This document shows, in pieces, positions 1 through 64,000 of a stretch of 64,000 nt of DNA. Both the position numbers and the translations under genes were made by a program. This DNA comes from Tubulanus polymorphus. Taxonomy: Eukaryota > Animalia > Nemertea. Under the pieces are notes generated by a model. It saw nothing but the letters and a program-made list of their open reading frames with translations. It did no database searches and had not been told where the DNA came from. Positions within the stretch are counted from its first letter, which is position 1, and each line of letters begins with the position of its first letter. The stretch is taken from NCBI RefSeq assembly GCF_964204645.1, contig NC_134027.1, forward strand, positions 18,252,560-18,316,559. Direction: 5' to 3'.

Positions 1-395
1 TCTAATTACAAAAGTAGCAATACTTTGAAAGGTTTAATTGGGATAAGTCCAGCTGGTTGTCTGAATTTTGTGTCGCAACTTTACACGGGGTCAATTTCAG
101 GAGTGGTCTCCTAAAAATGCCATTTGACAGGGGTACCCACTTGGTATCCGATAAACCATTCCACCATTTCTAGGTATGAATAGTCAAATGAATGCCGAAG
201 ATGTGTACAATACACAAGCAATTGCTGCCGAGCGTATATGTTGAGCGGCTGATTAATAAGATTAAAAATTTCCATATATTTGACAGTGTTGTCCCTCTCA
301 CACTTGCTGGTTCGATCAATCAACTATGGTCGAGTTGTGCGCTTCTCACTTTGTTTCAGAACCCAATAATTTCCCAAGAAGTTAAGAAAACCTAA
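1..395 (+). pseudogene. C-terminal part of a Harbinger/ISL2EU-type DDE_Tnp_4 transposase, frameshifted and partly deleted
   Basis: Translates to SNYKSSNTLKGLIGISPAGCLNFVSQLYTGSIS ... IPPFLG..QM..EDV..TQAIAAERI / VERLINKIKNFHIF...INQLW...LTLFQNPII, which are typical DDE_Tnp_4 motifs. The ADRGF segment is missing. Confidence 0.8.
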
Positions 396-558
396 GGCTT
401 ATAATCTGTATTCAACTTTTGTGTATTTCTGTACAAATTGTATATGTCATTTATATGATATTCCATGTTTACAAAATAAATTCGATGAATGATTGATAGA
501 ATAAAATTAGTATTTATACATCATACATGTGTATTGTGTTATTGCGGTAGCAAAAAAT

Positions 559-1393
559 TCAAGCATCATTTGCATCAAACCTATTTTTCACAATATATGG
601 AGCTAGATGAGTTAAATAAAAGATTGAAATTTTATCCAACATTTCATCCCAAAATTGTTGATGAAATGGAATCCTTTGAATTGACATACCCTTCTTGGTG
701 TATATGACAAAATCACGAAAGTCCAAGCCGCATACACCCATTTGTCCTTGAATCTGGCTATAATAATGGTGTGATGTTTTCAATTGTATTTTGCCATCTA
801 TAAGATTACAATAAAATTCCTTTTCTCCTGCGGGTAACATCTTTGAACGAATATGGACATTTTATTTCGAGAAGACCGTAACTCTGGGTATCAGCAACTA
901 TTATCTTCCCATCCGGAGTTGCACCCAGCCAACTGAAAGATCGATTCATCGCTAACCCACATGGTAAAACATCTACATGTTTCCCAGAATTAGCCATATA
1001 GTTTCTATACTTTGACAGAGCAAAAGGTTCATTGTCAATGCCATATTGTATGGCAGCAATGGAACTCAAGTCTTTTTTCGTTATAAGAGATGATAGAAAT
1101 TTCTCTGTTGGAGCTGCTTTTCGATTCAGTACTAAACCAAAATTACTCGCAGTCAGTCTGTACTGTCTTTCGTTGAACCAAAGAGAACTATCTCGCTGCA
1201 TTCTGGTCTCATGTTCCAATTTAATAACATACTGTGGACACGGGTCAATCATGTCGATTAAAGGTTGTAAGTCATTAGAAATATTGCAACTTGGTTTATA
1301 ATCACTTCTTTTCATTGGCATATCAGGAAATATTCTCGGGTTAAAAGGTGTCGACTTTTTGGTTTCAGAAAAACTAACATATACTTCGAAATC
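559..1393 (-). pseudogene. 3' half of a SWIM-YqaJ (lambda-exonuclease-like PD-(D/E)XK) gene of the ISL2EU-type element; frameshift near 830
   Basis: Motifs WFNERQYRLTASNFG, YGIDNE, LGATPDG, LLEIKCPY and YYSQIQGQMGV. The gene is convergent with the transposase. Confidence 0.85.
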
Positions 1394-1791
1394 AGTAATA
1401 GGGATAATAGGCTTTCAGATCAAAGGTCGAAGGGTCGAGCTCGTAAAAAAATGAAAATAACAATAATTTACAGTTAAATTAGTCGCGCACTCTCCTAATT
1501 CAACTGTAAATTATTATTATTTTCATTTTTTACTCACTCGCCCCTTCAACCTTTAACCTGAAAGCCTATTATCCCTATTACTATTAAAATAATCATATAC
1601 ATGAATAACATTTAAATTGACAGATTATTCAATATAAAAGTGTAAGCTCTTATAGAATAGATATATAGATATATTTTAAACATTATTTCAATATTCATAT
1701 TTGTATGAGTTAGATTTTTAAACATTAAAAGTGTTAGTAAAGTGTGATTGAAATAATTCATATTTAAATCATTGAACTTCTAAAATCAATT
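1394..1791 (+). repeat. Left TIR; the outer 189 nt (1394-1582) form an imperfect hairpin
   Basis: Reverse complement of 16964-17356. Internally AGTAATAGGGATAATAGGCTTTCAG pairs with CTGAAAGCCTATTATCCCTATTACT. Confidence 0.95.
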
Positions 1792-1814
1792 TAGTAAAAA
1801 AATATGTATAATAA

Positions 1815-2468
1815 ATAGAATCAGAACAACTACAAACTATCAATATTACAAATAACACTGGTGTCATAAACATATACTACAAGAAGTGTTCTAAATGTGA
1901 AATAGATAAATTAGCTATAACAGAATTTAATAAGCGTAAGATTAGCAAAGATGGTTTTCAATATTGCTGTAAAACTTGTACTAAACTATATACCAAACAA
2001 TATCGAGAAGATAATAGAGAAGCTTTTAATGATTATATGACAGAATATATGAGAGAAAGATATCAAACAGATCTTAATTTTAGATTAAAACAATGTTTAA
2101 GATCTAGATTAACACAATTATTCAACAAAGAAACGCATTCAGAAACACTATCTAATTTATTGGGTTGTTCAGATGAATTTTTCATATCATGGATAATATA
2201 TCAATTCGACGATAAAATGAATATAGATAATTATGGTGAATACTTTCATATTGATCACGTGTTGCCGATTTCTAAATTTAACATGAATGATGAATACAAT
2301 AAAAAACTTATTTGGAATTGGAAGAATTTAAGACCTTTAGAAAAGAAGGAAAATATAATTGAATCTAACAAACTAGATTTACAGTTATATTTAGATCAAT
2401 TGGATAAAGCAAAGACATTTGTTGAATTATGGAATTCAACACATAATGAAAAATACGTTGAAGCTTAA
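1815..2468 (+). CDS. NCLDV-type HNH-like endonuclease with N-terminal CxxC pairs; start codon mutated ATG>ATA at 1815 (ORF track starts at 2037)
   Basis: HIDHVLPISKF...NLRPLEKKENI. Frame is open from 1815 and aligns with the ATG-initiated homologue at 31254-31976 (MESKQPQIINITNN). Confidence 0.75.
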   Translation: MESEQLQTINITNNTGVINIYYKKCSKCEIDKLAITEFNKRKISKDGFQYCCKTCTKLYTKQYREDNREAFNDYMTEYMRERYQTDLNFRLKQCLRSRLTQLFNKETHSETLSNLLGCSDEFFISWIIYQFDDKMNIDNYGEYFHIDHVLPISKFNMNDEYNKKLIWNWKNLRPLEKKENIIESNKLDLQLYLDQLDKAKTFVELWNSTHNEKYVEA

Positions 2469-2850
2469 ACGCTTAGAAAACCGGTTACTCTCGATCTATG
2501 TCAAACCGCCTATATTTAATTGTATTAGGTTGCTTACTACTGAAACATATGTTGCCAAATATATCTTGTTTTCAATTCTAAAGAATTAATTAACTTCATC
2601 ACAAAGGAACATCTGTTACAATCCAGGCAAATATGTGCAGAAATAATTAGTTTGGTCGAACGTGCGCCACGTCGGCAGTTAGAAATCAAATTTCACATAC
2701 ATAGTACGTATTGGATATTCTCTCTCAAAACACAGTTTACAGTTCTAAATCTAAATGTAAGTACCGTTTTTTGTAGTTATTATGAAGTAGGGAAACCTTT
2801 AAACATATTTAAGTACAGTAATTCATTTTCACGACATCTTTTAGATTAAA

Positions 2851-3126
2851 ATGGAATACAGAGATCGACCAGAAATTCCAAGTCAACCATCGGAAGAGGA
2901 TCCAGAAACGATGGATAGTGAAATACAGGAATCAATAGAAATGGAGGATGAAACTCTCGTAATTGACGAACAAACTTCACAAAAATTACAAGAACATTTG
3001 GATTATCATCAAGAAATGGTGAAAATTCTGAGTGATGTAATACATAATAAACAATTACCGCGCGAACTACAATTACCAAAATTACCAGCAACGCGACTTA
3101 AATTGCTGTTGGGAATCGAAAACTAA
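2851..3126 (+). CDS. Acidic hypothetical protein (91 aa)
   Basis: Open ORF starting in TAAAATG. A degenerate, possibly related region lies near 32200-32410. Confidence 0.55.
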   Translation: MEYRDRPEIPSQPSEEDPETMDSEIQESIEMEDETLVIDEQTSQKLQEHLDYHQEMVKILSDVIHNKQLPRELQLPKLPATRLKLLLGIEN

Positions 3127-3130
3127 GAAA

Positions 3131-3310
3131 ATGAGTGGAGATATCAGTGCCGGTTTTGAAAGAAAACTGAGAAGAGTAGGTAGATTAATAAAATATGAAA
3201 AATTCAAAATATTAGGATTAGCATTTAGTGAAGTAGTCAGATATTTACCAGAAATTGAAGAAATGATTGGAAACAATCCAGTAATTAAAGAATTCTTGAC
3301 AAAATTATAA
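3131..3310 (+). CDS. Small hypothetical protein (59 aa, MSGDISAGF...KEFLTKL)
   Basis: Open frame read manually, immediately downstream of the 91-aa ORF. Confidence 0.4.
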   Translation: MSGDISAGFERKLRRVGRLIKYEKFKILGLAFSEVVRYLPEIEEMIGNNPVIKEFLTKL

Positions 3311-3383
3311 ATTATAACACTGAAGGTCTTTGTAATATAGATATCAAAAATGTAATCTCGATTGTATATATCTGTTTTAATAT

Positions 3384-3587
3384 TGTATTGATTACTGTTA
3401 ACTGTGTATTGCGCAATAACCGGTCCGATTGGACCGCTTTTCTATTGTTCTCCATTGTTCTATTATTGATCGTTGTTAACGGCGGCGGTTGTTCTGTATT
3501 GATTGTTTACTGTTAACTAAGTATTGCGCAATAACCGGTCCGATTGAACCGCTTTTCTATTGTTCTCCATTGTTTTATTATCGATCG
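3384..3587. repeat. Two direct copies of a ~90-bp unit about 112 bp apart
   Basis: GTATTGCGCAATAACCGGTCCGATT(G/A)..CCGCTTTTCTATTGTTCTCCATTG occurs twice. Confidence 0.8.
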
Positions 3588-3997
3588 CTAAAATTTGTAT
3601 AATAAATATATGTGTTTATGAAATAGTAATTCCACCAGTCGTTTCTTTGAATTTATTTTGAGTTTGAGGATTTATTATCGAGGATCCGAAATGACTTATC
3701 TGGACAGTTATAATTACTGCTCCTAATAGATAGACAATAGTAGTGAGATATTAAATCCTAATTTAAATAAAATATAATAAAAAAACAATAACTTCAACTG
3801 CTAGTGAATTCTATTATATTTTTAATATTTTCTTTTCAAAAAGAGAATACTTTATATTTTGAATAGATTCAAATAGAAATTTTTTAAATTCAAATAGCTA
3901 GTATCAGTAGTCAATACTAAAATTCTTTAACTTTAACTATCTAGTATCATTTGAAGAATACTTATAATATTTTTCTTATTAAATTTCTCTAATATCA

Positions 3998-4591
3998 ATG
4001 TCAAAGAAATCGAGTAAGAATAGTATTGATATTGAAAAGACATTAGATGATTTGGGTATAAGTGATAATAAAGATACTGTTGTAACTAATTGTGCTCAAG
4101 TTAATTGTAATATAGATTATGAATACTATTTATATTGTAAACACCATCTTGAATTATTAATTGCTGGTGGAAAATCTAAAGAGTTTTTAACTAAGATAAT
4201 TACTTTTCAAGAATTAGATGCTATGAAACCCGTAAAAAAATATTTTAAGATTTATGAAGAAGCTAGATTAGCTAGAATAAATGATTCTATTTCAGATGGT
4301 ATTGTCAAATGTTATTCAAAATTATGTAACCAGTTAATACCAATTAATGATGAAAATGAATTATATAGTGATTTGAAAAATGACTATTTAGTTATGACTG
4401 AATTACAAAAATGGGTTGGTTATGCTTCATTTCAATTAGGATCGGTTATGAAATTAATTTCTACTGGCGTAATAACATTTTCGAACATCAAGCCTATGGA
4501 ATATAAATCAGGTAAGAACGAAACAGATGTACTACAACCAAACGTCGAAACAGAAAATGAATCAGAACAATTAACTAAAATAAATGAGTGA
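3998..4591 (+). CDS. Conserved hypothetical protein of the element (197 aa)
   Basis: Intact ORF. Close homologue at 30385-30990 (-). Confidence 0.75.
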   Translation: MSKKSSKNSIDIEKTLDDLGISDNKDTVVTNCAQVNCNIDYEYYLYCKHHLELLIAGGKSKEFLTKIITFQELDAMKPVKKYFKIYEEARLARINDSISDGIVKCYSKLCNQLIPINDENELYSDLKNDYLVMTELQKWVGYASFQLGSVMKLISTGVITFSNIKPMEYKSGKNETDVLQPNVETENESEQLTKINE

Positions 4592-4952
4592 TAGCGTTAA
4601 GAAAAAGGTTAGATCTGAAAAACAAATTAAACGGGCAAGAGAATTAGGTAAAAGATCTTCAGAATATAAAAATGCTAAGAAAAAGAAATTAACTGATATA
4701 AATGAATCACAGACTTTATCTGATATTAATTCAAATAATAATCCATCTGATTCTTCTAATGCTGGAAGTAATTATAAATTATATATTACAATTGGATTAG
4801 TAACAGTTATTATATTATCTGGTGTAATATATAATTCAAAATTCAAATCTGATGATAAAGATGATTCCAATGACAATAAACCTATCATACCAGAAAATAA
4901 ATCAAATCATAAAGTCATTGAAACTAAATCTAAATTATTATTAATCGATTAA
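4584..4952 (+). CDS. Single-TM protein with a basic N-terminus (122 aa)
   Basis: Hydrophobic segment LYITIGLVTVIILSGVIY. Homologue at 30038-30388. TAAATG start. Confidence 0.75.
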   Translation: MSDSVKKKVRSEKQIKRARELGKRSSEYKNAKKKKLTDINESQTLSDINSNNNPSDSSNAGSNYKLYITIGLVTVIILSGVIYNSKFKSDDKDDSNDNKPIIPENKSNHKVIETKSKLLLID

Positions 4953-4958
4953 AATGAG

Positions 4959-5566
4959 ATGAAAAAAGAACAATATTTAAGAGAGTTATATTATAACCCA
5001 GAAAGTGAAGTATCATATTCTAACGTTTCAGAATTATGGAATAAAATTAAATCTGATAATGAAAATGGTGATATAAAATATAGTGAATTGAAATCATGGT
5101 TACAAAATCAACCAACATATCAAATCCACAAGAAAATGGATAAAACTTATTTAACAAGAAAAGTTATGGTTTCATATATCGATCAACAATGGCAAGCAGA
5201 TTTAATTGACATGAAGAACTTAGAGGAATACAACAAAGGATATTTCTGTATATTAAATGTTATAGACATATTCAGTAGATACGCATGGTCAATTCCAATC
5301 AAAAATAAAACTGGAATAGAAGTAACAAATGCTTTTAAATCTATATTTAAAGAAGCTATTCCAGATAAGATACAATTTGATGAAGGTAAGGAATTTTATA
5401 ACAAACATTTCAAAAAACTATTATCTGATAACGATGTAGACTATTTTTCAACACACTCAGATAAAAAAAGCATCTATTATAGAAAGATTTAATAAAACAT
5501 TGAAAACTAGAATGTGGAAATATTTTACTGCTAATGAAACATACAAATATATCGATGTATAAGATG
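4959..5566 (+). pseudogene. int: Retroviral-like (rve) DDE integrase, frameshifted and truncated
   Basis: QWQADLIDM, DIFSRYAW and FDEGKEFYN, then a frameshift to IIERFNKTLKTRMWKYF. Similarity to copy C ends near 5566. Confidence 0.92.
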
Positions 5567-5601
5567 CATAGAATCTTTATTATCAATATGCTTATCTGTA
5601 A

Positions 5602-6348
5602 CTATATCACCATGTCGGCGCCATTTTCATTATTATCTTTATTAGTGTTTGCTCCTAATATTTCATTTACAATGTTTGATACTAATTTAATAGCATCGGT
5701 TAAATCTAATTCATCTTTATTAGGTGTTGCTAATAATAAATCTTCATGTAATTCTTTACCATTTACTTTTTGATTTGAAACAAACTTTGTAACATATCTA
5801 AATGGGTGTTCTATAAATTCTTTTAAACCAACACGTTCTATAACATTATTTATATGTACCCTTGTATTCATATGTTTATTCCAATTTGATGGAACGTTTG
5901 AATATCCACCTTTACAATATCCACAATAATTTCTATTTTCACTAACATTTAATATTATTTCATTATTTGATGTAGAAGGTATTACATTATTAGATGTAGA
6001 AGGTATTACATTATTAGATGTAGAGGGTATTACATTATTAGATGTAGAAGGTATTACATTATTAGATGTAGTAGGTATTACATTATTAGATGTAGTAGGT
6101 ATTACATTATTAGATGTAGAAGGTATTACATTATTAGATGTAGAAGGTATTACATTATTATCAATTACATTACTTAAATTATCAACAACACCACTTTTAT
6201 TATTATCGATTTCTATTAGTTTAGTTTTATAAATTTTGAAAATAGGATCAAATATCAAAGCTATATTACAAGGTATTACATAATATAAACCATCATTATT
6301 TTCATGTGTATCGATGTATGGAATATGTTTATATACTTTACCTCCCAT
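5602..6348 (-). CDS. Variable-slot protein with an 8-aa repeat (NNVIPSTS)x8 and a C2H2-like Zn finger
   Basis: 24-bp tandem repeat at ~5965-6160; CGYC...WNKHMNTRVH; TAAATG start. Confidence 0.7.
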   Translation of the reverse strand: MGGKVYKHIPYIDTHENNDGLYYVIPCNIALIFDPIFKIYKTKLIEIDNNKSGVVDNLSNVIDNNVIPSTSNNVIPSTSNNVIPTTSNNVIPTTSNNVIPSTSNNVIPSTSNNVIPSTSNNVIPSTSNNEIILNVSENRNYCGYCKGGYSNVPSNWNKHMNTRVHINNVIERVGLKEFIEHPFRYVTKFVSNQKVNGKELHEDLLLATPNKDELDLTDAIKLVSNIVNEILGANTNKDNNENGADMVI

Positions 6349-6380
6349 TTATTATATAAATTTTAATTAAAGTTAAAATG

Positions 6381-7581
6381 TTAATACGTTACACTATTCA
6401 ATTGAGAATTTACAATATTTAATTGCGCGTCAGATATAATATAAATATGCATTTTGAAATTTAGGCTTCCTTTTTTCTTTGTCATGAATAATTGTATTCC
6501 ATCTTTAGTGTTTTTTAATTTTTTTCCAGAACCATGTAATGAATTATCCTCTGTTGTTCTAAAATCTAACCATAATGCATATTTATTGCCGGTATAATAA
6601 TCAATTTGATTAATATTACAATTTTCAGATGATTTTACTTTTTCATTCATAAAATGTTTTCTAATTTCTGGCCACTGATCTATCATTCTCATTCCTTGAC
6701 AAAATATTTTATTTGCTATTCCTTCGATAATTATTTCTACTTTTGTTATTTCAGGATTATAATACTTATCAACATTTATTGCGCCATTAGTATATGTTGT
6801 TAATATTCTCATTAATTATTTCATCATTTGCATTAATAGTTACAGTTTTAAATTTATCAATATAATCATATAATAATGAAAATCCTTGATTGTATTTAGT
6901 TTGAATTATACTTGAAATATTTTCATCAGTTACTGTATCATATTCTAAACATATATTCGATAATTTATAACTCATATCTTTATTAACGCTAGATATTACA
7001 ATTTCATTTACAGGAGCAAATGTAATTTCGAATATAACGTCTTCTTGAATTGCATATTTATATAAAGGTGCATTATTATTTATCAATTCAAAGTCTAATG
7101 GAATTTTATATTTGCTTCCATATATACCTTTTATCAATTTTTCTATAGCATTAGTTAATATTGCATTATGCGCTTCTGATCTTAATTTATTTTGGTTTTC
7201 TGATTGGATTCCTTGAAATATCATATTATTTCTGTTTTCTTTAGTTAACCATAAATCTTTATAATGCATGAATAAATTATAATCATCTAATGAGAAAACT
7301 GTTTCTGGTCCAATCTTTATAGTTAATTTTTTAATGAAATATCTTCCAACATTATCAACAACATAATTATTATTATTACCAATTACTTTTATATCGGCTG
7401 ATAAATAAATACTATTTGGAACATAAAAAGTATTTTGTGTTAATCGAGGGATTCTAACATATAAAGTTTCATCGGGATTAATATTAGAAGGGTTATGAGT
7501 AATTATATGATGTGATCTTTCTGCTTTAATAACATTAGATATTCTATGATTCTTAGAAGGATTGATATAACTCCCACTCAT
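6381..7581 (-). pseudogene. MCP: Major capsid protein (double jelly-roll inferred), split by a ~45-nt deletion near 6795
   Basis: ITHNPSNINPDETLYVRIPRL, NVGRYFIKKL, LSNICLEYD, KYALWLDFRT.EDNSLHGSG and IISDAQLNI resemble invertebrate PLV/adintovirus capsids. The copy at 49415-50658 retains the deleted FPRRSIK segment. Confidence 0.8.
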
Positions 7582-9024
7582 TTATTTAACAAAAAAATTA
7601 ATTAAAATAATTGCACTTACAACTGTAATTAAAAATAAAATAATATGTTCAGCAGCAAAGTTAATAATGTTTCCTGCAGATTTCAGTATAAAACCAACAA
7701 TTGATGCAATAATTCCTGTTAATGCTGCAGCAGATTTTTTAGATAGTTCCCATAAATATTTTGCTAATTTCTTTAAACCATCCTTAACTCTATCTTGTAT
7801 TGAATTATTATCATTCGGGGGTTTATCCGGTTTATTGGGAGTAGGAGTAGATTTCAAAGCATTTGATATTGCTAAACCAATTGTTGTAAATAACATAGTT
7901 ACAGCTGTTAGAATTGAAAGAATTGTTATTCCTTCAAACTTAAATAATAATTTTATTCTATCTTTTAGTGATATGTCAGAATTTGGTTTTAGTATTAACT
8001 CTTTAACAACAACTTTTAATCTATTAATACAATAATCATATGATTTTAACAATAATTTCATTTTTTCTTTCTGAAATTCTATGTTATATTCTAAATCATC
8101 AATTTCTTTTTCTAAATATGCATTTCTTTTTTTAAATTCAATTTCTTCAATAACTTTAAATTCTCTATCTAATTTTAATTGTTCTAATTCTTTTCTGGTG
8201 TCAAATAATTTATTTTCTAAAGGTTTAATTTTATTATATCTAATATGTTTTTCGCGCGCAATTTTATCGGCTTCATCTCGTATACTTATTATTTCTCTAA
8301 TTGTTTTTTTAGAAAACATACTTAAAGCTTCTATTTCTTGATCTGTTGAATCAAGTAATCCCTTCGGTAAAAGTTTTTCAGTTTGAACTTCAGTGTTTGA
8401 TTTAAGTTTACTAGTTTTGGAAGTTTTATTCTGTTCAGAAGTTGTTTCTGTTTCTGGATTATCTTTGATTGTTTCAAATAATTTATTAATTCTTTGTTTA
8501 ATTACTTTTTCATTTTTACCAATTAATTCTTGTGTTACATCTTCTGGTTCACTACTATTTCTTATTCTATTAATTTTAGATAGGTCTAACCTAAGCGAAG
8601 TTGATTTTGCTAATATTTTGTCTTGAATTTTATAAGAGATGTTAATATAATAATCATCTTTCAATTTATAATAATATTCACCATCTAAAAACTTTAATTC
8701 TTTTACTAAAAGTCTGGCGCCTCTATCATTTATATTATATCCAGAATCTTTAAATACACGTTGAAAATCATACATAAATTCATAATTTTCTATATTTTCT
8801 CTTTCTAAATCTGGATTTAAATTTTCAGTAGGTATTCTCGATCTAGTTCTTCTATCATATTTCTCTGTTGATGGGACTTTAGAACCACTATCTGCTAAAT
8901 TAGAATTATATGTTGTATCATTATCAATATTAGTATCAGCAGTCATATAATCATCATCGTTAGTATTGGCATCATTATTATTTCCCATGTTTTCCATTTC
9001 ATAATCTTCTCCACCTTCTGCCAT
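7582..9024 (-). CDS. 480-aa coiled-coil protein with C-terminal hydrophobic/amphipathic helices (putative virion membrane protein)
   Basis: Acidic N-terminus, long coiled coil, GITILSILTAVTMLFTTIGLAI and GIIASIVGFIL...IILFLITVVSAII. Homologue at 47978-49395. Confidence 0.8.
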   Translation of the reverse strand: MAEGGEDYEMENMGNNNDANTNDDDYMTADTNIDNDTTYNSNLADSGSKVPSTEKYDRRTRSRIPTENLNPDLERENIENYEFMYDFQRVFKDSGYNINDRGARLLVKELKFLDGEYYYKLKDDYYINISYKIQDKILAKSTSLRLDLSKINRIRNSSEPEDVTQELIGKNEKVIKQRINKLFETIKDNPETETTSEQNKTSKTSKLKSNTEVQTEKLLPKGLLDSTDQEIEALSMFSKKTIREIISIRDEADKIAREKHIRYNKIKPLENKLFDTRKELEQLKLDREFKVIEEIEFKKRNAYLEKEIDDLEYNIEFQKEKMKLLLKSYDYCINRLKVVVKELILKPNSDISLKDRIKLLFKFEGITILSILTAVTMLFTTIGLAISNALKSTPTPNKPDKPPNDNNSIQDRVKDGLKKLAKYLWELSKKSAAALTGIIASIVGFILKSAGNIINFAAEHIILFLITVVSAIILINFFVK

Positions 9025-9047
9025 TTACATAATAAAAAAATTAAAAT

Positions 9048-10340
9048 TTAAAATATAATATTCCTCCTATTACAAATTCCTATACAAGTTATAGCTAATT
9101 TAGTATTTTCATGGGATTTATTATCATCATTTAGTTTAATTATTTCATGTTGAATAATATCAGTTTTAATATTTTCTGATGTATTATAATCCGGTTTAGA
9201 ATCATTATTTAATTTAATATTCATAGTTTTAGTTTCTGTTGATTGAATATGTTTTTTATTTTTTTCACCTTCCATTAATTTTGGAGCAGTAATAATCTTT
9301 TTATTTATATCATTCAATCCAAATGAATTATTTATTGTTGCAGTTTTAATTAGATTATTATAACCAATTATATTTCCCATCTTTAATACTAAATCATTAG
9401 AAATAATAAATAGATTAGGGCCTATACAATGATTTAATCTAATATGTGATTTATCTAAATAATTTTTATATCTTACAATGTTTTCCGGAATCGATCTATT
9501 TTTATCATTATGAATTGAATCTTCAAATAATGCTTTGAATTGTTTCTGCGCATCGAATGAAGTGTTATCATTTCCAACTATTGGGGCTCTTGTTTCAACT
9601 TGCGCACCTAAAATACATATCAAATAAGTTCTAATAGATTGATTTATTCTTTGTATACCTGATTTTGTAAAACCTTCACCATTTTCTAAAATGAAATTAA
9701 CCCAACCATTATTATTATCAATTTTATAATTATGATTAGCTCCAATTCTATGCATATAATCAATTCTTTTTATTTCATACTCTTCACCAACACCTTGCAA
9801 TTTACCATGCGCTCTAAAATCGGAATTAATATTTATATTAAATTCATTACATATTTTATAAAACTTAGATAGATTAATATTATTATCCAATTCTTTAAAA
9901 TATTTAGACCCGGGTAAAGGACATTCTAATTCATTTAATATTATTCTGATTTGAAAATATGTGTGAAATCTAAATATTGTGTGAATTAATTTTAAATCAG
10001 AATACTTCAAATTTTTATCTAAGTTATTTAAATGATCATTCCAACTTATTCCACATCCTGTTGTTGCACAATAAACAGCAAAATTTAATTGATTCTGCCA
10101 ATATTTCATATTAGATTTTACTTTATATATATGGTATTCATCTCGAGTAAAAGTAACTTCATATGTATTAAATATATTTTCCATTTTAGAAATAAAAAAC
10201 TGTGATTCAGTAACATAAATTTCTAAATTAGTTAATGAATTTAAAACTACATTTTTATATGTAATATTTTTTTTAAAATCTATTGCAGGAATATTATATT
10301 TAATTGATTTATTATATTGGAAAGCTTTTAGAAACCCCAT
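9048..10340 (-). CDS. Conserved hypothetical PLV protein (430 aa)
   Basis: YWQNQLNFAVYCATTGCGIS. Homologue at 42058-43190 continuing at 47746-47940. Confidence 0.8.
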   Translation of the reverse strand: MGFLKAFQYNKSIKYNIPAIDFKKNITYKNVVLNSLTNLEIYVTESQFFISKMENIFNTYEVTFTRDEYHIYKVKSNMKYWQNQLNFAVYCATTGCGISWNDHLNNLDKNLKYSDLKLIHTIFRFHTYFQIRIILNELECPLPGSKYFKELDNNINLSKFYKICNEFNININSDFRAHGKLQGVGEEYEIKRIDYMHRIGANHNYKIDNNNGWVNFILENGEGFTKSGIQRINQSIRTYLICILGAQVETRAPIVGNDNTSFDAQKQFKALFEDSIHNDKNRSIPENIVRYKNYLDKSHIRLNHCIGPNLFIISNDLVLKMGNIIGYNNLIKTATINNSFGLNDINKKIITAPKLMEGEKNKKHIQSTETKTMNIKLNNDSKPDYNTSENIKTDIIQHEIIKLNDDNKSHENTKLAITCIGICNRRNIIF

Positions 10341-10359
10341 TTATATAATTAAAAAATTG

Positions 10360-10781
10360 ATAATTTATTAATTCTTTTTATAATTTATCCTGTTCTTCAA
10401 CTCTTATATGACCATTTAAATTTATTATATAATTTGATGTATTTTTTAATTCATTAATTTCTTTTATATTAGATTTAATTTTTTCTTTATTACTTTTAAA
10501 GTTTAATTTTGAACTTATACCAGTTAAAACACTTGAACTCAACCCTTGCACACCAATTGATATAGCTAAAGGTGTTAATGGACTGAATATTGCTAAAAAT
10601 GTTATTACAGAACTAATTGTAACTGAACCACTGAAAATAAAATATACATAATTTTACTTTTTAAATATTTTTTCTTTTTTATCTTTAAGTCACTTTCAAA
10701 TTCTAATATTAGTTTTTCTAAATATGTTTTTGATTTAGTTTTATTTATATCATGAGGAATAATATCAATATTATCATCCAT
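10360..10781 (-). pseudogene. Frameshifted protein with hydrophobic segments (~140 aa)
   Basis: MDDNIDIIPHDINK... then, in a shifted frame, SVTISSVITFLAIFSPLTPLAISIGVQG. Homologue at 41608-42040. Confidence 0.65.
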
Positions 10782-10799
10782 TTATTTAGCAAAAAATTA

Positions 10800-11222
10800 C
10801 TAATTAGTAAACTTATACGCTACAAATATAACAATAACAGTTCCGCCTAAAATCCAAATTGTTTCATATTTCTTCTGTTTATTACTTGGGGTATAATAAT
10901 CTGATATTGTAGGTTTATGTAGATGTAATTTTTCTTTATTGGTTACCGCGTTATATAAACTCATTGCATCATCAACTGATTGAAAATCTCTATGTGAAAT
11001 CTTCTGATCATATAATTCCTTGTTAATATAATCCATATAGTTTTGCCTCTTTTCTCTGTATTCTTCTGCTGCTTTATTGTATTTCTCTAATGCTAAGTTA
11101 TGTCTTTTTTGTTCTGTTAATGATCCATTTTTATCAATATGCTTAAATAAATAACCACCACCAGTAAATGCTAAAGCGTTAACAATTGCTGATCCTATAA
11201 TAGTTATAATTGCAGAAGCCAT
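10800..11222 (-). CDS. 140-aa protein with hydrophobic N- and C-termini
   Basis: MASAIITIIGSAIVNALAFTGGGYLF...EQKRHNLALEKY. Homologues at 26176 and 41166. Confidence 0.8.
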   Translation of the reverse strand: MASAIITIIGSAIVNALAFTGGGYLFKHIDKNGSLTEQKRHNLALEKYNKAAEEYREKRQNYMDYINKELYDQKISHRDFQSVDDAMSLYNAVTNKEKLHLHKPTISDYYTPSNKQKKYETIWILGGTVIVIFVAYKFTN

Positions 11223-11247
11223 TTATTTAGTAAAATAATTACACATT

Positions 11248-11412
11248 TATATGGGGGGAATATATTTTTGTTTTTCTAAATAATCAATAGTTAAATTAGA
11301 TTACACTTCCCATTTTAAATACTTTTTTTAATACCATTGAATAACCAACAGTTCCAACTGATAGTAATGCTCCATTATATAATCCAGTTATTATCCACTT
11401 ATTATCACTCAT
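11248..11412 (-). pseudogene. Small hydrophobic protein with an internal deletion
   Basis: MSDNKWIITGLYNGALLSVG... An intact 73-aa homologue is at 40920-41141. Confidence 0.7.
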
Positions 11413-11754
11413 TTATTTATCAAAAAAATTACTATCTTCAAAATATTTAGTTAACTTATTTATGATTATTTCAACATTTATTTCATTACTACTTTTATGA
11501 TTATCATATATTTTGATTAATTTGTTTTTAATATCATCAATAATTCCATCTTCATTGAATTCATAATATTCTAAAGGTGATTTAATTAAATCAATAACTT
11601 TTTTTATATTATAATTTTCTTTTTTAATCATTGATGCATTGTTAAATGATTTAATTTTTATATCAGTAATTACATCATTTCGTTTAATTCTCATTTCTTT
11701 ACCATGTTTAAAATCAAACCCAAAACATATACTCGGCCCAACAGTTATATTCAT
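11413..11754 (-). CDS. Hypothetical protein (113 aa)
   Basis: Intact ORF with TAAATG start. Homologue at 25668-25970. Confidence 0.7.
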   Translation of the reverse strand: MNITVGPSICFGFDFKHGKEMRIKRNDVITDIKIKSFNNASMIKKENYNIKKVIDLIKSPLEYYEFNEDGIIDDIKNKLIKIYDNHKSSNEINVEIIINKLTKYFEDSNFFDK

Positions 11755-11779
11755 TTATATAGTGAAAAAATTACTCTCT

Positions 11780-12512
11780 TCATCTTATAACTAATTCATA
11801 AATTACAGGGAAATTATTTAAATCAATTAAGTATCCATTATGATTTCTAATTTCTAATCTAAAATTATTAAAACGAGGAATGCATGGTTTGAAATCACAT
11901 TCTGTTAAATTATGATTTATTTGCGTTCCAAATTCTTTAACATTCTTCAATGGTAAAATGTTTAGTAAACCAGAATTACAAGTTATATCTTTAGTTGCTT
12001 CGAATGTTTTTGTAGGATCGATTAAATTGCAATAAATATAAAAGTGTGTAAAAGGCATTATATTTGGTGTAGCATCAGCATTGCGTATCCTTACATCTGG
12101 GGTTATTCCTAAAATTTTAGCTAGAAATTGATGTTGATCTTCATTACCTAATTTTATTCTTATTTTATCGGAGCTATCACTTTTAATCAGTCTTAATCCA
12201 AATCCAGCAGATGCACCCATTTTCAACCGAGCTCTTCTATTAATTTCCTGCGCTAATGTATCTAAATTATATAATCCTGGTTTAAGATAAAGATGAAACC
12301 ATTTACTTTTATTTCTATCATGAATTAAAAAGACTATGTTCAATAGTTTTATCCGATACATTGTAAAAAGAATTACATAAACTTATATTAACTAATTTGA
12401 AATCTACACAATTCTTTAATTCTCTATCTAATTGAACTAGTAAATTATGAGATTTATAATTTGTAAGTTTTCTAGAATCTACAAATATTCTGTATTCTTT
12501 TAATTCTACCAT
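11780..12512 (-). pseudogene. mCP: Minor capsid protein (penton, single jelly-roll inferred), one frameshift
   Basis: IFVDSR, NSFYNVS, LKPGLYNL, FYIYCNLID and FRLEIRNHNGYLIDLNNFPVIYELVI follow the Polinton penton pattern. Confidence 0.8.
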
Positions 12513-12530
12513 TTATTTTACATATTTTCT

Positions 12531-12884
12531 TATTCGAAATCTATTTCATGGTGCCCTTTTTCATTCTTACCTTTGTATACAAAAATAGAAATCACCAGAA
12601 CATAATTCTTCTAAGTCTTCACTTGATAATCTATGAAATCTATCCGGTAAATATGTTCTGAATTTATATTTATTTCCTTTTAATCCTTCATATTCTAAGT
12701 GTATAACTAATTTATCTCCATATTTGTTAGTAACTGTGTCAATATGTGTAATTAGATATTTCTTATGGATTATTAATTCTTTTAACTTCTTAAATTTATA
12801 ATCTACTGATTTGACATTTGAAGTATCTTTTATTCTATCTAGAAATGATTTGTTGTTCTCACTGTGCGCTTGTTTACTCTCCAT
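12531..12884 (-). CDS. Small Polinton protein, possibly an OB-fold ssDNA-binding protein; 3' frameshift
   Basis: VTNKYGDKLVIHL...TYLPDRF. Adjacent to pPolB. Homologue at 20470-20800. The fold assignment is inference. Confidence 0.55.
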
Positions 12885-12913
12885 TTATAATACATATTTT
12901 TATTAAAATTTGA

Positions 12914-15900
12914 TTAACACGTTAGAATTCTTTTCATTATCTCGTTCTCTTTTGTTTCTTCTCTTTTAAATTTTAAGTATTCATCTAAATTACAACCTAA
13001 AGCAACTGTATGAATTCCATCATCTAAAATATATCTTTTATCATCAAATGGGTTTAGACTTATCTTTTCAATTAATTCAATAAACATTTCATGATCTTCA
13101 GATCTTAAACATCTCATCTTATGTTTTCTAACTTCTTCATTGAATATACAATTGTAATGTAATCTTTGAAATGGATATTCTTTTCTACTACACTTTTGGT
13201 TATTCCTTTTAACTTTTTAGCTTCATGTTCTTTAGTTTTATATGAATACATTTGAGATCTAATACCGATGAACTCAATCATTTCTTCACCACCTAATTCA
13301 TCTTTGAATTTACCGGGAACTTTTTTATTATCATTGCTAAATAATTCATGATCTTTAGGATAATTACTAAAATCAAAATGATGTTTTAATGTTTTTAAAT
13401 CATCAGTTATGTTATCAGTTTTTATCTTTAATATGTAAGAATCTGTATCAAAGTATAGAATTTCTATATGTTTTTCTCCAAAAAGTGGTTGTAATACATT
13501 ATAATAGAATTCATACATTAGTAATTTTGATAATTCTAAAACTAAAGCGCCAACATAGATTGGTTTATTAAATTTCATTGATGTTCTTCTCATCTTAACT
13601 GCAGCTAAATTTTCTTCAAATATTCTGTTACCAATGAACTTAGGATATGTTTGTAAATGTATAATTCTTTTACCATTACTAACTAACTCAATATCATTTC
13701 TATTTCTAATATTTTCACAAGTCTTACCGTAGAATGCATTATTCATTAACTTGAAGAAATCTTTTTCGAAATCAGTTTTAGCTTCAGTTCTCTGTTTGGT
13801 GTTAAAATCTATATATTTTTCTAACCACTTAGATTGACTAAATGAAATATATCTATGTACTTTTTTTAGAACCATTCCTTGATTCAAATAAAACTTTAAC
13901 ATTCTATAATGTACTACATAATTATATTTATCTTCTTGAGTTACCATTAACTTTTCTGTATGAATATGATTTTCGGGTTTAATTCTTTTTTGATAATTTG
14001 ATAATTCTTCATGAGTTACAGTTTTATGTTCGGGACAGTATGCTAGATTTCTAGATTTAAATTTAATATGTTCAGGATATTCTAAATCTACAACAAAGAA
14101 CTAACCAGTATCTGAATCATCTGCAATATCTAGAATTCTTTTCTTCCAATAAAATTTATCATTATTTTCATTCTGTAAAACTTCAGTTAATTCAGATACT
14201 CCATAAGGTTGTGGTTCCATCATTGCCCAACCATACAAATTATTTGCATCTATATATAATAACTTATATCCAGGGTTATCGTTTACATTGAAATATCTAC
14301 CTAATACACCTGAAACTCCTCCTCTTATAGATTTTTCAAATAATAATAATTGATCTATATTTGTTAACAAATCCATTTTTATATCTGTAAATTTTAATCC
14401 ACAATCCCATGTTAAACCTGGTGATGAATAACAATGACAAGGATCAATATTGAAATATTTTAGGTTTACATCTCTAAACCTTTCGAATATATCCGATAAT
14501 AATAATACATCTGATTTTAAATATAAATCTACTAATTGCCCATGATTTTCTATTTTGAAATGATTCCAAATATTCAATGTTCTATTATATACTTCATCTC
14601 TAACATATTCATGTTTTAATTCATCATAGAATTGTTCTTTCAATAATTCAGTTATGTTAAAATCATTATGATTTTTACAGAAAGAATATGGAATTGCTCC
14701 TTTATATCTCATTAATTGAAAATCATCATTATTTGGATAGTGTTGTTTTAATATTTTTAATTCATCATCCACTAATGATTTTGATAAGTTATCTAATGAA
14801 CTATTTAAAAATCTATATGAATCTATAAATCTTAGGCAACCAAATTGGAATGAAATATAATTCTCAGATGTTTTAGCTAACATTCTAAATTTATAAGTTG
14901 GTATTTTATCTTTTGATCTATTTGAATTTAATCTTTCTATTTCATTATTAATTTCTTCTATTTTATGACATAACTGTTTGATGAATAAATGTGCATCATA
15001 TCCTGATAGATTATGAAATATAACTTGTAACAAAATTAATTTTCTTAGCTTGTAAGTTACAATTCTCATGCGCGGCGCCTCTAAACTTTCCATTCAAATG
15101 ATCATGGTCTCTTACTTTTTTATCGTTATAATTAAATATCTTTTCACAATAATAACATTTATCTGCAAACTCAAATGCTTCTTTATCTTCTTCTGTCATT
15201 ATAATTTCTATATTTGTATTCAATAATTTACTAAATCTTATTTCATATTCAATTAATAAGTCACAAAAATGATTGATAACATTTTCATTTCTATAATCAT
15301 AATATTCACTTTCAATTAGTTCTGGGTAATCAGATTTTATATATAACCCGAAAGCTGCGGCTGATTGATGAATCTTTTTAATTGTATTTGTTATTGGCGG
15401 TTCATCTGAAAAATCATTTTCATTAGAATTTAATTTCTTTCCTTTATAATATATTTCTTTTCTATCTTGATCAGTTAATTCTTTATTTAATGATTCAAAA
15501 TCTCCATATATTACAAATGGTACTTTATTTTTGTAATCATATTTTTTTAATTCTATTATTTTATCCTTTTCATTTGGTAAAACTAATTTACAATAATCAT
15601 GATTTTCACATAATTGTTTATGATTTAATAATGTACTTTCATTACTGAATTTATGTAAACATTTTCTACATAGATATATTTTATTATGGTGATCACTTTC
15701 TGTTCTAAAGAATAAATCTATTTGTTTAATCCACATATAATGATTCTCATAATATAATATCTATAACATCATTTGAATCATAATCTTTTGATAGATATAA
15801 AGGTTCTAATGTATAATGTTTTATGTTGTTACCTTTTGTATTTGGTAATTTGATTAAATCAAATACATTTATCTTTATATTATTATCTCTTTCTATTTTT

Positions 15901-16941
15901 GGGATGTTTTTAATTATAACAGGATACTTATCTATCTTATAATTATTTTCAAATGGTTTATAATGAGTTAATCTACAAATATTATAAGTTGCAGGATGTA
16001 AACAACTTATTATAGCCCATAGAAAACATTTATCATCAGAATTTTGTACATTTATAACAGCATTAGTTTTAAATGGTAGTTTAATATAACAATAATTCAA
16101 TATCTGGTTCTTTATAATATGATACATTATTTTCATCAATTGGTTTTGATTTAGTTAACTTATTATATTTTGTGTTATAAACATGTAAAGTCATAAATAT
16201 TATTTCATCAAATATTAACCAGATCCTTCAAAATATTTCTCTTCTATTTTAGTTTTTACTTCATTATAACATTTATCTAATTTATCATCTATATGTTGTT
16301 TAGATATAATATGTTGTGAATGAGAATTTATATTATATATTGGTATATCTTCAGATTTTGTGAATTTAACTTTTGATGAAATACTTATTTTAGGATATTC
16401 AACATCAGTTATTATTTTTATTATTTCTTTCATATTTTCTAAATGTTTTTTTATTTTCTTCTAATGTTTTTCCTTTATGAAATTTAAACTCGATAGCTGC
16501 TGGGCCAATATCACTTTTAAATGCTTCGGTTATCTCTATATCTTTTTTATTATCAAATGAATTAATATATTTTCTTACATATTCCATGTATGGTCTTTTA
16601 TTGTTTAATTTATTTTTTATGCTTTTAATTGTCTTCTGTTTCTTATCATTATCTTTATCAAAATAATCTTAACCTAAAATATCATTATTCTTATTTCTAA
16701 TATGACTTTTAGATTTTAAATGTTCTTTATAATATCTTTTATCACTGAATGATTGATTACATGTATCACATTTGTATGTTTCTTTTTCATTCTTTAATTC
16801 ATCTAATTTAGTTTCTAATATATCATCTTTATATTCTAGTTTCAATTTATTCTCTAAATGTGTTTTAGTTTTATTGTGTCTTGCTTTTTTGGATTTATCT
16901 ATATTGATATTACATGTTGGGCAGTACTTATTTGCTTCCAT
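12914..16941 (-). pseudogene. polB: Protein-primed family B DNA polymerase with N-terminal Zn fingers and an EndoVII-like insert; multiple frameshifts
   Basis: NSDDKCFLWAI, YGDFES (ExoI), VRDHDHLNGKFRGAAHENCN, FHNLSGYDAH (ExoII), YLKSDVLLL (ExoIII), YIDANNLYGWAM (A), KLMNNAFYGKT (B), YFDTDS (C) and SLNPFDDKRY. Confidence 0.95.
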
Positions 16942-16963
16942 TTTAATACTAATTTTTTTTTTT

Positions 16964-17356
16964 AATTGATTTTAGAAGTTCAATGATTTATATCATGTAT
17001 TATTTCAATCACACTTTACTTACACTTTTAATGTTGAAAAATCTAACTCATACAAATATGAATATTGAAATAATGTTGTAAATATATCTATATATCTATT
17101 CTATAAGAGCTTACACTTTTATATTGAATAACATTTAAATGTTATTCATGTATATGATTATTTTAAGAGTAATAGGGATAATAGGCTTTCAGGTTAAAGG
17201 TTGAAGGGGCGAGTGAGTAAAAAATGAAAATAACAATAATTTACAGTTGAATTAGGAGTGTGCGCGACTAATTCAACTGTAAATTATTGTTATTTTCATT
17301 TTTTTACGAGCTCGACCGTTCGACCTTTGATCTGAAAGCCTATTATCCCTATTACT
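16964..17356 (-). repeat. Right TIR; terminal hairpin at 17168-17356
   Basis: Reverse complement of the left TIR, with about 4 mismatches in the 189-nt hairpin part. Confidence 0.95.
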
Positions 17357-18520
17357 GAAATCACCTTCAGTGTAGCTTAACGTAATAGCTTAGTACGCTA
17401 CCAACTGGTACCATACAGTTTAATTTTGTTGGACCTAAATTGCACGTATTATTGTAATACTTGACAAAAACCAAGGGAAGGGTTAATAGCATGTAGATCA
17501 TTATATAGGGCTTCAGCACATTCTTGGGATTGTGGCTTTGCCCTAGCATCATACAAAGTAGATTTGATGCCACTTATATTAGCGCCATATTCAGATCTGA
17601 CTACCTTGGCATCCATAATTGGCTGGGCTGATATCCCTGCAGTCCTAGGCCTATGCCACTGCTGTAGATTGTCAGTGCACGTGCCCTTTTCTGGAAAATG
17701 CTTTAACTGGATCTTAAGACAGTGATCTATCAGATAGAGCAGGGCAACAACATGGTTACAGTAGCCACTGGCTCCTGCAGCACAGCTGCACTGTGCAGCT
17801 TCTACATTGTCATCACTGAAAATTATCATAACTGAATGTGGCGTTTCATTTTTCTTTTGACTCCTGTAGCATTTACACTTCACATAACATAGATCACCCT
17901 TTAAAACATTATTCACAGAATGAACATAATTTTCGTAAAAATATTTGTATCCTTTCTGCAACGATTTTTCTATATATTCTCCACCTTTGACATTACGCCC
18001 TGACTTTTTTACATGATCACATAAGTTTATGTAAGAAAAGTTCTTGTTAACTTTAATAGCCTTTTCATATCCTGAAGTTGGTGCCATTGCCAGTAAATCT
18101 GAACTCAGATGACTTGAAGTCGGAGTGATCACCATCATTTACATTTTTGCATTTTTGAACGTGTATAGCACTTCGATGGGTCAGGATCGACAATTTCATG
18201 TGACTGGGGCATTAAATGCCTAAATCTGAAAACAATTAAAAATATACTATTAAGCTAAGGTTATGTCACCTGAATATTCAACAATAAATCCGTCAAAAAC
18301 GAACAACAAATCATAAACAAGAAATGAGAAAAGTACTGGCCTCATTTCACTCAAATCCAATTTATTGTAGAAAACCAAAAATAGGCCTACCTGTCGACCA
18401 GAACTGCTTTAGTGTCTGTACTTTTATATTTTAGCTTTCGACATTTCATCCAGAATTGCAGCTCAGTCTTTTTGCATTTAGATGGAGATTTATTTAACAC
18501 AGCTCCAGGGATAATAGTAA
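17357..18520 (-). pseudogene. 5' half of the SWIM-YqaJ gene, probably with an intron at ~18226-18390 and a SAP-like upstream exon
   Basis: SWIM motif AQCSCAAGASGYCNHVVALLY and TCTDNLQQWHRPR. Removing copy A and one TSD gives TEGDF|EVYVSFSETKKSTPFNPRIFPDMPMKRS, in frame with the 806-1321 ORF. Confidence 0.85.
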
Positions 18521-20134
18521 ATGCAATATGGTAATAACATTGGGATAATATAATGGGTGACCATATACAAGGAGAAATACTCACATTACACAGATCGCAG
18601 TAGCTTGTAGCAAGACTAAGAGAAAGACTCTTGTCCGAACTCAATGCCGATGAAGCCATCCAATCAGAATCACGAATCAGTCGAAAACGATTGATACTGA
18701 AAAAAATTACATTGGATAGCTTAAGAAGAGAGTTAAATTCCATCAGATAAACAATGGAGTTATATATACAAATAGCAGCTGAATGAGCAGCTCTACGCGC
18801 TCTATTATTCACACACACAAACTACTAACGTCAATTGTGCACAATTTCAAAGACAGTTTCAATGGCTAAATATTCCTTTTCAACCAGGCTTATATTAGTA
18901 AGACTCAACAGATATATACTTTGTTTGTTTTAACTTACCTTTCATCGATATTCGTGTAATAGTCGTTGAGATATAACGGACAATTTTCGGCTCTAAAACG
19001 TGTAGTCTAACAATTAAAAATTACTTCCGGGTTTTTGATTCTCCACCATGCACGCGCACCTGCCGCTACGCGGCGCTAGTTTCTGGAGTTATGTATAGAG
19101 ATTTGATTATTAAAATAAATTAAATATGAAATGTACGATAAATTATTTTTTATTAGTAATTGATTGATTGGTGCCACTGTTTTTGTTTCGGGTTCTTCAA
19201 AATAAGCCCCTGGAACCACCTCTGAAATTCTTGTTGGAATTACCCCCTCCCTATACCCCTCCCCCAAGTGGTAGCCCAAGAGCGGTAGGAGCTTGCTGAG
19301 AGGTTGTTAACGGATCATTAGACAAAACAATCATTCTGACAAAATCATCTTGACAAAACAAAACATTGACAAATTGCATTCAATTGACGCTTGCTCAACG
19401 GAAACACGTTCTTTCGGTTGACAGGGACTCGAACCCGATCGCACCGCTTCAACAGATACGTCATTGATGACGTATTCGTATGGCGACGTCAATGCCGCCA
19501 TGACACCTCGGACCCACGTCTAGGAAATAGGTCTAAACTATGTGATCGTGCGGGAACGCCTTTACTAAAGTTAAAACCATTTCATGATGACACGAAACAT
19601 CAAACGGTAAACGTTAGGCTACCACCATGATACGATATCACCAATAAAGATAGATCATTTTATTCAATTTTACCAGAGTTGTTTATTGGAGGAAAATATC
19701 GTTGTTAAGTACGCCGAGAACAACCATGTTGTATCATCAATCAGTTGATTCACCAAGAACCTTAGTGTCTGATGTTACACAGGATCGTAGAGCAACGTAG
19801 ATACTCTGTGGAGACAGCCACACTGCCAGGACTGGGTGAATCAGTTGGCTGACATTGTAAAATTCGATTCGCCTATATTCTAATATACATTTTCACTTTA
19901 TGACGCCCTACCCGCCTTCTGCACACTCAAGTTCAAGTTCAACTCATAAGGCGGTATCACCCTCGTACGCACTCGGCAGAGACTCGCTTTGTAATGCGCG
20001 CCGGAAAAAATACCTTTTATTATCTTTTCCATGCGTTAAACAACAGTGATTGTATTTACGCGTTGTTTGTCGTAAATTGCAATATTGCGATGGTTATTTG
20101 CCGCTGCTGTAGTTTTTTGGAATTGAATCGAGCG

Positions 20135-20225
20135 CCCTCGGTAGCTCAGTGAGATAAGGCGTGATGCTGTTGAATCCACTACCAATGCTGAGTGGCAAGT
20201 GGGTTCGAGTCCTGCTGGCTGCGAA
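20135..20225 (+). other. tRNA-derived SINE-like head
   Basis: A-box-like GGTAGCTCAGTG and B-box GGTTCGAGTCC; no canonical cloverleaf. Confidence 0.45.
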
Positions 20226-20254
20226 CGATGTGCGGGCAACACTTCAAAGGCCGT

Positions 20255-23200
20255 ACCGTCATCATTAAACAATCTATGATCAAACCTTTTATCCGATATA
20301 TTATAAAAAGAGTTACATAAACTTACATTTATCAATTTTAAATCTACACAATTTTTAAATTCCCTATCTAATTGTACTAGTAAATTATGTGATTTATAAT
20401 TTGTAAGCCTTCTAGAATCAACAAATATTCTATATTCTTTTAATTCTACCATTTACTTTACATATTTTTTTATTCGAAATCTATATCATTGTGCCCTTTT
20501 TCATTCTTACCCTTATATATGAAATAGAAATCACCTGAATATAATTCTTCAAGATCTTCACTTGATAATCTATGAAATCTATCTGGTAAATATGTTCTGA
20601 ATTTATATTTATTTCCATTTAATCCTTCATATTCTAAGTGAGTAACTAATTTATCCTCATATTTATTAGTAACTGTTTCAATGTTAGTAATCAAATATTT
20701 CTTATGAATTGTTAATTACTACTGATTTTACATTTGTAGTATCTTTAATTCTATTTAAGAATGATTTGTTGTTCTCACTGTGTACTTGTTTACTCTCCAT
20801 TTATTATACATATTTTTATTAAATTGAATTAAAGCCGATTAACACGTTAGAATCCTTTTCATAATCTCATTTCCTTTTGTATCTTCCCTTTTGAACTTTA
20901 AGTATTCATCTTAATTACAACCATACGCGACTGTATGAATTCCATCGTCTAAAATATATCTTTTATATTTTACTAACTAACTCAATATTTTTTCTATTTC
21001 TAATATTTTCACAAGTCTTACCATAGAATGCATTATTCATTAGTTTGAAAAAATCTTTTTCAAAATCAGTTTTAGTTTTAGTTCTCTGTTTGGTGTTAAA
21101 ATCTATATATTTTTGTAGCCATTTAGATTGATGACTAAATGAAATATATCTATGTACTTTTTTAGAACCATTCCTTGATTCAAATAGAATTTTAAAATTC
21201 TATAATGTGCTACATAATTATATTTATCTTCCTGAGTCACCATTAACTTTTCTGTATGAATATGATTATCAGGTTTAATCCTTTTTTGATAATTCTTCAT
21301 GTGTTACAGTTTTATTTTAAGGACAGTATGCTAGTTTTCTAGATTTAAATTTAATATGTTCAGGATATTCTAAATCTACAACGAAGAAGTAACCAGTATC
21401 TGAATCGTCTGCAATATCTAGAATTCTTTGCTTCCAATCAAATGTATCATTATTTTCATACTGTAAAACTTCAGTTATTTCAAATACTAAGGTTGAGGTT
21501 CCATCATTGCCCAACCATATAGATTCTTTGCATCTATATATAATAACTTATATCCAGGGTTTACATTGAAATATCTATCACCTAATTCACCTGAAACTCC
21601 TCCTCTTATAAATTTTTCAAATAATAATAATTGATCTATATTTGTTAATAAATCCATTTTTATATCTGTAAATTTTAAACCACAATCCCAAGTTAAACCT
21701 GGTGATGAATAACAATGACATGGATCAATATTAAAATATTTTAGATTTACATCTCTAAACCTTTCAAATATATCAGTTAATTATAATACATCTGGTTTTA
21801 AATATAAATGTACGAATTCACCATGATTTTTCATTCCAAAATGATTCCAAATATTCAATGTTCTATCATAAACTACGTCTTGAACATATTCGGATCTTAA
21901 TTCATCAAAGAAACGTTCTTTTAATAATTCAGTTATGTTAAAATCATTATGCGATTTATAAAATGAATATGGAATCGCGCCTTTATATCTCATTAATTGA
22001 AAATCATCATTATTTGGATAGTGTTGCTTTTATATTTTTAATTCATCATTAACTAATGATTTTGATAAATTATCTAATGACCTACTTAAAATTCTATATG
22101 AATCTATAAATCTTAGACATCCAAATTGGAAAGATATATAATTCTCAGATGTTTTAGCTAACATTCTAAATTCTTGAGTTGGTATTTTAGCAACATCTTT
22201 TGATCTATTAGAATTGAATCTTTCTATTTCATTATTGTTTGCTTCTATTTTATGACATAGCTGTGTGATAAATAAATGAGCATCATACCCTGATAAATTA
22301 TGACATATTAAAGGAACAGAGTTAATTTTCTTAGCTTGTAAGTTACAAATCTCATGCGCTGCGCCTCTAAATTGACCATTCAAATGATCATGATCTCTAT
22401 TTTATCTTTAAAATTAAGTAGTTTTTCACAATAATAACATTTATCTGCAAACTCAAATTCTTCTTTATCTTCTTCTGTCATAATTATTTCTATATTTTTA
22501 TTTAACAATTCGTTAAATTTCATTTCATATTAATAAGTCACAAAAATGATTGATAACATTCTCAGATCTATAATTTTAATATTCACTTTCAATTAGTTCT
22601 GGATAATCAGATTTAATATTTAACCCGAAAGCTGCAGCACTTTGATGAATCTTTTTAATAGTTTTTGTTTTTGGTGGTTTTTCTGAAAAATTATTTTCAT
22701 TAGAATTCAATTTCTTTCTTTATAATATATTTCTTTTCTATCTTGATCAGTTAATTCTTTATTTAGTGTTTCAAAATCTCCATATATTACAAATGGTACT
22801 TTATTCTTGTAATCATATTTTCTTAATTCTAATATCTTATCTTTTTCATTTGGTAAAATCATTTTACAATAATCATGATTATCACATAATTGTTTATGAT
22901 TTGATAATGCACTTTCATTACTGAATTTAGTTACACATTTTCTACATAGATATATTTTATTGTTATTATTTTCTGTTCTAAAAAATAAATCGATTTGTTT
23001 TATCCAAATATAGGCCTAATGATTCTCATAATATAATATATCTATAACACCATTTGAATCATAATCTTTTGATAAATACAAAGGTTCTAATGTTAAATGT
23101 TTTATATTGACCTTTTGTATTTGGTAATTTGATTAAATCAAATACATTTATCCTTACATTTTTATCTCTTTCTATTTTTGAGATATCTTCAAATCTAACT

Positions 23201-24433
23201 GGATAATTGTCTATCCTGTAATTATTTTCAAATGGTTTATAATGTGTTAATCTATAAGTATGTTGAGTATAATCTTCAACTGGGTGAAAACAACTTATAA
23301 TTGTCCATAGAAAACATTTATCATCAGAATATTGTACATTTATAACAGCATTAGTTTTAAATGGTAATTTGATATAACTTGATGCATTTATATTATCATC
23401 TTTATAATATAATAAATTGCTTTCATCAATTGGTTTTGTTTTAGTTAATTTATTATATTTTGTATTATAAACATGTTAAGTCATAAATATTATTTCATCG
23501 AATATTAAGCCAGACCCTTCAAAGTATTTCTCTTCTATTTTACTTTTTATTTCATTATAGCATTTATTTAATTTATCATCTATATGTTGTTTTGAAATAA
23601 TATGTTGTGAATGAGAATTTATATTATATGTTGGTTTATCTTCAGATTTTATAAATTTAACTTTAGCAGATATGCTAATTTTGGGATATTCTACGTCTAA
23701 TTATTTTCATAATATTTTTCATATTTTCTAAATGTTTTTTTATTTTCTTCTAATGTTTTGCCTTTATAAAATCTAAATTCAATAGCAGCTGGTCCAATAT
23801 CACTTTTGAATGCTTCGTTTATTTCTATTCCTTTTTTTATTATCTAATGAATTAATATAATATCTAACATCTTCCATGTATGGTCTTTTATTGTTTAATT
23901 TATTTATCATTCTCTTAATTGTCTTCTGTTTCCTATCATTATCTTTATCAAAATAATCTTCACCTAAGATATCATTATTAATATTTCTAATATGACTTTT
24001 AGATTTTAAATGTTCTTTATAATATCTTTTGTTACTGAATGATTGATAACGTGTATCACATTTGTATATTTCTTTTCCATTCTTTAATTCTTCTTATTTA
24101 GTTTCTAATATAGCATCTTTATATTCTAATTTTATTCTTTTTCTAAGTGAGATTTAGTTTTATTGTATCTTGCTTTTTGAGATTTATCTATATTATCTAT
24201 TTATCCGATTTTACATGTCGGACAGTAGTACTTCTTATTTGCTTCCATTTTAATATCAAATTTTTTATTAAAATTGATTTTAGAATTCATTCATATATAA
24301 AATTTTCATCTATATATGTTATTCATTTATATGTTATTCGTATATATAAAAATATTAGAGTAATTGTATAAATAGGGGTTCTGGCCAAAGGTCGAGAGGT
24401 CGAGCTCGTAAAAAATTAAAATAAATTCTCGCG
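20255..24433 (-). mobile_element. Polinton fragment B: mCP N-terminus, SSB-like gene, decayed pPolB and half of the terminal hairpin
   Basis: Colinear with 12310-17000 of copy A. Many stops, and a deletion near 20968 removes polymerase motif C. Confidence 0.9.
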
Positions 24434-24669
24434 TAACTGAAGAGGTAATTCTAGAAATGCAGTGTGATTGTGCGGTTGGCCAGGGCCCCACCGCCCATTG
24501 TAAACATGTCGGCTGTGTTTTGTTTGGGCTTACCTGCTTTAGTAAAGACGGAACAATTCTAACAGCACTCACATGCACTCAGGTATGATCTAAATTCTAA
24601 TGATAGTGATTTGAATTTGAGCAACTCGACTCTTCCATCATATTTATGTTTTATACTATCTATTTTTCA

Positions 24670-25667
24670 GTATTGCAGACATTCCATTGCGCTAAGCCTC
24701 ATAAAGGCTCACCGGTTAAAGCTTCCAGCCGATCAGCGATAAGAGGAAAAGAAAAACCGATCATCTATGATCCACGACCACTAAAAAGACAAACATTGAT
24801 CGAAGTTCAATAAAATCTTCGGAATTCTATCATAAATTATCAAGGACTCAACCAAAGCAAGGCACGACCAATTCTTCAACTCTATGGACCTGCCAATATA
24901 TACGGTATCGCTAATGACCATGATTATATGGCCCTATCGATGGAAGATGATTTTCTTGATAAAATGCAGGTAATCAGGTGTAATCAGGTGAACTCCAGAA
25001 GCTCGTTTGTAATCCCGCAGCTCTTTTGTAGCCTACTTATATTCATTCGTTCTGTCTTTTACAGCTGGAAACCATAAAACCAGATACAATTTGCCAGAGC
25101 GATATCGAAAAAATTGAACTCGAAACTAGACAACAAAATTCCAGTAGATTATGGGTAAAACAAAGGTCGATGCGTTTTACTTCGTCAAATTTCGGAACAG
25201 TTTGCTAACAGAAAAACGTGATATAGACAAATTATTAAAAGATTTATCTGGTGATAAAAGTTTTACTTCTCTGGCTACCGAGCATGGCACAAAATTTGAA
25301 AGTGTGGCTGCTGACAAGTTTCAGCTTACAACTAGAATTAAATGTTCACCAGCAGGATTGTTCATTTCGGAGAGTAGACCATTTCTTGCAGCATCTCCAG
25401 GTCGAATTATTGATTGCAGCACCATATTGGAAATTAAATATCCATTCAGAGCACGTAAATTAAAGTTTACACCAGCTACAGTACCGTATCTTGAAATGGA
25501 ATCAGGACAGCTGAGGTTAAGAAAGGACAATAACTACTATTACCAGGTCCAAGGTCAACTGAATTGCGTCAAAAAACGTATGTAGAAATTCGTGGTTTAT
25601 ACTTCGAAGGACTAGGTAATTGTTGATATTCCATTTAATTTAGAGTTTATTACTGAAATGCTTACCG
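24670..25667 (+). pseudogene. Second, divergent YqaJ-domain gene fragment
   Basis: IIYDPRP, HGTKFESVA, FLAASPGRII..LEIKYP and YYYQVQGQL. Confidence 0.75.
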
Positions 25668-26668
25668 AGTATATGTATTGGGTTTGATTTTAAACATGGT
25701 AAAGAAATGAGAATTAAACTAAATGATGTAATTACTGATATTAAAAGTAAATCATTTAACAATGCATCAATGATTAATAAAGAAAATTATAATATAGAAA
25801 AAGTAATTGATTTAATTAAAACACCTTTAGAATATTATGAATTAAATCAAGATGGAATTATCGATGATATTAAAGATATATTATCTAAAATATATGATAA
25901 TCATAAAAGTAGTAATGAAATAAATGTTGAAATAATTATAACTAAGATAACTAAATATTTTGAAGATGGAGCATTATTATCGGTTGGAACCGTTGGTTAT
26001 TCAATGGTATTTAAAAAAAGTATTTAAAATGGGAAGTGTTAATGTTGATAGATTTGATATAAATGATATTTTAAAATTAACATTAGCAGTTACTTTATCT
26101 AATTTAACTATTGATAATTTGGAAAAACAAAAATATATTCCTCCTATATAAATGCATAATTTTTTTGTTAAATAAATGGCTTCTGCAATTATAACTATTG
26201 TAGGATCGGCAATAGTTAATTTACTGGTAATTATTGCTGGTAATTTATTTAAGCATATTGATAAAAATGGGTCATTATCAGAACAAAAAAGACATAACTT
26301 AGCATTAGAAAAATATAATAAACCAGCAGAAGAATATAGAGAAAAGAGACGAAATTACATGGATTACATCAATAAAGAATTATATGATAAGAAGATTTCA
26401 CATCGAGATTTTCAATCAGTTGATGAAGCAATGAGTTCATATAACGCAGTAACAAATAAAGAAAAATTACATCTATACAAACCTAAATTATCAGATTATT
26501 ATAGAATACTTAAGATGGAATACAATTATTCATGAAAAAGAAAAAAGGAAGCTTAAATTTTAAAATGCACATTTACATCATATCTGACGCGCAATAAAAT
26601 ATTGTAAATTCTCAATTAAATAGTGTTATGTATTAGATATTTAATTTTAATAAAACTTTTTATAATAA

Positions 26669-27770
26669 ATGGAAGGAGGAATATAATACAAAATCCAAGT
26701 GAAATGATACCAGATATATATAATATAATACCTTATGATGAATACAGTAAGTATTTTGGAGAATACTTTAATCAATTCAAATATAGAATGAGTAAAATAG
26801 ATAATAATATTGAAACAAAAATAGAAGATAATATTGAACCTAAAATAGAAGATAATATTGAATCTAAAATAGAAGATAATATTATACCTTCTACATCGTA
26901 TGATGAGAAGATTGAACCTGATATCAAAACCAAAAAGACAAATGAAAAATATTGTGACGTATGTAAAAAGGATAAAAGTTATAAGAATTGGGCAACTCAT
27001 CTTAATTCACTCAAGCATAAGAAAAATAAAAATAAGACTATGAATGAATTTAATAATGATAGTGAAATTGATAATGATAATGTTAAAGAAGATAAATATT
27101 GTGAAGAATGTGATATAAGTCGTAGTAATTTTTCAAAGCATAAATTAACTCAAATACATTTGGATAATGTAGAAAGAAATATATGTGAAAAGTGTAATGT
27201 TGTTGTATTATCTGAAGATAAAATCAAACATGATAATTCTATTGAACATACAATAAAAGCTATTGATTCAAAACGTCTTTATAGAGCACCAAGCGTATTT
27301 TTTGATGTCGAAAATAATAATCATACGAAATTATATAGATCAATTTTTATCGATTAGGTAAGAAATAATCCAAAACAAGTATTATCAGATATAGAAACTA
27401 ATTGGACACATATAAAAACATTTCCAAGTGATTATTCAGGTATACATTATTTCATAGAATTCAAAAATACAGATTTTTTTACCAGAATTGAAAAAAGTTG
27501 CTGCTAATGATAATTATGATAATAAAAGTGATAACTTTGGTAAAATAATTCATTATTACAGTTATGAAGATTTTTCACAGGATGTTATAAATGAAATAAT
27601 AAATGATGCAAAAAATAAATATAAAAATATAAGTGAAGACAAATTAAACCAATTTATTTATTTAACTTATGAAACGTATGCTAAGAATATGAATGCTGTT
27701 GATGGTTATCATACTAAACTATTAGGTGAAGTTGAAGGTAATAGAATATCACAAGAATTAAAAATTATTT
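26669..27770 (+). pseudogene. Variable-slot multi-Zn-finger gene with (KIEDNIEx)n repeats
   Basis: TAAATG start just after the MCP end; CDVC...HLNSLKH, CEEC...HKLTQIH and CEKC...H; contains a frameshift and a stop. Confidence 0.65.
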
Positions 27771-28123
27771 ATATATGTATTTTTCTAAGTACTAATAAAA
27801 TGAAGATATATTCTTTATGTACTAAAAGTACTAAAGATAATAAAGACACAACAAACACACATAGATGTATTATATATATTTGATTGAAAAATAAATATCA
27901 TAGATTTATTTACCTCACAGATTTATTATTTATATTTGATTCAGCAATGATAAATCTATGTGTGTTTGTTGTCTTTATTGTCTTTAGTAGTTTAGTAGTT
28001 TTAAAAACAATTTTATTCAGTACTGATGAAATAAATATATATTCTTTATGTACTAAAAGTACTAAAGACAATAAAGACACAAGGAGGTATTAATTTGAAA
28101 TAGTTTCTAAAATATTTCAAATT

Positions 28124-28699
28124 TCATTTTATAAATTTATATTCATAGGGAAATTGAAGCCTCAGAAGTAATTTTGAACCTTTATTATTCTTTAATTTAT
28201 TCATATATTCATCATGTAATTCAGTAGGTATAATTTGATATTCTTCCAATGATTGTTGCATAGATTTTCTATCTTTGTTATAAAATAAAACTAAAAATCT
28301 TATATTCTCCCTAAAATCTTTAACAATTGAATTATATTTTTGATTTAAAACCCATGTCGTTATCCCAAAATGTCTCCCAGAGAAAGCTAGATAACATAAC
28401 TCACTCTCTCTAACTTTTGAATCATGTAAATTTGCGCAATCATCTATAATGAATAATGTATTTGAACCTTTATAAATATCAATTGCTATTTTAATACAAT
28501 TATCTAAATTTTCTCTTACTGTTTTAGGATCTAATATAATAAACTTTTTTAACTTAACTATATCTCTATTATCTGTTTTATTCATTTCATAAATGGGGCA
28601 GAATAATATTATATTATCAAAATGATTCTTATAAATAGTTTCTAACAAATCTAATATGATATGTGTTTTACCACAATTGGTTACTCCAGTAACTAACAT
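28124..28699 (-). CDS. A32/FtsK-HerA family genome packaging ATPase
   Basis: Walker A GVTNCGKT, Walker B FIIDDC and GRHFGITTWVLNQ. Confidence 0.92.
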   Translation of the reverse strand: MLVTGVTNCGKTHIILDLLETIYKNHFDNIILFCPIYEMNKTDNRDIVKLKKFIILDPKTVRENLDNCIKIAIDIYKGSNTLFIIDDCANLHDSKVRESELCYLAFSGRHFGITTWVLNQKYNSIVKDFRENIRFLVLFYNKDRKSMQQSLEEYQIIPTELHDEYMNKLKNNKGSKLLLRLQFPYEYKFIK

Positions 28700-28719
28700 A
28701 TTATGCGGTTCAAATATAA

Positions 28720-30031
28720 ATAAATCTTTATTCTTTTGATTTTACTAGATAAAATCCATTCATTAAATTTATTCATCATACCCTTTATATTTCACCAAAG
28801 AATACTTTTTTCCTTTAAGAGTTTTTGTTTTCAATACTTTTTCTATTTTGTATTCTATTTCATCTGGATTTGGTACAAGTGATAATTCTTGTTCATAGAA
28901 ATAACCTAATATTTCTTCATCTTTTAGATCTTCTAATTTATAAACAAAAGGTTAAGTTAATATTATCTCTTTAATCTTGAATATTTCTTCAGTAAAATTT
29001 GGAGTATAACCTTTATAAAATGTTTTTCGATATTTAGATATTCTAACATGTTGTCCTATTTTAAATTTAGGTTCTCCGAAATCATGTGTAACAAATGCTC
29101 CATATAAATTATTCCAAACTATTTCTGAATTATCTTCTTTTCTAGCTTGTATAGGTTTCAAATTTATAGAACTATGTTTTGTGTCGGTATTCCGACACGC
29201 TTCACGGGTAATCGGTTTTCGCGCCTTTTTCAGTGGGCGTTTACTGTACGTTTTGTGATTCAGTCTTACCTCTCTTGTCAAGCTGCACGCACGCACGCTG
29301 TGAGCAGTAAATTATGCTGTACATAGAGTAAATAAAGTTCTGTTATCAAACACCAGCCTAACTCGTCTATATTCTGAGGACTAAGGAGACATGTTTAGAA
29401 TTATTATAACCTTTCACTAAATCATCTAACACATCGATATATTCATATGTTTCATTAGCAGTAAAATATTTCCACATTCTAGTTTTTAATGTTTTATTAA
29501 ATCTTTCTATAATAGATGCTTTTTTATCTGAATGTGTTGAAAAATATTCTACACCGATATCAGATAATAGTTTTTTAAAATGTTTGTTATAAAATTCCTT
29601 ACCTTCATCAAATTGTATCTTACCTGGAATAGCTTCTTTATTATATTATAATATTGATTTAAAAGCATTTGTAACTTCTATACCAGTCTTATTTTTGATT
29701 GGAATTGACCATGCGTATCTACTGAATATGTCTATAACATTTAATATCCAGAAATATCCTTTGTTGTGTTCTTCTAAGTTCTTCATGTCAATTAAATCAG
29801 CTTGCCATTGTTGATCGATATATGAAACCATAACTTTTCTCGTTAAATAAGTTTTATCCATTTTCTTATGGATTTGATATGTTGGTTGATTTTGTAACCA
29901 TAATTTTAATTCACTATATTTTATATTTTCATTATCAGATTTAATTTTATCCCATAATTCCGAAACACCAGAATATGATACTTCACTTTCTGGGTTATAA
30001 TATAAATCTCTTAAATATGTTCTTTTTTCAT
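28720..30031 (-). pseudogene. int: rve integrase with C-terminal chromodomain, interrupted by a solo LTR
   Basis: QWQADLIDM, IIERFNKTLK, KFKIGQHVRISK..FYKGYTPNFTEEIF and LVKYKGY. Confidence 0.9.
29180..29391 (+). mobile_element. Solo LTR (212 bp)
   Basis: TG...CA ends, 5-bp TSD TGTTT (29175-29179 and 29392-29396), internal AATAAA. Removal restores the integrase frame YNNSKHSSI. Confidence 0.85.
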
Positions 30032-30037
30032 CTTATT

Positions 30038-30388
30038 TTAATCCATTAATAATAATTTAGATTTAGTTTCAGTGATTTTTTCATTTGACTTATTTTCTGG
30101 TATAATAGGTTTATCATCAGAATCATTATTGTTATTAAATTTTGATTTATATATTACACCGGAGAATATAATAATTGTGATTAACCCAATTGTAATATAT
30201 AAGTAATTATTTCTTTCACTATTAGAAGAATCAGATGGATTGTTATTTGAATTAATATCAGGTGATTCATTTATATCAGTTAATTTCTTTTTCTTAGCTT
30301 TTTTAAATTCTGCAGATCTTTTACCTAATTCCCTTGCCCATTTAATTTGTATTTCAGATCTAGGCTTCTTCTTAATATCATCACTCAT
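30038..30388 (-). CDS. Single-TM protein (116 aa)
   Basis: Homologue of 4584-4952. Confidence 0.75.
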   Translation of the reverse strand: MSDDIKKKPRSEIQIKWARELGKRSAEFKKAKKKKLTDINESPDINSNNNPSDSSNSERNNYLYITIGLITIIIFSGVIYKSKFNNNNDSDDKPIIPENKSNEKITETKSKLLLMD

Positions 30389-30990
30389 TTATTTTAGTTA
30401 ATTTTTGTTCCGATTCATTTTCTGTTTCACCGTGTGGGGGTCGTACGGCACCATCTGTTTCGTTCTTACCTGATTTGTATTCTATAGGTTTGATATTCGA
30501 AAATGTTATGACACCAGTAGAAATTAATGTCATAACCGATCCTAATTGGAATGAAGCGTATCAAACCCATTTTTGTAATTCAGTCATAACTAAGTAGTCA
30601 TTTTTTAAATCACTATATAATTTATTTTCAACATCAATTGGTATAATCCGTTTACATAACTTAGAGTAACATTTTATAATACCATCACTTATAGAGTCAT
30701 TTATTCTAGCTAATCTTGACTCTTCATAAATCTTAAAATATTTTATTACTTTATCTGGTTTCATAGAGTCTAATTCTTGAAAAGTTATTATGTTCCCCAA
30801 GAAATCCTTAGATTTCCCGCCGGCAATTAGTAATTCCAGATGGTGCTTACAATATAAGTAGTATTCATAATCAATATTACAATCAATATTATTTTTAATT
30901 TTGGTTGGAATATCCTTATTATCACTAATGCACAAATCATCTAATGTTTTTTTTCAATATCGGTATTATTCTTACTCGATTTCTTTGACA
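30385..30990 (-). pseudogene. Homologue of the 197-aa protein, frameshifted with a premature stop
   Basis: Shares CNIDYEYYLYCKHHLELLIAGGKSK with 3998-4591. Confidence 0.75.
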
Positions 30991-31253
30991 TTTATATTAG
31001 AGAAAAAAGCGAAAAAAAATATTATAAGTATTATAAAATGATACTAATAACTCTTTAGGTTAATACTTAATTGACTAGGTTAGTTAAAAATAAAGAATTT
31101 TTATTCAAACCCATTCAAAATCTATTTAATCTAGTGTTAACAAGAATTGCAAAAGGAAATATTAAAAATATAATAGAAATAAGGATAGTTTAAAGTTGAT
31201 AGTTGATAGTTATTGTTTTTTTTTATTATATTTTATTTGAATTCTATTATTCA

Positions 31254-31976
31254 TTAACCACTTATTAAAGACTCAACGTATTGTTCATTATTTGGATCAT
31301 TGTTCCATAATTCAATAAATTTCTTTGCTTTATCCAGTTGATCCAAATATAACCGTAAATCTAGTTTATTAGATTTAATTATATTTTCTTTCTTTTCTAA
31401 AGGTCTTAAATTCTGCCAGCTCCAGATTAATTTCTGATTGTGTTCATCATTCATGTTGAATTTAGATATTGGTAAAACGTGATCAATATGAAAATAATCT
31501 CCATAATTATCTATATTCATTTTTAAATTGAACTGATATATAATCCATGATTTATCTGTACAACCCAACAAATTAGATAGTGTAACTGAATGGTTTTCTT
31601 TAATGAATAATTGTGATAATCTAGTTCTTAAACATTGTTTCAATTTAAAATTAAGATCTGTTTTGTATCGTTCTCTCATATATTCTGTCATATAATCACG
31701 GTTATCTTTTTTCCAATCTCTCATGTATTCTAGATTATTTGCTCGCCATTGTTTTTTCAATTCTTTACATTTTTCTAGATTATTTATATAATATTGTTTA
31801 ATATTTTGATTATGGCAGCTTTTGTAGTTATGACGTAAACCATCATTGCCAATCTTACGTTTATAATAATCTGTAAATGGCTTACTTTTTTTACATTTAC
31901 AACATGTCTTCTGATAAATATTTATAACACCAGCGTTATTTGTAATATTAATAATTTGTGGCTGTTTACTTTCCAT
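31254..31976 (-). CDS. HNH-like endonuclease (240 aa)
   Basis: CCKC N-terminus, HIDHVLPISKF...NLRPLEKKENIIKSNK; TAAATG start. Confidence 0.8.
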   Translation of the reverse strand: MESKQPQIINITNNAGVINIYQKTCCKCKKSKPFTDYYKRKIGNDGLRHNYKSCHNQNIKQYYINNLEKCKELKKQWRANNLEYMRDWKKDNRDYMTEYMRERYKTDLNFKLKQCLRTRLSQLFIKENHSVTLSNLLGCTDKSWIIYQFNLKMNIDNYGDYFHIDHVLPISKFNMNDEHNQKLIWSWQNLRPLEKKENIIKSNKLDLRLYLDQLDKAKKFIELWNNDPNNEQYVESLISG

Positions 31977-32812
31977 TTATAGTATATGAATTTGTTTATT
32001 CTATTTGAAATCTATTTGATAATTTCCGTCTGTTCATCTTCGACTAACATCATCCTTTTTCATTCCTCGCTACTGTTGATAAGTCATTTCGCCTACAGAT
32101 TTACACAATACATATACAAGTATGTTCGGTCGTTTCATCCAATACATCATTTGATTTCTATATATAAAATTTATATTTACAAACATTTTTTCAATTGCCG
32201 GTAAATATTTAACTACATCAACAAATGTTAAACTTATCATTTGAATTGGAGTAGTCTAAATGTTTTTGAAATTCTTATATAGTTTCTTCGTCGATCTTTT
32301 GTGTTTCTTGTGCTTCTACGCCAATTTCTATTGGTTCGATATCCATTGCTGTCTATTCCTCAGAAAGAGTATCTTGGTTTCTCTATCGCTTCTTGATGCG
32401 TATGACATTTTATTAATCTAAAGGATATTAGTGGTAACTCTAGCTATCTAAAAGATATACTAAATACACTTAAATATATTTAAAGGTTTCATATTTAGTA
32501 GCCCCAATAACAAAAAAAACAGTACTTACATTTAGATTTAGAACTGTAACTCCTAATTGTGTTTCGAGAGATAATATCCTATGCGTTCTGTATTACGTCT
32601 GTTTGAGAAAGCAGTCTCTGGTTCAATGTTAATACGTCTTGTGAATGTACTATCGCGTACAAAACTGCCGGTTATTTGAATAACAAGCACCATCTGTCAC
32701 CGTTTGCAGTAAAGGATCGTTAATAATTCCGCGCGTAAGTTGGCGACAGGTGTTCTAGATAACAATGGGTAGTATGTATATGACTCAATCCTTATCTCAC
32801 ACTACTATGTCT

Positions 32813-33124
32813 ATCTAAATGTGTTCTAGTTTTATTATGTCTTGCTTTTTGGGATTTATCTATATTGATTTTACATGTTGGACAGTAGTACTTCTTATTT
32901 GCTTCCATTTTAATATCAAATTTTTTATTAAAATTGATTTTAGAAGTTATTCATTTATATGCAATTCATATATATGAATATTTTAAGAGTAATAGGGAGA
33001 ATAGGGGTTCAGGTTAAAGGTTGAAGGGGTGAGTGAGTAAAAAATAAAAAAATAAATTCGAGCGTGCGAGAATTTATTTTTCATTTTTTATGAGCTCGAC
33101 CCTTCGACCTTTGGCCTGAACCCC
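32813..33124 (-). mobile_element. Polinton end fragment D: pPolB start plus terminal hairpin
   Basis: MEANKKYYCPTC start at ~32908; hairpin at 32988-33124 with the outer tip missing. Confidence 0.85.
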
Positions 33125-33822
33125 AGACTTGTCATCCCCATAGTCCAGGGGTCCAATTGATAAAAATTGTTTTAAAGAATTCCCGGGTGCGAAATAATTT
33201 GTTTCAGGTAGAGACTATTGAACCCCAGAATTTTGGTCCCCAGAGTAGTGATACGCTCCCTAATACAGAAGATCACAACCCCTACAGAACACTAGTGTGG
33301 TTTTACTGAAAATTTTCATTGAACTTTCATCTTTTCCTGATCTCGGATCCCAGTCATAATATACAGGTGCATTGCAGTTGTGACAGCCTCTAGGTTTCTT
33401 TCATCAAATGATGAATCGTGACCATTCTTTGCTTAAAAATACCAATTATGTATGGGGTATGGTGTAAATATTTTTACAGATGATTTTCTGGTTTCATATT
33501 TTGAAATGGAAATTTGTAGTTGATTAGTGGCCACGGTTAAAATTGCAAGCAGTGCAAACCCATTTCATATCACTGATTATATACGCCTTGATTATATAGG
33601 CCATAGACAGGTTACTTGTTCTATGCATATGGAGCTTCAGTGGTCAATATTCATTAGTAACAATAATTTAAAACACCTACCTCTTCCAGCACGTCCTCTT
33701 TAAGCACCTCTTTAAGCACGTCTTCTTCATTTTATCGAAATCTAGCTGAAAGAAAGAAGGAATATATTATACATACAGTCCTCGTTATAACGCCACTATC
33801 GGGACCAGATTAATTTTGGCGG

Positions 33823-34013
33823 TACAGTCTTTATAACACTATAATTGGAAGCCAGATATTCTATTCAGATTGTGTTACAAGTGAAACCATGTTATAAAGG
33901 GATTGTTTTTGTTCATTTTCTTATAAAACATGAGTTTAGGGAGCCATACCATGAACGTGTTACACTAAAAATCCTGTTATAGTGGATCGTTGTCATAATG
34001 AGATTACACTGTA
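33823..34013. mobile_element. Possible Tc1/mariner-pogo-type MITE remnant
   Basis: TA-CAGT...TTATAAC at the left and ...ATAATGAGATTACACTG-TA at the right; degenerate. Confidence 0.35.
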
Positions 34014-37000
34014 TAATGAGAATGGCGGTAAATGCTTTGTGACCATTCAAAAAGCATATTAATTGCAATGTTCTTTAGTCTATTTGCCAGGCAGACGTAC
34101 AATTGTCACCTATGCCATACGGTTCAGGTTTGAAGGACAGGTGGTGGTGTACTGTGGTTATTGGACCTAACTTATTACATGTACTGGTACCGGTACTGAC
34201 AGCAACATCAATGATCAACCGTACTGTCCACAGGGGCCTGTCAAACATACAGGACTTCGACGATTTTCACAGAAACATATCACAGCAACAGCCGTTATAA
34301 CCTCCCAAACCCGATGTATTATGGGAAGTGTCGAAAGGGTCTATGTAGGCCTACCTGGTACTTTATTTATACTGGGTAGATGTATTTACTATAATAATCT
34401 ACATCAATATATACTGAGTTGAGTTGGCTTAGAATAATGTTCAGTTCAGGAAGGCGAGGTTATCAGGAAAAAAACAATAATTTAAGAATGTTTCCTTTCA
34501 AAAAAAATGCAAGGACTAATAGGAAATTAGCCACCTTTGGCTTTAGTTTAGAATTTTCAGGCTTTCACGAACAGCCACTGCAGATTATTAGCGATTTTTT
34601 GGGGGAACTTTTGGGATCATAAAATGGCGATAATTCTTCTACTTTCAGCGACGATAAGTCAGTGACATTGGTTAACTAAAAGTAAAATCGCTGAAATTTT
34701 CAAATGTCGCTACGTTAATTTGCCTCATTAATTAAATGTTCAAATGTCGCCATATTATCGCTAAAAAGTCGCCATTTATAGGTAGTCGCCAGAATGTCGC
34801 TCTTCCGGAACGGCTCACTGACTATCGCCGTCGGCGATTTTTAGCGGTAATTTGAGCAGTTTGAGCTGTAAAAGGGCGTTATTTGGGCTGTAATTAGGCT
34901 ACAATCATTGACTCGCCATTCTTGCTATATACCGTCTGCTCTCTTTATCCCTTACGACCGCATCTGTGCAGAGAGTGACTAATAGAGACGTTGTGTGTCG
35001 TCAAAAGATAAGGCCGCAAGGAACGGATTGATTTTCAAATTAACCCAAATTTTTTTTGGTCTCGAACACTCAAATACAGTAGGCCTGCCTAGGCATTGTC
35101 GAGCTCAAGCCATCGAATGACACGCACTTCGAGCTATTTTTTTAACAGGAAATAATGCCTTCACCATCAAAAACTGGCCACTTTCTGAACAATAAAATTG
35201 AGTTGAAATTGAATTGAACATGAATTTGATAAAATTGCATGATTCTACAATTTCTATAGGGTAAAATAACTGTTGGGGTTTTCAACTGTTCACAGTGGAT
35301 TGTGGCATTTTTGTTGAATTGTTAAAACTAAATTGAATTCTATCTTCTTACCTATAAAGTTGAAAAAAACGATGAAACACATGAAACGAACTGGTTCACA
35401 GATTTTTGGCGACAGAGCACCACGTGTGTTACAACCGGGACGTGGCGCCATCTCTTTTATAAATTGCCAGCCAGGGAGGGCCAGGCCAAAACAAAGGGCC
35501 AGGCCAGTCCATGTTTTGAACCGGGCCAGGCCATGTTTTGAACTCACCCCATCGGAAGAGGTTTCGTTCCCAAGACTCAATATTCAGCCACCCTCTGATG
35601 TGTGACATCATACGAATTATATTTGAACGTTTTTTTCATATTGTGAAAAATATTTTTTTGAAAATACAAAATAGTTTCCCTGACGCGCCTACCCGTCCCC
35701 TACGAATTTTTGGACGTAGACCATAAACAAATGTTTATCTTTGGTCTTATTTGACTACAAAATAATTCTTCAAGAAAGATAAAATACAATATAAAACTTA
35801 AAGAACTTTGAAGTCACGAATTAAAAAGATTTTCAAGCAATGCCCTTTCCCCAAACAACCTCCCTAGCTTTCAAGGTAAACCACACTTTGCCCATGGGCA
35901 ATTTATTTTTTCGTTGACATAATAGTCATCGTGGAATTCACCAAACATCGCTAAAGCATCTTCCCCAAATTTATATTTTACTTGTTTGGTGTGCATTTCT
36001 AATAGCGCTTTGTAGTATCTTTTCAAGAATCCTTGAATAGAAATCTATCTTATAGTCAGAGGATTTGAAGATAACTTCTCCCGGGCTGGATACAAGGTAC
36101 CTGTTACAAACAATTATTATACACTTAAATCTTTACTTATTAATCATTCTAATTTTCCTCATTTACCTATCGTAAAATCATAATAATCACTGTTGAGAAC
36201 AGCAACCAATGAATTCGGTTGCATACAACCTGTATGGTTAAAAGCCGTCTTTGTAATAAACTGATAGCCAGAAATTTCATAGTTCCTTGCCCAGGCGGAA
36301 CCTCCGTTTAGGTTCATAAATTGAGTTCTGTTCACAGTGCTACTTCCTTGTTTGTATACATCTAATTGTTGATGCAGCACTTTTATTTCTTCGTTAACTC
36401 CAATAACCTACATTGAATGTTATTTTATATACACGTCACAGAAACTATGTACATTGCCATTCTCTAATTATAAGTCATATCACTTATCATTACAATTCCA
36501 TAAACTCACCTGGCAACCATTCCACTTCAGTACTCCGTGTAACTTGCATTGAAAAGTTATCAATGATAATTTGTCGTTTTTGAGTCGAAATAATTTCACT
36601 TTCATATTCAAATTCTTTTTGTATTTCGAAAATTGGTCCGGTAAGTCTGCGTAAAGCCGGCAATATTCTCTCTCCTTTTTAGCAGTAACCATAAAATACT
36701 CGATTCTTCTTATTCTTCGTGTACTCGTATGCTTGCATTACCGCCAATGAGTCCTATATTACAGTGATACAATCTAATATTATAAAATATCAATTTTTTT
36801 AAATTTTGTTCCATCAAATGAAAAAAACCACTGTCGTACACTATAAAGCTTTGTGGGTGAGCGGGTTTTAATTTTTTATGAAAAAAGACGATTGATGCTT
36901 TGCCAATGCGGGCGAGCGCATTTGTATTTTTGATTTTTATTAGGGTCTTTGTTCATGACGCAGGCGCATTTGACTTTTTTGAGAAACTGGGGTATTTCTT

Positions 37001-37054
37001 TGTGTGGCGTAAGTAGAACATCAGTGAGCACCTCGAATCGGCCACTTGCTAGAT

Positions 37055-37670
37055 ATATACATATTTATTAAATTTTAAAAGTCATTCAATGCGTTTTAGC
37101 TCTTAAAATTGAAATGCATTGATCATTAGGGATTTTTGATTCCATTATCAAAAGTATCAATTAGTTTAGTAATTAAATATGTTTCATTTGATAATATTTG
37201 ATTAATTACAGTAATATTTTCAATTTTATAATGTCTTGCGGACACTAAATTTGTTGCTGAAATATAATTTTTAATGTTAAACTGTGAAAATGATTTATTG
37301 GTTTCATTGATTTCGATTTTAAAGTTGGGTTCTTCTTCTTCTTTCTTCATTTTTATAACAAAATTTTTATTAAAACTCATTCAAATATAAATATTCAATG
37401 TTTTAAAATATGAATTATTTCACTCGTTAATTACTCGTCACTTTTTATATTATTTCACTCATTATTCATGAATATTTTAAGAGTAATAGGGGTAATGGGC
37501 TTTCAGGTTAAAGGTCGAAGGGGCGAGTGAGTAAAAAATGAAAATAACAATAATTTCCAGTTGAATTAGGAGTGTGCGCGACTAATTCAACTGGAAATTA
37601 TTGTTATTTTCATTTTTTTACGAGCTCGACCCTTCGACATTTGGCCTGAAAGCCCATTATCCCTATTACT
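37055..37670 (-). mobile_element. Polinton end fragment E with a complete 189-nt hairpin (37482-37670) and a different terminal ORF (37126-37380)
   Basis: Hairpin is nearly identical to 17168-17356 and ends CCCTATTACT. Confidence 0.85.
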
Positions 37671-38115
37671 GAAACCAAACGAAAAAAAATCGAGTTGTAG
37701 TTCAGTGATTTACCCACTGTGCCACAGAACGTAACTGCAGTCTGGATGAAATTTGATTTACAAATAGCCTAGCCTCACCTAACCCAAACTCTATTCTTTC
37801 ACGCATGCGCGTTTGCAGATTATAGGAACTAACTTACGGCGTTTTTAGGGAACTCACGTACGGTTAACCTGTGGATATCACCGTACAGTCACGTACGGGT
37901 AACAACTTCGGACTTAAAAAATGGTATTGGCTACTAGGAACTCACGTACGGCATTAGTAGGGAACTCACGTACGGTTAACCTGTCGAGATCACCATACAG
38001 TCACGTAGGGCAAACAACTACGTACTTAAATGGTATTGGCTACAATATAATAGGCCTATAGACAAATAAATACCGGTACTGCGGTAGGCTTTCTTGGCTT
38101 CCTCACTTCACAGGT
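37671..38115. repeat. Dispersed repeat with internal ~115-bp tandem units (GGAACTCACGTACGG); second copy at ~52850-53495
   Basis: Direct sequence match between the two regions. Confidence 0.85.
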
Positions 38116-38864
38116 GTAGCGGAAATTCCCTTGTGATTGCGCCGAGAGCGCCAAATTCAAAATCAATTTCCTTTAATCGCCATAGATAGCGTCAAAAAAT
38201 AATCGTTTCACAATTGACAATGTCTCACAATTGGATGGGATAATAGGATATATAACTGTCATATCACTAGTAAGTGTCATATAAAATGAAAGTTTTGATT
38301 TTAGATTGAAAAACGAAGTTTGTTCAGTATTTTGTGAGGTCGCCGTGTTGTGGAGCCAGCGGCCATTATCTTTCTAAACGTATCAGTACCAAGACGTTTT
38401 TTCTCGGATTTATTGCAGAATAACGAATGAAAACACAAATACACTATCAAAAACCCCAGCAACTGTATCCCAAGCCCATCGGCGAGTGCCTGTGTTCTTA
38501 CCGAGTTTTAAACTATCCGGGGAATCACGTTTCCGCAGTTGTTAAACCGCGTGAGGAATAGAATCCTTATTTCTTGAATCTTCTTATACTAGACCATTTT
38601 AGTCGTCAAATTATATTGTGAAATAGAATTCCGATCTGAAGGCCGAGTCGCCCATATTTTCTGGCCGGTTCAATTCGGCACTCCGCGGTGCGGTCCGTTC
38701 GGGTGCTTCCTCTTCTGGCGGTTATTTTTCAACTATTCGAACGATAAATCCTTTCAGGGGTAATATATCCCTTCTTTTTAAGTTTTAATGCTCGGTTCAG
38801 GCCGGAATTCTTATTAACTAATTTATGATGGAAAAGTTAGATCGAGCGTCGTTGTTGACAAACT

Positions 38865-39040
38865 TAATCACGCGTGATCGTGACGTCACGTGTCCCTCGT
38901 GACCTCTAACCAACGAGGCGCGTCGGGGACAAAGAACTCTGACCAATGGAGGGCATCGGGGACAAAAACTTCCATCCATTCAAAACGTCGGGGACTGGGA
39001 GCCCTATATAAGGCGCGCAGAACTCTAGTTCAGGATTCAA
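38865..39040 (+). promoter_or_regulatory. Pol II promoter-like cluster
   Basis: TGACGTCA/CACGTG, CCAAT, three (G/A)TCGGGGAC repeats and TATATAAG at ~39005. Confidence 0.4.
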
Positions 39041-40919
39041 CGCTACCTCTTACGTCCCGACAGGGACACCCCCCCCCCCCCGTCTTAGGGGATATGATCA
39101 CTTGTTACTACAGTTAAGATAGTTAATATATTATTATTATTGCCTTGCCGCGACCTTGATTGCCTGGTTTTTGCGGTTACCGCCATGTTCTTTTATCCAA
39201 ATTCCTTATCCTAATCTATCATTATTAGAATAACTTATCAAGGGTTGCTCCTAATGACGACCTTGTAATTTCAAACTAAGTGGAATTACTGTCCCGGGTG
39301 GGTGGATTTCGGCGACGGTGGCTGGTGTTCGGTAGATGTCCTCGCAGTATCGGTTTGCCTTCAGCCGATGGTACTAGATGGAAGACGATGGCTACTGGCG
39401 TGTGATCCGCAGCAAGATTCCGTAGTAACTAAAAAATGTTTGTAATGATGGTTTTTGTTTACGTTGGTGGTTTCTTTATGGGTATCAGACAGCAAACGAT
39501 GTGTGCAAGTTGTTGTTTGATGCTTTGATCTATCAGCGCTGACAATAAATCAGCCAGGGGTAAAAATAATTCTTCCTCGGTTCTTGTGCTGCGATATCTG
39601 GCAAACATTCAGAATTATTTTTAAACTTAAGGATAGACGGAACTGTAATTGGTTGGGTCGGAACGATGAGGTGCTTTGATAGTGTGGGTTGTGCAGGGAT
39701 CTCGCTGTTACTTCTTGATACTCCCGACTACTTTCTATAAAAGGAAGAACCGGAAGTATAGGAAGACATGGTTGTTTTGCTTTATCCTGTATTATTATAG
39801 AGTTAGTAAAATTATAAATGAAAATTGGTATAATAAGTATAGAATGATTTTAGATTTGATAATTAATTACATTGTATTTCTGAATCAAAAGTTTACTATT
39901 GTTGATTGGAAAAAGAAACGATGAGTTTGTTCCATAATCTAGGTGAAAACTAAGTTTTGAAAATATATCTAAATTAAGTATCCTGGATGTTAATTAAGGA
40001 CAAGACCTTTATAATCGCTTAAGTTTTATGGAAGTTTAATTGTGGCAAATATCAATACTAGCTCTCTAAGGTTTCTGTTGGTGTACATGTCTGTTGGTAA
40101 CTCGTAGAGAATAGCTGCTCTCTCAACGATGATGAGTAGGGAGTGAGTAAATCAAAGCGCGTTATGACAGGAGGGTTGGAAAGAAAAGTTACTTTGGCAA
40201 ATCAGTTTCTCAAATAATTTTAGATTAGCAAATCATTAAGGCTAATTCTACATGTCCAAAACCGTCATGACAGCTAGGTTGCTGCTCCTTGCCAAAAGTC
40301 GAACGGGAGAGTCGGCATTCTAGGAATGTCGATCTTTTCTATAAAAAGAGGCCCGCAGTCTTGAGAAAGCAGACTTACCCAGGGACGCTCGTTAAGATAC
40401 TTGAGGTTTGGGTGGAAATACCAGAATTAAGACGGGTTACCAACAGTAGTGTACAATAGGAATTTGGAGTTAGGAATTGGACTGTGTACTATCTGGAGTT
40501 ATTACTATCATCAAGGTAAATAAAATCTATATTGTTATTATTATATGCAATCAGAATTTCGGCATTTTAGTTTGATTATTTGGGTTTGTGCACGGACACG
40601 TTCTCTCGCCAGGGACCGATCTTTACGTTTTTATATTCAACGATTAAGGAGAGGATTGTGACCGGTGTATCACGTGGATGGTACAGCCGCCCTGAGGGAC
40701 TTGCCGGTGTAAGATGAGGTTTGGTGTGGAAGATTCAACCGCTGACGGGAATGGTTCATTGGTCCTTGGAACGACGAAGAATGAAGATGGAATTATCGAT
40801 GATATTAAAAACATATTATCTAAAATATATGATAATCATAAAACTAATGATGAAATAAATGTTGAAATAATTATAACTTAGATAACTAAATATTTTGAAG
40901 TAATTTTTTTGATAAATAA

Positions 40920-41141
40920 ATGAGTGATAATAAGTGGATAATAACTGGATTATATAATGGTGCCTTACTATCAGTGGGAACTGTTGGTTATTCAATGGTA
41001 TTAAAAAAAGTATTTAAAATGGGAAGTGTTAATGTTGATAGATTTGATATAAATGATATTTTAAAATTAACGTTAGCAGTAACTTTATCTAATTTAACAA
41101 TTGATTATTTGGAAAAACAAAAATATATTCCTCCTATATGA
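40920..41141 (+). CDS. Small hydrophobic protein (73 aa), intact
   Basis: Conserved in three copies; T-tract plus TAAATG start. Confidence 0.75.
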   Translation: MSDNKWIITGLYNGALLSVGTVGYSMVLKKVFKMGSVNVDRFDINDILKLTLAVTLSNLTIDYLEKQKYIPPI

Positions 41142-43250
41142 ATGCGTAATCTTTTTGTTAAATAAATGGCATCTGCAATTATAACTATTATAGGATCGGC
41201 AATTGTTAACGCTTTAGCACTTACTGGTGGTGGTTATTTATTTAAGCATATTGATAAAAATGGATCATTATCAGAACAAAAAAGACATAACTTAGCATTA
41301 GAAAAATATAATAAAGCAGCAGAAGAATATAGAGAAAAAAGACAAAACTATATGGATTACATCAATAAAAAATTATATGATCAGAAGATTTCACATCGAG
41401 ATTTTCAATCAGTTGATGATGCAATGAGTTTATATAACGCAGTAACAAATAAAGAAAAATTACATCCTATACAAACCTAAATTATCAGATTATTATACCC
41501 CAAGTAAAGAACAACAGAAATATGAAATAATATGGATTTTCGGGGAACTGTTATTGTTATATTTGTAGCATATAAATTTACTAATTAGTAATTTTTTTGC
41601 TAAATAAATGGATGATAAAGTTGATAATATTGATATTATTCCTCATGATATAAATAAAAGTAAATTAAAAACATATTTAGAAAAACAAATATTAGAATTT
41701 GAAAGTGACTTAAAGATAAAAAGAAAAAATATTTAAAAAGTAAAATTATGTATTATTTTATTTTCAGTGGTTCAGTTACAATTAGTTCTGTAATAACATT
41801 TTTAGCAATATTCAGTCCATTAACACCTTTAGCTATATCAATTGGTGTGCAAGGGTTGAGTTCAAGTGTTTTAACTGGTATAAGTTCAAAATTAAACATA
41901 AAAAGTAATAAAGAAAAAATTAAATCTAATATAAAAGAAATTAATAAATTAAAAAATACATTAGATTATATAATAAATTTAAATGGTCATATAAGAGTTG
42001 AAGAACAGGATAAATTATAAAAAGAATTAATAAATTATCAATTTTTTAATTATATAAATGGGGTTTCCAAAAGCTTTCCAATATAATAAATCAATTAAAT
42101 ATAATATTCCTGCAAAAGATTTTAATACAAATATTACATATAGAAATTTAGTTTTAAATTCATTAACTAATTTAGAAATTTATGTTACTGGAACACAGTT
42201 TTTTATCTCTAAAATGGAAAATATATTTAATACATATGAAGTTACTTTTACTCGAGATGAATATCATATATATAAAGTAAAATCTAATATGAAATATTGG
42301 TAGAATCAATTAAATTTTGCTGTTTATAGTGCAACAACTGGTTGTGGTATAAGTTGGAATAATCATTTAAATAACTTAGATAAAAATTTGAATTATTCTG
42401 ATTTAAAATCAATTCACACAATATTTAGATTTCACACGTATTTTCAAATCAGAATAATATTAAATGAATTAGAATGTCCTTTGCCCGGATCTAAATATTC
42501 TAAAGAATTGGATAATAATATTAATCTATCTAAGTTTTGTAAAATATGTAATGAATTTAATATAAATATTAATTCCGATTTTAGAGCGCATGGTAAATTG
42601 CAAGGTATTGGTGAACAGCATGAAATAAAAAGAATTGATTATATGCATAGAATTGGGGCTTATCATAATTATAAAATTGATAATAATAATGGTTGGATTA
42701 ATTTCATTTTAGAAAATAGTGAAGGTTTTACAAAATCGGGTATACAAAGAATAAATCAATCTATTAGAACTTATTTGATATGTATTTTAGGTGCGCAAGT
42801 TGAAACCCCAATCCCAAATAATTGGAAATGATAATACTTCATTTGATGCGCAGAAACAATTCAAAGTATTATTTGAAGATTCCATTCATAATGATAAAAA
42901 TAGATCGATTCCAGAAAATATTGTAAGATATCAAAATTATTTAGATAAATCCAATATTAGATTAAATTGTTGTATAGGCCCTAATCTATTAATTATTTCT
43001 AATGATTTAATATTAAAGATGGGAAATATAATTGGTTATAATAATTTAATTAAGACTGCAACAGTAAATAATAAGTTTGGATTGAATGATATAAATAAAA
43101 AGATTATCACTGCTCCAAAATTAACGGAAGGTGAAAAAATTAAAAAACAAATTCAATCAACGGAAACTAAAACTAAGAATATCAAATTAAAATATAGCTG
43201 CAAAGCAGCGATAACGGGTTTTCTGCACAGTCTTAGAATCCTGTTCAATG

Positions 43251-43470
43251 GTGGATTTCAACAAAGCATTTGATAAGGCTCAACATCAGCCATTTCTAAA
43301 GAGGCTATTAGGAAACAGTATCAATGATAGGTCGCCCAAATGGCTTAGCAGTTATCTCTGAACGGAAACTTGAGACGCCTCATCTTGGAATGAGACGGTC
43401 TAACTAGTGGAGTCACGCAAGGTAGTATCCTAAGTCGTCTTCTGTTTAATGTCCTGACAAATGACATACA
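43251..43470 (+). pseudogene. Non-LTR retrotransposon reverse transcriptase fragment
   Basis: VDFNKAFDKAQH...WLSSYL...TSGVTQGSILSRLLFNVLTND. Confidence 0.7.
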
Positions 43471-43554
43471 CAGTAATCCGAAATATACCAGACTGAGTAA
43501 ATTTCCAAAACGACCTTAACACACTGTTCGACCAAAAAACTTAATGTTCCGACA

Positions 43555-46500
43555 AAACCACGGGGACAAAACCAAATTATGAATTGTCGCGGGTGACAAA
43601 ACCAAAATATTGAATTGTCACGGGCGACAAAACCAAAATAATGAATTGTCGCGGGCGATAAAACCACAATAATGAATTGTCGCCGGCGTTAAAACCAAAA
43701 TATTGAATTGTCGCGGCGATAAAACCAAAATAATGAATTGTCGCGGACGACAAAAACAAAATATTGAATTGTTGCGTGCGACAAAACCAGAATAATGAAT
43801 TGTCGCGGGCGACAAAACCAAACTAGGGGTCCAGGGACACCATGCTCACTTGGGAAGTGGTTTCAAAAGCTCAACAATCTAACAATTTCAATACATAACG
43901 CCCTCTAGTGACCATATACAAAAACCAATGACCTTACAACCCACCACAATCATAGAACATGTGAGCAGCTATGATTTTGTAATTGATTGTGATAACAAAA
44001 TATGCCTCGTTACCAATTTAATATGGAAATACTAAGTTATTCTACTATTCAACGCCCCTGGTGACCATATGCAAAACCCAATGACCTTAAAACTCACCAC
44101 AATCGTAGTATATGTCATGAAATACAACTTTGCAATTGATCATAGTAACAAAATACGCATAGGTACCAATCTAATAAGGAAAAACTAAGCTTTTCTACTA
44201 TTCAACGCCCCCTGGTGACTATATGGAATAACTAATGTCCTTAAAAACTCGCCAAAATCATAGACGATGTCATGAACTACAACTTTGCAATTGATCATGG
44301 TAACAAAATATGCCTTGGTACAAATATAATATAGCAATACTAAGTTATTGTATTATTCAACGCCCCCTGATGGCCACATACTAAAACCAATGACCTAGAA
44401 ACTCACCAAAATCATAGAACACGTTATGGGCTACAACTTTCCAATTGAATGTAGTAACACAATATGCTTAGGTATCAATTTAATGTGGAAAAACTTTTTC
44501 CCACCTACGAATGAGTACTGATGACACCAAAATGGCCGTCCATTGCGTCATAATTGGCTGATCAAAAATACCAGTCCCAGGTATTAAACATCCCTCTCTA
44601 AAGAATACCCATCAGCAGTTGCAATGAGAAATGGCAAACCAGTAGGAAGCTACAGGACCTAGAATTCTGGCCAAAATTGACATTTTTGGCACTAAAAAGG
44701 TCATAGGACAGCCATCTTGAGTCAGATCGACCCAATTTTCTTATGCTGATGGGCCTTTGGTAGATTCAAATGTAAACGAAAGATCAAGGTAATTGATCAA
44801 AGCATCTTCAAAATTTCCCCATGAAAACTTCGAAAATGTTTAAAAAGTGCTGATTTTGGCAAACAACAATGGCTGCCAGTCGGCCATCTTGAATCTGACA
44901 GGGCCAGTTTTTGGGCTGACGATGTGTCTAGGGTAGATACATGTATAAACCAAATATCAAGACATTACCTTTAAGCGTCTTCAAAACTTCCCAAAATAAC
45001 TGGATTCCGTCTATGGACGGACGAACGGACGAAAAGTGAACACAATAGCCCGCTGGGACTTAAGTCCCAAGTGGACTGAAAAAAAATTGTCGCGGGCGAC
45101 AAAACCAAACTAATGAATTGTCGCGGGTGATAAAACCAAAATATTGAATTGTCACGGGCGACAAAACCAAACTAATGAATCGTCGCGGGCGATAAAACCA
45201 AACTAATGAATTGTCGCGGGTGATAAAACCAAAATATTGAATTGTCGCGGGCGACAAAACCAAACTAATGAATTGTCGCGGGCGATAAAACCAAACTAAT
45301 GAATTGTCGGGGGCGATAAAACAAAAATATTGAATTGTCGCGGGCGATAAAACCAAAATAATGAATTGTCTCGGGCGATAAAACCAAAATATTGAATTGT
45401 CGCGGGCGATAAAACCAAAATAATGAATTATCTCGGGCGATAAAACCAAGATATTGAATTGTTGCGGGCGATAAAACCAAAATAATGAATTGTCGCGGGC
45501 AAGAAAACCAAAATATTGAATTGTCGCGGGCGACAAAACCAAAAAAAAATTGTCGCGGGCGACAAAAACAAAGTATAAAACCAAAATAATGAATTGTCGC
45601 AGGCGTCAAAACCAAAAACAAGAATTGTCGCAGCGACAAAACCAAAATAATGAATTGTCGCTGGAGATAAAACCAAAGTAATGAATTGTCGCGGGCGATA
45701 AAACCAAAATATTGAATTGTCGCGGGCGACAAAACCAAACTAATGAATTGTCGCGGGCGACAAAACCAAAAAAGAATTGTCGGAGCGACAAAACCAAAAT
45801 GGTGAATTGTCGCGGGCGACAAAACCAAAATAATGAATTGTCGCGGGCGATAAAACCAAAATAATGAATTGTCGCGGGCGATAAAACTAAAATAATGAAT
45901 TGTCTCGGGCGACAAAACCAAAATAATGAATTGTCGCGGGCGATAAAACCAAAATAATGAATTATCGCGGGCGATAAAACCAAAATATTGAATTGTCGCG
46001 GGCGATAAAACCAAAATAATGAATTGTCGCGGGCGACAAAACCAAAAAAAGAATTGTCGGGGCGACAAAACCAAAATAATGAATTGTCGCGGGCGATAAA
46101 ACCAAAATAATGAATTATCGCGGGCGATAAAACCAAAATATTGAATTGTCGCAGGCGATAAAACCAAAATAATGAATTGTCGCGGGCGACAAAACCAAAA
46201 AAAGAATTGTCGGGGCGACAAAACCAAAATAATGAATTGTCGCGGGCGATAAAACCGTAATAATGAATTGTCGCGGGCGATAAAACCAAAATAATGAATT
46301 TTCTCAGGCGACAAAACCAAAATAATGAATTATCGCGGGCGATAAAACCAAAATATTGAATTGTCGCAGGCGATAAAACCAAAATATTGAATTGTCGCGG
46401 GCGACAAAACCAAAAAAGAAAATTGTCACGGGCGACAAAAACAAAATATAAAACCAAAATAATGAATTGTCGCGGGCGACAAAACCAAAAAGAAGAATTG

Positions 46501-46640
46501 TGGGGGGCGACAAAACCAAAATAATGCATTGTCGCTGGCGATAAAACCAAAGTTATGAATTGTCGTGGGCGATAAAACCAAAATAATGAATTGTCGGGGC
46601 GACAAAACCAAAATAATGAATTGTCGCGGGTGACAAAATC
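43555..46640. repeat. 31-bp satellite (consensus ATTGTCGCGGGCGA(T/C)AAAACCAAAATAATGA), roughly 60 units, split by an insertion at 43822-45080
   Basis: Directly visible tandem array. Confidence 0.95.
43822..45080. mobile_element. Non-autonomous Helentron/DINE-1-like element with an internal ~154-bp tandem repeat (x4)
   Basis: Starts ACTAGGGGTCCAGGGACACC; has a GGAC microsatellite and the terminal stem-loop GGGACTTAAGTCCC; sits in an A-run. A shorter copy is at 51238-51803. Confidence 0.65.
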
Positions 46641-47977
46641 ATTGTTTTCTCGCGTTATTTTAGTTTTGTCGTTTTGTCGTTATGTCGCCCTCATTTGCAT
46701 ATTCGTGTTTTTTTATCTTATCAGCCACCATACTAAAGCTTTAAGGTCGCGTAAAACTCGATAAACACTTCAAGCGACACAGCGAACGATCTCCTTTCCC
46801 CCACAGCGAACGCTTACTCCGAATGTCAAGTGTCCAGCATACGGATAGGAGTGTATTATATACTTGTATTTAGTAAATACCTTGTGGATTTGACAATGAT
46901 CGGTATGTACTGTAGGAAATATAGAGTATTGATGGTATTGATATAGAGGCCCGCGGCCGAATAAAGTAATATATTCTTTTATTTTGATACCTCGTCGACA
47001 TAACAGCTTTTCTCCGCTATATCTCTTCGGCGTGTTTAGTTTAGGCTTACGACTCCCCGGTACACTTATGATTTATCTTAGTAAAAACACGGTAAATTTG
47101 ATAAAGAAAAATAGGTATTGCTAAATTAACTGCTTGACGCCCGCAGCCAAATCACTGGTAGTTATAAATTAATTTGTACTTGATTTGATTCTCAGAATGA
47201 GGAGAAACTCGCAGCTGATTCCCGGAACGACGATGTAGTGACACACGTCGATTTGTCGATGTTTACGGCTCGACAGTGCTTTTAAAATCTGAAGTAGTAA
47301 ATTTCCTGTGTATTGGTATTATAATTTGATGAGGAAAATGGGTTATTGTTAAAATTAGTTTTTAAAAACCGCGACAGAATGTGCAATCTTTGGGTAATAA
47401 ATTTGTTAATTTATGCTTGAATTGATAATCGATGTGACCAGAAACGTGCGGTAGATTTCGGAAAGACGACTTAGAAAAACATGTCGGCTCTTTGAATGGG
47501 GCTCAATTTTCGATGTTTACGGCCCGACAGTGCTTTTGTAACGTTGATTCTTCAAAATTCGCACGGAGTATTTGTAGATCGAACTGAGCTGAATGATATC
47601 AGACGGATTGTATCGGCAACAGCGGTAATGTAAAAAAGCCTATGTACTTTTGACAAAAAATGTGTGGAAAAAAAATAATAATAATAATAATAATTAGAAA
47701 CACGCGAATCTCAATAGGGTTTTCTGTGATGTAACAGAAAACCCTAATAATGATTCTAAAATAAAAGATTACAATACATCAGAAAATGGTGCCGTACGGC
47801 ACCAACACGGTGATATAAAAACTGATATTATTCAACATGACATAATTAAAACTGATAATGATAATAAATCTCATGAATCTCATTACTAAATTAGCTATTA
47901 CTTGTATAGGAATTGTAATAGGAGGAATATTATATTTTTAATTTTAATTTTTATATGAATGATAGTAGAAGATATAA

Positions 47978-49395
47978 ATGGAAGTAGAAGGCGGAGAAGC
48001 TTATGAAATGGGAGAAATGGGAAATAATAATGATGGGTATATTGATGATGATTATAATGATGCTGAAACTAATATTGATAATGATGATGAAACAGCGTAT
48101 AGTTCTAATTTAACAAAGAGTGGTTCTGAAGACAAATTTGATAGAAGAACTAAATCGAGAATAAATCCTGAAAATGAAAATCCAGATTCAGTAAAACAAA
48201 ATTTAGAATATAATGAATATATTTATAATTTCAAACCTATATTTGAAAGATCTGGATTTAATATCAATGATAGAGGTGCTAGATATTTAGTAAGAGAATT
48301 AAAATCATTAGATGGTGAATATTATTATCATTTGAAAGATGATTATTATAATAATATCACTTATAAAAATCAAAACAAAATATTAGCAGAATCAACGTTG
48401 AGTAATTTAGAACCATCTAGAATTAAAAGAATAAGTAATAGTAATGAAATAGAAAATGTAATACAAGAAGAAATAAATCAAAATAAAAGAGTATTTAAAC
48501 AAAGAATTAATGACTTATTTGAAACAATCAATAATAATTAAGAACCAGAAACAACTTCTGGTAAACTTAAATCAAATAAAGTACCAATTGAAAACTTCTA
48601 CCAAATGGATTACTTGATGCAACAGATCAAGAATTAGAAGATTTAGATATATTTTCTGATAAAGCAATTAGAGAAATTATTAGTATAAGACTTGCATCTG
48701 ATAAAATTGCGCATGATAAAAGTATAAGAGATTTTAAAATTAGAACTTTGGAAAAAGATAGAACTGATAAAATTAAAGAAATAGAACAATTAAAATTAGA
48801 TAGAGATAATAAAGTTATTGAAGAAATTGAATTTAAAAAAAGAAATGCATATTTAGAAAAAGAAATTGATGATTTAGAATATAACATAGAATTACAAAAA
48901 GAAGAAATTAAATTATTTTTAAAATCATATGATTATAATATTAATAGATTAAAAGTTATTTTTAAAGATTTGTTGATAAAACCAAATTCTAAAATATCAT
49001 TGAAAGATAGAATAAAATTATTATTTAAATTAGAAGGTATAACAATTCTTTCAATTGTAACAGCTGTAACTATGGTATTTACAACAATTGGTTCAGCTAT
49101 TTCAAATTCATTTAAATCTACACCTACTCCTAATAAACCAGATAAACCACCAAATGATAATAATTCTATACAAGACAAAGTTAAGGATGGTTTAAAAAAA
49201 TTAGCAAAATATCTATGGGAACTATCTAAAAAATCTGCTGCAGCTTTACCCGGAGTTATAGCATCAATTGTTGGTTTTATATTGAAATCTGCTGGGAATA
49301 TTATTAACTTTGCTGCTGAACATATTATTTTATTTTTAATTACAGTTGTAAGTGCAATTATTTTTGGGTTAGTGAATATGATAAAAAATAGATAA
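47978..49395 (+). pseudogene. Homologue of the 480-aa coiled-coil/TM protein
   Basis: Two ORFs match the N- and C-terminal parts of 7582-9024. Confidence 0.85.
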
Positions 49396-49414
49396 TTAAT
49401 TTTTTGTTAAATAA

Positions 49415-50658
49415 ATGAGTGGGAGTTATGTAAATCCTTCTAAGAATCCTAGAATATCTAATGCTATTAAAGCAGAAAGATCTCATCATATAATTACTCA
49501 TAATCCTTCTAATATTAATCCTGATGAAACTTTATATGTTAGAATCCCTCGATTAACACAAAATACTTTTTATGTTCCAAATAGTATTTATTTATCAGCT
49601 GATATAAAAGTAACTGGTAATAATAATAATTATGTTGTTGATAATGTTGGAAGATATTTGATTAAAAAATTAACTATAAAGATTGGTCCAGAAACAGTTT
49701 TCTCATTAGATGATTATAATTTATTTACGCAATATAAAGATTTATGGTAACAAAAGAAAATAGAAATAATATGATATTTCAAGGCATCCAATCAGAAAAC
49801 CAAAATAAATTAAGATCAGGAGCTAATGACGCAATAGTAACTCGTATCGCAGATAATTTGATTAAAAAGATTTATGGAAGCAAATATAAAATTCCATTAG
49901 ACTTTGAATTGATAAATAATAATGCACCTTTATATAAATACGCAATTCAAGAAGATGTTATATTCGAAATAACATTTGCTCCTGTAAATGAAATTGTATT
50001 ATCTAGCGTTGTTAAAGATATGGGTTATAAATTATCGAATATATGTTTAGAGTATGATACAGTAACTGATGAAAATATTGCTAGCATAATTCAAACTCAA
50101 TACAACAACACAAGGGATTTTCATTATTATATGATTATATTGATAAATTTAAAACTGTAACTATTAATGCAAATGATGAAATTATTAATGAGAATATCAA
50201 CTTCCCAAGAAGATCTATTAAAATAAATTAATATTTTTCACAATTGACACATATTCTAATGGTGCAATAAATGTTGATAATTATTATAATCCTGAAATAA
50301 CAAAAGTAGAATTAACTATCGAAGGAATAGCAAATAAAATATTTTGCCAAGGAATGAGAATGATAGATCAGTGGCCAGAAATTAGAAAACATTTTATGAA
50401 TGAAAAAGTAAAATCATCTGAAAATTGTATTATTAATCAAATTGATTATTATACCGGTAATAAATATGCACTATGGTTAGATTTCAGAACAACAGAGGAT
50501 AATTTATTGCATGGATCTGGGAAAAAACTACAGAATACTAAAGATGGAATACAATTATTCATGACAAAGAAAAAAGGAAGCTTAAATTTCAAAATGCACA
50601 TTTATATTATATCTGACGCGCAATTAAATATTGTAAATTCTCAATTGAGTAGTGTTTT
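49415..50658 (+). pseudogene. MCP: Major capsid protein, frameshifted
   Basis: Three ORFs closely match 6381-7581. Confidence 0.8.
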
Positions 50659-51237
50659 CTGTAAAGCCATTCAGAATGATGGGAATTGTAGTAAATTGAA
50701 ATATCGATACATAGAATAAAATGCATTGACAGATTCGAACCTAATATGCAACCACTGCGTAAACGTCAAATATGATTCAGCTTTGAAACCGAACATACGT
50801 GGACGTACAATCACAAATATTAATATATTTGACCAGGCACTTATTTTGGCATTCAAACATCATGATACTGTATTATCACCATCCTTAAAAATGGATCTTT
50901 CTATTAAGAACTCATCTTAAGCACCTGCTGAGCCGATAGATTGAGTGAATTCACAGATAAGAACGTATTATGATTTAGAATAGATTAGATTTAAGAAGTT
51001 AATGTTTTTATTGAAATATTTGAATAAATACATATATTGTAGTGTAGATTCAATCAATAAATTATGAATTGATTTGGTCTGGGTTTCCGGCTGATGTTGA
51101 TTTTGGCTTTTATGGATTACAAATTCTACAGTGATAAACAATTGATACCTGCAACATGTGTGTAAATCAAACCTATTCCACTAGTTGCGTGTGTTTCCTA
51201 ATAAACGGGAGAGTCACTCTTGATCTGAGTTATTAGA

Positions 51238-51803
51238 ACTAGGGGTCCAGGGACACCATGCCCACTTGGGAAGTGGTTCCAAATGCTCAACAATCTAACA
51301 ATTCAGGTATTAAAGGTATAAAACATCCCTTTTCAAAGAATACCCATCACAAATTGCAATGAGAAATGGCAAACTCAGAATTCGGGCCAAAATTGACATT
51401 TTTGGGCACTAAAAAAGGTCATAGGACGGCCATCTTGAGTCCGTATCCCAATTTTATGCTGCAAAGTTATGCTGATGGGCCCAGGGGCATTCACATATAT
51501 CCGAAAGATCAAGGTAATTGATCAAAGCATCTTCAAAATTTCCCTCAAAAAGTTCAAAAATGTGTAAAAAGTGTTGATTTTGGCGAACAACAATGGCTGC
51601 CAGTCGGCCATCTTGATTCTGACAGGGCCAGTTTTTGAGCTGAAGATGTGTCTAGGGTAGATACATGTGAAACCCAAATATCAAGACATTACATTGAAGC
51701 GTCTTCAAAACTTCCTGAAATAACTGATTTCCGTCTACGGACGGACGACGGACGAAAAGTGAACGCAATAGCCCGCTGGGACTAAAGTCCCTAGTGGGCT
51801 AAA
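51238..51803. mobile_element. Second copy of the Helentron/DINE-like element, lacking the internal tandem array
   Basis: Same ends as 43822-45080; stem-loop GGGACTAAAGTCCC. Confidence 0.65.
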
Positions 51804-54740
51804 AATAATGTTCATTTAGTCATAGAAATTCATTGCCTTTTTGGAGTTTCTGTAATAATATTTGTTCTGCCCTAATTTTTATTACTGTATGAACCAATGA
51901 TATGCTTTGTAAATATGATGTAATGAAATAAATTTGAATTAAATTTGAACATGAGAATCAAGCATAACTTGTGTTTTTTCAACTTGTCTTACTTGTCTTT
52001 TGTTAACAGTTCCAGAGTTTCAATTACAATCAAATCCAAATTGGCTGAAAAGTACATAGGACTAAATGAAATGAACGGTTAGTTACTGCAAACCTATTCC
52101 AGTGTTATGTCGATCGTGTTGAATCACTTTCCTTGAGTTGAAAGAATCAGATCTTCTATGGTACAACATCGGTCATCTTGGTGTTGACTGTCCTTGACCA
52201 TCTAACTTCATGCGTTTGACATTGGAATTTAGCATCATACCCATTTGAACTGCAAAATATTCATACAACATGAAAACCTACAGTACATGTATACAGTATT
52301 AATCAAACTTTCACCGATGTTGGATATTTGAATGAACATTAGGTTTATTTCAGTACTCTAAAGCAGGAAGTAATAAGCCCAATCAATAGGCCCTATTTCC
52401 ATTGGAACAATTATATAATGCGTACAGCTGTACCGTACACTTATCAGTCAAGAATGGAGAAATCGGTATACCAAACCTACGAACAGCAAAATGTACAGGC
52501 CTACAATGATTTCTGGTAATACAAGCCGTGACCTCATGAACGTTTTGGTTTGACTATTAATGTCAGCAGGTCAGAGAAGGCCTGGCCAAACTTAATCACA
52601 TGGCTCAAATCAATTAGCCTTTCTGCGTGTGAATATTTCACTGTATTGTTTTAAAAATAGGCCTATCGAGTGAATTAGTACATAGACTGAATTAGACTTT
52701 AGGCTAGTCCTGACCAAATCCTATCCATATTATAATGGCACCAGTTATAGTAACATCACTGTAGGGCCGACGAGAGGGAAAAAGTTGTGTTTGTAGTACA
52801 TAGGCATGGTAGGCGTGTCGTACTCACTTAATACTTAAAACGCTGTTGTTACCTGTACGTGACTGTACGGTGATTTCTACAGGTTAGCCATATGTGAGTA
52901 CGTTGACGCTCAGACTTGCAATATTGGGATTCGAAACCAAACGAAAAAAAAATCCAGTAGTAGTCCAGTGATTTACCCACTGTGCCACAGAACGTAACTG
53001 GTGGGTGGATGAAATTTGATTTACAAATAGCCTAGCCTCACCTAACCCAAACTCTATTCTTTTACGCATGCGCGTTTGCAGATTATAGGAACTCACGTAC
53101 AGCGTTTTTAGGGAACTCACGTACGGTTAACCTGTGGATATCACCGTACAGTCACGTACGCGTTACAATTTCGTACTTAAAATGGTATTGGCTACTAGGA
53201 ACTCACGTACGGCGTAAGTAGGGAACTCACGTATGGTTAACCTGTGGATATCACCGTACAGTCACGTACGCGTTACAGTTTCGTACTTAAAATGGTATTG
53301 GCTACTAGGAACTCACGTATGGCATTATAGACTTAGTAGGGACCTCACGTACGCGGTTAACCTGTGGAGATCACCGTACAGTCACGTGCGGTTAACAACT
53401 ACGTACTTAAAATGGTATTGGCTTCTATATAATAGGCCTATAGACAAATAAATACCGGTAGGCTTTCTTATAATCTTAGCTTCCACACTTCACAACCGAA
53501 CCAAATGACCAACCAGTATATTTAGTCCCAGTACGCACCAACCGGCACAGGCCTAACACTGTTTGTCAACTGTGTGTACCGTTGTAGGCTATCGATAATC
53601 ACCTGATACTTTTCTGTCGTTTGTTTTCTCTCTGGCATCAGACCACAATTAGGTTAGTAGCTCGAAGATGCGTAGGGCCGGACCCCAAAAATAGTACCTA
53701 GAGTGAAGAAGAGGTCCCCCATAAATGTTGCCATAATTTCTGCAAATGGGATAGGTAACGAATTTCGGTTATATGTATGAAATCCATTGATCCTGAGAGA
53801 CAGATCGATGATGAAATAAGGGATTCCCTGGACTTTTTTTGCTTGGAGTAAGGGTACCAAACACGGTGGGGGATTCCCTTAGATATTTGGCTCGGATGTA
53901 CTGGCATACCTGTACTGGGATACCCCTCCTTTCTAAAGGTTTGATTATTTCAAAAGTTAGGTTGGGTATGTGGGGCGAAAACCACTTCAATGCGTAGCTA
54001 AGATGCTGGCCTATGAGCCATAAGCAGGATTTCCCCTGAATTTACGCGCTTATATATGAACTAAACTCTCGAATTTCTTGTTTTTACTATAGGATATAGA
54101 AGATTTTGGAATAGTGGTCTGAGCTCCTCTGAGACGAAGACGACCGTAATTCTAGTAGCCTTCCGCGACTCAACGACCTTGATTCAAACTTGATCAATTC
54201 AAAGTCTGTTTATTGACGCTTTTGGTTACATGAACTGATCAGCAATATACTAAATAAAACAACCGGAATAACAAGAAATCAAAAATATTAAAGAGGTAAC
54301 AAACAAATGCCCGTAAACCTGTCAGACACGCGAACGACGGACTCGTAAACTCTTGGACTCGGACCCGCTGAGCAATAAATTCATAAAATTGACTTTGAAA
54401 TTGATTGTGGAGAAGAGAGGGAATTATTCGATAGCTCTCCCTCGAAAAGAAGAGAGAAATATCGGTAAGAAAACACAACATGGCTACTAATTGAATGGAG
54501 CCAAATTTCCGATGTTTACGGCTCGACAGTGCCTTTATAACGTGGATTTATCAAAATTCCCATGCAGTATCTGGAGATTGAAGTGAGCTGAAGGACATCA
54601 TACGGATTGTATCGGCGACGGCGGTAAGGTAAGGAAGCCTTTACACTTTTAACAAAAACTATGTGGAAAAGGAAAAAAAAAATAATAATAATCACGCGAA
54701 TTTCAATAGGGTTTTCTGTGAAGAAACAGAAAACCCTAAT

Positions 54741-56590
54741 AAGTAAAATAGATAATAATATTGAAAAAAAATAGAAGATAATATTGAACCTAAAATAGAA
54801 GATAATATTGAATCTAAAATAGAAGATAATATTGATTCTACATCTAATAATAATGAAAATATAGATATTATACCTTCTACATCTAATAATGATATAAAAG
54901 TTAAATCTGATATCAAAACCAAAAAGGCAAATGAAAAATATTGTGACTTATGTAAGAAATATATATCATATAAAAATTGGGCATCACATAAGAAATCAAA
55001 GAAACATGTAGAAAAAGAAAATAATAATAATGATAATAATATATCAGATAGTAATATAATTGTTAATTTATAAATAATTTTAATACAATTGAAACTAATG
55101 ATACCATAGATAATATAACAGATAATGTAATAAATAATGTTAACCCAATTGAAACTAATTATAATGATATAACAGATAATGAAATAATTGATGATTCTAA
55201 AAAACATTGTAACATTTGTAATTTAGATATTTCTAAAAGTAATTTTTCTAAACATAAAAAATCTCAAGCGCATATAGAAAATGAAAGGGTGTTAGAAGAA
55301 CATGACAAGAAATTAGAAGAAATAGAAAGAAATAAAACGTGTCAATATTGTAATAAGAAAATTGAACCTGTTGATGAAAATACTCATTATAAATCAAAAT
55401 AACATCTAATTAATGTTTATAAAATGGCGAGTATGATACCATTGTTAAATAACCCAAATGAATATATCAAATATTTTAATCCTAAAAAAAAAAAATTTTA
55501 TATATTCTATAAGCTGTTATTTGATGAATTATTAGTTTATGCAGAAGATAATCCTGAACAAATATATAAATTATTATATTCGAGAAAAATAGATTTAAGT
55601 TATCTAATACAAAATTTTGGATATCATTTTGATTTTTATGATTTTTATGAATACTTTGAAAAATTAAGAAAAGAAGCTAATATACCTACTAATTATCGTC
55701 TAAAGATGACTCGACTAGAATTAATAAATCTACCTAAGAATTATGGTGAATTAGATATAAACAAAGATGATTTTATAAATGTATTAAAACAAAATTAGAA
55801 TAATAATTATAAAACTATTTATATATCTATATACTAGACGTACGTAAGAATCTTGGTAAGAATCTTGGTAAGAATTCTTACTCGTACGTCTTGTACATAG
55901 ATATATAAACAGTTTCAGAATAACTATTCTAAATATAGATTTTATATATATTTGTACCCCTGTGTAAACATAAATTATAACATAGTTTTAATATATAATT
56001 TATTCATTATTATATATTTCATTTAATAATTTATATATGTATGTACTAGATGTACGAGTAAGAATCCAAGAATTCTTACTTACTTACTTTCTTGGCAAGA
56101 ATCTTGGATTCTTACTCGTACGTCTAGTACATAGATGTATAAATAGTTTCTATAATATTTCAAATTTTATTTTATAAATTTATATTCATAGGGAAATTGT
56201 AGTCTCAGAAGTAATTTTAAACCTTTATTATTCTTTAATTTATTCATATATTCATCATGTAATTCAGTAGGTATAATTTGATTTTCTTCCAATGATTGTT
56301 GCATAGATTTTCTATCTTTGTTATAAAATAAAACTAAAAATCTTATGTTCTCCCTAAAATCTTTAACAATTGAATTATATTTTTGATTTAAAACCCATGT
56401 TGTTATCCCAAAATGTCTCCCAGAGAAAGCTAGATAACATAACTCACTTTCTCTCACTTTTGAATCATGTAAATTTGCACAATCATCTATAATGAATAAT
56501 GAATTTGATCCTTTATAAATATCAATTGCTATTTTAATACAATTATCTAAATTTTCTTTTACTGTTTTAGGATCTAATATAATAAATTAT
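54741..56590. mobile_element. Polinton fragment G (probably a continuation of F): variable Zn-finger gene (+), double hairpin and 3' part of the ATPase (-)
   Basis: KIEDNIEPKIEDNIESK repeat. The ATPase ORF at 56167-56457 is nearly identical to part of 28124-28699. Confidence 0.85.
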
Positions 56591-57974
56591 AAAATAATAA
56601 ACTAATATAATAAAATAAATAAAAATCCCCTAGCTTTCTCTCCGACTGAGGAGGAAATAGAGGACTGCGTCCACCGCTACAATTATTTCCGGCCCCCACA
56701 GCCGACCTGCGCAGGCGTTTAGCTTAAAAAGAGAATAATAGATACCAACTAAATAAAACGAGGAGCATTCACCAATTTTTGGCCTCTCCCACTAGAGGGT
56801 GCCCTCAATGCTTCCCCTTTTGGAAGACTTACATGATGCCCAAAACACTTCAACCCACAAGATTCTCCACGAATATTTTATGGTGTCACTGAATCCCAAA
56901 ATGCACACGCCAAAAATCCTTTCCTCAAATGATAGTAAATCCGACACCACAAATATAGTTTAGGGAAAAAGGCAAAGATTTAGAATTTTATGTATATGAT
57001 GATATTCTCTTGAATACTATTTATTATTTCTTGGAAATATTCAAACAATAAACAATATATACACAACCTCGAGGTTATCCAAAGGAGGAGATTAGCAAAG
57101 GCATATTGCCCTTAATACAAGTGCACGACTCGCGCCAGAAACCACTAGTATTAAGAATAAAGATTTCAGATAGTCTAACATTACGACTCAATAATAGTTG
57201 CTTAAACCCTGCGCTCTACGCTAAAGAAAATGTAACTCTAAGTGCTCCTAATAAAGATAAGAATTTTCGCTATATTTGATCATAGTTCCAGTTAAGTACT
57301 TATTTAATTATTTTTCCTATTATGTTTATGTAAGAGATGGTATCTATTCCGAAAACTCAAAAGTTGATGAATAAACCAAGAGAGGAAATCGGAAAGAAGA
57401 ATACTTTTGGGGACTAATTCAAAGGAAAAAGCCTCCTTGAACCCTGCGAGATTGTTTTCCGAAAACATCTTGGAAGAAAAACAACTTTGAGAATAAGGAC
57501 CAAGAAATATTTAACTAAAGAGAATCAGTGCTAAGTATGACTTACTAAGAAAATTAGAATAATCCCTCCCCCCATAGTTCGAAATCTTAGTAATACACAC
57601 CTAAGAATGTGCACCGAGACTAATTAATAAAGCACATTTTTGCCTTTTTATAGAGCCAAGATTATGACATAACCCCATCTAATTGGCTAAAACAAAGCAC
57701 CCCGAGCACACAATATAATTAAGAACCGTATAGTGGCGCCATCTCGGGCACAGAGCACAGCATAGAAATATCGATTTAAGCACGGGAATATCGATTGAGG
57801 CACATTAACTTGAAAAATACAAAACGGGAGTGACCCGAACTCATAGAAAAGGTCTTCAAGTACAGTTTTTGAATTCAAACTAAATCATACAATATTTCAT
57901 TAAGATAGAAATAAAAACGTTTCTAATCTGCCAGACCGAAGTCCATAGCATTTAACATTCTTGCCTCAGAATTA

Positions 57975-58722
57975 CAGGTCGTAAGGTCGAAAAATAAATT
58001 CTCGCACACTCGAATTTATTTTTCGACCATTCAACCTTTGATATAGAACAACTAATACCCTATTACTTAAAATCTAAATGTGTTAAATTCTTGATTTTAA
58101 CATAAAAAGTACGAGTAATTAACAAGTGAAAACTTGCGTCGAGAAATATTAGGAATATTATAATATGAATATATATATATATTTATATGTGTTAAATTCT
58201 TGATTTTAACACTAAATTCTTATTTTAACATAAAAGTAACGAGGAATTAACGAGTTGAAGAAAATATCAATTTAGATGAAAAATTTGATATTAAATGGAA
58301 GCAAATAAGTACTACTGTCCAACATGTAAAATGAATATAGATAAATCTCAAAAATCAAGACACAATAAAACTAAATCTCATTTAGAAAATAAATTAAAAT
58401 TAGAATATAAAGATGAAATATTAGAAAATAAATTAGAAGAATTAAAGAATGAAAAAGAAATATATAAATGTGATAAGTACTACTGTCCGACATGTAAAAT
58501 AAATATAGATAAATCTCAAAAATCAAGACACAATAACTAAATCTCACTTAGAGAATAGATTAAAGTTAGAATATAAAGATGAAATATTAGAAACTAAATT
58601 AGAAGAATTAAAGAATGGAAAAGAAATATATAAATGTAATACATGTAATCAATCATTCAGTGAAAAAAGATATCATAAAGAACATTTAAAGTCTAAAACT
58701 CATATTAGAAATATGAATAATG
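57975..58722 (+). mobile_element. Polinton end fragment H: short-variant hairpin plus pPolB N-terminus with a tandemly duplicated Zn finger
   Basis: TCGAAAAATAAATTC-TCGCACACTC-GAATTTATTTTTCGA...CCCTATTACT, then MEANKYYCPTC at 58295. Confidence 0.85.
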
Positions 58723-60867
58723 AGTCAATTCTCAATGCGGAAGTTTTTGTCATTACGAAATTTTCAGTCGGCGACGGACGTTTATCGTTGTAAGTGATGT
58801 AATATAATAAACAGGGAAACCTATCTCAATTTGTTTTTAGCGATGCAGCGGAACTAATAAGGGACATTTTGATATATAACATGACCATAGAACACTATCC
58901 CTGATGGAATAATAAGCTCCACTCGACAAACTCGTTCCCGTGCATTTTTAGGGTCATCCTTATTACCGAGATGACGTATTTTACCAAGATGAACCGAGAT
59001 GAAATGAAATATAGCATATTTATTTATTCCTTATCGATTTAAACGCTTGATATCATGTTATATCAGTAATAAATACCTTCTAGAGTCATATTTTACATAT
59101 TTTTTTTATTTAAAAAAATCTTGACTTCAAATACGTAAACTCGGGTAGCAATAAAATCTCATTGAATTTGATAGATCGACGATCTCATCTCGGAAAAGTT
59201 AAAGTTATTTTTCTCTGTTTCAGCACACAGTCCCTCTACCATCAATGCCTAACCCCTGTTCGACCAACTTTGGGCGTTTTCCTTTGAAATATAAGCCTAA
59301 TTGTAAAAGATAAGCATTAATCTAAGTTAATGCTGCATCTTTATCATGAAACCTAAGAAAGATTTCTATTATTTAGGCCTATTCAAATTTTCTGTCCACT
59401 ACCGCGTGGAAAAAAGACCCAGTCAAAATTGTGCATCACGCTTTGACGAAGAAATCGGTTCTAGCCTATAAATTTTACGACTCAAACGAATCTTGTTCTC
59501 AAAAAAGCCGCTTTTAGTTTGATGCAAAATGTCATTTGCTTTTAAAATGTGTAACTAGGCCTAATCAAAAGGATATTTCAAAAGCAAACTTTGCCGGGCC
59601 AAGACTGGCAAGAGCCATATTGAATTCAATTTTTTCCGAACCATTATGCCTCTTTCATCATAACATTATTTATCCTATTTCAAGATCTTAGGCCTACAAG
59701 TAGAAAGAGGGCCTACGTTGGGTTCAAATCGGAATTTTAAGATTTATTTCATTTAATTCCAGGTTTTCACTGTAGATTATTAAAGACATGTGGAGTTGTG
59801 GGAATTCACAGTTGTTTGATAATCCATCATTTGTAAGTGTAAGGCTATTTGAGGGATTCGAAACCGTCACATTATTTTGTGTAGCTTTATTATGTTTAAT
59901 TCCAGATGTTTATCATGACACGGTTCATTTTGGGGGTTTGCCAGCGAGTTGGTATGCTGTCGGCAGAAGTAGTTTGATAATTCGTTGCATGTAAGTAAAC
60001 AGCTATTTGAAGGATTCGAAACCGAAATCTGTATTGTGAATTTTTTTGTTGTATTTTGTTTGATTCTAGGTGTTTATCATGAATAGGACATGATTCATTT
60101 TGGGAGTTTGTCTGAGAGTTTGTATACTGTCAAATGAAGTTTCTTCGTCAATTTGTCGTATGTAAGTATCAATCTATAGGTTATATATTAGGGGTTCGAT
60201 ACAGAAATTTGGTGAATTCCTCAGATTTATTTTAATTTATTCCAGGTTGTTATCAGAAAAATATGTATTTCATAGGTTGGTCTTAGATTGAAAACTAAAA
60301 ATGGATGATAGTTCTAAATTTGATGTTGATTCACATGACCAATCTAGTAAGTATGGCTCACTCATCTTTTAGAATAAGAGACCTATTGCATTAATCCTTC
60401 AATTCAAGTTGCTATACAACCTTTTATACAGATATTTACCTTATCAATATAAACATGTATTTGCCATTAGCCATAAAATTCAGTAAAACTTTTCCCGTCC
60501 AGATTTTGAAACGTCATTTGACTCAATTTTTCCTCCTAGAAAATTGCTTTAGCTTATTCCAATGTTCGCAGTAAAAGTGAATTGTAGCATGTATGATTCC
60601 CATCCATCAATTTTGTCTTGTTTCGTATTTTCAGCGAAAATCATCGCGAAAAAGTCTGACGTCGAGGCAGGTGGTGGCCAGAAAAAGAAATATTATTGGG
60701 AAATATTTAAAGACGCATGGCAAACACACTTATTGTTCACTTTTTTCCTATCCTTATTTTGAAATTGAAGTATTGTAATAAACTATTGATTTATTTTTGT
60801 TGATCAACGGAACTAGTTTTGTTGTTTTGTTTCTTAATTTACATTTGATTTGGATGGTCATCTTGCG

Positions 60868-63800
60868 TAGGAGTCAGTTTGTCATCGAAGCAATACAGTC
60901 TAACTTGTTGACGTCTCAGATGCAGTGGGGCAGGGCGGTCATTATATTGTGGACTTATCCAAATTACACTTACACAGCCCAACGTGTTTCAGTGTGTAAA
61001 CTATGTCGTACTGGGCATTATAACACAGTGAGGAATTGAGTTTTAGCCACCTGAGCCCTCGGCTTGATTCGAGCAAAAAGACCTTAACTGACTTCAGGGA
61101 ATTTGATTATGAGTCAAGGATTTTCTAAATTTCCGAATGCTTTCTCTGGTTTTAAGATCAATTCAAATTCAATCTTCAATACATAAAAATAAGTCAAATA
61201 AATTTGTATTTTATTGAAAGAAATTCTACTGAAGACAGATTTTGAAATGAAGGATATATCCAGGCTAATAATTACAGCAGAATCAACTGATGATCATCAA
61301 GGTGAAGTTTTCATTCATCTTCGGCTAATTTGTCTACCCTGATGATTGAAGCATTTTGGTTACTCGCGCCAATTAGTCAGCCACCGTCGATTTTCATGCC
61401 ATCTGACCTCTTTCCATCTGTAATTAAGCAATCAAATGTAAGAATTACTTAGTTAAGGAGCGAAATAAATTATAGATATCTTAGGAGACTAATTCAAATC
61501 ATGAGTTTGTTGTGAAAATCTATTACTACAGTCTCGTAGAGCATAGACACCAAGCCACGTGGCATTGGTATTTTAAGGGCTATTCAGTTTACTCCAAAAC
61601 AAGTCTATGATTAACATTAAAAAAGCTTCATATCAAGGGTATGTCACAGGACTCGTGGCGCCCATGAATTATCATACCATAATAACAATGAATCCAATTC
61701 TACATGTACGTTAGCACGACTGATTACTAATCCAAATATTGCATTACAAAAAAAAATTACGCAAAACGTCAAGTACTTACAGCATCTGAGACAGTTGCGC
61801 TTCAGTTAGAGTGTTAAGTTACGTCTTTGGCTGTCAATGTCGAAAAAGCCTAATTTGAAACATGCATTTGCGCACTGTGGTTTAATATTCCTGCAAGAAT
61901 CCGCAAAGGAATTGAAGACCGTAGTGACCAGTTCATTCCACGAATAATAGCTGGAAAGAAAGTAATCAAAATAAATTGTCGTGCACATTCAGTGTAAACC
62001 AGGCCATAACTAGCTGCTATTAAGGCATTCCACTGACTGGCTCTACCCACTATATTTAGGGCCTAAATCTATTCTAGGCGCATCCCCCAAAAAAACTAGG
62101 CATTAGGCCTTAGTAAGTAGCCAACAATGAACATTGCTTCACCGAGTACTCATTTGCGACCATAAGATCTTACTCATATAGGTTAACGGATTCTCACCTT
62201 AAAATACATAAACTCCGCTGTCGTTGTCATCGATCCGAGTCGTCAACTGAACGCGGAAGTAAAATTCCTACAATTTCGGTCCATATCGCTTTGGTTTAAG
62301 CCAGAAATCTTCAGGAAATGTAGCCAACGTAAATTGATTTACGAATAGAATTAATCAATTGACTCATTTTAGAAATCATGGTTTCGTGAAATTCATTAAA
62401 GTCCTAAAACTCGCGATAAATTTAAGCCGAAAATGATTTCAACCATCCACCATGTTGTTTCATTAATAAAACAATTGTTGCGCGCCGGCACTGTACTGAT
62501 GTGTGTCCTGCCTGAATGCATGGTTTCACTAGGATTCGAACCCTCAACCTCTCAGTCAAACACTTTATCCACCCCTGCCACAGCCAGGACGCGTCTTTTA
62601 TCGTTAGTGGGAGTACTCGACACGGCGAGTGGCGATTGCTACTATCACCCGGTGTTATCTTACAGTAAGTGATTTCAAGTTTAAAATAGGATGAAGAGTG
62701 CATTGATAGAATCTACGCGGAGAGAAAGTCTGTTATATTTCTATCAGAATTCAAAATTCCGTTTAGTAGTTGTTGAATCTGAGAGACGATGAATTTTATG
62801 TGATGAAAAAAAGTGGAAAATATGTAAATGATAATAATAACAATCAACAGAATTACAAGAGGGTTTTCGACGAAAGTCGGAAAACCCTAATAAGAAACAC
62901 GCGAATCTCAATAGGGTTTTCTGTGATGTAACAGAAAACCCTAATAATAATTTATAGTCATGTTTGAAATATTTGGATCAGTATCAGTCGTGCTAATGTA
63001 CATGCAGAATTGGATTCCGAATCATTGCTATTATGGGATGATAATTCACGGGCTTCAAGAGTCCTACGATATACCCTTGATGTGAAGCTTTTAAAAGTTT
63101 ATCAGAGACTTGTTTTGGAGTAAACCGAATAGCCCTTAAAATACCGATTCCACATGGCTTAACGGCCAGTGTCTATGCTCTGCGAGACAGTAGTAATAGA
63201 TTATATGTTTCACGATAAACGCACGATTTAGATATTTATTATACTTTCTTTCACTCCTCTATTATATTACATAACTGAGTAATTCTTACATTAGATTGCT
63301 TAATTACAGGCGGAAAGAGGTCAGATGGCATGAAAATCGACTGTGGCTGACTAATTGACGCGCGCAGATAAAGCGTTGAGGTTTCAAAAGGTGTCGCCAA
63401 AATGCTTGTATCATCAGGGGTAGACAAATTATCTGAAAGATAAATGAAAACTCCACCTTGTCGATCGTCAGTTGATTTAGCTGTAATTATTTCGTCTGGA
63501 TCAATCGACACATAATTCATTTCAAAATCTGTGTTCAGTAGAATTTCTTTCAATAAAATAAGAATCTATTTGACTAATTTTTTGCTAATGTATTCAGGAG
63601 TGAATTTTAATTGATTTAAAATCAGAGAAAGCATTCTTCAAAAATTTAGAAAATCCTAGACTCATAATCAAATTCTGTGAAGTCATTTAGGTCTTTTGCT
63701 CGAATCAAGCCAAGGGCTCAGGTGGCTAAAATACAATTCCTCACTATCCTGTAACGCCGAGTACGACGAGTTTACACACTGAAAAACTTTGCGCTGTATA

Positions 63801-63912
63801 AGTGTAATTTGGATAAGTCAGCATTATAATAACGGCCCTGTCCCGCGAGCTCCATCTGAGACATAAACAAGTTGGACTGTATTGCTTCGATGCTTTGACA
63901 AATGGACTCCTA
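60868..63912. repeat. Long diverged inverted repeat with arms at ~60868-61740 and ~62967-63912
   Basis: For example TTTTAGCCACCTGAGCCCTCGGCTTGATTCGAGCAAAA (61041) pairs with its reverse complement at ~63695-63731; colinear over ~900 bp. Confidence 0.85.
62500..62590 (-). other. tRNA-derived SINE-like head
   Basis: On the minus strand: GGCTGTGGCAGGGGTGGATAAAG...GGTTCGAATCCT. Confidence 0.4.
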
Positions 63913-64000
63913 ATATCCTCATATCCAGCATAATGTTGACCCAGGTTGCGCTCTCCAAGCTGCTATGCAGCTTTATTTTGTATTAGTTTGTTAACTGCGG

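Follow-up and report, generated by a model that had tools for sequence, protein, structure and literature searches.

The element at positions 1394–17356 of the window, the 64,000-nucleotide stretch of DNA analysed here, raises the question of whether the Polintons of animals live autonomously in the nucleus or depend on a helper virus, as virophages do. We identified it as an integrated Polinton copy of 15,963 bp flanked by identical 6-bp target site duplications (1388–1393 and 17357–17362, plus strand), a length within the 5–8 bp range of Polintons/Mavericks. The copy starts with 5'-AG and has long terminal inverted repeats (TIRs; ~440 bp, 93% identity) at 1394–1833 (plus strand) and 16924–17356 (minus strand). 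It encodes both a protein-primed family B polymerase (pPolB) and an rve integrase, which places it within the broad definition of Polinton/Maverick. A double jelly-roll (DJR) major capsid protein (MCP), a penton protein matched by eye and an A32 ATPase from neighbouring copies make up the capsid set, and the initial annotation's integrated capsid-encoding element is thus borne out across copies. The family is high-copy, with a read depth of about 800–900 (14–19 in the flank) and 1569 reads with varied junctions at position 1394. The host-side sequence contains YqaJ/SWIM transposon remnants, its 63 short frames gave one weak Pfam match, and host CpG observed/expected is 0.85–0.98; the remnants and the CpG value would suit an invertebrate host without proving one.

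The plus-strand genes include an HNH-like endonuclease with a decayed 5' end (1815–2468; weak HNH_4 match, E 0.024; 42% to an HNH-family ORF of the related locus L001), a small acidic ORF without a family (2851–3126), a conserved ~200-aa family protein without a family name (3998–4591; 60–70% to close relatives, 25% to L033), a small protein with one hydrophobic segment and a TAAATG start (4584–4952) and an rve integrase (Pfam accession PF00665, E 1.6e-9; 4959–5565) that is split and truncated, its C-terminal half being absent. Two 92-bp repeats at 3381–3587 are direct, not inverted. The minus strand carries a variable protein with a 24-bp repeat array (5602–6348), a further feature at 6381–7581, a 480-aa protein with three C-terminal hydrophobic segments (7582–9024), a family-wide 430-aa protein (9048–10340; 110 homologs), a split small membrane protein (10360–10781; weak SLATT-like match in a relative), a conserved 140-aa protein that has hydrophobic segments at both termini (10800–11222), a split, conserved hydrophobic protein of ~75 aa (11250–11412), a 113-aa ORF (11413–11754), a split, likely minor capsid (penton) protein (11780–12512) and a 105-aa ORF (12567–12884); apart from the feature at 6381–7581, each is listed with a TAAATG start. 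These are followed by pPolB (12917–16668, several frames; PF03175, E 2.7e-13), which has a vOTU-like Cys motif and an EndoVII (HNH) insertion (PF02945, E 2.2e-5), and a double C2H2 zinc-finger ORF (16669–16941).

The copy at 1394–17356 is a defective member of a high-copy, Polinton-3_NV-type DNA virus family. The ATPase and the hairpin junction are missing, and MCP, minor capsid protein and pPolB are split as well; the copy could be mobile only if complemented in trans. Within the window, the A32 ATPase (PF04665, E 5.5e-9) is found only in copies at 28127–28732 and 56170–56574, the former alongside the integrase of the third copy (28127–30029, minus strand). The MCP of an intact relative is predicted to fold as a double jelly roll (pLDDT 90). 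The minor capsid protein fits the published penton (PX) alignment by eye, and a PDB profile search with it gave no match. None of 20 homologous proteins that were looked up carried a name or taxon, and comparison of family proteins with the Atlas returned generic viral clusters only.

This kind of virus is already known. Polinton-3_NV and Polinton-N1_NV of Nematostella vectensis are animal Polintons with a PgVV-related, PLV-type MCP. Compared by eye with the published Polinton-3_NV row, the MCP is identical at 49 of the first 110 aligned residues (about 44%) without gaps; this closest by-eye match is reported to lie outside the mavpol clade. The two elements are also alike in size (16.0 kb here, 16.6 kb for Polinton-3_NV), in encoding pPolB and an rve integrase, and in having no protease, an absence already recorded for both Nematostella elements. 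The adenain-like maturation protease of Polintoviricetes groups 1 and 2 (adintoviruses) was not found here. Virophaviricetes are set apart by the lack of a protease in our element and by model-based comparison, in which the MCPs of Sputnik (rank 46) and Mavirus (rank 50) show 8–11% identity. The accessible literature on Polinton-3_NV describes no promoter motif, terminal palindrome or helper dependence.

TAAATG opens 11 of the 15 identifiable gene starts of the copy, and ten of these follow one another along the minus strand (12884 to 6348). In a quick MCP tree, the side to which the window belongs has the motif in 15 of 18 loci and at 43 of 57 homology-checked starts, against 3.3 expected from local upstream composition, whereas identical handling of the sister clade (12 loci) yielded 0 of 54; near-duplicate loci (L002, L013, L014, L039) and those lacking a 250-aa MCP ORF are omitted from these totals, which include orthologues from related loci that are not independent of one another. 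The initial annotation had proposed pox-like TAAATG start contexts and had named, as what would overturn its reading, a motif no commoner than in AT-rich Mavericks generally. Both the contexts and the motif's excess held up within the family. AT-richness does not explain TAAATG, because the sister clade lacks it even at the 13 starts where upstream AT is at least 78%.

Several further observations bear on the nature of the motif. It spans deep lineages at 20–44% GC, is kept at 44% and 36% GC (L006, 3/3; L041, 4/4), and coincides with the stop codon of an abutting gene in only 2 of 43 cases. A T-rich block lies 7 nt upstream of it, with T at 145 of 215 positions from -15 to -11 versus 337 of 860 from -40 to -21. 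Sister-clade starts have an A-rich context instead, with A at -3 in 67%. Not every locus on the window's side of the tree shows the motif: it is missing from L026 (0/2), L027 (0/6) and L049 (0/2). Scanning IMG/VR with pPolB gave three loci, and scans with MCP, ATPase, the 430-aa protein and the TIR pattern gave nothing. One IMG/VR element, whose ATPase differs and which carries a protease-like domain, has TAAATG at 7 of 9 ORFs, and its integrase groups with the TAAATG set. Codon-shuffle tests did not separate the two classes: AATAAA avoidance did not differ significantly (observed/expected 0.98 versus 0.88), TTTTTNT was depleted in both (0.52 and 0.67), and CpG gave no separation.

Poxvirus late promoters consist of a T-rich core, a 5–7 bp spacer and TAAAT(G/A), and the African swine fever virus (ASFV) layout has TATTT at -15 to -11 plus TATATA (PMC5294985). 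The T block, 7-nt spacer and TAAATG on the start codon match the poxvirus late-promoter layout and come close to that of ASFV. The shared promoter of a virophage lifestyle is thus seen here against a published pox/ASFV consensus rather than an identified helper.

The strongest competing explanation is an ordinary Polinton that replicates in the nucleus and is transcribed by host Pol II. TAAATG would then be an initiator peculiar to the lineage or the host, or else a stop codon retained in frame ahead of the ATG; the terminal palindromes would serve only replication or integrase recognition. This accords with integration at high copy number, with the chromodomain carried by a relative's integrase, with a sister clade that has nearly the same gene set without the motif and presumably uses host Pol II, and with a helper not having been found. 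However, a T block at a fixed distance from TAAATG is promoter-like and not translation-like. The T at -3 also runs contrary to the sister clade's A and to the usual eukaryotic start context, which has a purine there. The motif moreover recurs in deep lineages of diverse GC content and in an element whose virion module differs. We consider transcription by host Pol II alone rather unlikely.

The ends of the element point in the same direction as its promoters. The outer 189 nt of each TIR form an imperfect palindrome (1394–1582 and 17168–17356) that folds as one long mismatched hairpin (-77.8 kcal/mol, z -22.7, 0/200 shuffles). Palindrome arms co-vary between copies through paired changes and symmetric deletions: the terminal palindrome of the third copy (32988–33124, plus strand) is shorter, its two arms sharing symmetric deletions and paired changes, and an orphan terminal palindrome (37482–37670, plus strand) has two compensatory substitutions relative to the first copy. 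Incompletely paired terminal hairpins had been described in two isomers; the mismatched hairpins stand, and the two ends of the copy do not differ in isomer. Across the window, six termini divide 5:1, the second isomer resting on one truncated terminus that belongs to a second copy and is flipped and cut off at its loop (24359–24431, plus strand). Raw reads over 1546–1700 comprise 920 of outer type and 878 of host-junction type, unphased counts that fit one isomer and a 1:1 mixture alike, and we dropped the idea, drawn from these counts, that the flipped isomer is a minority.

Poxvirus telomeres are mismatched inverted repeats with flip/flop isomers (PMC8956199), and the element ends have a mismatched inverted repeat of this type. 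Unlike poxvirus telomeres, the palindrome here takes the form of extended duplex DNA with a target duplication beside it, and no T6-N7-9-TAAAT resolution site was seen by eye next to it. Two sister-clade loci, L033 and L036, apparently reach a terminus, and neither showed a long terminal palindrome; no TAAATG-class relative locus extends that far. Palindromes at TIR ends beside the target duplication, with proposed replication priming there, are also reported for Halocafeteria virophages and PLVs without any pox link (bioRxiv 10.64898/2026.07.28.741278). Those in the subtype shown are 52 nt long and preferentially accompany non-pPolB replicases, whereas the palindrome here is 189 nt, mismatched and accompanied by pPolB.

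The inverted repeats that the initial annotation placed at the convergent gene junction occur in neighbouring copies and not at 1394–17356, where the junction is deleted. Downstream of the ATPase, the third copy has one long hairpin (27790–28080), and a further fragment has two (55812–56144: 55812–55915, z -9.2; 56029–56144, z -15.0). Unrelated long hairpins occupy the same junction in L001, L005 and the window copies (z -8.5, -11.6, -9.2 and -15.0), and none is present in the TAAATG-class locus L060 (z 0.4). These hairpins resemble the 3' signals of Mimiviridae, which polyadenylate at hairpins (PMC4402537), or of yeast virus-like elements, which combine a TAAAN initiator with stem-loop 3' ends (PMC6211774), more than they resemble pox signals. 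They would suit a helper that is neither pox- nor asfar-like: a cytoplasmic nucleocytovirus of some other kind, or a cytoplasmic linear plasmid whose polymerase is related to that of poxviruses. Transcription would then start at a TAAA-type initiator, and hairpins would guide the formation of 3' ends. We regard such a helper as improbable, as the T-block spacing best fits pox and ASFV and none of the late motifs reviewed for mimivirus, CroV, chloroviruses, iridoviruses and ascoviruses is TAAATG (PMC5294985).

Three other arguments of the initial annotation for a helper carry no weight. An adenain-like protease is indeed absent: there was no Pfam match, and two protease queries found nothing in the window or in all 72 loci. 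Hydrophobic membrane-type segments occur in four proteins of the copy, as the claim of several membrane proteins had it. Yet relatives without TAAATG also lack the protease and also have the membrane proteins, and the lack of an RNA polymerase is family-wide; we know of no reason to expect any Polinton to encode one. Being family-wide, these traits are no evidence of a helper.

That the element instead uses a transcription factor or polymerase of its own, for example the 430-aa orphan protein, which is conserved and has invariant Gln/Cys residues without a fold match, is highly improbable, as this protein is equally conserved in the motif-less clade and its prediction (pLDDT 81), mostly helical with a hydrophobic C-terminal helix, looks unlike a polymerase. 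Searches with it gave no PDB sequence match and no Foldseek viral match under E 0.001, and fold comparison gave at best a VIA Z of 4.6 over 66 residues and Atlas scores below 0.8. A papain-like assignment, considered from its Gln/Cys residues, found no support.

The pox-type late-promoter signature and mismatched fold-back ends therefore point to a borrowed RNA polymerase. On balance we lean towards a virophage-like family that relies for transcription on a co-infecting cytoplasmic virus of pox/asfar type (Pokkesviricetes-like), whose RNA polymerase would read the family's genes. The initial annotation's pox-like helper is thus favoured by the promoter layout and gains nothing from the protease, RNA polymerase or membrane arguments, and we infer the dependence itself. 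The provirus would stay silent until a helper infects the cell. Intact family members would then be excised, copied by their own pPolB, probably with protein priming retained because pPolB keeps the vOTU-like motif, likely through the fold-back ends, and packaged in their own capsid; their genes would use late/intermediate promoters of the helper, and hairpins would end the convergent transcripts. Against helper dependence, a helper that replicates in the cytoplasm would need access to a provirus in the nucleus, and the integrase of a relative carries a chromodomain of nuclear type. The junction hairpins are not a pox-type signal and L060 lacks one; three same-side loci lack TAAATG, the resolution site was not seen, and virophage and PLV palindromes exist without a pox link.

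Related systems offer partial precedents. The entomopoxvirus-associated PLVs AHEV_PLV1/2, CBEV_PLV1 and Ca_PLV1 are small elements with a DJR capsid and have been proposed as parasites of poxviruses; some members of the related PLV capsid lineage come from entomopoxvirus occlusion bodies, and the AHEV_PLV2 and Ca_PLV1 MCPs branch beside Polinton-3_NV (PMC11296320). These PLVs differ in having an adenovirus-type protease and a tyrosine recombinase or no integrase in place of rve, and they were physically found with their helper. Their promoters are not analysed in that study, whose main text contains neither 'promoter' nor 'TAAAT'. Mavirus/EMALE virophages and Gezel-14T likewise combine pPolB with rve-mediated integration into host genomes, and Mavirus has helper-type late promoters; they differ in MCP class, protist hosts and Mimiviridae helpers with other motifs (TCTA).

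Tentatively, the family could represent widespread endogenous animal virophages of an undiscovered invertebrate poxvirus-like virus, mimicking its late promoters and mismatched telomeres, with the integrated end as a ready-made concatemer junction. A Holliday resolvase, either the helper's or the EndoVII domain of the element's own polymerase, could then cut the integrated end to yield a hairpin-ended genome. If so, the TAAATG signature would mark, by sequence alone, hosts that carry such a helper.

In the accessible literature, we found no Polinton virion or helper demonstrated beyond co-sequencing with entomopoxviruses. The sharp split of one capsid family between pox-type promoters and ordinary A-rich starts provides a built-in control for the question of autonomy. 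If the helper reading is true, the hosts of these elements would harbour undescribed pox-like viruses, and a genome that is probably an animal's would contain an inducible provirus comparable to that of Mavirus.

We identified TAAATG at 11 of the 15 identifiable starts of copy 1 (the integrated Polinton at 1394-17356), with ten consecutive occurrences on the minus strand. The exceptions start at 2851, 3998, 4959 and 16941, two of them with TAAAATG. The pox-like start contexts reported in the initial annotation are thus present. To place them, we counted ORFs in 68 related metagenome loci only where the N-terminus aligns with a homolog. The root split of a major capsid protein (MCP) tree (quick method, 49 rows, midpoint root; SH-aLRT 100) leaves 18 non-duplicate loci on the same side as the window and 12 in the sister clade. 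TAAATG is found at 43/57 starts in the former, vs 3.3 expected from the composition of the upstream 40 nt, and at 0/54 starts in the latter, counts that include orthologs and hence are not independent.

The possibility that the motif merely reflects AT-rich DNA was checked within the family, and sister-clade starts with AT-rich upstream DNA also lack it (0/13). Our ORF rule is biased toward stop-adjacent ATGs; the same rule was applied to the sister clade, and stop-start junctions account for just 2 of the 43 TAAATG starts. T content is 67% at -15..-11 vs 39% at -40..-21. Three loci (L026, L027 and L049) fall on the window's side of the tree yet lack the motif (0/10 starts combined). In codon-shuffle tests, the two classes were not separated by AATAAA (O/E 0.98 vs 0.88) or TTTTTNT (0.52 vs 0.67). 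This is a strong promoter signature, specific to the lineage and not dependent on base composition. As described in PMC5294985, poxvirus late promoters have a T-containing core, 5-7 bp, and then TAAAT(G/A), the late promoter of ASFV has TATTT at -15..-11 plus TATATA, and motifs differ in the remaining virus families reviewed.

The signature is most simply explained if a pox-type polymerase not encoded in the element recognises it, and we consider transcription by a pox/asfar-type helper somewhat better than an even prospect. The absent protease, absent RNA polymerase and membrane proteins had also been offered as helper evidence; these features are common to the whole family and hence neutral. 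Transcription by host Pol II is a possible but unlikely account, dependence on another cytoplasmic helper is more doubtful still, and a factor encoded by the element itself is highly improbable.

Long hairpins lie 3' of the ATPase gene, at its convergence with a variable gene that encodes a repeat-array protein (5602-6348, minus strand, in copy 1), in the relatives L001, L002 and L005 and in two window copies (z -8.5, -11.6, -9.2 and -15.0; -4.0 for a partial slice). Hairpins at the convergent junction had been attributed to the element at large; they stand for these two other window copies and not for copy 1, from which the junction is deleted. The hairpin sequences are unrelated between L001, L002, L005 and the window copies. 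This constant position with differing sequence suggests a 3' end signal. Sampling of other gene junctions showed no such hairpin in L033 (z 0.1), L037 (0.8) and the TAAATG-class L060 (0.4). The signal would resemble those described for yeast virus-like elements (PMC6211774) and Mimiviridae (PMC4402537), not those of poxviruses.

The outer 189 nt of each terminal inverted repeat (TIR) of copy 1 form one mismatched hairpin (z -22.7), as annotated. Read from the terminus, both ends show the same isomer, as do termini 32988, 37482 and 58067; only terminus 24359, which breaks off at the loop, is flipped and shows the copy-3 type as its reverse complement. The palindromes of copy 1 and 37482 show 10 differences, of which four form two compensatory pairs and another two change G-T to G-C. 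The copy 3 palindrome has paired changes and symmetric deletions and retains the mismatch patch. The arms thus act as a structure. The fold-back (17168-17356) is 8-11 kcal/mol stabler on the strand ending 3' at the terminus at four termini (1.6 in a fifth), a result of G-T pairs that form on this strand at several of the differences between the arms. Just inward of the right terminal hairpin is a 24-bp perfect palindrome containing TAAATG (17127-17150); the left TIR has an insertion at the matching position. The long terminal palindrome is absent from sister-clade L033 and L036, which start with short AGT repeats, though L036 shares an EndoVII insertion in the protein-primed polymerase (pPolB). 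Nematode and oomycete pPolB2 are likewise noted to carry this insertion (bioRxiv 10.1101/2023.08.22.554363). Terminal palindromes are known in integrated virophages and PLVs (bioRxiv 10.64898/2026.07.28.741278), and flip/flop telomeres with cruciform resolution in pox (PMC8956199).

Copy 1 is the sole element in the window with both ends. The same 6-bp duplication borders it on both sides, its inverted repeats are ~440 bp long, its GC content is 21-30% (vs about 33-43% in the flanks), and it splits a YqaJ/SWIM-type transposon. Remnants of YqaJ/SWIM-encoding DNA transposons (1-1393, 17357-18821 and 24430-25585) surround the copies. At least four further copies are fragments with 84-91% identity to copy 1 in transposon-rich DNA. 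Between the halves of one copy (40780-43191 and 47813-50655), an insertion (43561-46638) contains two arrays, one a 31-bp tandem repeat with about 44 copies (45085-46448), the other with a 153-bp unit (43897-44495). Raw reads from a run labelled as the same species reach a depth of about 800-900 over copy 1 vs 14-19 in the flank, and 1569 reads exit position 1394 into varied DNA, indicating a high-copy family with numerous insertion sites.

Pfam identifies pPolB with the EndoVII insertion and the rve integrase in copy 1 and the A32 ATPase in other copies only. Compared with the proteins of intact relatives, copy 1 has no ATPase, its integrase is missing the second half, and its MCP, likely minor capsid protein (mCP) and pPolB are split; it cannot be autonomous. 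The N-terminal region of pPolB retains an N-x-D-x-x-C motif resembling that of the vOTU domain outlined in PMC11161782.

MCP searches matched 3153 representatives at E 0.001, and 79 of 533 candidates proved homologous at a cutoff of E 1e-5; an intact homolog is predicted to fold as a double jelly roll (pLDDT 90). The family MCP aligns by eye, gapless, with that of Nematostella Polinton-3_NV (49/110 identical; PMC4028283 supplement 4). Supplement 1 of that source marks Polinton-3_NV, N1_NV, N1A_NV and N1B_NV as protease-negative. In other reports, Polinton-3_NV-type MCPs fall outside the mavpol clade, beside PgVV and the entomopoxvirus-associated AHEV_PLV2/Ca_PLV1 (PMC11296320), cnidarian MCPs fall outside the main cluster (PMC10120064), and Aquintoviruses include Octocorallia, Hydrozoa and Bivalvia ATPases (bioRxiv 10.64898/2026.06.19.733378). 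The Polinton-3_NV match and these placements indicate that the family is already known. Its host in this case is probably an invertebrate.

A 430-aa protein (9048-10340, minus strand; 110 homologs) is conserved family-wide with invariant Q84, C91 and C96. Comparison with PDB, BFVD and the Atlas found no matching fold, and the protein is a candidate new virion protein. The close relative L003 encodes, with a TAAATG start, a deoxynucleoside kinase (10340-10981; PF01712, E 1.7e-31), which is more usual in large DNA viruses. The contig with a sister-clade Polinton fragment (L069:1-4602) is assigned to an archaeal MAG; its DNA is most likely eukaryotic and mis-binned.

We found no literature report of pox-type promoters in the Polinton-3_NV clade, within coverage that excluded subscription journals and bioRxiv supplements. 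Among the matches listed for TAAATG with polinton, virophage or Maverick, the only TAAATG case is freshwater virophages; the literature covered also included bioRxiv 10.64898/2026.10.13.758929, PMC11131425, PMC4542343 and bioRxiv 10.1101/2024.03.23.586382. Neither the family nor poxvirus-associated PLVs nor terminal palindromes are new in themselves; the promoter split inside one animal Polinton family appears to be new.

A second lineage has the same promoter style. The IMG/VR contig L072 (1-9034) has TAAATG at 7/9 ORFs and encodes a pPolB and integrase related to the window family. Its integrase clusters with the TAAATG set, subject to a long-branch warning. L072 has TAAATG even though its ATPase is distant and its integrase carries a protease-like domain fused at the N-terminus, so the trait may track a shared compartment, not a single capsid lineage.

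Follow-up and report, generated by a model that had tools for sequence, protein, structure and literature searches.

The consensus of vaccinia virus late promoters has TAAATG lying over the start codon, with a conserved T at the tenth nucleotide upstream of TAAAT, which is position -13 (PMC11980589, in its available excerpt). Both the mimicry of helper promoters by virophages and the association of PLVs with poxviruses have been described before: mavirus shares the late promoter of CroV (10.1101/068312, excerpt), and the PLVs AHEV_PLV1/2, CBEV_PLV1 and Ca_PLV1 occur in entomopoxvirus occlusion bodies and have been proposed to be poxvirus hyperparasites (PMC11296320, excerpt). So far poxvirus satellites are the subject of that one report of co-purified genomes, the accessible part of which contains no promoter analysis: its text gave no matches to 'promoter', 'TAAAT' or 'motif', and its supplement lacked 'promoter' and held two unrelated occurrences of TAAATG. 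A literature search of sources other than subscription journals and the supplements of bioRxiv papers turned up no description of pox-type promoters in Polintons.

The 64,000-nt stretch of DNA analyzed here (the window) contains copies of a Polinton-type element, the structural genes of which were said in a first-pass annotation to share a poxvirus-late-type promoter made up of a T-tract, a spacer of 6-7 nt and TAAATG. We report that TAAATG heads nearly all genes of one lineage of this capsid family, beyond the structural ones, and that the poxvirus-late-type interpretation is partly supported.

A decayed Polinton-type element

The TIRs of copy A (Table 1) are 93% identical to each other and the element is flanked by a 6-bp target duplication, GAAATC, at positions 1388-1393 and 17357-17362. 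Copy A has the termini of a Polinton/Maverick element as well as its pPolB and rve genes, although both genes are broken. The double-jelly-roll MCP plus A32-type ATPase that also define such elements are found at the family level, the ATPase being missing from copy A; a family member matches PF04665 (E 4.6e-11). Intact MCP relatives are 414-419 aa in length, and one of these, P0001, gave a double jelly roll model (pLDDT 87.5) that Foldseek matched to NCLDV-type MCPs (E 1e-18). There was also a weak match to Capsid_N (E 0.005). By the fold of this relative the MCP is the only gene of the set shown to be structural. The 430-aa protein had no Pfam or PDB match and its model had no structural match at E <= 0.001. 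The broken gene at 12512, which may be penton-like, encodes a protein with no Pfam, PDB or fold match.

No Pfam match to an adenoviral-type maturation protease was found among 22 + 22 proteins. Likewise, no RNA polymerase family was present among the ORFs scanned, and neither copy A nor locus L003 has a gene large enough to encode such an enzyme. The family is present in high copy in a eukaryote genome (63,688 of the 12.9 million reads of run X5 match the element), the GC content of the element is ~24%, and every copy in the window is decayed. Long hairpins are found at a convergent gene junction; these recall termination in the Mimiviridae rather than in poxviruses.

TAAATG starts in the window

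All seven minus-strand starts listed in the first-pass annotation (7581, 9024, 10340, 10781, 11222, 11412 and 11754) have a T-tract and TAAATG, with spacers between the tract and TAAAT of 6, 6, 7, 6, 6, 6 and 7 nt, respectively. The tract at 11222 is only T4 and hence there are six strict T5 sites among the seven. The motifs described in other copies (26176, 40920, 41166, 41608, 42058 and 49415) are also all present, and eroded versions lie at 3998 and 47978. The attribution to structural genes was too narrow: the seven starts do carry the motif, but it also heads the genes at 4584, 6348, 12512, 12884, 30991, 31976 and 58295.

Enrichment over shuffled DNA, the comparison on which the earlier claim had been staked, is large. 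When overlapping matches to TTTTTN{5,8}TAAATG were counted, the window gave 21 against a mean of 2.7, a count reached by none of 100 shuffles. Counted as distinct sites against dinucleotide shuffles in 500-bp blocks, there were 13 in the whole window versus 1.98 expected (0/100 shuffles), six in element A versus 0.79, and six in region 7500-11800 versus 0.25 (0/300 shuffles each). A T at -12 is found at 23 of 25 gene starts of the window versus 38 of the 112 other TAAATG sequences. A matrix of positions -20 to -4 trained on 56 metagenome starts, from loci that include close relatives, placed 16 gene starts of the window on top.

The layout agrees with that of vaccinia late promoters, as had been proposed: TAAATG overlies the start codon and T peaks at -12 and -13 from the ATG, roughly one turn of the DNA ahead of it (87% and 74% of 66 starts of the lineage; 92% and 89% in the virion block). 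The T-tract is enriched in the virion block (25/38 starts versus 7/24 elsewhere), the virion-block genes being T-rich upstream and the other genes A-rich, a split that seems to echo that between late and intermediate promoters. The sequence AATAAATG is present at 33 of the 66 starts and TATAAATG at 21, which creates an overlap with a poly(A) signal or with the TATA initiator of ASFV.

Word counts in coding DNA were also made. AATAAA gave O/E values of 0.99 versus 1.00 and is uninformative on cytoplasmic transcription, and AATAAA plus splice-like words failed to separate motif loci from other loci. Depletion of T5NT (O/E 0.47) was rejected as evidence of cytoplasmic transcription because control words were also depleted (T5N[ACG] 0.57, TNT5 0.50 and A7 0.37).

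Table 1 Coordinates in the window of copy A, its genes and the TAAATG starts
Feature	Position	Strand	Remarks
Polinton-type element, copy A	1394..17356	.	Decayed, ~16 kb; TIRs, target duplication, rve, pPolB
Left TIR	1394..1833	+	First 189 bp (1394-1582) an imperfect palindrome, fold z -18
Right TIR	16924..17356	-	Same terminal palindrome, 17168-17356
rve integrase, truncated	4959..5492	+	PF00665, E 1.6e-9
Protein-primed family B polymerase (pPolB) region	12914..16941	-	In pieces; PF03175, E 2.7e-13
MCP gene	6381..7581	-	Split near 6800: 264-aa + 143-aa ORFs
480-aa gene	7582..9024	-	Hydrophobic C-terminus; family-conserved
430-aa gene	9048..10340	-	Conserved; model mostly helical
A32-type packaging ATPase, other copy	28124..28741	-	Second at 56167-56586
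122-aa gene start, A-rich TAAATG	4564..4586	+	Within end of preceding ORF
248-aa gene start, A/T-rich TAAATG	6346..6368	-	
MCP start, T7-6nt-TAAATG	7579..7599	-	TAA doubles as stop of 480-aa ORF in copy A
480-aa gene start, T7-6nt-TAAATG	9022..9042	-	
430-aa gene start, T6-7nt-TAAATG	10338..10358	-	
Broken-gene start, T6-6nt-TAAATG	10779..10798	-	58-aa ORF in copy A, 144 aa in L003
140-aa gene start, T4-6nt-TAAATG	11220..11240	-	Hydrophobic N-terminus
Small-gene start, T7-6nt-TAAATG	11410..11430	-	38-aa ORF in copy A, 73 aa in copy at 40920; TAA (11412) is stop of 113-aa ORF
113-aa gene start, T6-7nt-TAAATG	11752..11772	-	
Broken-gene start (putatively penton-like), A-rich TAAATG	12510..12532	-	254 aa in L003
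105-aa gene start, A-rich TAAATG	12882..12904	-	
140-aa gene motif kept in another copy	26158..26178	+	
197-aa family gene start, T-tract TAAATG, another copy	30989..31010	-	TCAATG at equivalent place in copy A, 3998
Four motifs kept in a copy	40902..42060	+	ATGs 40920, 41166, 41608, 42058
Copy F motif ahead of MCP	49397..49417	+	19 nt past preceding stop

Distribution across the capsid family

Among 81 loci of the capsid family having homology-supported starts, TAAATG is found at 57 of the 70 starts in 18 loci, ATPase and integrase genes among them, and at none of the 299 starts in the remaining 63 loci, among which the nine with GC <= 0.36 give 0 of 28; these counts are inflated by near-copies and orthologs (such as L001/L002), and as the split into positive and negative loci used the same statistic, bimodality and clustering on the tree are the only results that do not depend on it. 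In the 18 motif loci, TAA precedes just 6.7% of all ATGs. The motif is restricted to a lineage: motif loci cluster on the MCP tree (2 changes versus 14.2 in shuffles, 0/500), this being a quick tree in which the branch to L073 is long and the joining of L077/L078 has an SH-aLRT support of 81. The 248-aa gene family is present in TAAATG-type loci only, and no relatives of the MCP and 430-aa proteins were found in viral_contigs or genome_contigs.

The motif persists at GC 0.40-0.44 (L010 and L011), although one intact start, that of a small gene in L011, lacks it. In two exceptions, L010 and L073, TAAAT is kept and the ATG comes directly after it, as expected for an initiator. The AT-rich negative loci often have TAAAA-ATG, with TAAA lying close to the start codon in 27 of 49 cases; thus they are not a clean control for the host polymerase.

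Alternative explanations

The motif could be a core promoter or initiator for host Pol II, giving nearly leaderless mRNAs perhaps with the aid of an element-encoded T-patch activator, in which case the pox likeness would be convergence. Nuclear integration (integrase, target duplication), the high copy number and the lack of a known helper agree with this reading, and pyrimidine-purine initiators are common. However, we consider it unlikely given that the 63 related loci have variable starts with a purine at -3 (233/299), whereas motif loci have T at that position in 61 of 70 starts. A T at -3 runs against the usual scanning context (the Kozak rule), and a leader of 2 nt is ill suited to scanning. 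Moreover, no TATA-like peak near -30 was seen among the 66 starts, nine of which are divergent with back-to-back ATGs 14-30 nt apart, and we infer that ATGs separated by only 14-19 nt leave little space for Pol II complexes.

A signal in translation or 3'-end formation is improbable. This could be an in-frame stop abutting the ATG, acting in termination-reinitiation or as an extension block, or AATAAA that runs into the following start. The spelling of TAAATG necessarily places TAA in frame with the ATG; at 7581 and 11412 of copy A this TAA does end the ORF ahead of it, and AATAAATG accompanies 33 of 66 starts. However, TAA serves as the stop of the preceding gene at no more than three of the 66 starts, the nine divergent starts have no upstream gene on the same strand, and neither TAG nor TGA was found substituting for TAA. 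Half of the starts lack AATAAA, and the T peak at -12/-13 would be left unexplained. The first-pass annotation had argued against stop-start coupling from copy F, rightly so: there the preceding frame stops at 49395, with a 19-nt gap before the ATG of the MCP at 49415.

Still less probable is a relic of a helper-dependent or promoter-capturing ancestor, the present family being a nuclear transposon with a motif that viral polymerases have ceased to read. The decay of all copies in the window and the erosion of sites 3998 and 47978 fit such a history, but the motif is kept across MCPs 34-84% identical and GC contents of 0.20-0.44 in contigs with intact genes, and this conservation across divergent intact loci implies selection in active lineages. 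Chance in A+T-rich DNA, the only support for which is the low GC content of the element, is refuted by the local shuffles (0/300 reach the count) and by the equally AT-rich relatives (0/28 starts).

A proposed promoter read by a helper virus

The T patch and TAAATG are probably the compact promoter of one Polinton lineage, one that would be read during co-infection by the RNA polymerase of a large DNA virus with a pox-type initiator. If read by a helper polymerase the lineage would be a virophage-like satellite. By analogy to vaccinia, transcription by the helper enzyme would begin inside TAAA, and slippage on the three Ts of the template would yield an untemplated poly(A) leader joined straight to the AUG; thus the T at -3 would never be in the mRNA. 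For the virion-block genes the T patch at -12/-13 may serve as the late upstream element, and the A-rich versions (those of the ATPase, 248-aa, 122-aa and penton-like genes) may be the intermediate-type timing class.

We regard it as somewhat less likely than not that the helper would be a true poxvirus and not some other large DNA virus. Counting against the helper-promoter reading as a whole are the short, A/T-only nature of the motif and the T peak at -12, a base away from the -13 of vaccinia. TAAA is common even outside vaccinia promoters (PMC12917281, excerpt). A hunt for the exact motif in viral_contigs gave eight loci with 0-3 TAAATG starts each, none having mostly such starts; in L084, a 298-kb contig from this hunt, three of 12 ORFs start with TAAATG. 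The L003 kinase gave three close homologs and a further match, at 37%, from a viral contig that has one TAAATG start, and no helper was found.

The broadest form of the proposal, which we consider possible but somewhat doubtful, is that an integrating Polinton branch, probably of animals to judge from the repeat landscape, moved all its genes from Pol II to pox intermediate/late starts and is an endogenous virophage of a pox-type virus. If so, an animal genome would hold a mavirus-like inducible system, and TAAATG usage would sort Polintons into autonomous and helper-dependent and point to undiscovered poxvirus hosts. The near all-or-none switch of start signal within one capsid family is a cheap testable marker. 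Should the upstream fragments be active, a Polinton lineage would be wired to a pox-type helper. The host genome might then harbor a heritable reservoir, either antiviral or parasitic, and pox-like viruses would be expected in hosts from which none is known.

Comparison with known systems

The signal is like poxvirus late and intermediate promoters in having TAAATG at the start and either a T about 10 nt before TAAAT or A-rich sequence (PMC11980589, PMC12917281, PMC4542343, PMC6211774, excerpts). Unlike in poxviruses, the motif is found in a 16-kb integrating element, at most of its genes, and no RNA polymerase family is present among the ORFs scanned. The likeness to poxviruses is known here from the DNA sequence, in which T peaks at -12 versus -13 in vaccinia. 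The ASFV TATA initiator likewise lies at the start site and gives short AT-rich leaders and slippage; it is TATA with AU extensions, not TAAATG, yet 21 of the 66 starts contain TATA. The yeast virus-like linear plasmids pGKL are pPolB-type linear elements that encode both an RNA polymerase and a capping enzyme and lack a capsid. Their TAAAN initiator gives slippage poly(A) leaders (PMC6211774, excerpt), a further likeness. The entomopoxvirus PLVs, unlike the present element, have an adenoviral-type protease and, in the available excerpt, no rve integrase (PMC11296320). As in mavirus/CroV, Sputnik-Zamilon/Mimiviridae, Gezel-14T/PgV and the pacmanvirus transpoviron, a small element would carry a helper-type promoter (10.1101/068312, PMC11464507, 10.1101/2022.07.28.501842, PMC11788076, excerpts), and mavirus also has rve and pPolB and an endogenous form reactivated by its helper (PMC11296320, excerpt). 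Those virophage-type systems, as far as these excerpts describe them, have protists as hosts and rely on motifs of Imitervirales or Asfuvirales, whereas here a pox-type word is found in a Polinton-type capsid family.

The Polinton element and its capsid protein

Copy A (1394-17356) belongs to a high-copy Polinton family and has decayed; the host is a eukaryote, probably an animal. It is flanked by inverted repeats (TIRs) of about 440 bp plus a 6-bp duplication, GAAATC, and both its rve integrase and its protein-primed PolB (pPolB) are broken. A packaging ATPase is absent from copy A and was found in other copies; pieces of further copies fill the window. An independent DNA run labelled as the same species placed 63,688 of its 12.9 million reads on the region, and joints in the reads link 1798 with 12893 on opposite strands. 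An imperfect palindrome, 189 bp long with a ~88-bp stem and a 12-nt loop (z -18), opens each TIR. Terminal palindromes are reported for Halocafeteria virophages as well as PLVs (Polinton-like viruses), mostly those lacking pPolB, whereas here they coexist with pPolB.

The major capsid protein (MCP), encoded by the 7581 gene, is the only protein having a supported structural role. In copy A this gene has a break near 6800. It has 79 database relatives, the closest being 72-77% identical and 414-415 aa long, and one relative gave a double jelly roll model (pLDDT 87.5) that matches viral major capsid proteins (E 1e-18). The model of the 430-aa protein had no match in a fold search. The 248-aa gene contains 24-bp tandem repeats encoding SNNVIPST, and its homologs have different repeats.

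Features of the window and of metagenome loci (L) of the copy A capsid family
Feature	Location	Remark
Terminal palindrome	1394-1582	mismatches identical at all three ends
Terminal palindrome	17168-17356	mismatches identical at all three ends
Terminal palindrome	37482-37670	mismatches identical at all three ends
Hairpin	55812-55915	junction by ATPase gene
Hairpin	56029-56144	junction by ATPase gene
Hairpin	L001:3746-3822	junction by ATPase gene
Hairpin	L004:3182-3252	junction by ATPase gene
Hairpin	L003:9199-9314	junction by ATPase gene
YqaJ-like recombinase ORF	806-1321	in flank
YqaJ-like recombinase ORF	25148-25585	in flank
Tandem array	43550-43825	~31-bp units
Tandem array	45079-46641	~31-bp units
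Repeats of 248-aa gene	5956-6160	
SWIM-finger ORF	17449-18138 (-)	just beyond right TIR
Deoxynucleoside kinase	L003:10340-10981	PF01712, E 1.7e-31

TAAATG starts in the window

The first-pass annotation reported a T-tract, a 6-7 nt spacer and TAAATG at seven minus-strand starts and at six sites in other window copies. Upon re-reading of the sequence all of these were as described, the T-tract of the 11222 start being four Ts only. The pattern TTTTTN{5,8}TAAATG gave 21 overlapping matches versus 2.7 expected. Given local 500-bp shuffles as background, the window held 13 distinct sites versus 1.98 (reached by 0/100 shuffles) and 7500-11800 held six versus 0.25 (0/300 shuffles). Positions -20 to -4 relative to the ATG were made into a matrix, trained on 56 metagenome starts that included close orthologs and excluded the window, which ranked 16 real starts at the top of the 137 window TAAATG words.

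An A-rich subclass, AAAATATGT-N3-4-TAAAT, recurs at 12512, 12884, 20452, 20800, about 1800 and L003:565. The SWIM-finger ORF has a TAAATG start lacking the T patch, which is probably a chance occurrence at a stop of a host transposon gene that has decayed.

Lineage-specific TAAATG starts in the capsid family

A capsid profile search of metagenomes gave 247 confirmed loci, the best 80 of which were used, and 369 starts were retained because their N-termini aligned with a homolog in another locus. TAAATG was found at 57/70 starts of 18 positive loci (copy A included) and at 0/299 starts of 63 negative loci, all counts being inflated by near-copies. TAA precedes just 6.7% of all ATGs in the positive loci; the negative starts have a purine at -3 in 233/299 cases, and the nine negative loci of GC <= 0.36 gave 0/28. 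As the loci were divided on the TAAATG statistic itself, what informs is that intermediates are lacking, together with the tree. That tree was a quick one of 60 capsids (capsids < 330 aa were excluded save the fragment from the window), and on it the TAAATG label takes 2 changes versus 14.2 in shuffles. L014, which nests with the positives, carries a TAAATG out of frame 4 nt upstream, and L073 is a long branch. When the 13 exceptions in positive loci were classed by eye, seven were methionines inside genes that are broken or cut, one was eroded in copy A and intact at 30991, two had TAAAT followed by ATG and two more had TAAAAT nearby, leaving L011 as the sole exception truly lacking the word. 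We conclude that the feature is genuine, specific to a lineage and maintained by selection.

AT-rich negative loci often have TAAAA-ATG, with TAAA near the ATG in 27/49; either an A-rich form of the Kozak context or a different initiator may be involved. Other sub-lineages of the family also seem to have recurring start words of their own: TATA-ATG in L047 and L048, and TAAAA-ATG or AAAA-ATG in L026, L038, L042, L067 and L072. These perhaps reflect other helpers or host contexts. A 298-kb viral contig (L084) has TAAATG at 3/12 ORFs within 6 kb, one with the full T-tract.

Genes headed by TAAATG

The label of structural genes in the first-pass annotation was too narrow: genes of the ATPase, integrase (L001), deoxynucleoside kinase (L003) and HNH-like types, together with unknown ones, begin at TAAATG too. 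Over 66 such starts, T is most frequent at -12 (87%) and -13 (74%), the values for 38 virion-block genes being 92% and 89%. A T4 tract was present at 25/38 virion-block starts versus 7/24 others (Fisher p 0.009, uncorrected, grouped by synteny) and at 15/145 non-start TAAATG words. The kinase gene, in a TAAATG-type member, has a T-tract start and three close homologs.

Origin of the motif

The most probable reading of the sequence patterns, held with moderate confidence, is that a helper virus having a pox-type initiator transcribes the lineage. If transcripts began within TAAA and the polymerase slipped there, the messages would read A(n)AUG, which would account for the T fixed at -3, the very small divergent promoters and the motif's use across most genes. 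Back-to-back TAAATG pairs 14-30 nt apart occur in L001, L007-L009, L015, L046, L077 and L078, the opposite gene being putative and leaving the contig in L007, L015 and L078. As to the first activation of an integrated copy, a factor of the helper enters the nucleus in the mavirus model (10.1101/068312). An exact-motif scan of viral contigs and a search among homologs of the L003 kinase did not find the helper, and no specific signal came from the tests of T5NT and AATAAA.

The main rival, in which host polymerase II makes mRNAs whose leaders are very short, seems unlikely. A poly(A) signal is ruled out as the general cause because AATAAA overlaps 33/66 starts. Stop-start coupling was rightly rejected in the first-pass annotation: TAA is the upstream stop in just 3/66 starts, the remainder being 37 after a gap, 6 overlapping, 9 divergent and 11 with no upstream gene in the contig, and in copy F the upstream frame does stop 19 nt ahead of the MCP ATG.

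As to the nature of a viral helper, long hairpins differing in sequence lie at the convergent junction after the ATPase gene (z -4 to -16) and were missing at 3/6 junctions tested in relatives. They may act as a bidirectional terminator or have another cis role, and they resemble Mimiviridae termination. Given the results against it, these hairpins included, we are less sure of a true poxvirus as the helper than of a viral helper of any kind.

Comparison with known viruses

In vaccinia late promoters, TAAAT(G) covers the start codon and the 10th base upstream is a conserved T, the layout the first-pass annotation had ascribed to them, and intermediate promoters have TAAA plus an AT-rich patch further up (PMC11980589). 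TAAA is read directly by the polymerase (PMC12917281), slippage there gives poly(A) leaders (PMC6211774) and TAAATG is annotated on Salmon gill poxvirus genes (PMC4542343). The initiators of ASFV and pacmanvirus are TATA (PMC7163114) and TATATA (PMC11788076), respectively. The CroV late promoter is common to mavirus genes (10.1101/068312), and Gezel-14T genes share an early promoter (10.1101/2022.07.28.501842). PLVs co-purify with entomopoxviruses in a paper that makes no mention of promoters (PMC11296320). We infer from sequence that the Polinton feature is virophage-type promoter mimicry using a pox-type word, a combination not found in the literature searched.

What the first reader, a model, noticed from the sequence alone, without database searches (positions are those of the whole stretch)
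12510..16965. Second promoter class (A-tract...TAAA(A)TG) on replication-side genes
SSB-like gene AAAAATATGTATTATAAATG (12884), mCP AAAATATGTAAAATAAATG (12512) and HNH AAAAAAATATGTATAATAAATA(G) (1815) share AAAATATGTA-N3-TAAAT. The motif is kept in copy B (20452, ~20800). pPolB has AAAAAATTAGTATTAAAATG in A and AAAAATTTGATATTAAA(A)TG in B, D and H. An A-rich core plus a TAAA initiator resembles poxvirus intermediate promoters, which would imply a two-stage programme (inference). mCP falls in this class, which does not fit a clean replication/structure split.
Basis: partly seen in the sequence, partly recalled or inferred. Interest (0 to 1): 0.7.

Follow-up and report, generated by a model that had tools for sequence, protein, structure and literature searches.

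The report
One two-way poxvirus-style promoter, not two
A decayed virus-like transposon (Polinton) starts most of its genes with a poxvirus-style signal; the proposed second, A-rich promoter class is real as sequence but is likely the A-rich end or opposite strand of one shared promoter element rather than a separate timing stage.

Summary
The quoted motifs are real: AAAATATGTA-N3-TAAAT occurs 5 times against 0.01 expected. They lie in a decayed Polinton (1394-17356, 6-bp target duplication). The two-stage reading is only partly supported. Across 72 non-redundant starts from this family and other Polintons, one architecture holds: an AnTm tract depleted of TpA steps at -16..-9, then TAAAT over the ATG. 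The A-to-T junction slides through every value from 0 to 6. Class does not follow function (replication vs virion genes, p=0.54). It switches within genes: SSB is T-type in L001, mCP is T-type in about 12% of host reads, and the major capsid is A-type in distant relatives. In head-to-head pairs one tract reads A-type on one strand and T-type on the other. The HNH and pPolB sites are the inner ends of one terminal repeat, so they are not independent. A longer A-rich word (TTTAATAAAA) does mark 11 starts, mostly of presumed non-virion genes, in the near clade, so a true intermediate/late split stays possible (about 30%). The likely reader is a poxvirus-type helper's post-replicative machinery (inferred; no RNA data).

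The parts
1394..17356 (.). Decayed Polinton/Maverick, copy A; 6-bp target-site duplication GAAATC at 1388-1393 and 17357-17362
   Evidence: Sequence; terminal repeats; pPolB, rve and weak capsid Pfam hits
1394..1822 (+). Left extended terminal inverted repeat, running up to the HNH 5' end; its outer 189 bp is itself a palindrome
   Evidence: (I13, I18)
16934..17356 (-). Right extended terminal inverted repeat, running into the pPolB 5' end
1799..1817 (+). A-rich start site of HNH in copy A (start codon lost); inner end of the terminal repeat
16939..16965 (-). A-rich promoter-like site of pPolB (TAAAATG type)
13114..16941 (-). pPolB, broken into at least seven ORF pieces (C2H2 zinc fingers, Endonuclease_7, DNA_pol_B_2)
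12882..12907 (-). A-rich promoter-like site of the SSB-like gene, with the extended word TTTAATAAAA
12567..12884 (-). SSB-like gene, predicted OB fold (weak)
12510..12531 (-). A-rich promoter-like site of mCP, directly after the end of the SSB coding region
11780..12512 (-). Penton-like minor capsid gene, in two frames
11752..11772 (-). T-rich version of the same site (gene 11754; A-type in L001)
11410..11428 (-). T-rich site, small hydrophobic gene 11412
11220..11240 (-). Mixed/T-rich site, gene 11222 (A-type in L009)
10779..10799 (-). T-rich site, gene 10781
10338..10356 (-). T-rich site, gene 10340
9022..9042 (-). T-rich site, gene 9024 (A-type in L009/L010, where it is head-to-head with MCP)
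7579..7597 (-). T-rich site of the major capsid gene (MCP 6381-7581, in two frames)
6346..6372 (-). A-leaning site of zinc-finger gene 6348; full extended A word in copy C/D, L002, L003 and L005
20451..20468 (-). Copy B mCP site (A-rich)
20798..20823 (-). Copy B SSB site (A-rich, extended word)
24246..24272 (-). Copy B pPolB site beside a terminal repeat
26646..26671 (+). Copy C/D site of the 6348-like zinc-finger gene (extended A word)
32906..32932 (-). Copy D terminal site followed by a 38-codon pPolB-like fragment
37348..37374 (-). Copy E terminal site (extended A word) in front of an unrelated short ORF
58272..58297 (+). Copy H site before a pPolB N-terminal fragment

Best explanation
The element's genes share one start architecture, an AnTm tract at -16..-9 followed by TAAAT laid over the ATG, which likely acts as a single poxvirus-type post-replicative promoter; the A-rich 'second class' is likely the A-heavy end or opposite strand of that tract rather than a separate stage. 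SHOWN: the architecture, the sliding A/T junction, class switches within genes, and one tract serving two head-to-head genes.
For: 86 of 100 tabulated starts are TAAATG, with T at ATG-12 in 78 of 86. In 72 non-redundant starts the longest TpA-free A/T run at -16..-9 averages 6.22, against 4.56+-0.13 for within-window shuffles; 49 of 72 reach 6 or more against 18.3 expected; the control window -26..-19 gives 3.89 against 3.59. In copy A, 8 of 11 gene-start TAAATG have such a tract against 1 of 38 other TAAATG (p=3e-6). A counts 0..6 are 4, 18, 17, 8, 8, 10, 7. Replication (n=13) vs virion (n=20) genes: p=0.54. The gene effect is present among near relatives (p=0.002, expected from common descent) and absent among far ones (p=0.44, n=18); near-far rho=0.27, p=0.44. 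Switches: SSB T-type in L001; dNK, INT and most HNH T-type or mixed; ATPase A-type in most relatives; MCP A-type in L007, L013, L014. Of about 700 host reads at the mCP start, 82 continue into a T-run-type upstream; 5 contigs of X1 do too. In head-to-head pairs with 28-30 bp between starts (L009/L010, L011) one tract is T-heavy for MCP and A-heavy for its partner. The HNH and pPolB sites align through the terminal repeat. VITF-3 is proposed to read the vaccinia core by shape, with no consensus (PMC12917281).
Against: The extended word TTTAATAAAA precedes 11 gene starts, all in the near clade and, apart from mCP of L001, before presumed non-virion genes. It precedes no MCP or membrane-type gene. 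The A count has a slight second hump at 5, and bimodality was not formally tested. Over all genes the gene effect is significant (eta2 0.44, p=0.009). An A-then-T tract is also what overlapping intermediate (A-rich) and late (T-run) elements would give. In L013/L014 both partners read A-type. The far-lineage test is weak (5 genes). No in-host switch from T to A was seen among the 6 loose ends displayed for 10250-11850 (286 hidden). The L015/L017/L018 lineage and L020 lack TAAATG and were left out of the table. Neither the helper virus nor transcription is shown.
Confidence: 0.55

Rival explanations
1. True two-factor code. A-type sites are read by a helper's intermediate factor and T-type sites by its late factors, with mixed tracts as dual promoters. 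pPolB, SSB, zinc-finger genes and ATPase would then come on before capsid and membrane genes, and genes can swap class in evolution.
For: The extended A word marks 11 starts of about six unrelated genes. A-type sites lack the T ten bases upstream of TAAA, and T-type sites have it with a T run 5-7 bp from TAAAT, matching published vaccinia descriptions. Vaccinia A32 ATPase is intermediate and membrane proteins are mainly late, which fits A-type ATPase and T-type hydrophobic genes. By eye, the SSB and copy-B pPolB sites match the G8R scaffold at 8 of 10 positions from -22 to -13.
Against: Continuum; switches in SSB, mCP, MCP, 9024, 11222 and 11754; no replication/virion difference; dNK and INT T-type. 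The G8R match is not discriminating: over -22..-11 the T-type MCP site matches 7 of 12 against 8 of 12 for SSB, and G8R itself is T-rich at -13..-11 (by eye). Vaccinia's capsid-like D13 is intermediate, yet MCP is T-type here.
Confidence: 0.3
2. Host or element-encoded transcription. TAAATG is only a translation-start context or a stop-start overlap, and the tract is a nucleosome-excluding or factor-binding site for host RNA polymerase II. A/T differences are drift.
For: No helper or RNA evidence. A sister lineage with a related MCP (L015/L017/L018) lacks TAAATG. In copy A the MCP start abuts the upstream stop codon.
Against: Head-to-head pairs carry TAAATG both ways within 19-34 bp, with no upstream stop and no room for two TATA-type promoters. 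The tract is fixed to within about 1 bp of the initiator. The motif persists in L001, where genes are spaced apart.
Confidence: 0.12
3. The A-rich..TG word is a poxvirus early (or yeast linear-plasmid UCS, or mimivirus AAAATTGA) core, which makes the replication genes early genes.
For: A-rich interrupted by TG describes early cores. PgVV uses its helper's early motif before its polymerase gene.
Against: The G of TG lies at ATG-9. With the 15-nt element (TGA at positions 6-8) and a median 11-12 nt to the start, transcription would begin about 10 nt inside the ORF. No AAAANTGAAAA match with up to 1 mismatch coincides with these sites.
Confidence: 0.03

Closest known systems
Vaccinia late promoters (T run, TAAAT(G) over the start codon; PMC11980589, PMC5294985, passages seen)
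   Same: TAAATG on the ATG in 86 of 100 starts; T at ATG-13 in 60 of 86; T run about 6 bp from TAAAT
   Different: Here on a 16-kb integrating element with no recognised RNA polymerase; the tract grades into A-rich forms; function untested
Vaccinia intermediate promoters (AT-rich core -26..-13, 12-bp spacer, TAAA; VITF-3; PMC12917281, passages seen)
   Same: TAAA initiator, A-rich upstream, no T ten bases upstream in A-type sites
Polintons/Mavericks, 'adintoviruses' (PMC8502044, passages seen)
   Same: pPolB, rve integrase, A32 ATPase, MCP and penton-like gene, terminal repeats, 6-bp target duplication (the last recalled as a family trait)
   Different: No protease recognised in copy A; poxvirus-style starts; the word 'promoter' does not occur in that paper's main text
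Virophages and PLVs sharing helper promoters (Sputnik and mavirus late; PgVV early, bioRxiv 10.1101/2022.07.28.501842, passages seen) and entomopoxvirus-associated PLVs (PMC11296320, abstract and term search)
   Same: A small DNA virus without its own polymerase whose gene starts mimic a large cytoplasmic virus
   Different: The mimicry here is of poxvirus type; no helper is identified; the entomopoxvirus PLV paper has no occurrence of 'promoter' or 'motif'
Yeast pGKL linear plasmids (UCS plus TAAAN initiator; PMC6211774, passages and section 12)
   Same: pPolB-based linear element with a TAAA(N) initiator
   Different: pGKL encodes its own RNA polymerase and has an early-type UCS about 11 nt from the start; the spacing here does not fit

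Membership tests
Poxvirus intermediate promoter | TAAA initiator at or just before the start codon | tested here: met
   shared by A- and T-type sites, so not discriminating
Poxvirus intermediate promoter | No T ten bases upstream of TAAA | tested here: met
   A at that place in pPolB, SSB, mCP, HNH(A), 6348(A)
Poxvirus intermediate promoter | AT-rich core at -26..-13 with about 12-bp spacer | tested here: inconclusive
   [AT]AAnAA with an 11-13 spacer in 14 of the 25 sites with 4 or more A, and 1 of the other 47 (pattern recalled and partly circular); the core has no consensus; the planned AT comparison failed with the script machine
Poxvirus intermediate promoter | A stable gene set distinct from the late set | tested here: not met
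   Switches and continuum
Poxvirus intermediate promoter | Transcribed by vRNAP + VITF-3 after DNA replication | not testable with these tools
   Needs an assay
Poxvirus late promoter | TAAAT(G) over the ATG with a T run 5-7 bp upstream | tested here: met
   (T-type sites)
Poxvirus late promoter | [quoted passage not shown] | not testable with these tools
   No RNA run available to lay
Poxvirus early promoter / pGKL UCS | AAAAnTGAAAA-type core ending about 12 nt before the start site | tested here: not met
   Spacing would put the start inside the ORF
Polinton/Maverick | pPolB and rve integrase | tested here: met
   PF03175 E=2.7e-13, PF00665 E=1.6e-9
Polinton/Maverick | Packaging ATPase, MCP, penton | tested here: met
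   Pox_A32 E=5.5e-9 in copy C/D (not found as an ORF in copy A); Capsid_N E=0.005, below cutoff; penton-like clusters
Polinton/Maverick | Terminal inverted repeats and 6-bp target duplication | tested here: met
Polinton/Maverick | Cysteine protease | tested here: inconclusive
   No protease family among 22 ORFs scanned; the copy is decayed

The most novel reading that the evidence does not exclude
An animal Polinton lineage has captured the full post-replicative code of a poxvirus-type helper. A-type sites would be read by its intermediate factor and T-type sites by its late factors, packed into 24-34 bp two-way promoters, and the element re-times genes by swapping a 25-30 bp promoter cassette at the start codon. 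That would be a staged programme in a parasite with no transcription genes, and it points to an unseen pox-like virus of this host.
Probability: 0.25. Interest if true: 0.8.

Novelty: new variant of a known kind. Interest (0 to 1): 0.5.

Why it matters
How Polintons without an RNA polymerase get transcribed is open. A poxvirus-type start architecture on a high-copy endogenous element (read depth about 700 from an eighth of one DNA run) gives a direct test of the helper-virus idea with existing purified vaccinia factors. The 72 natural variants and the two-way promoters also form a ready panel for asking what separates intermediate from late recognition. The specific claim of a second temporal class is weaker than first proposed.

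Tried and rejected
No whole genome is held for the window. MCP scans of viral contigs, genome contigs and phages and an ATPase scan found no relatives. A viral-contig scan for the A-type motif gave 4 loci, none at a start of an ORF of 100 aa or more and none resembling this family. No RNA holder was listed; this is no evidence either way. Read-level variation at the pPolB site was not obtained and remains open. The single-sequence SSB model gave no fold match. The alignment-based model gave OB-fold rows at Z up to 5.0 and a phage SSB at E=2e-3. The mCP profile had no PDB sequence match. The early-promoter reading was rejected on spacing; stop-start coupling was rejected as a general cause by head-to-head pairs; a trans-splice acceptor was rejected by inspection (no AG after the T run). 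PMC241297 and PMC1489061 are not held, so the AAAnAA core pattern is recalled. That vaccinia has bidirectional promoters is also recalled (listing only). Searches for a published TAAATG promoter on Polintons (listings only) showed none; no listed paper held both 'polinton' and 'TAAATG'. Subscription papers and supplements were not seen.
Full report
Setting. The window is eukaryotic host DNA (probably animal; inference from the flanking transposon-type ORFs) with several decayed copies of one Polinton/Maverick. Copy A runs from 1394 to 17356 between terminal inverted repeats, with the 6-bp duplication GAAATC on both sides. It holds a fragmented pPolB (PF03175, Endonuclease_7, zinc fingers), an rve integrase and an MCP with a weak Capsid_N hit. 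An A32 ATPase is seen in copy C/D. The other copies are 70-95% identical pieces. Raw DNA reads give a depth near 700 from about 12% of one run, so the family is high-copy. No RNA polymerase or transcription factor was recognised among the ORFs scanned.

Observation. AAAATATGTA-N3-TAAAT matches 5 times against 0.01 expected (a post-hoc pattern). The five are three genes: SSB and mCP in copies A and B, and HNH in A. The SSB label rests on a weak OB-fold prediction (pLDDT 73; OB-fold chains at Z up to 5.0; a phage SSB at E=2e-3). mCP falls among penton-like clusters. The HNH site in A has lost its start codon. It aligns in register with the pPolB site through the extended terminal repeat, up to the first codons, though its last 20 or so bases resemble the SSB site more. 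HNH in copy D has a different upstream. D and H carry only pPolB N-terminal fragments beside a terminal repeat.

Relatives. An MCP search gave 79 proteins. A 37-row alignment fetched 18 metagenome loci at 44-76% identity, and a pPolB piece fetched 3 viral contigs. I tabulated 100 gene starts by hand from the window and 15 loci; about a dozen were unnamed ORFs picked by eye. Left out were L003 (near-copy of L002) and L015, L017, L018 and L020, whose starts lack TAAATG. Of the 100, 86 are TAAATG. Dropping duplicates and the non-TAAATG starts other than pPolB of copy A left 72. Among those dropped were L019 pPolB (T-type) and L012 MCP (A-type).

One architecture. In the 72, positions -16..-11 relative to the predicted start are 90-99% AT, and TpA steps are rare (1-7 of 72 per position). 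The longest AnTm run at -16..-9 averages 6.22 against 4.56+-0.13 in letter shuffles of the same windows; 49 reach 6 or more, against 18.3 expected. A control window upstream shows little excess (3.89 vs 3.59). In copy A, 8 of 11 gene-start TAAATG carry such a tract against 1 of 38 others. The number of A at -16..-11 takes every value: 4, 18, 17, 8, 8, 10 and 7 for 0 to 6. A slight second hump exists and was not formally tested.

Does type follow gene? Replication/integration genes (pPolB, SSB, INT, HNH; n=13) do not differ from virion genes (MCP, mCP, ATPase; n=20), p=0.54. Gene identity predicts A count among near relatives (p=0.002, as shared descent predicts) and overall (p=0.009), but not among far ones (p=0.44, only 5 genes). 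Near and far means correlate at rho 0.27 (p=0.44). SSB is T-type in L001 while its mCP is A-type. The L001 deoxynucleoside kinase is T-type. MCP is A-type in L007, L013 and L014. Within the host itself, 82 of about 700 reads at the mCP start, and 5 contigs of another run, continue into a T-run-type upstream. For five T-type genes no switch was seen among the 6 loose ends displayed (286 hidden); only tract length varied.

Two-way promoters. Seven head-to-head pairs have 19-34 bp between the start codons, with TAAATG both ways (L002, L009, L010, L011, L013, L014, L021). In L009/L010 and L011 the same tract reads T-heavy for MCP and A-heavy for its partner. In L013/L014 both sides read A-type. 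The reverse complement of AnTm is AmTn, so the two 'classes' can be two strands of one element. These pairs also exclude stop-start coupling as the general cause of TAAATG.

The word TTTAATAAAA occurs 22 times in the window and family loci. 12 are followed by TAAA+TG (background 4%), and 11 of these are gene starts: pPolB (B, D), SSB (A, B), the 6348-type gene (C/D, L002, L003, L005), the copy E terminal gene, and L001 mCP and zinc-finger gene. None precedes MCP or a hydrophobic gene, and none occurs in far lineages. This is a real sub-motif. It may be a spread cassette: reads show the SSB-type promoter joined to an HNH-like start, and terminal sites head three different genes. It may instead be a selected class. 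A-type sites lack the T ten bases upstream of TAAA, as vaccinia intermediate promoters do, and T-type sites fit the late description (PMC11980589 and PMC5294985, passages). Vaccinia's A32 is intermediate, so a structural gene in such a class would not be anomalous; but D13 is intermediate too, and its polymerase and SSB are early. The vaccinia intermediate core has no consensus and is proposed to be read by shape (PMC12917281, passages). A by-eye match of 8 of 10 to the G8R scaffold is nearly equalled by the T-type MCP site.

Mechanism. Most likely (0.55) one poxvirus-type post-replicative promoter with a shape-read tract, usable on either strand, read by a helper virus's polymerase; the helper, the start sites and the shape readout are inferred. 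A true intermediate/late code remains at 0.3, host or own-factor transcription at 0.12, and an early core at 0.03 (spacing). An earlier unchecked note of this scan (e1-8580207) reports poxvirus-style starts on a Polinton in another genome; it is a lead, not support. Helper-promoter mimicry is known for virophages and PgVV. My listings showed no paper describing TAAATG promoters on Polintons, and the entomopoxvirus PLV and adintovirus papers do not use the word promoter; subscription papers and supplements were not seen.

Verdict. Observation partly confirmed; interpretation partly supported; new variant of a known kind; interest 0.5.

Noticed in passing
window 1394-1582, 17168-17356, 37482-37670: The outer 189 bp of each terminal repeat is itself a long imperfect palindrome (-62.1 kcal/mol, z -18.7). 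It carries an exact AAAAATGAAAA (poxvirus early-core-like) on both arms; 7 of the 9 exact matches in the window lie in these ends.
   Followed up: partly
window 12879-12910 (reads): 81 reads join the SSB promoter to a sequence resembling the HNH 5' end (24 of 30 letters, by eye), and 211 reads keep the promoter with another upstream. Either HNH sits behind this promoter in some copies or the same cassette of about 32 bp is used at another place. HNH position also differs between copies A and D.
   Followed up: partly
L021 1-9034: A distant Polinton-like contig (pPolB piece 37% identical, integrase-chromo gene) has TAAATG at 7 of 7 tabulated starts, two pairs head-to-head.
   Followed up: partly
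L015, L017, L018: A lineage with a related MCP (44-50%) lacks TAAATG at its gene starts, so the wiring has been gained or lost within the family.
   Followed up: no
L001 10343-10981: A close relative carries a deoxynucleoside kinase (PF01712, E=1.7e-31) behind a T-type site.
   Followed up: partly
window 37126-37374: Copy E has an unrelated short ORF behind a terminal A-type site.
   Followed up: no
window 43469-46500: Large arrays of 31-bp and 153-bp repeats in host DNA between Polinton fragments.
   Followed up: no
window 806-1321 and 17449-18138: Copy A is flanked by YqaJ-like and SWIM-finger ORFs, probably a host transposon into which it inserted.
   Followed up: no
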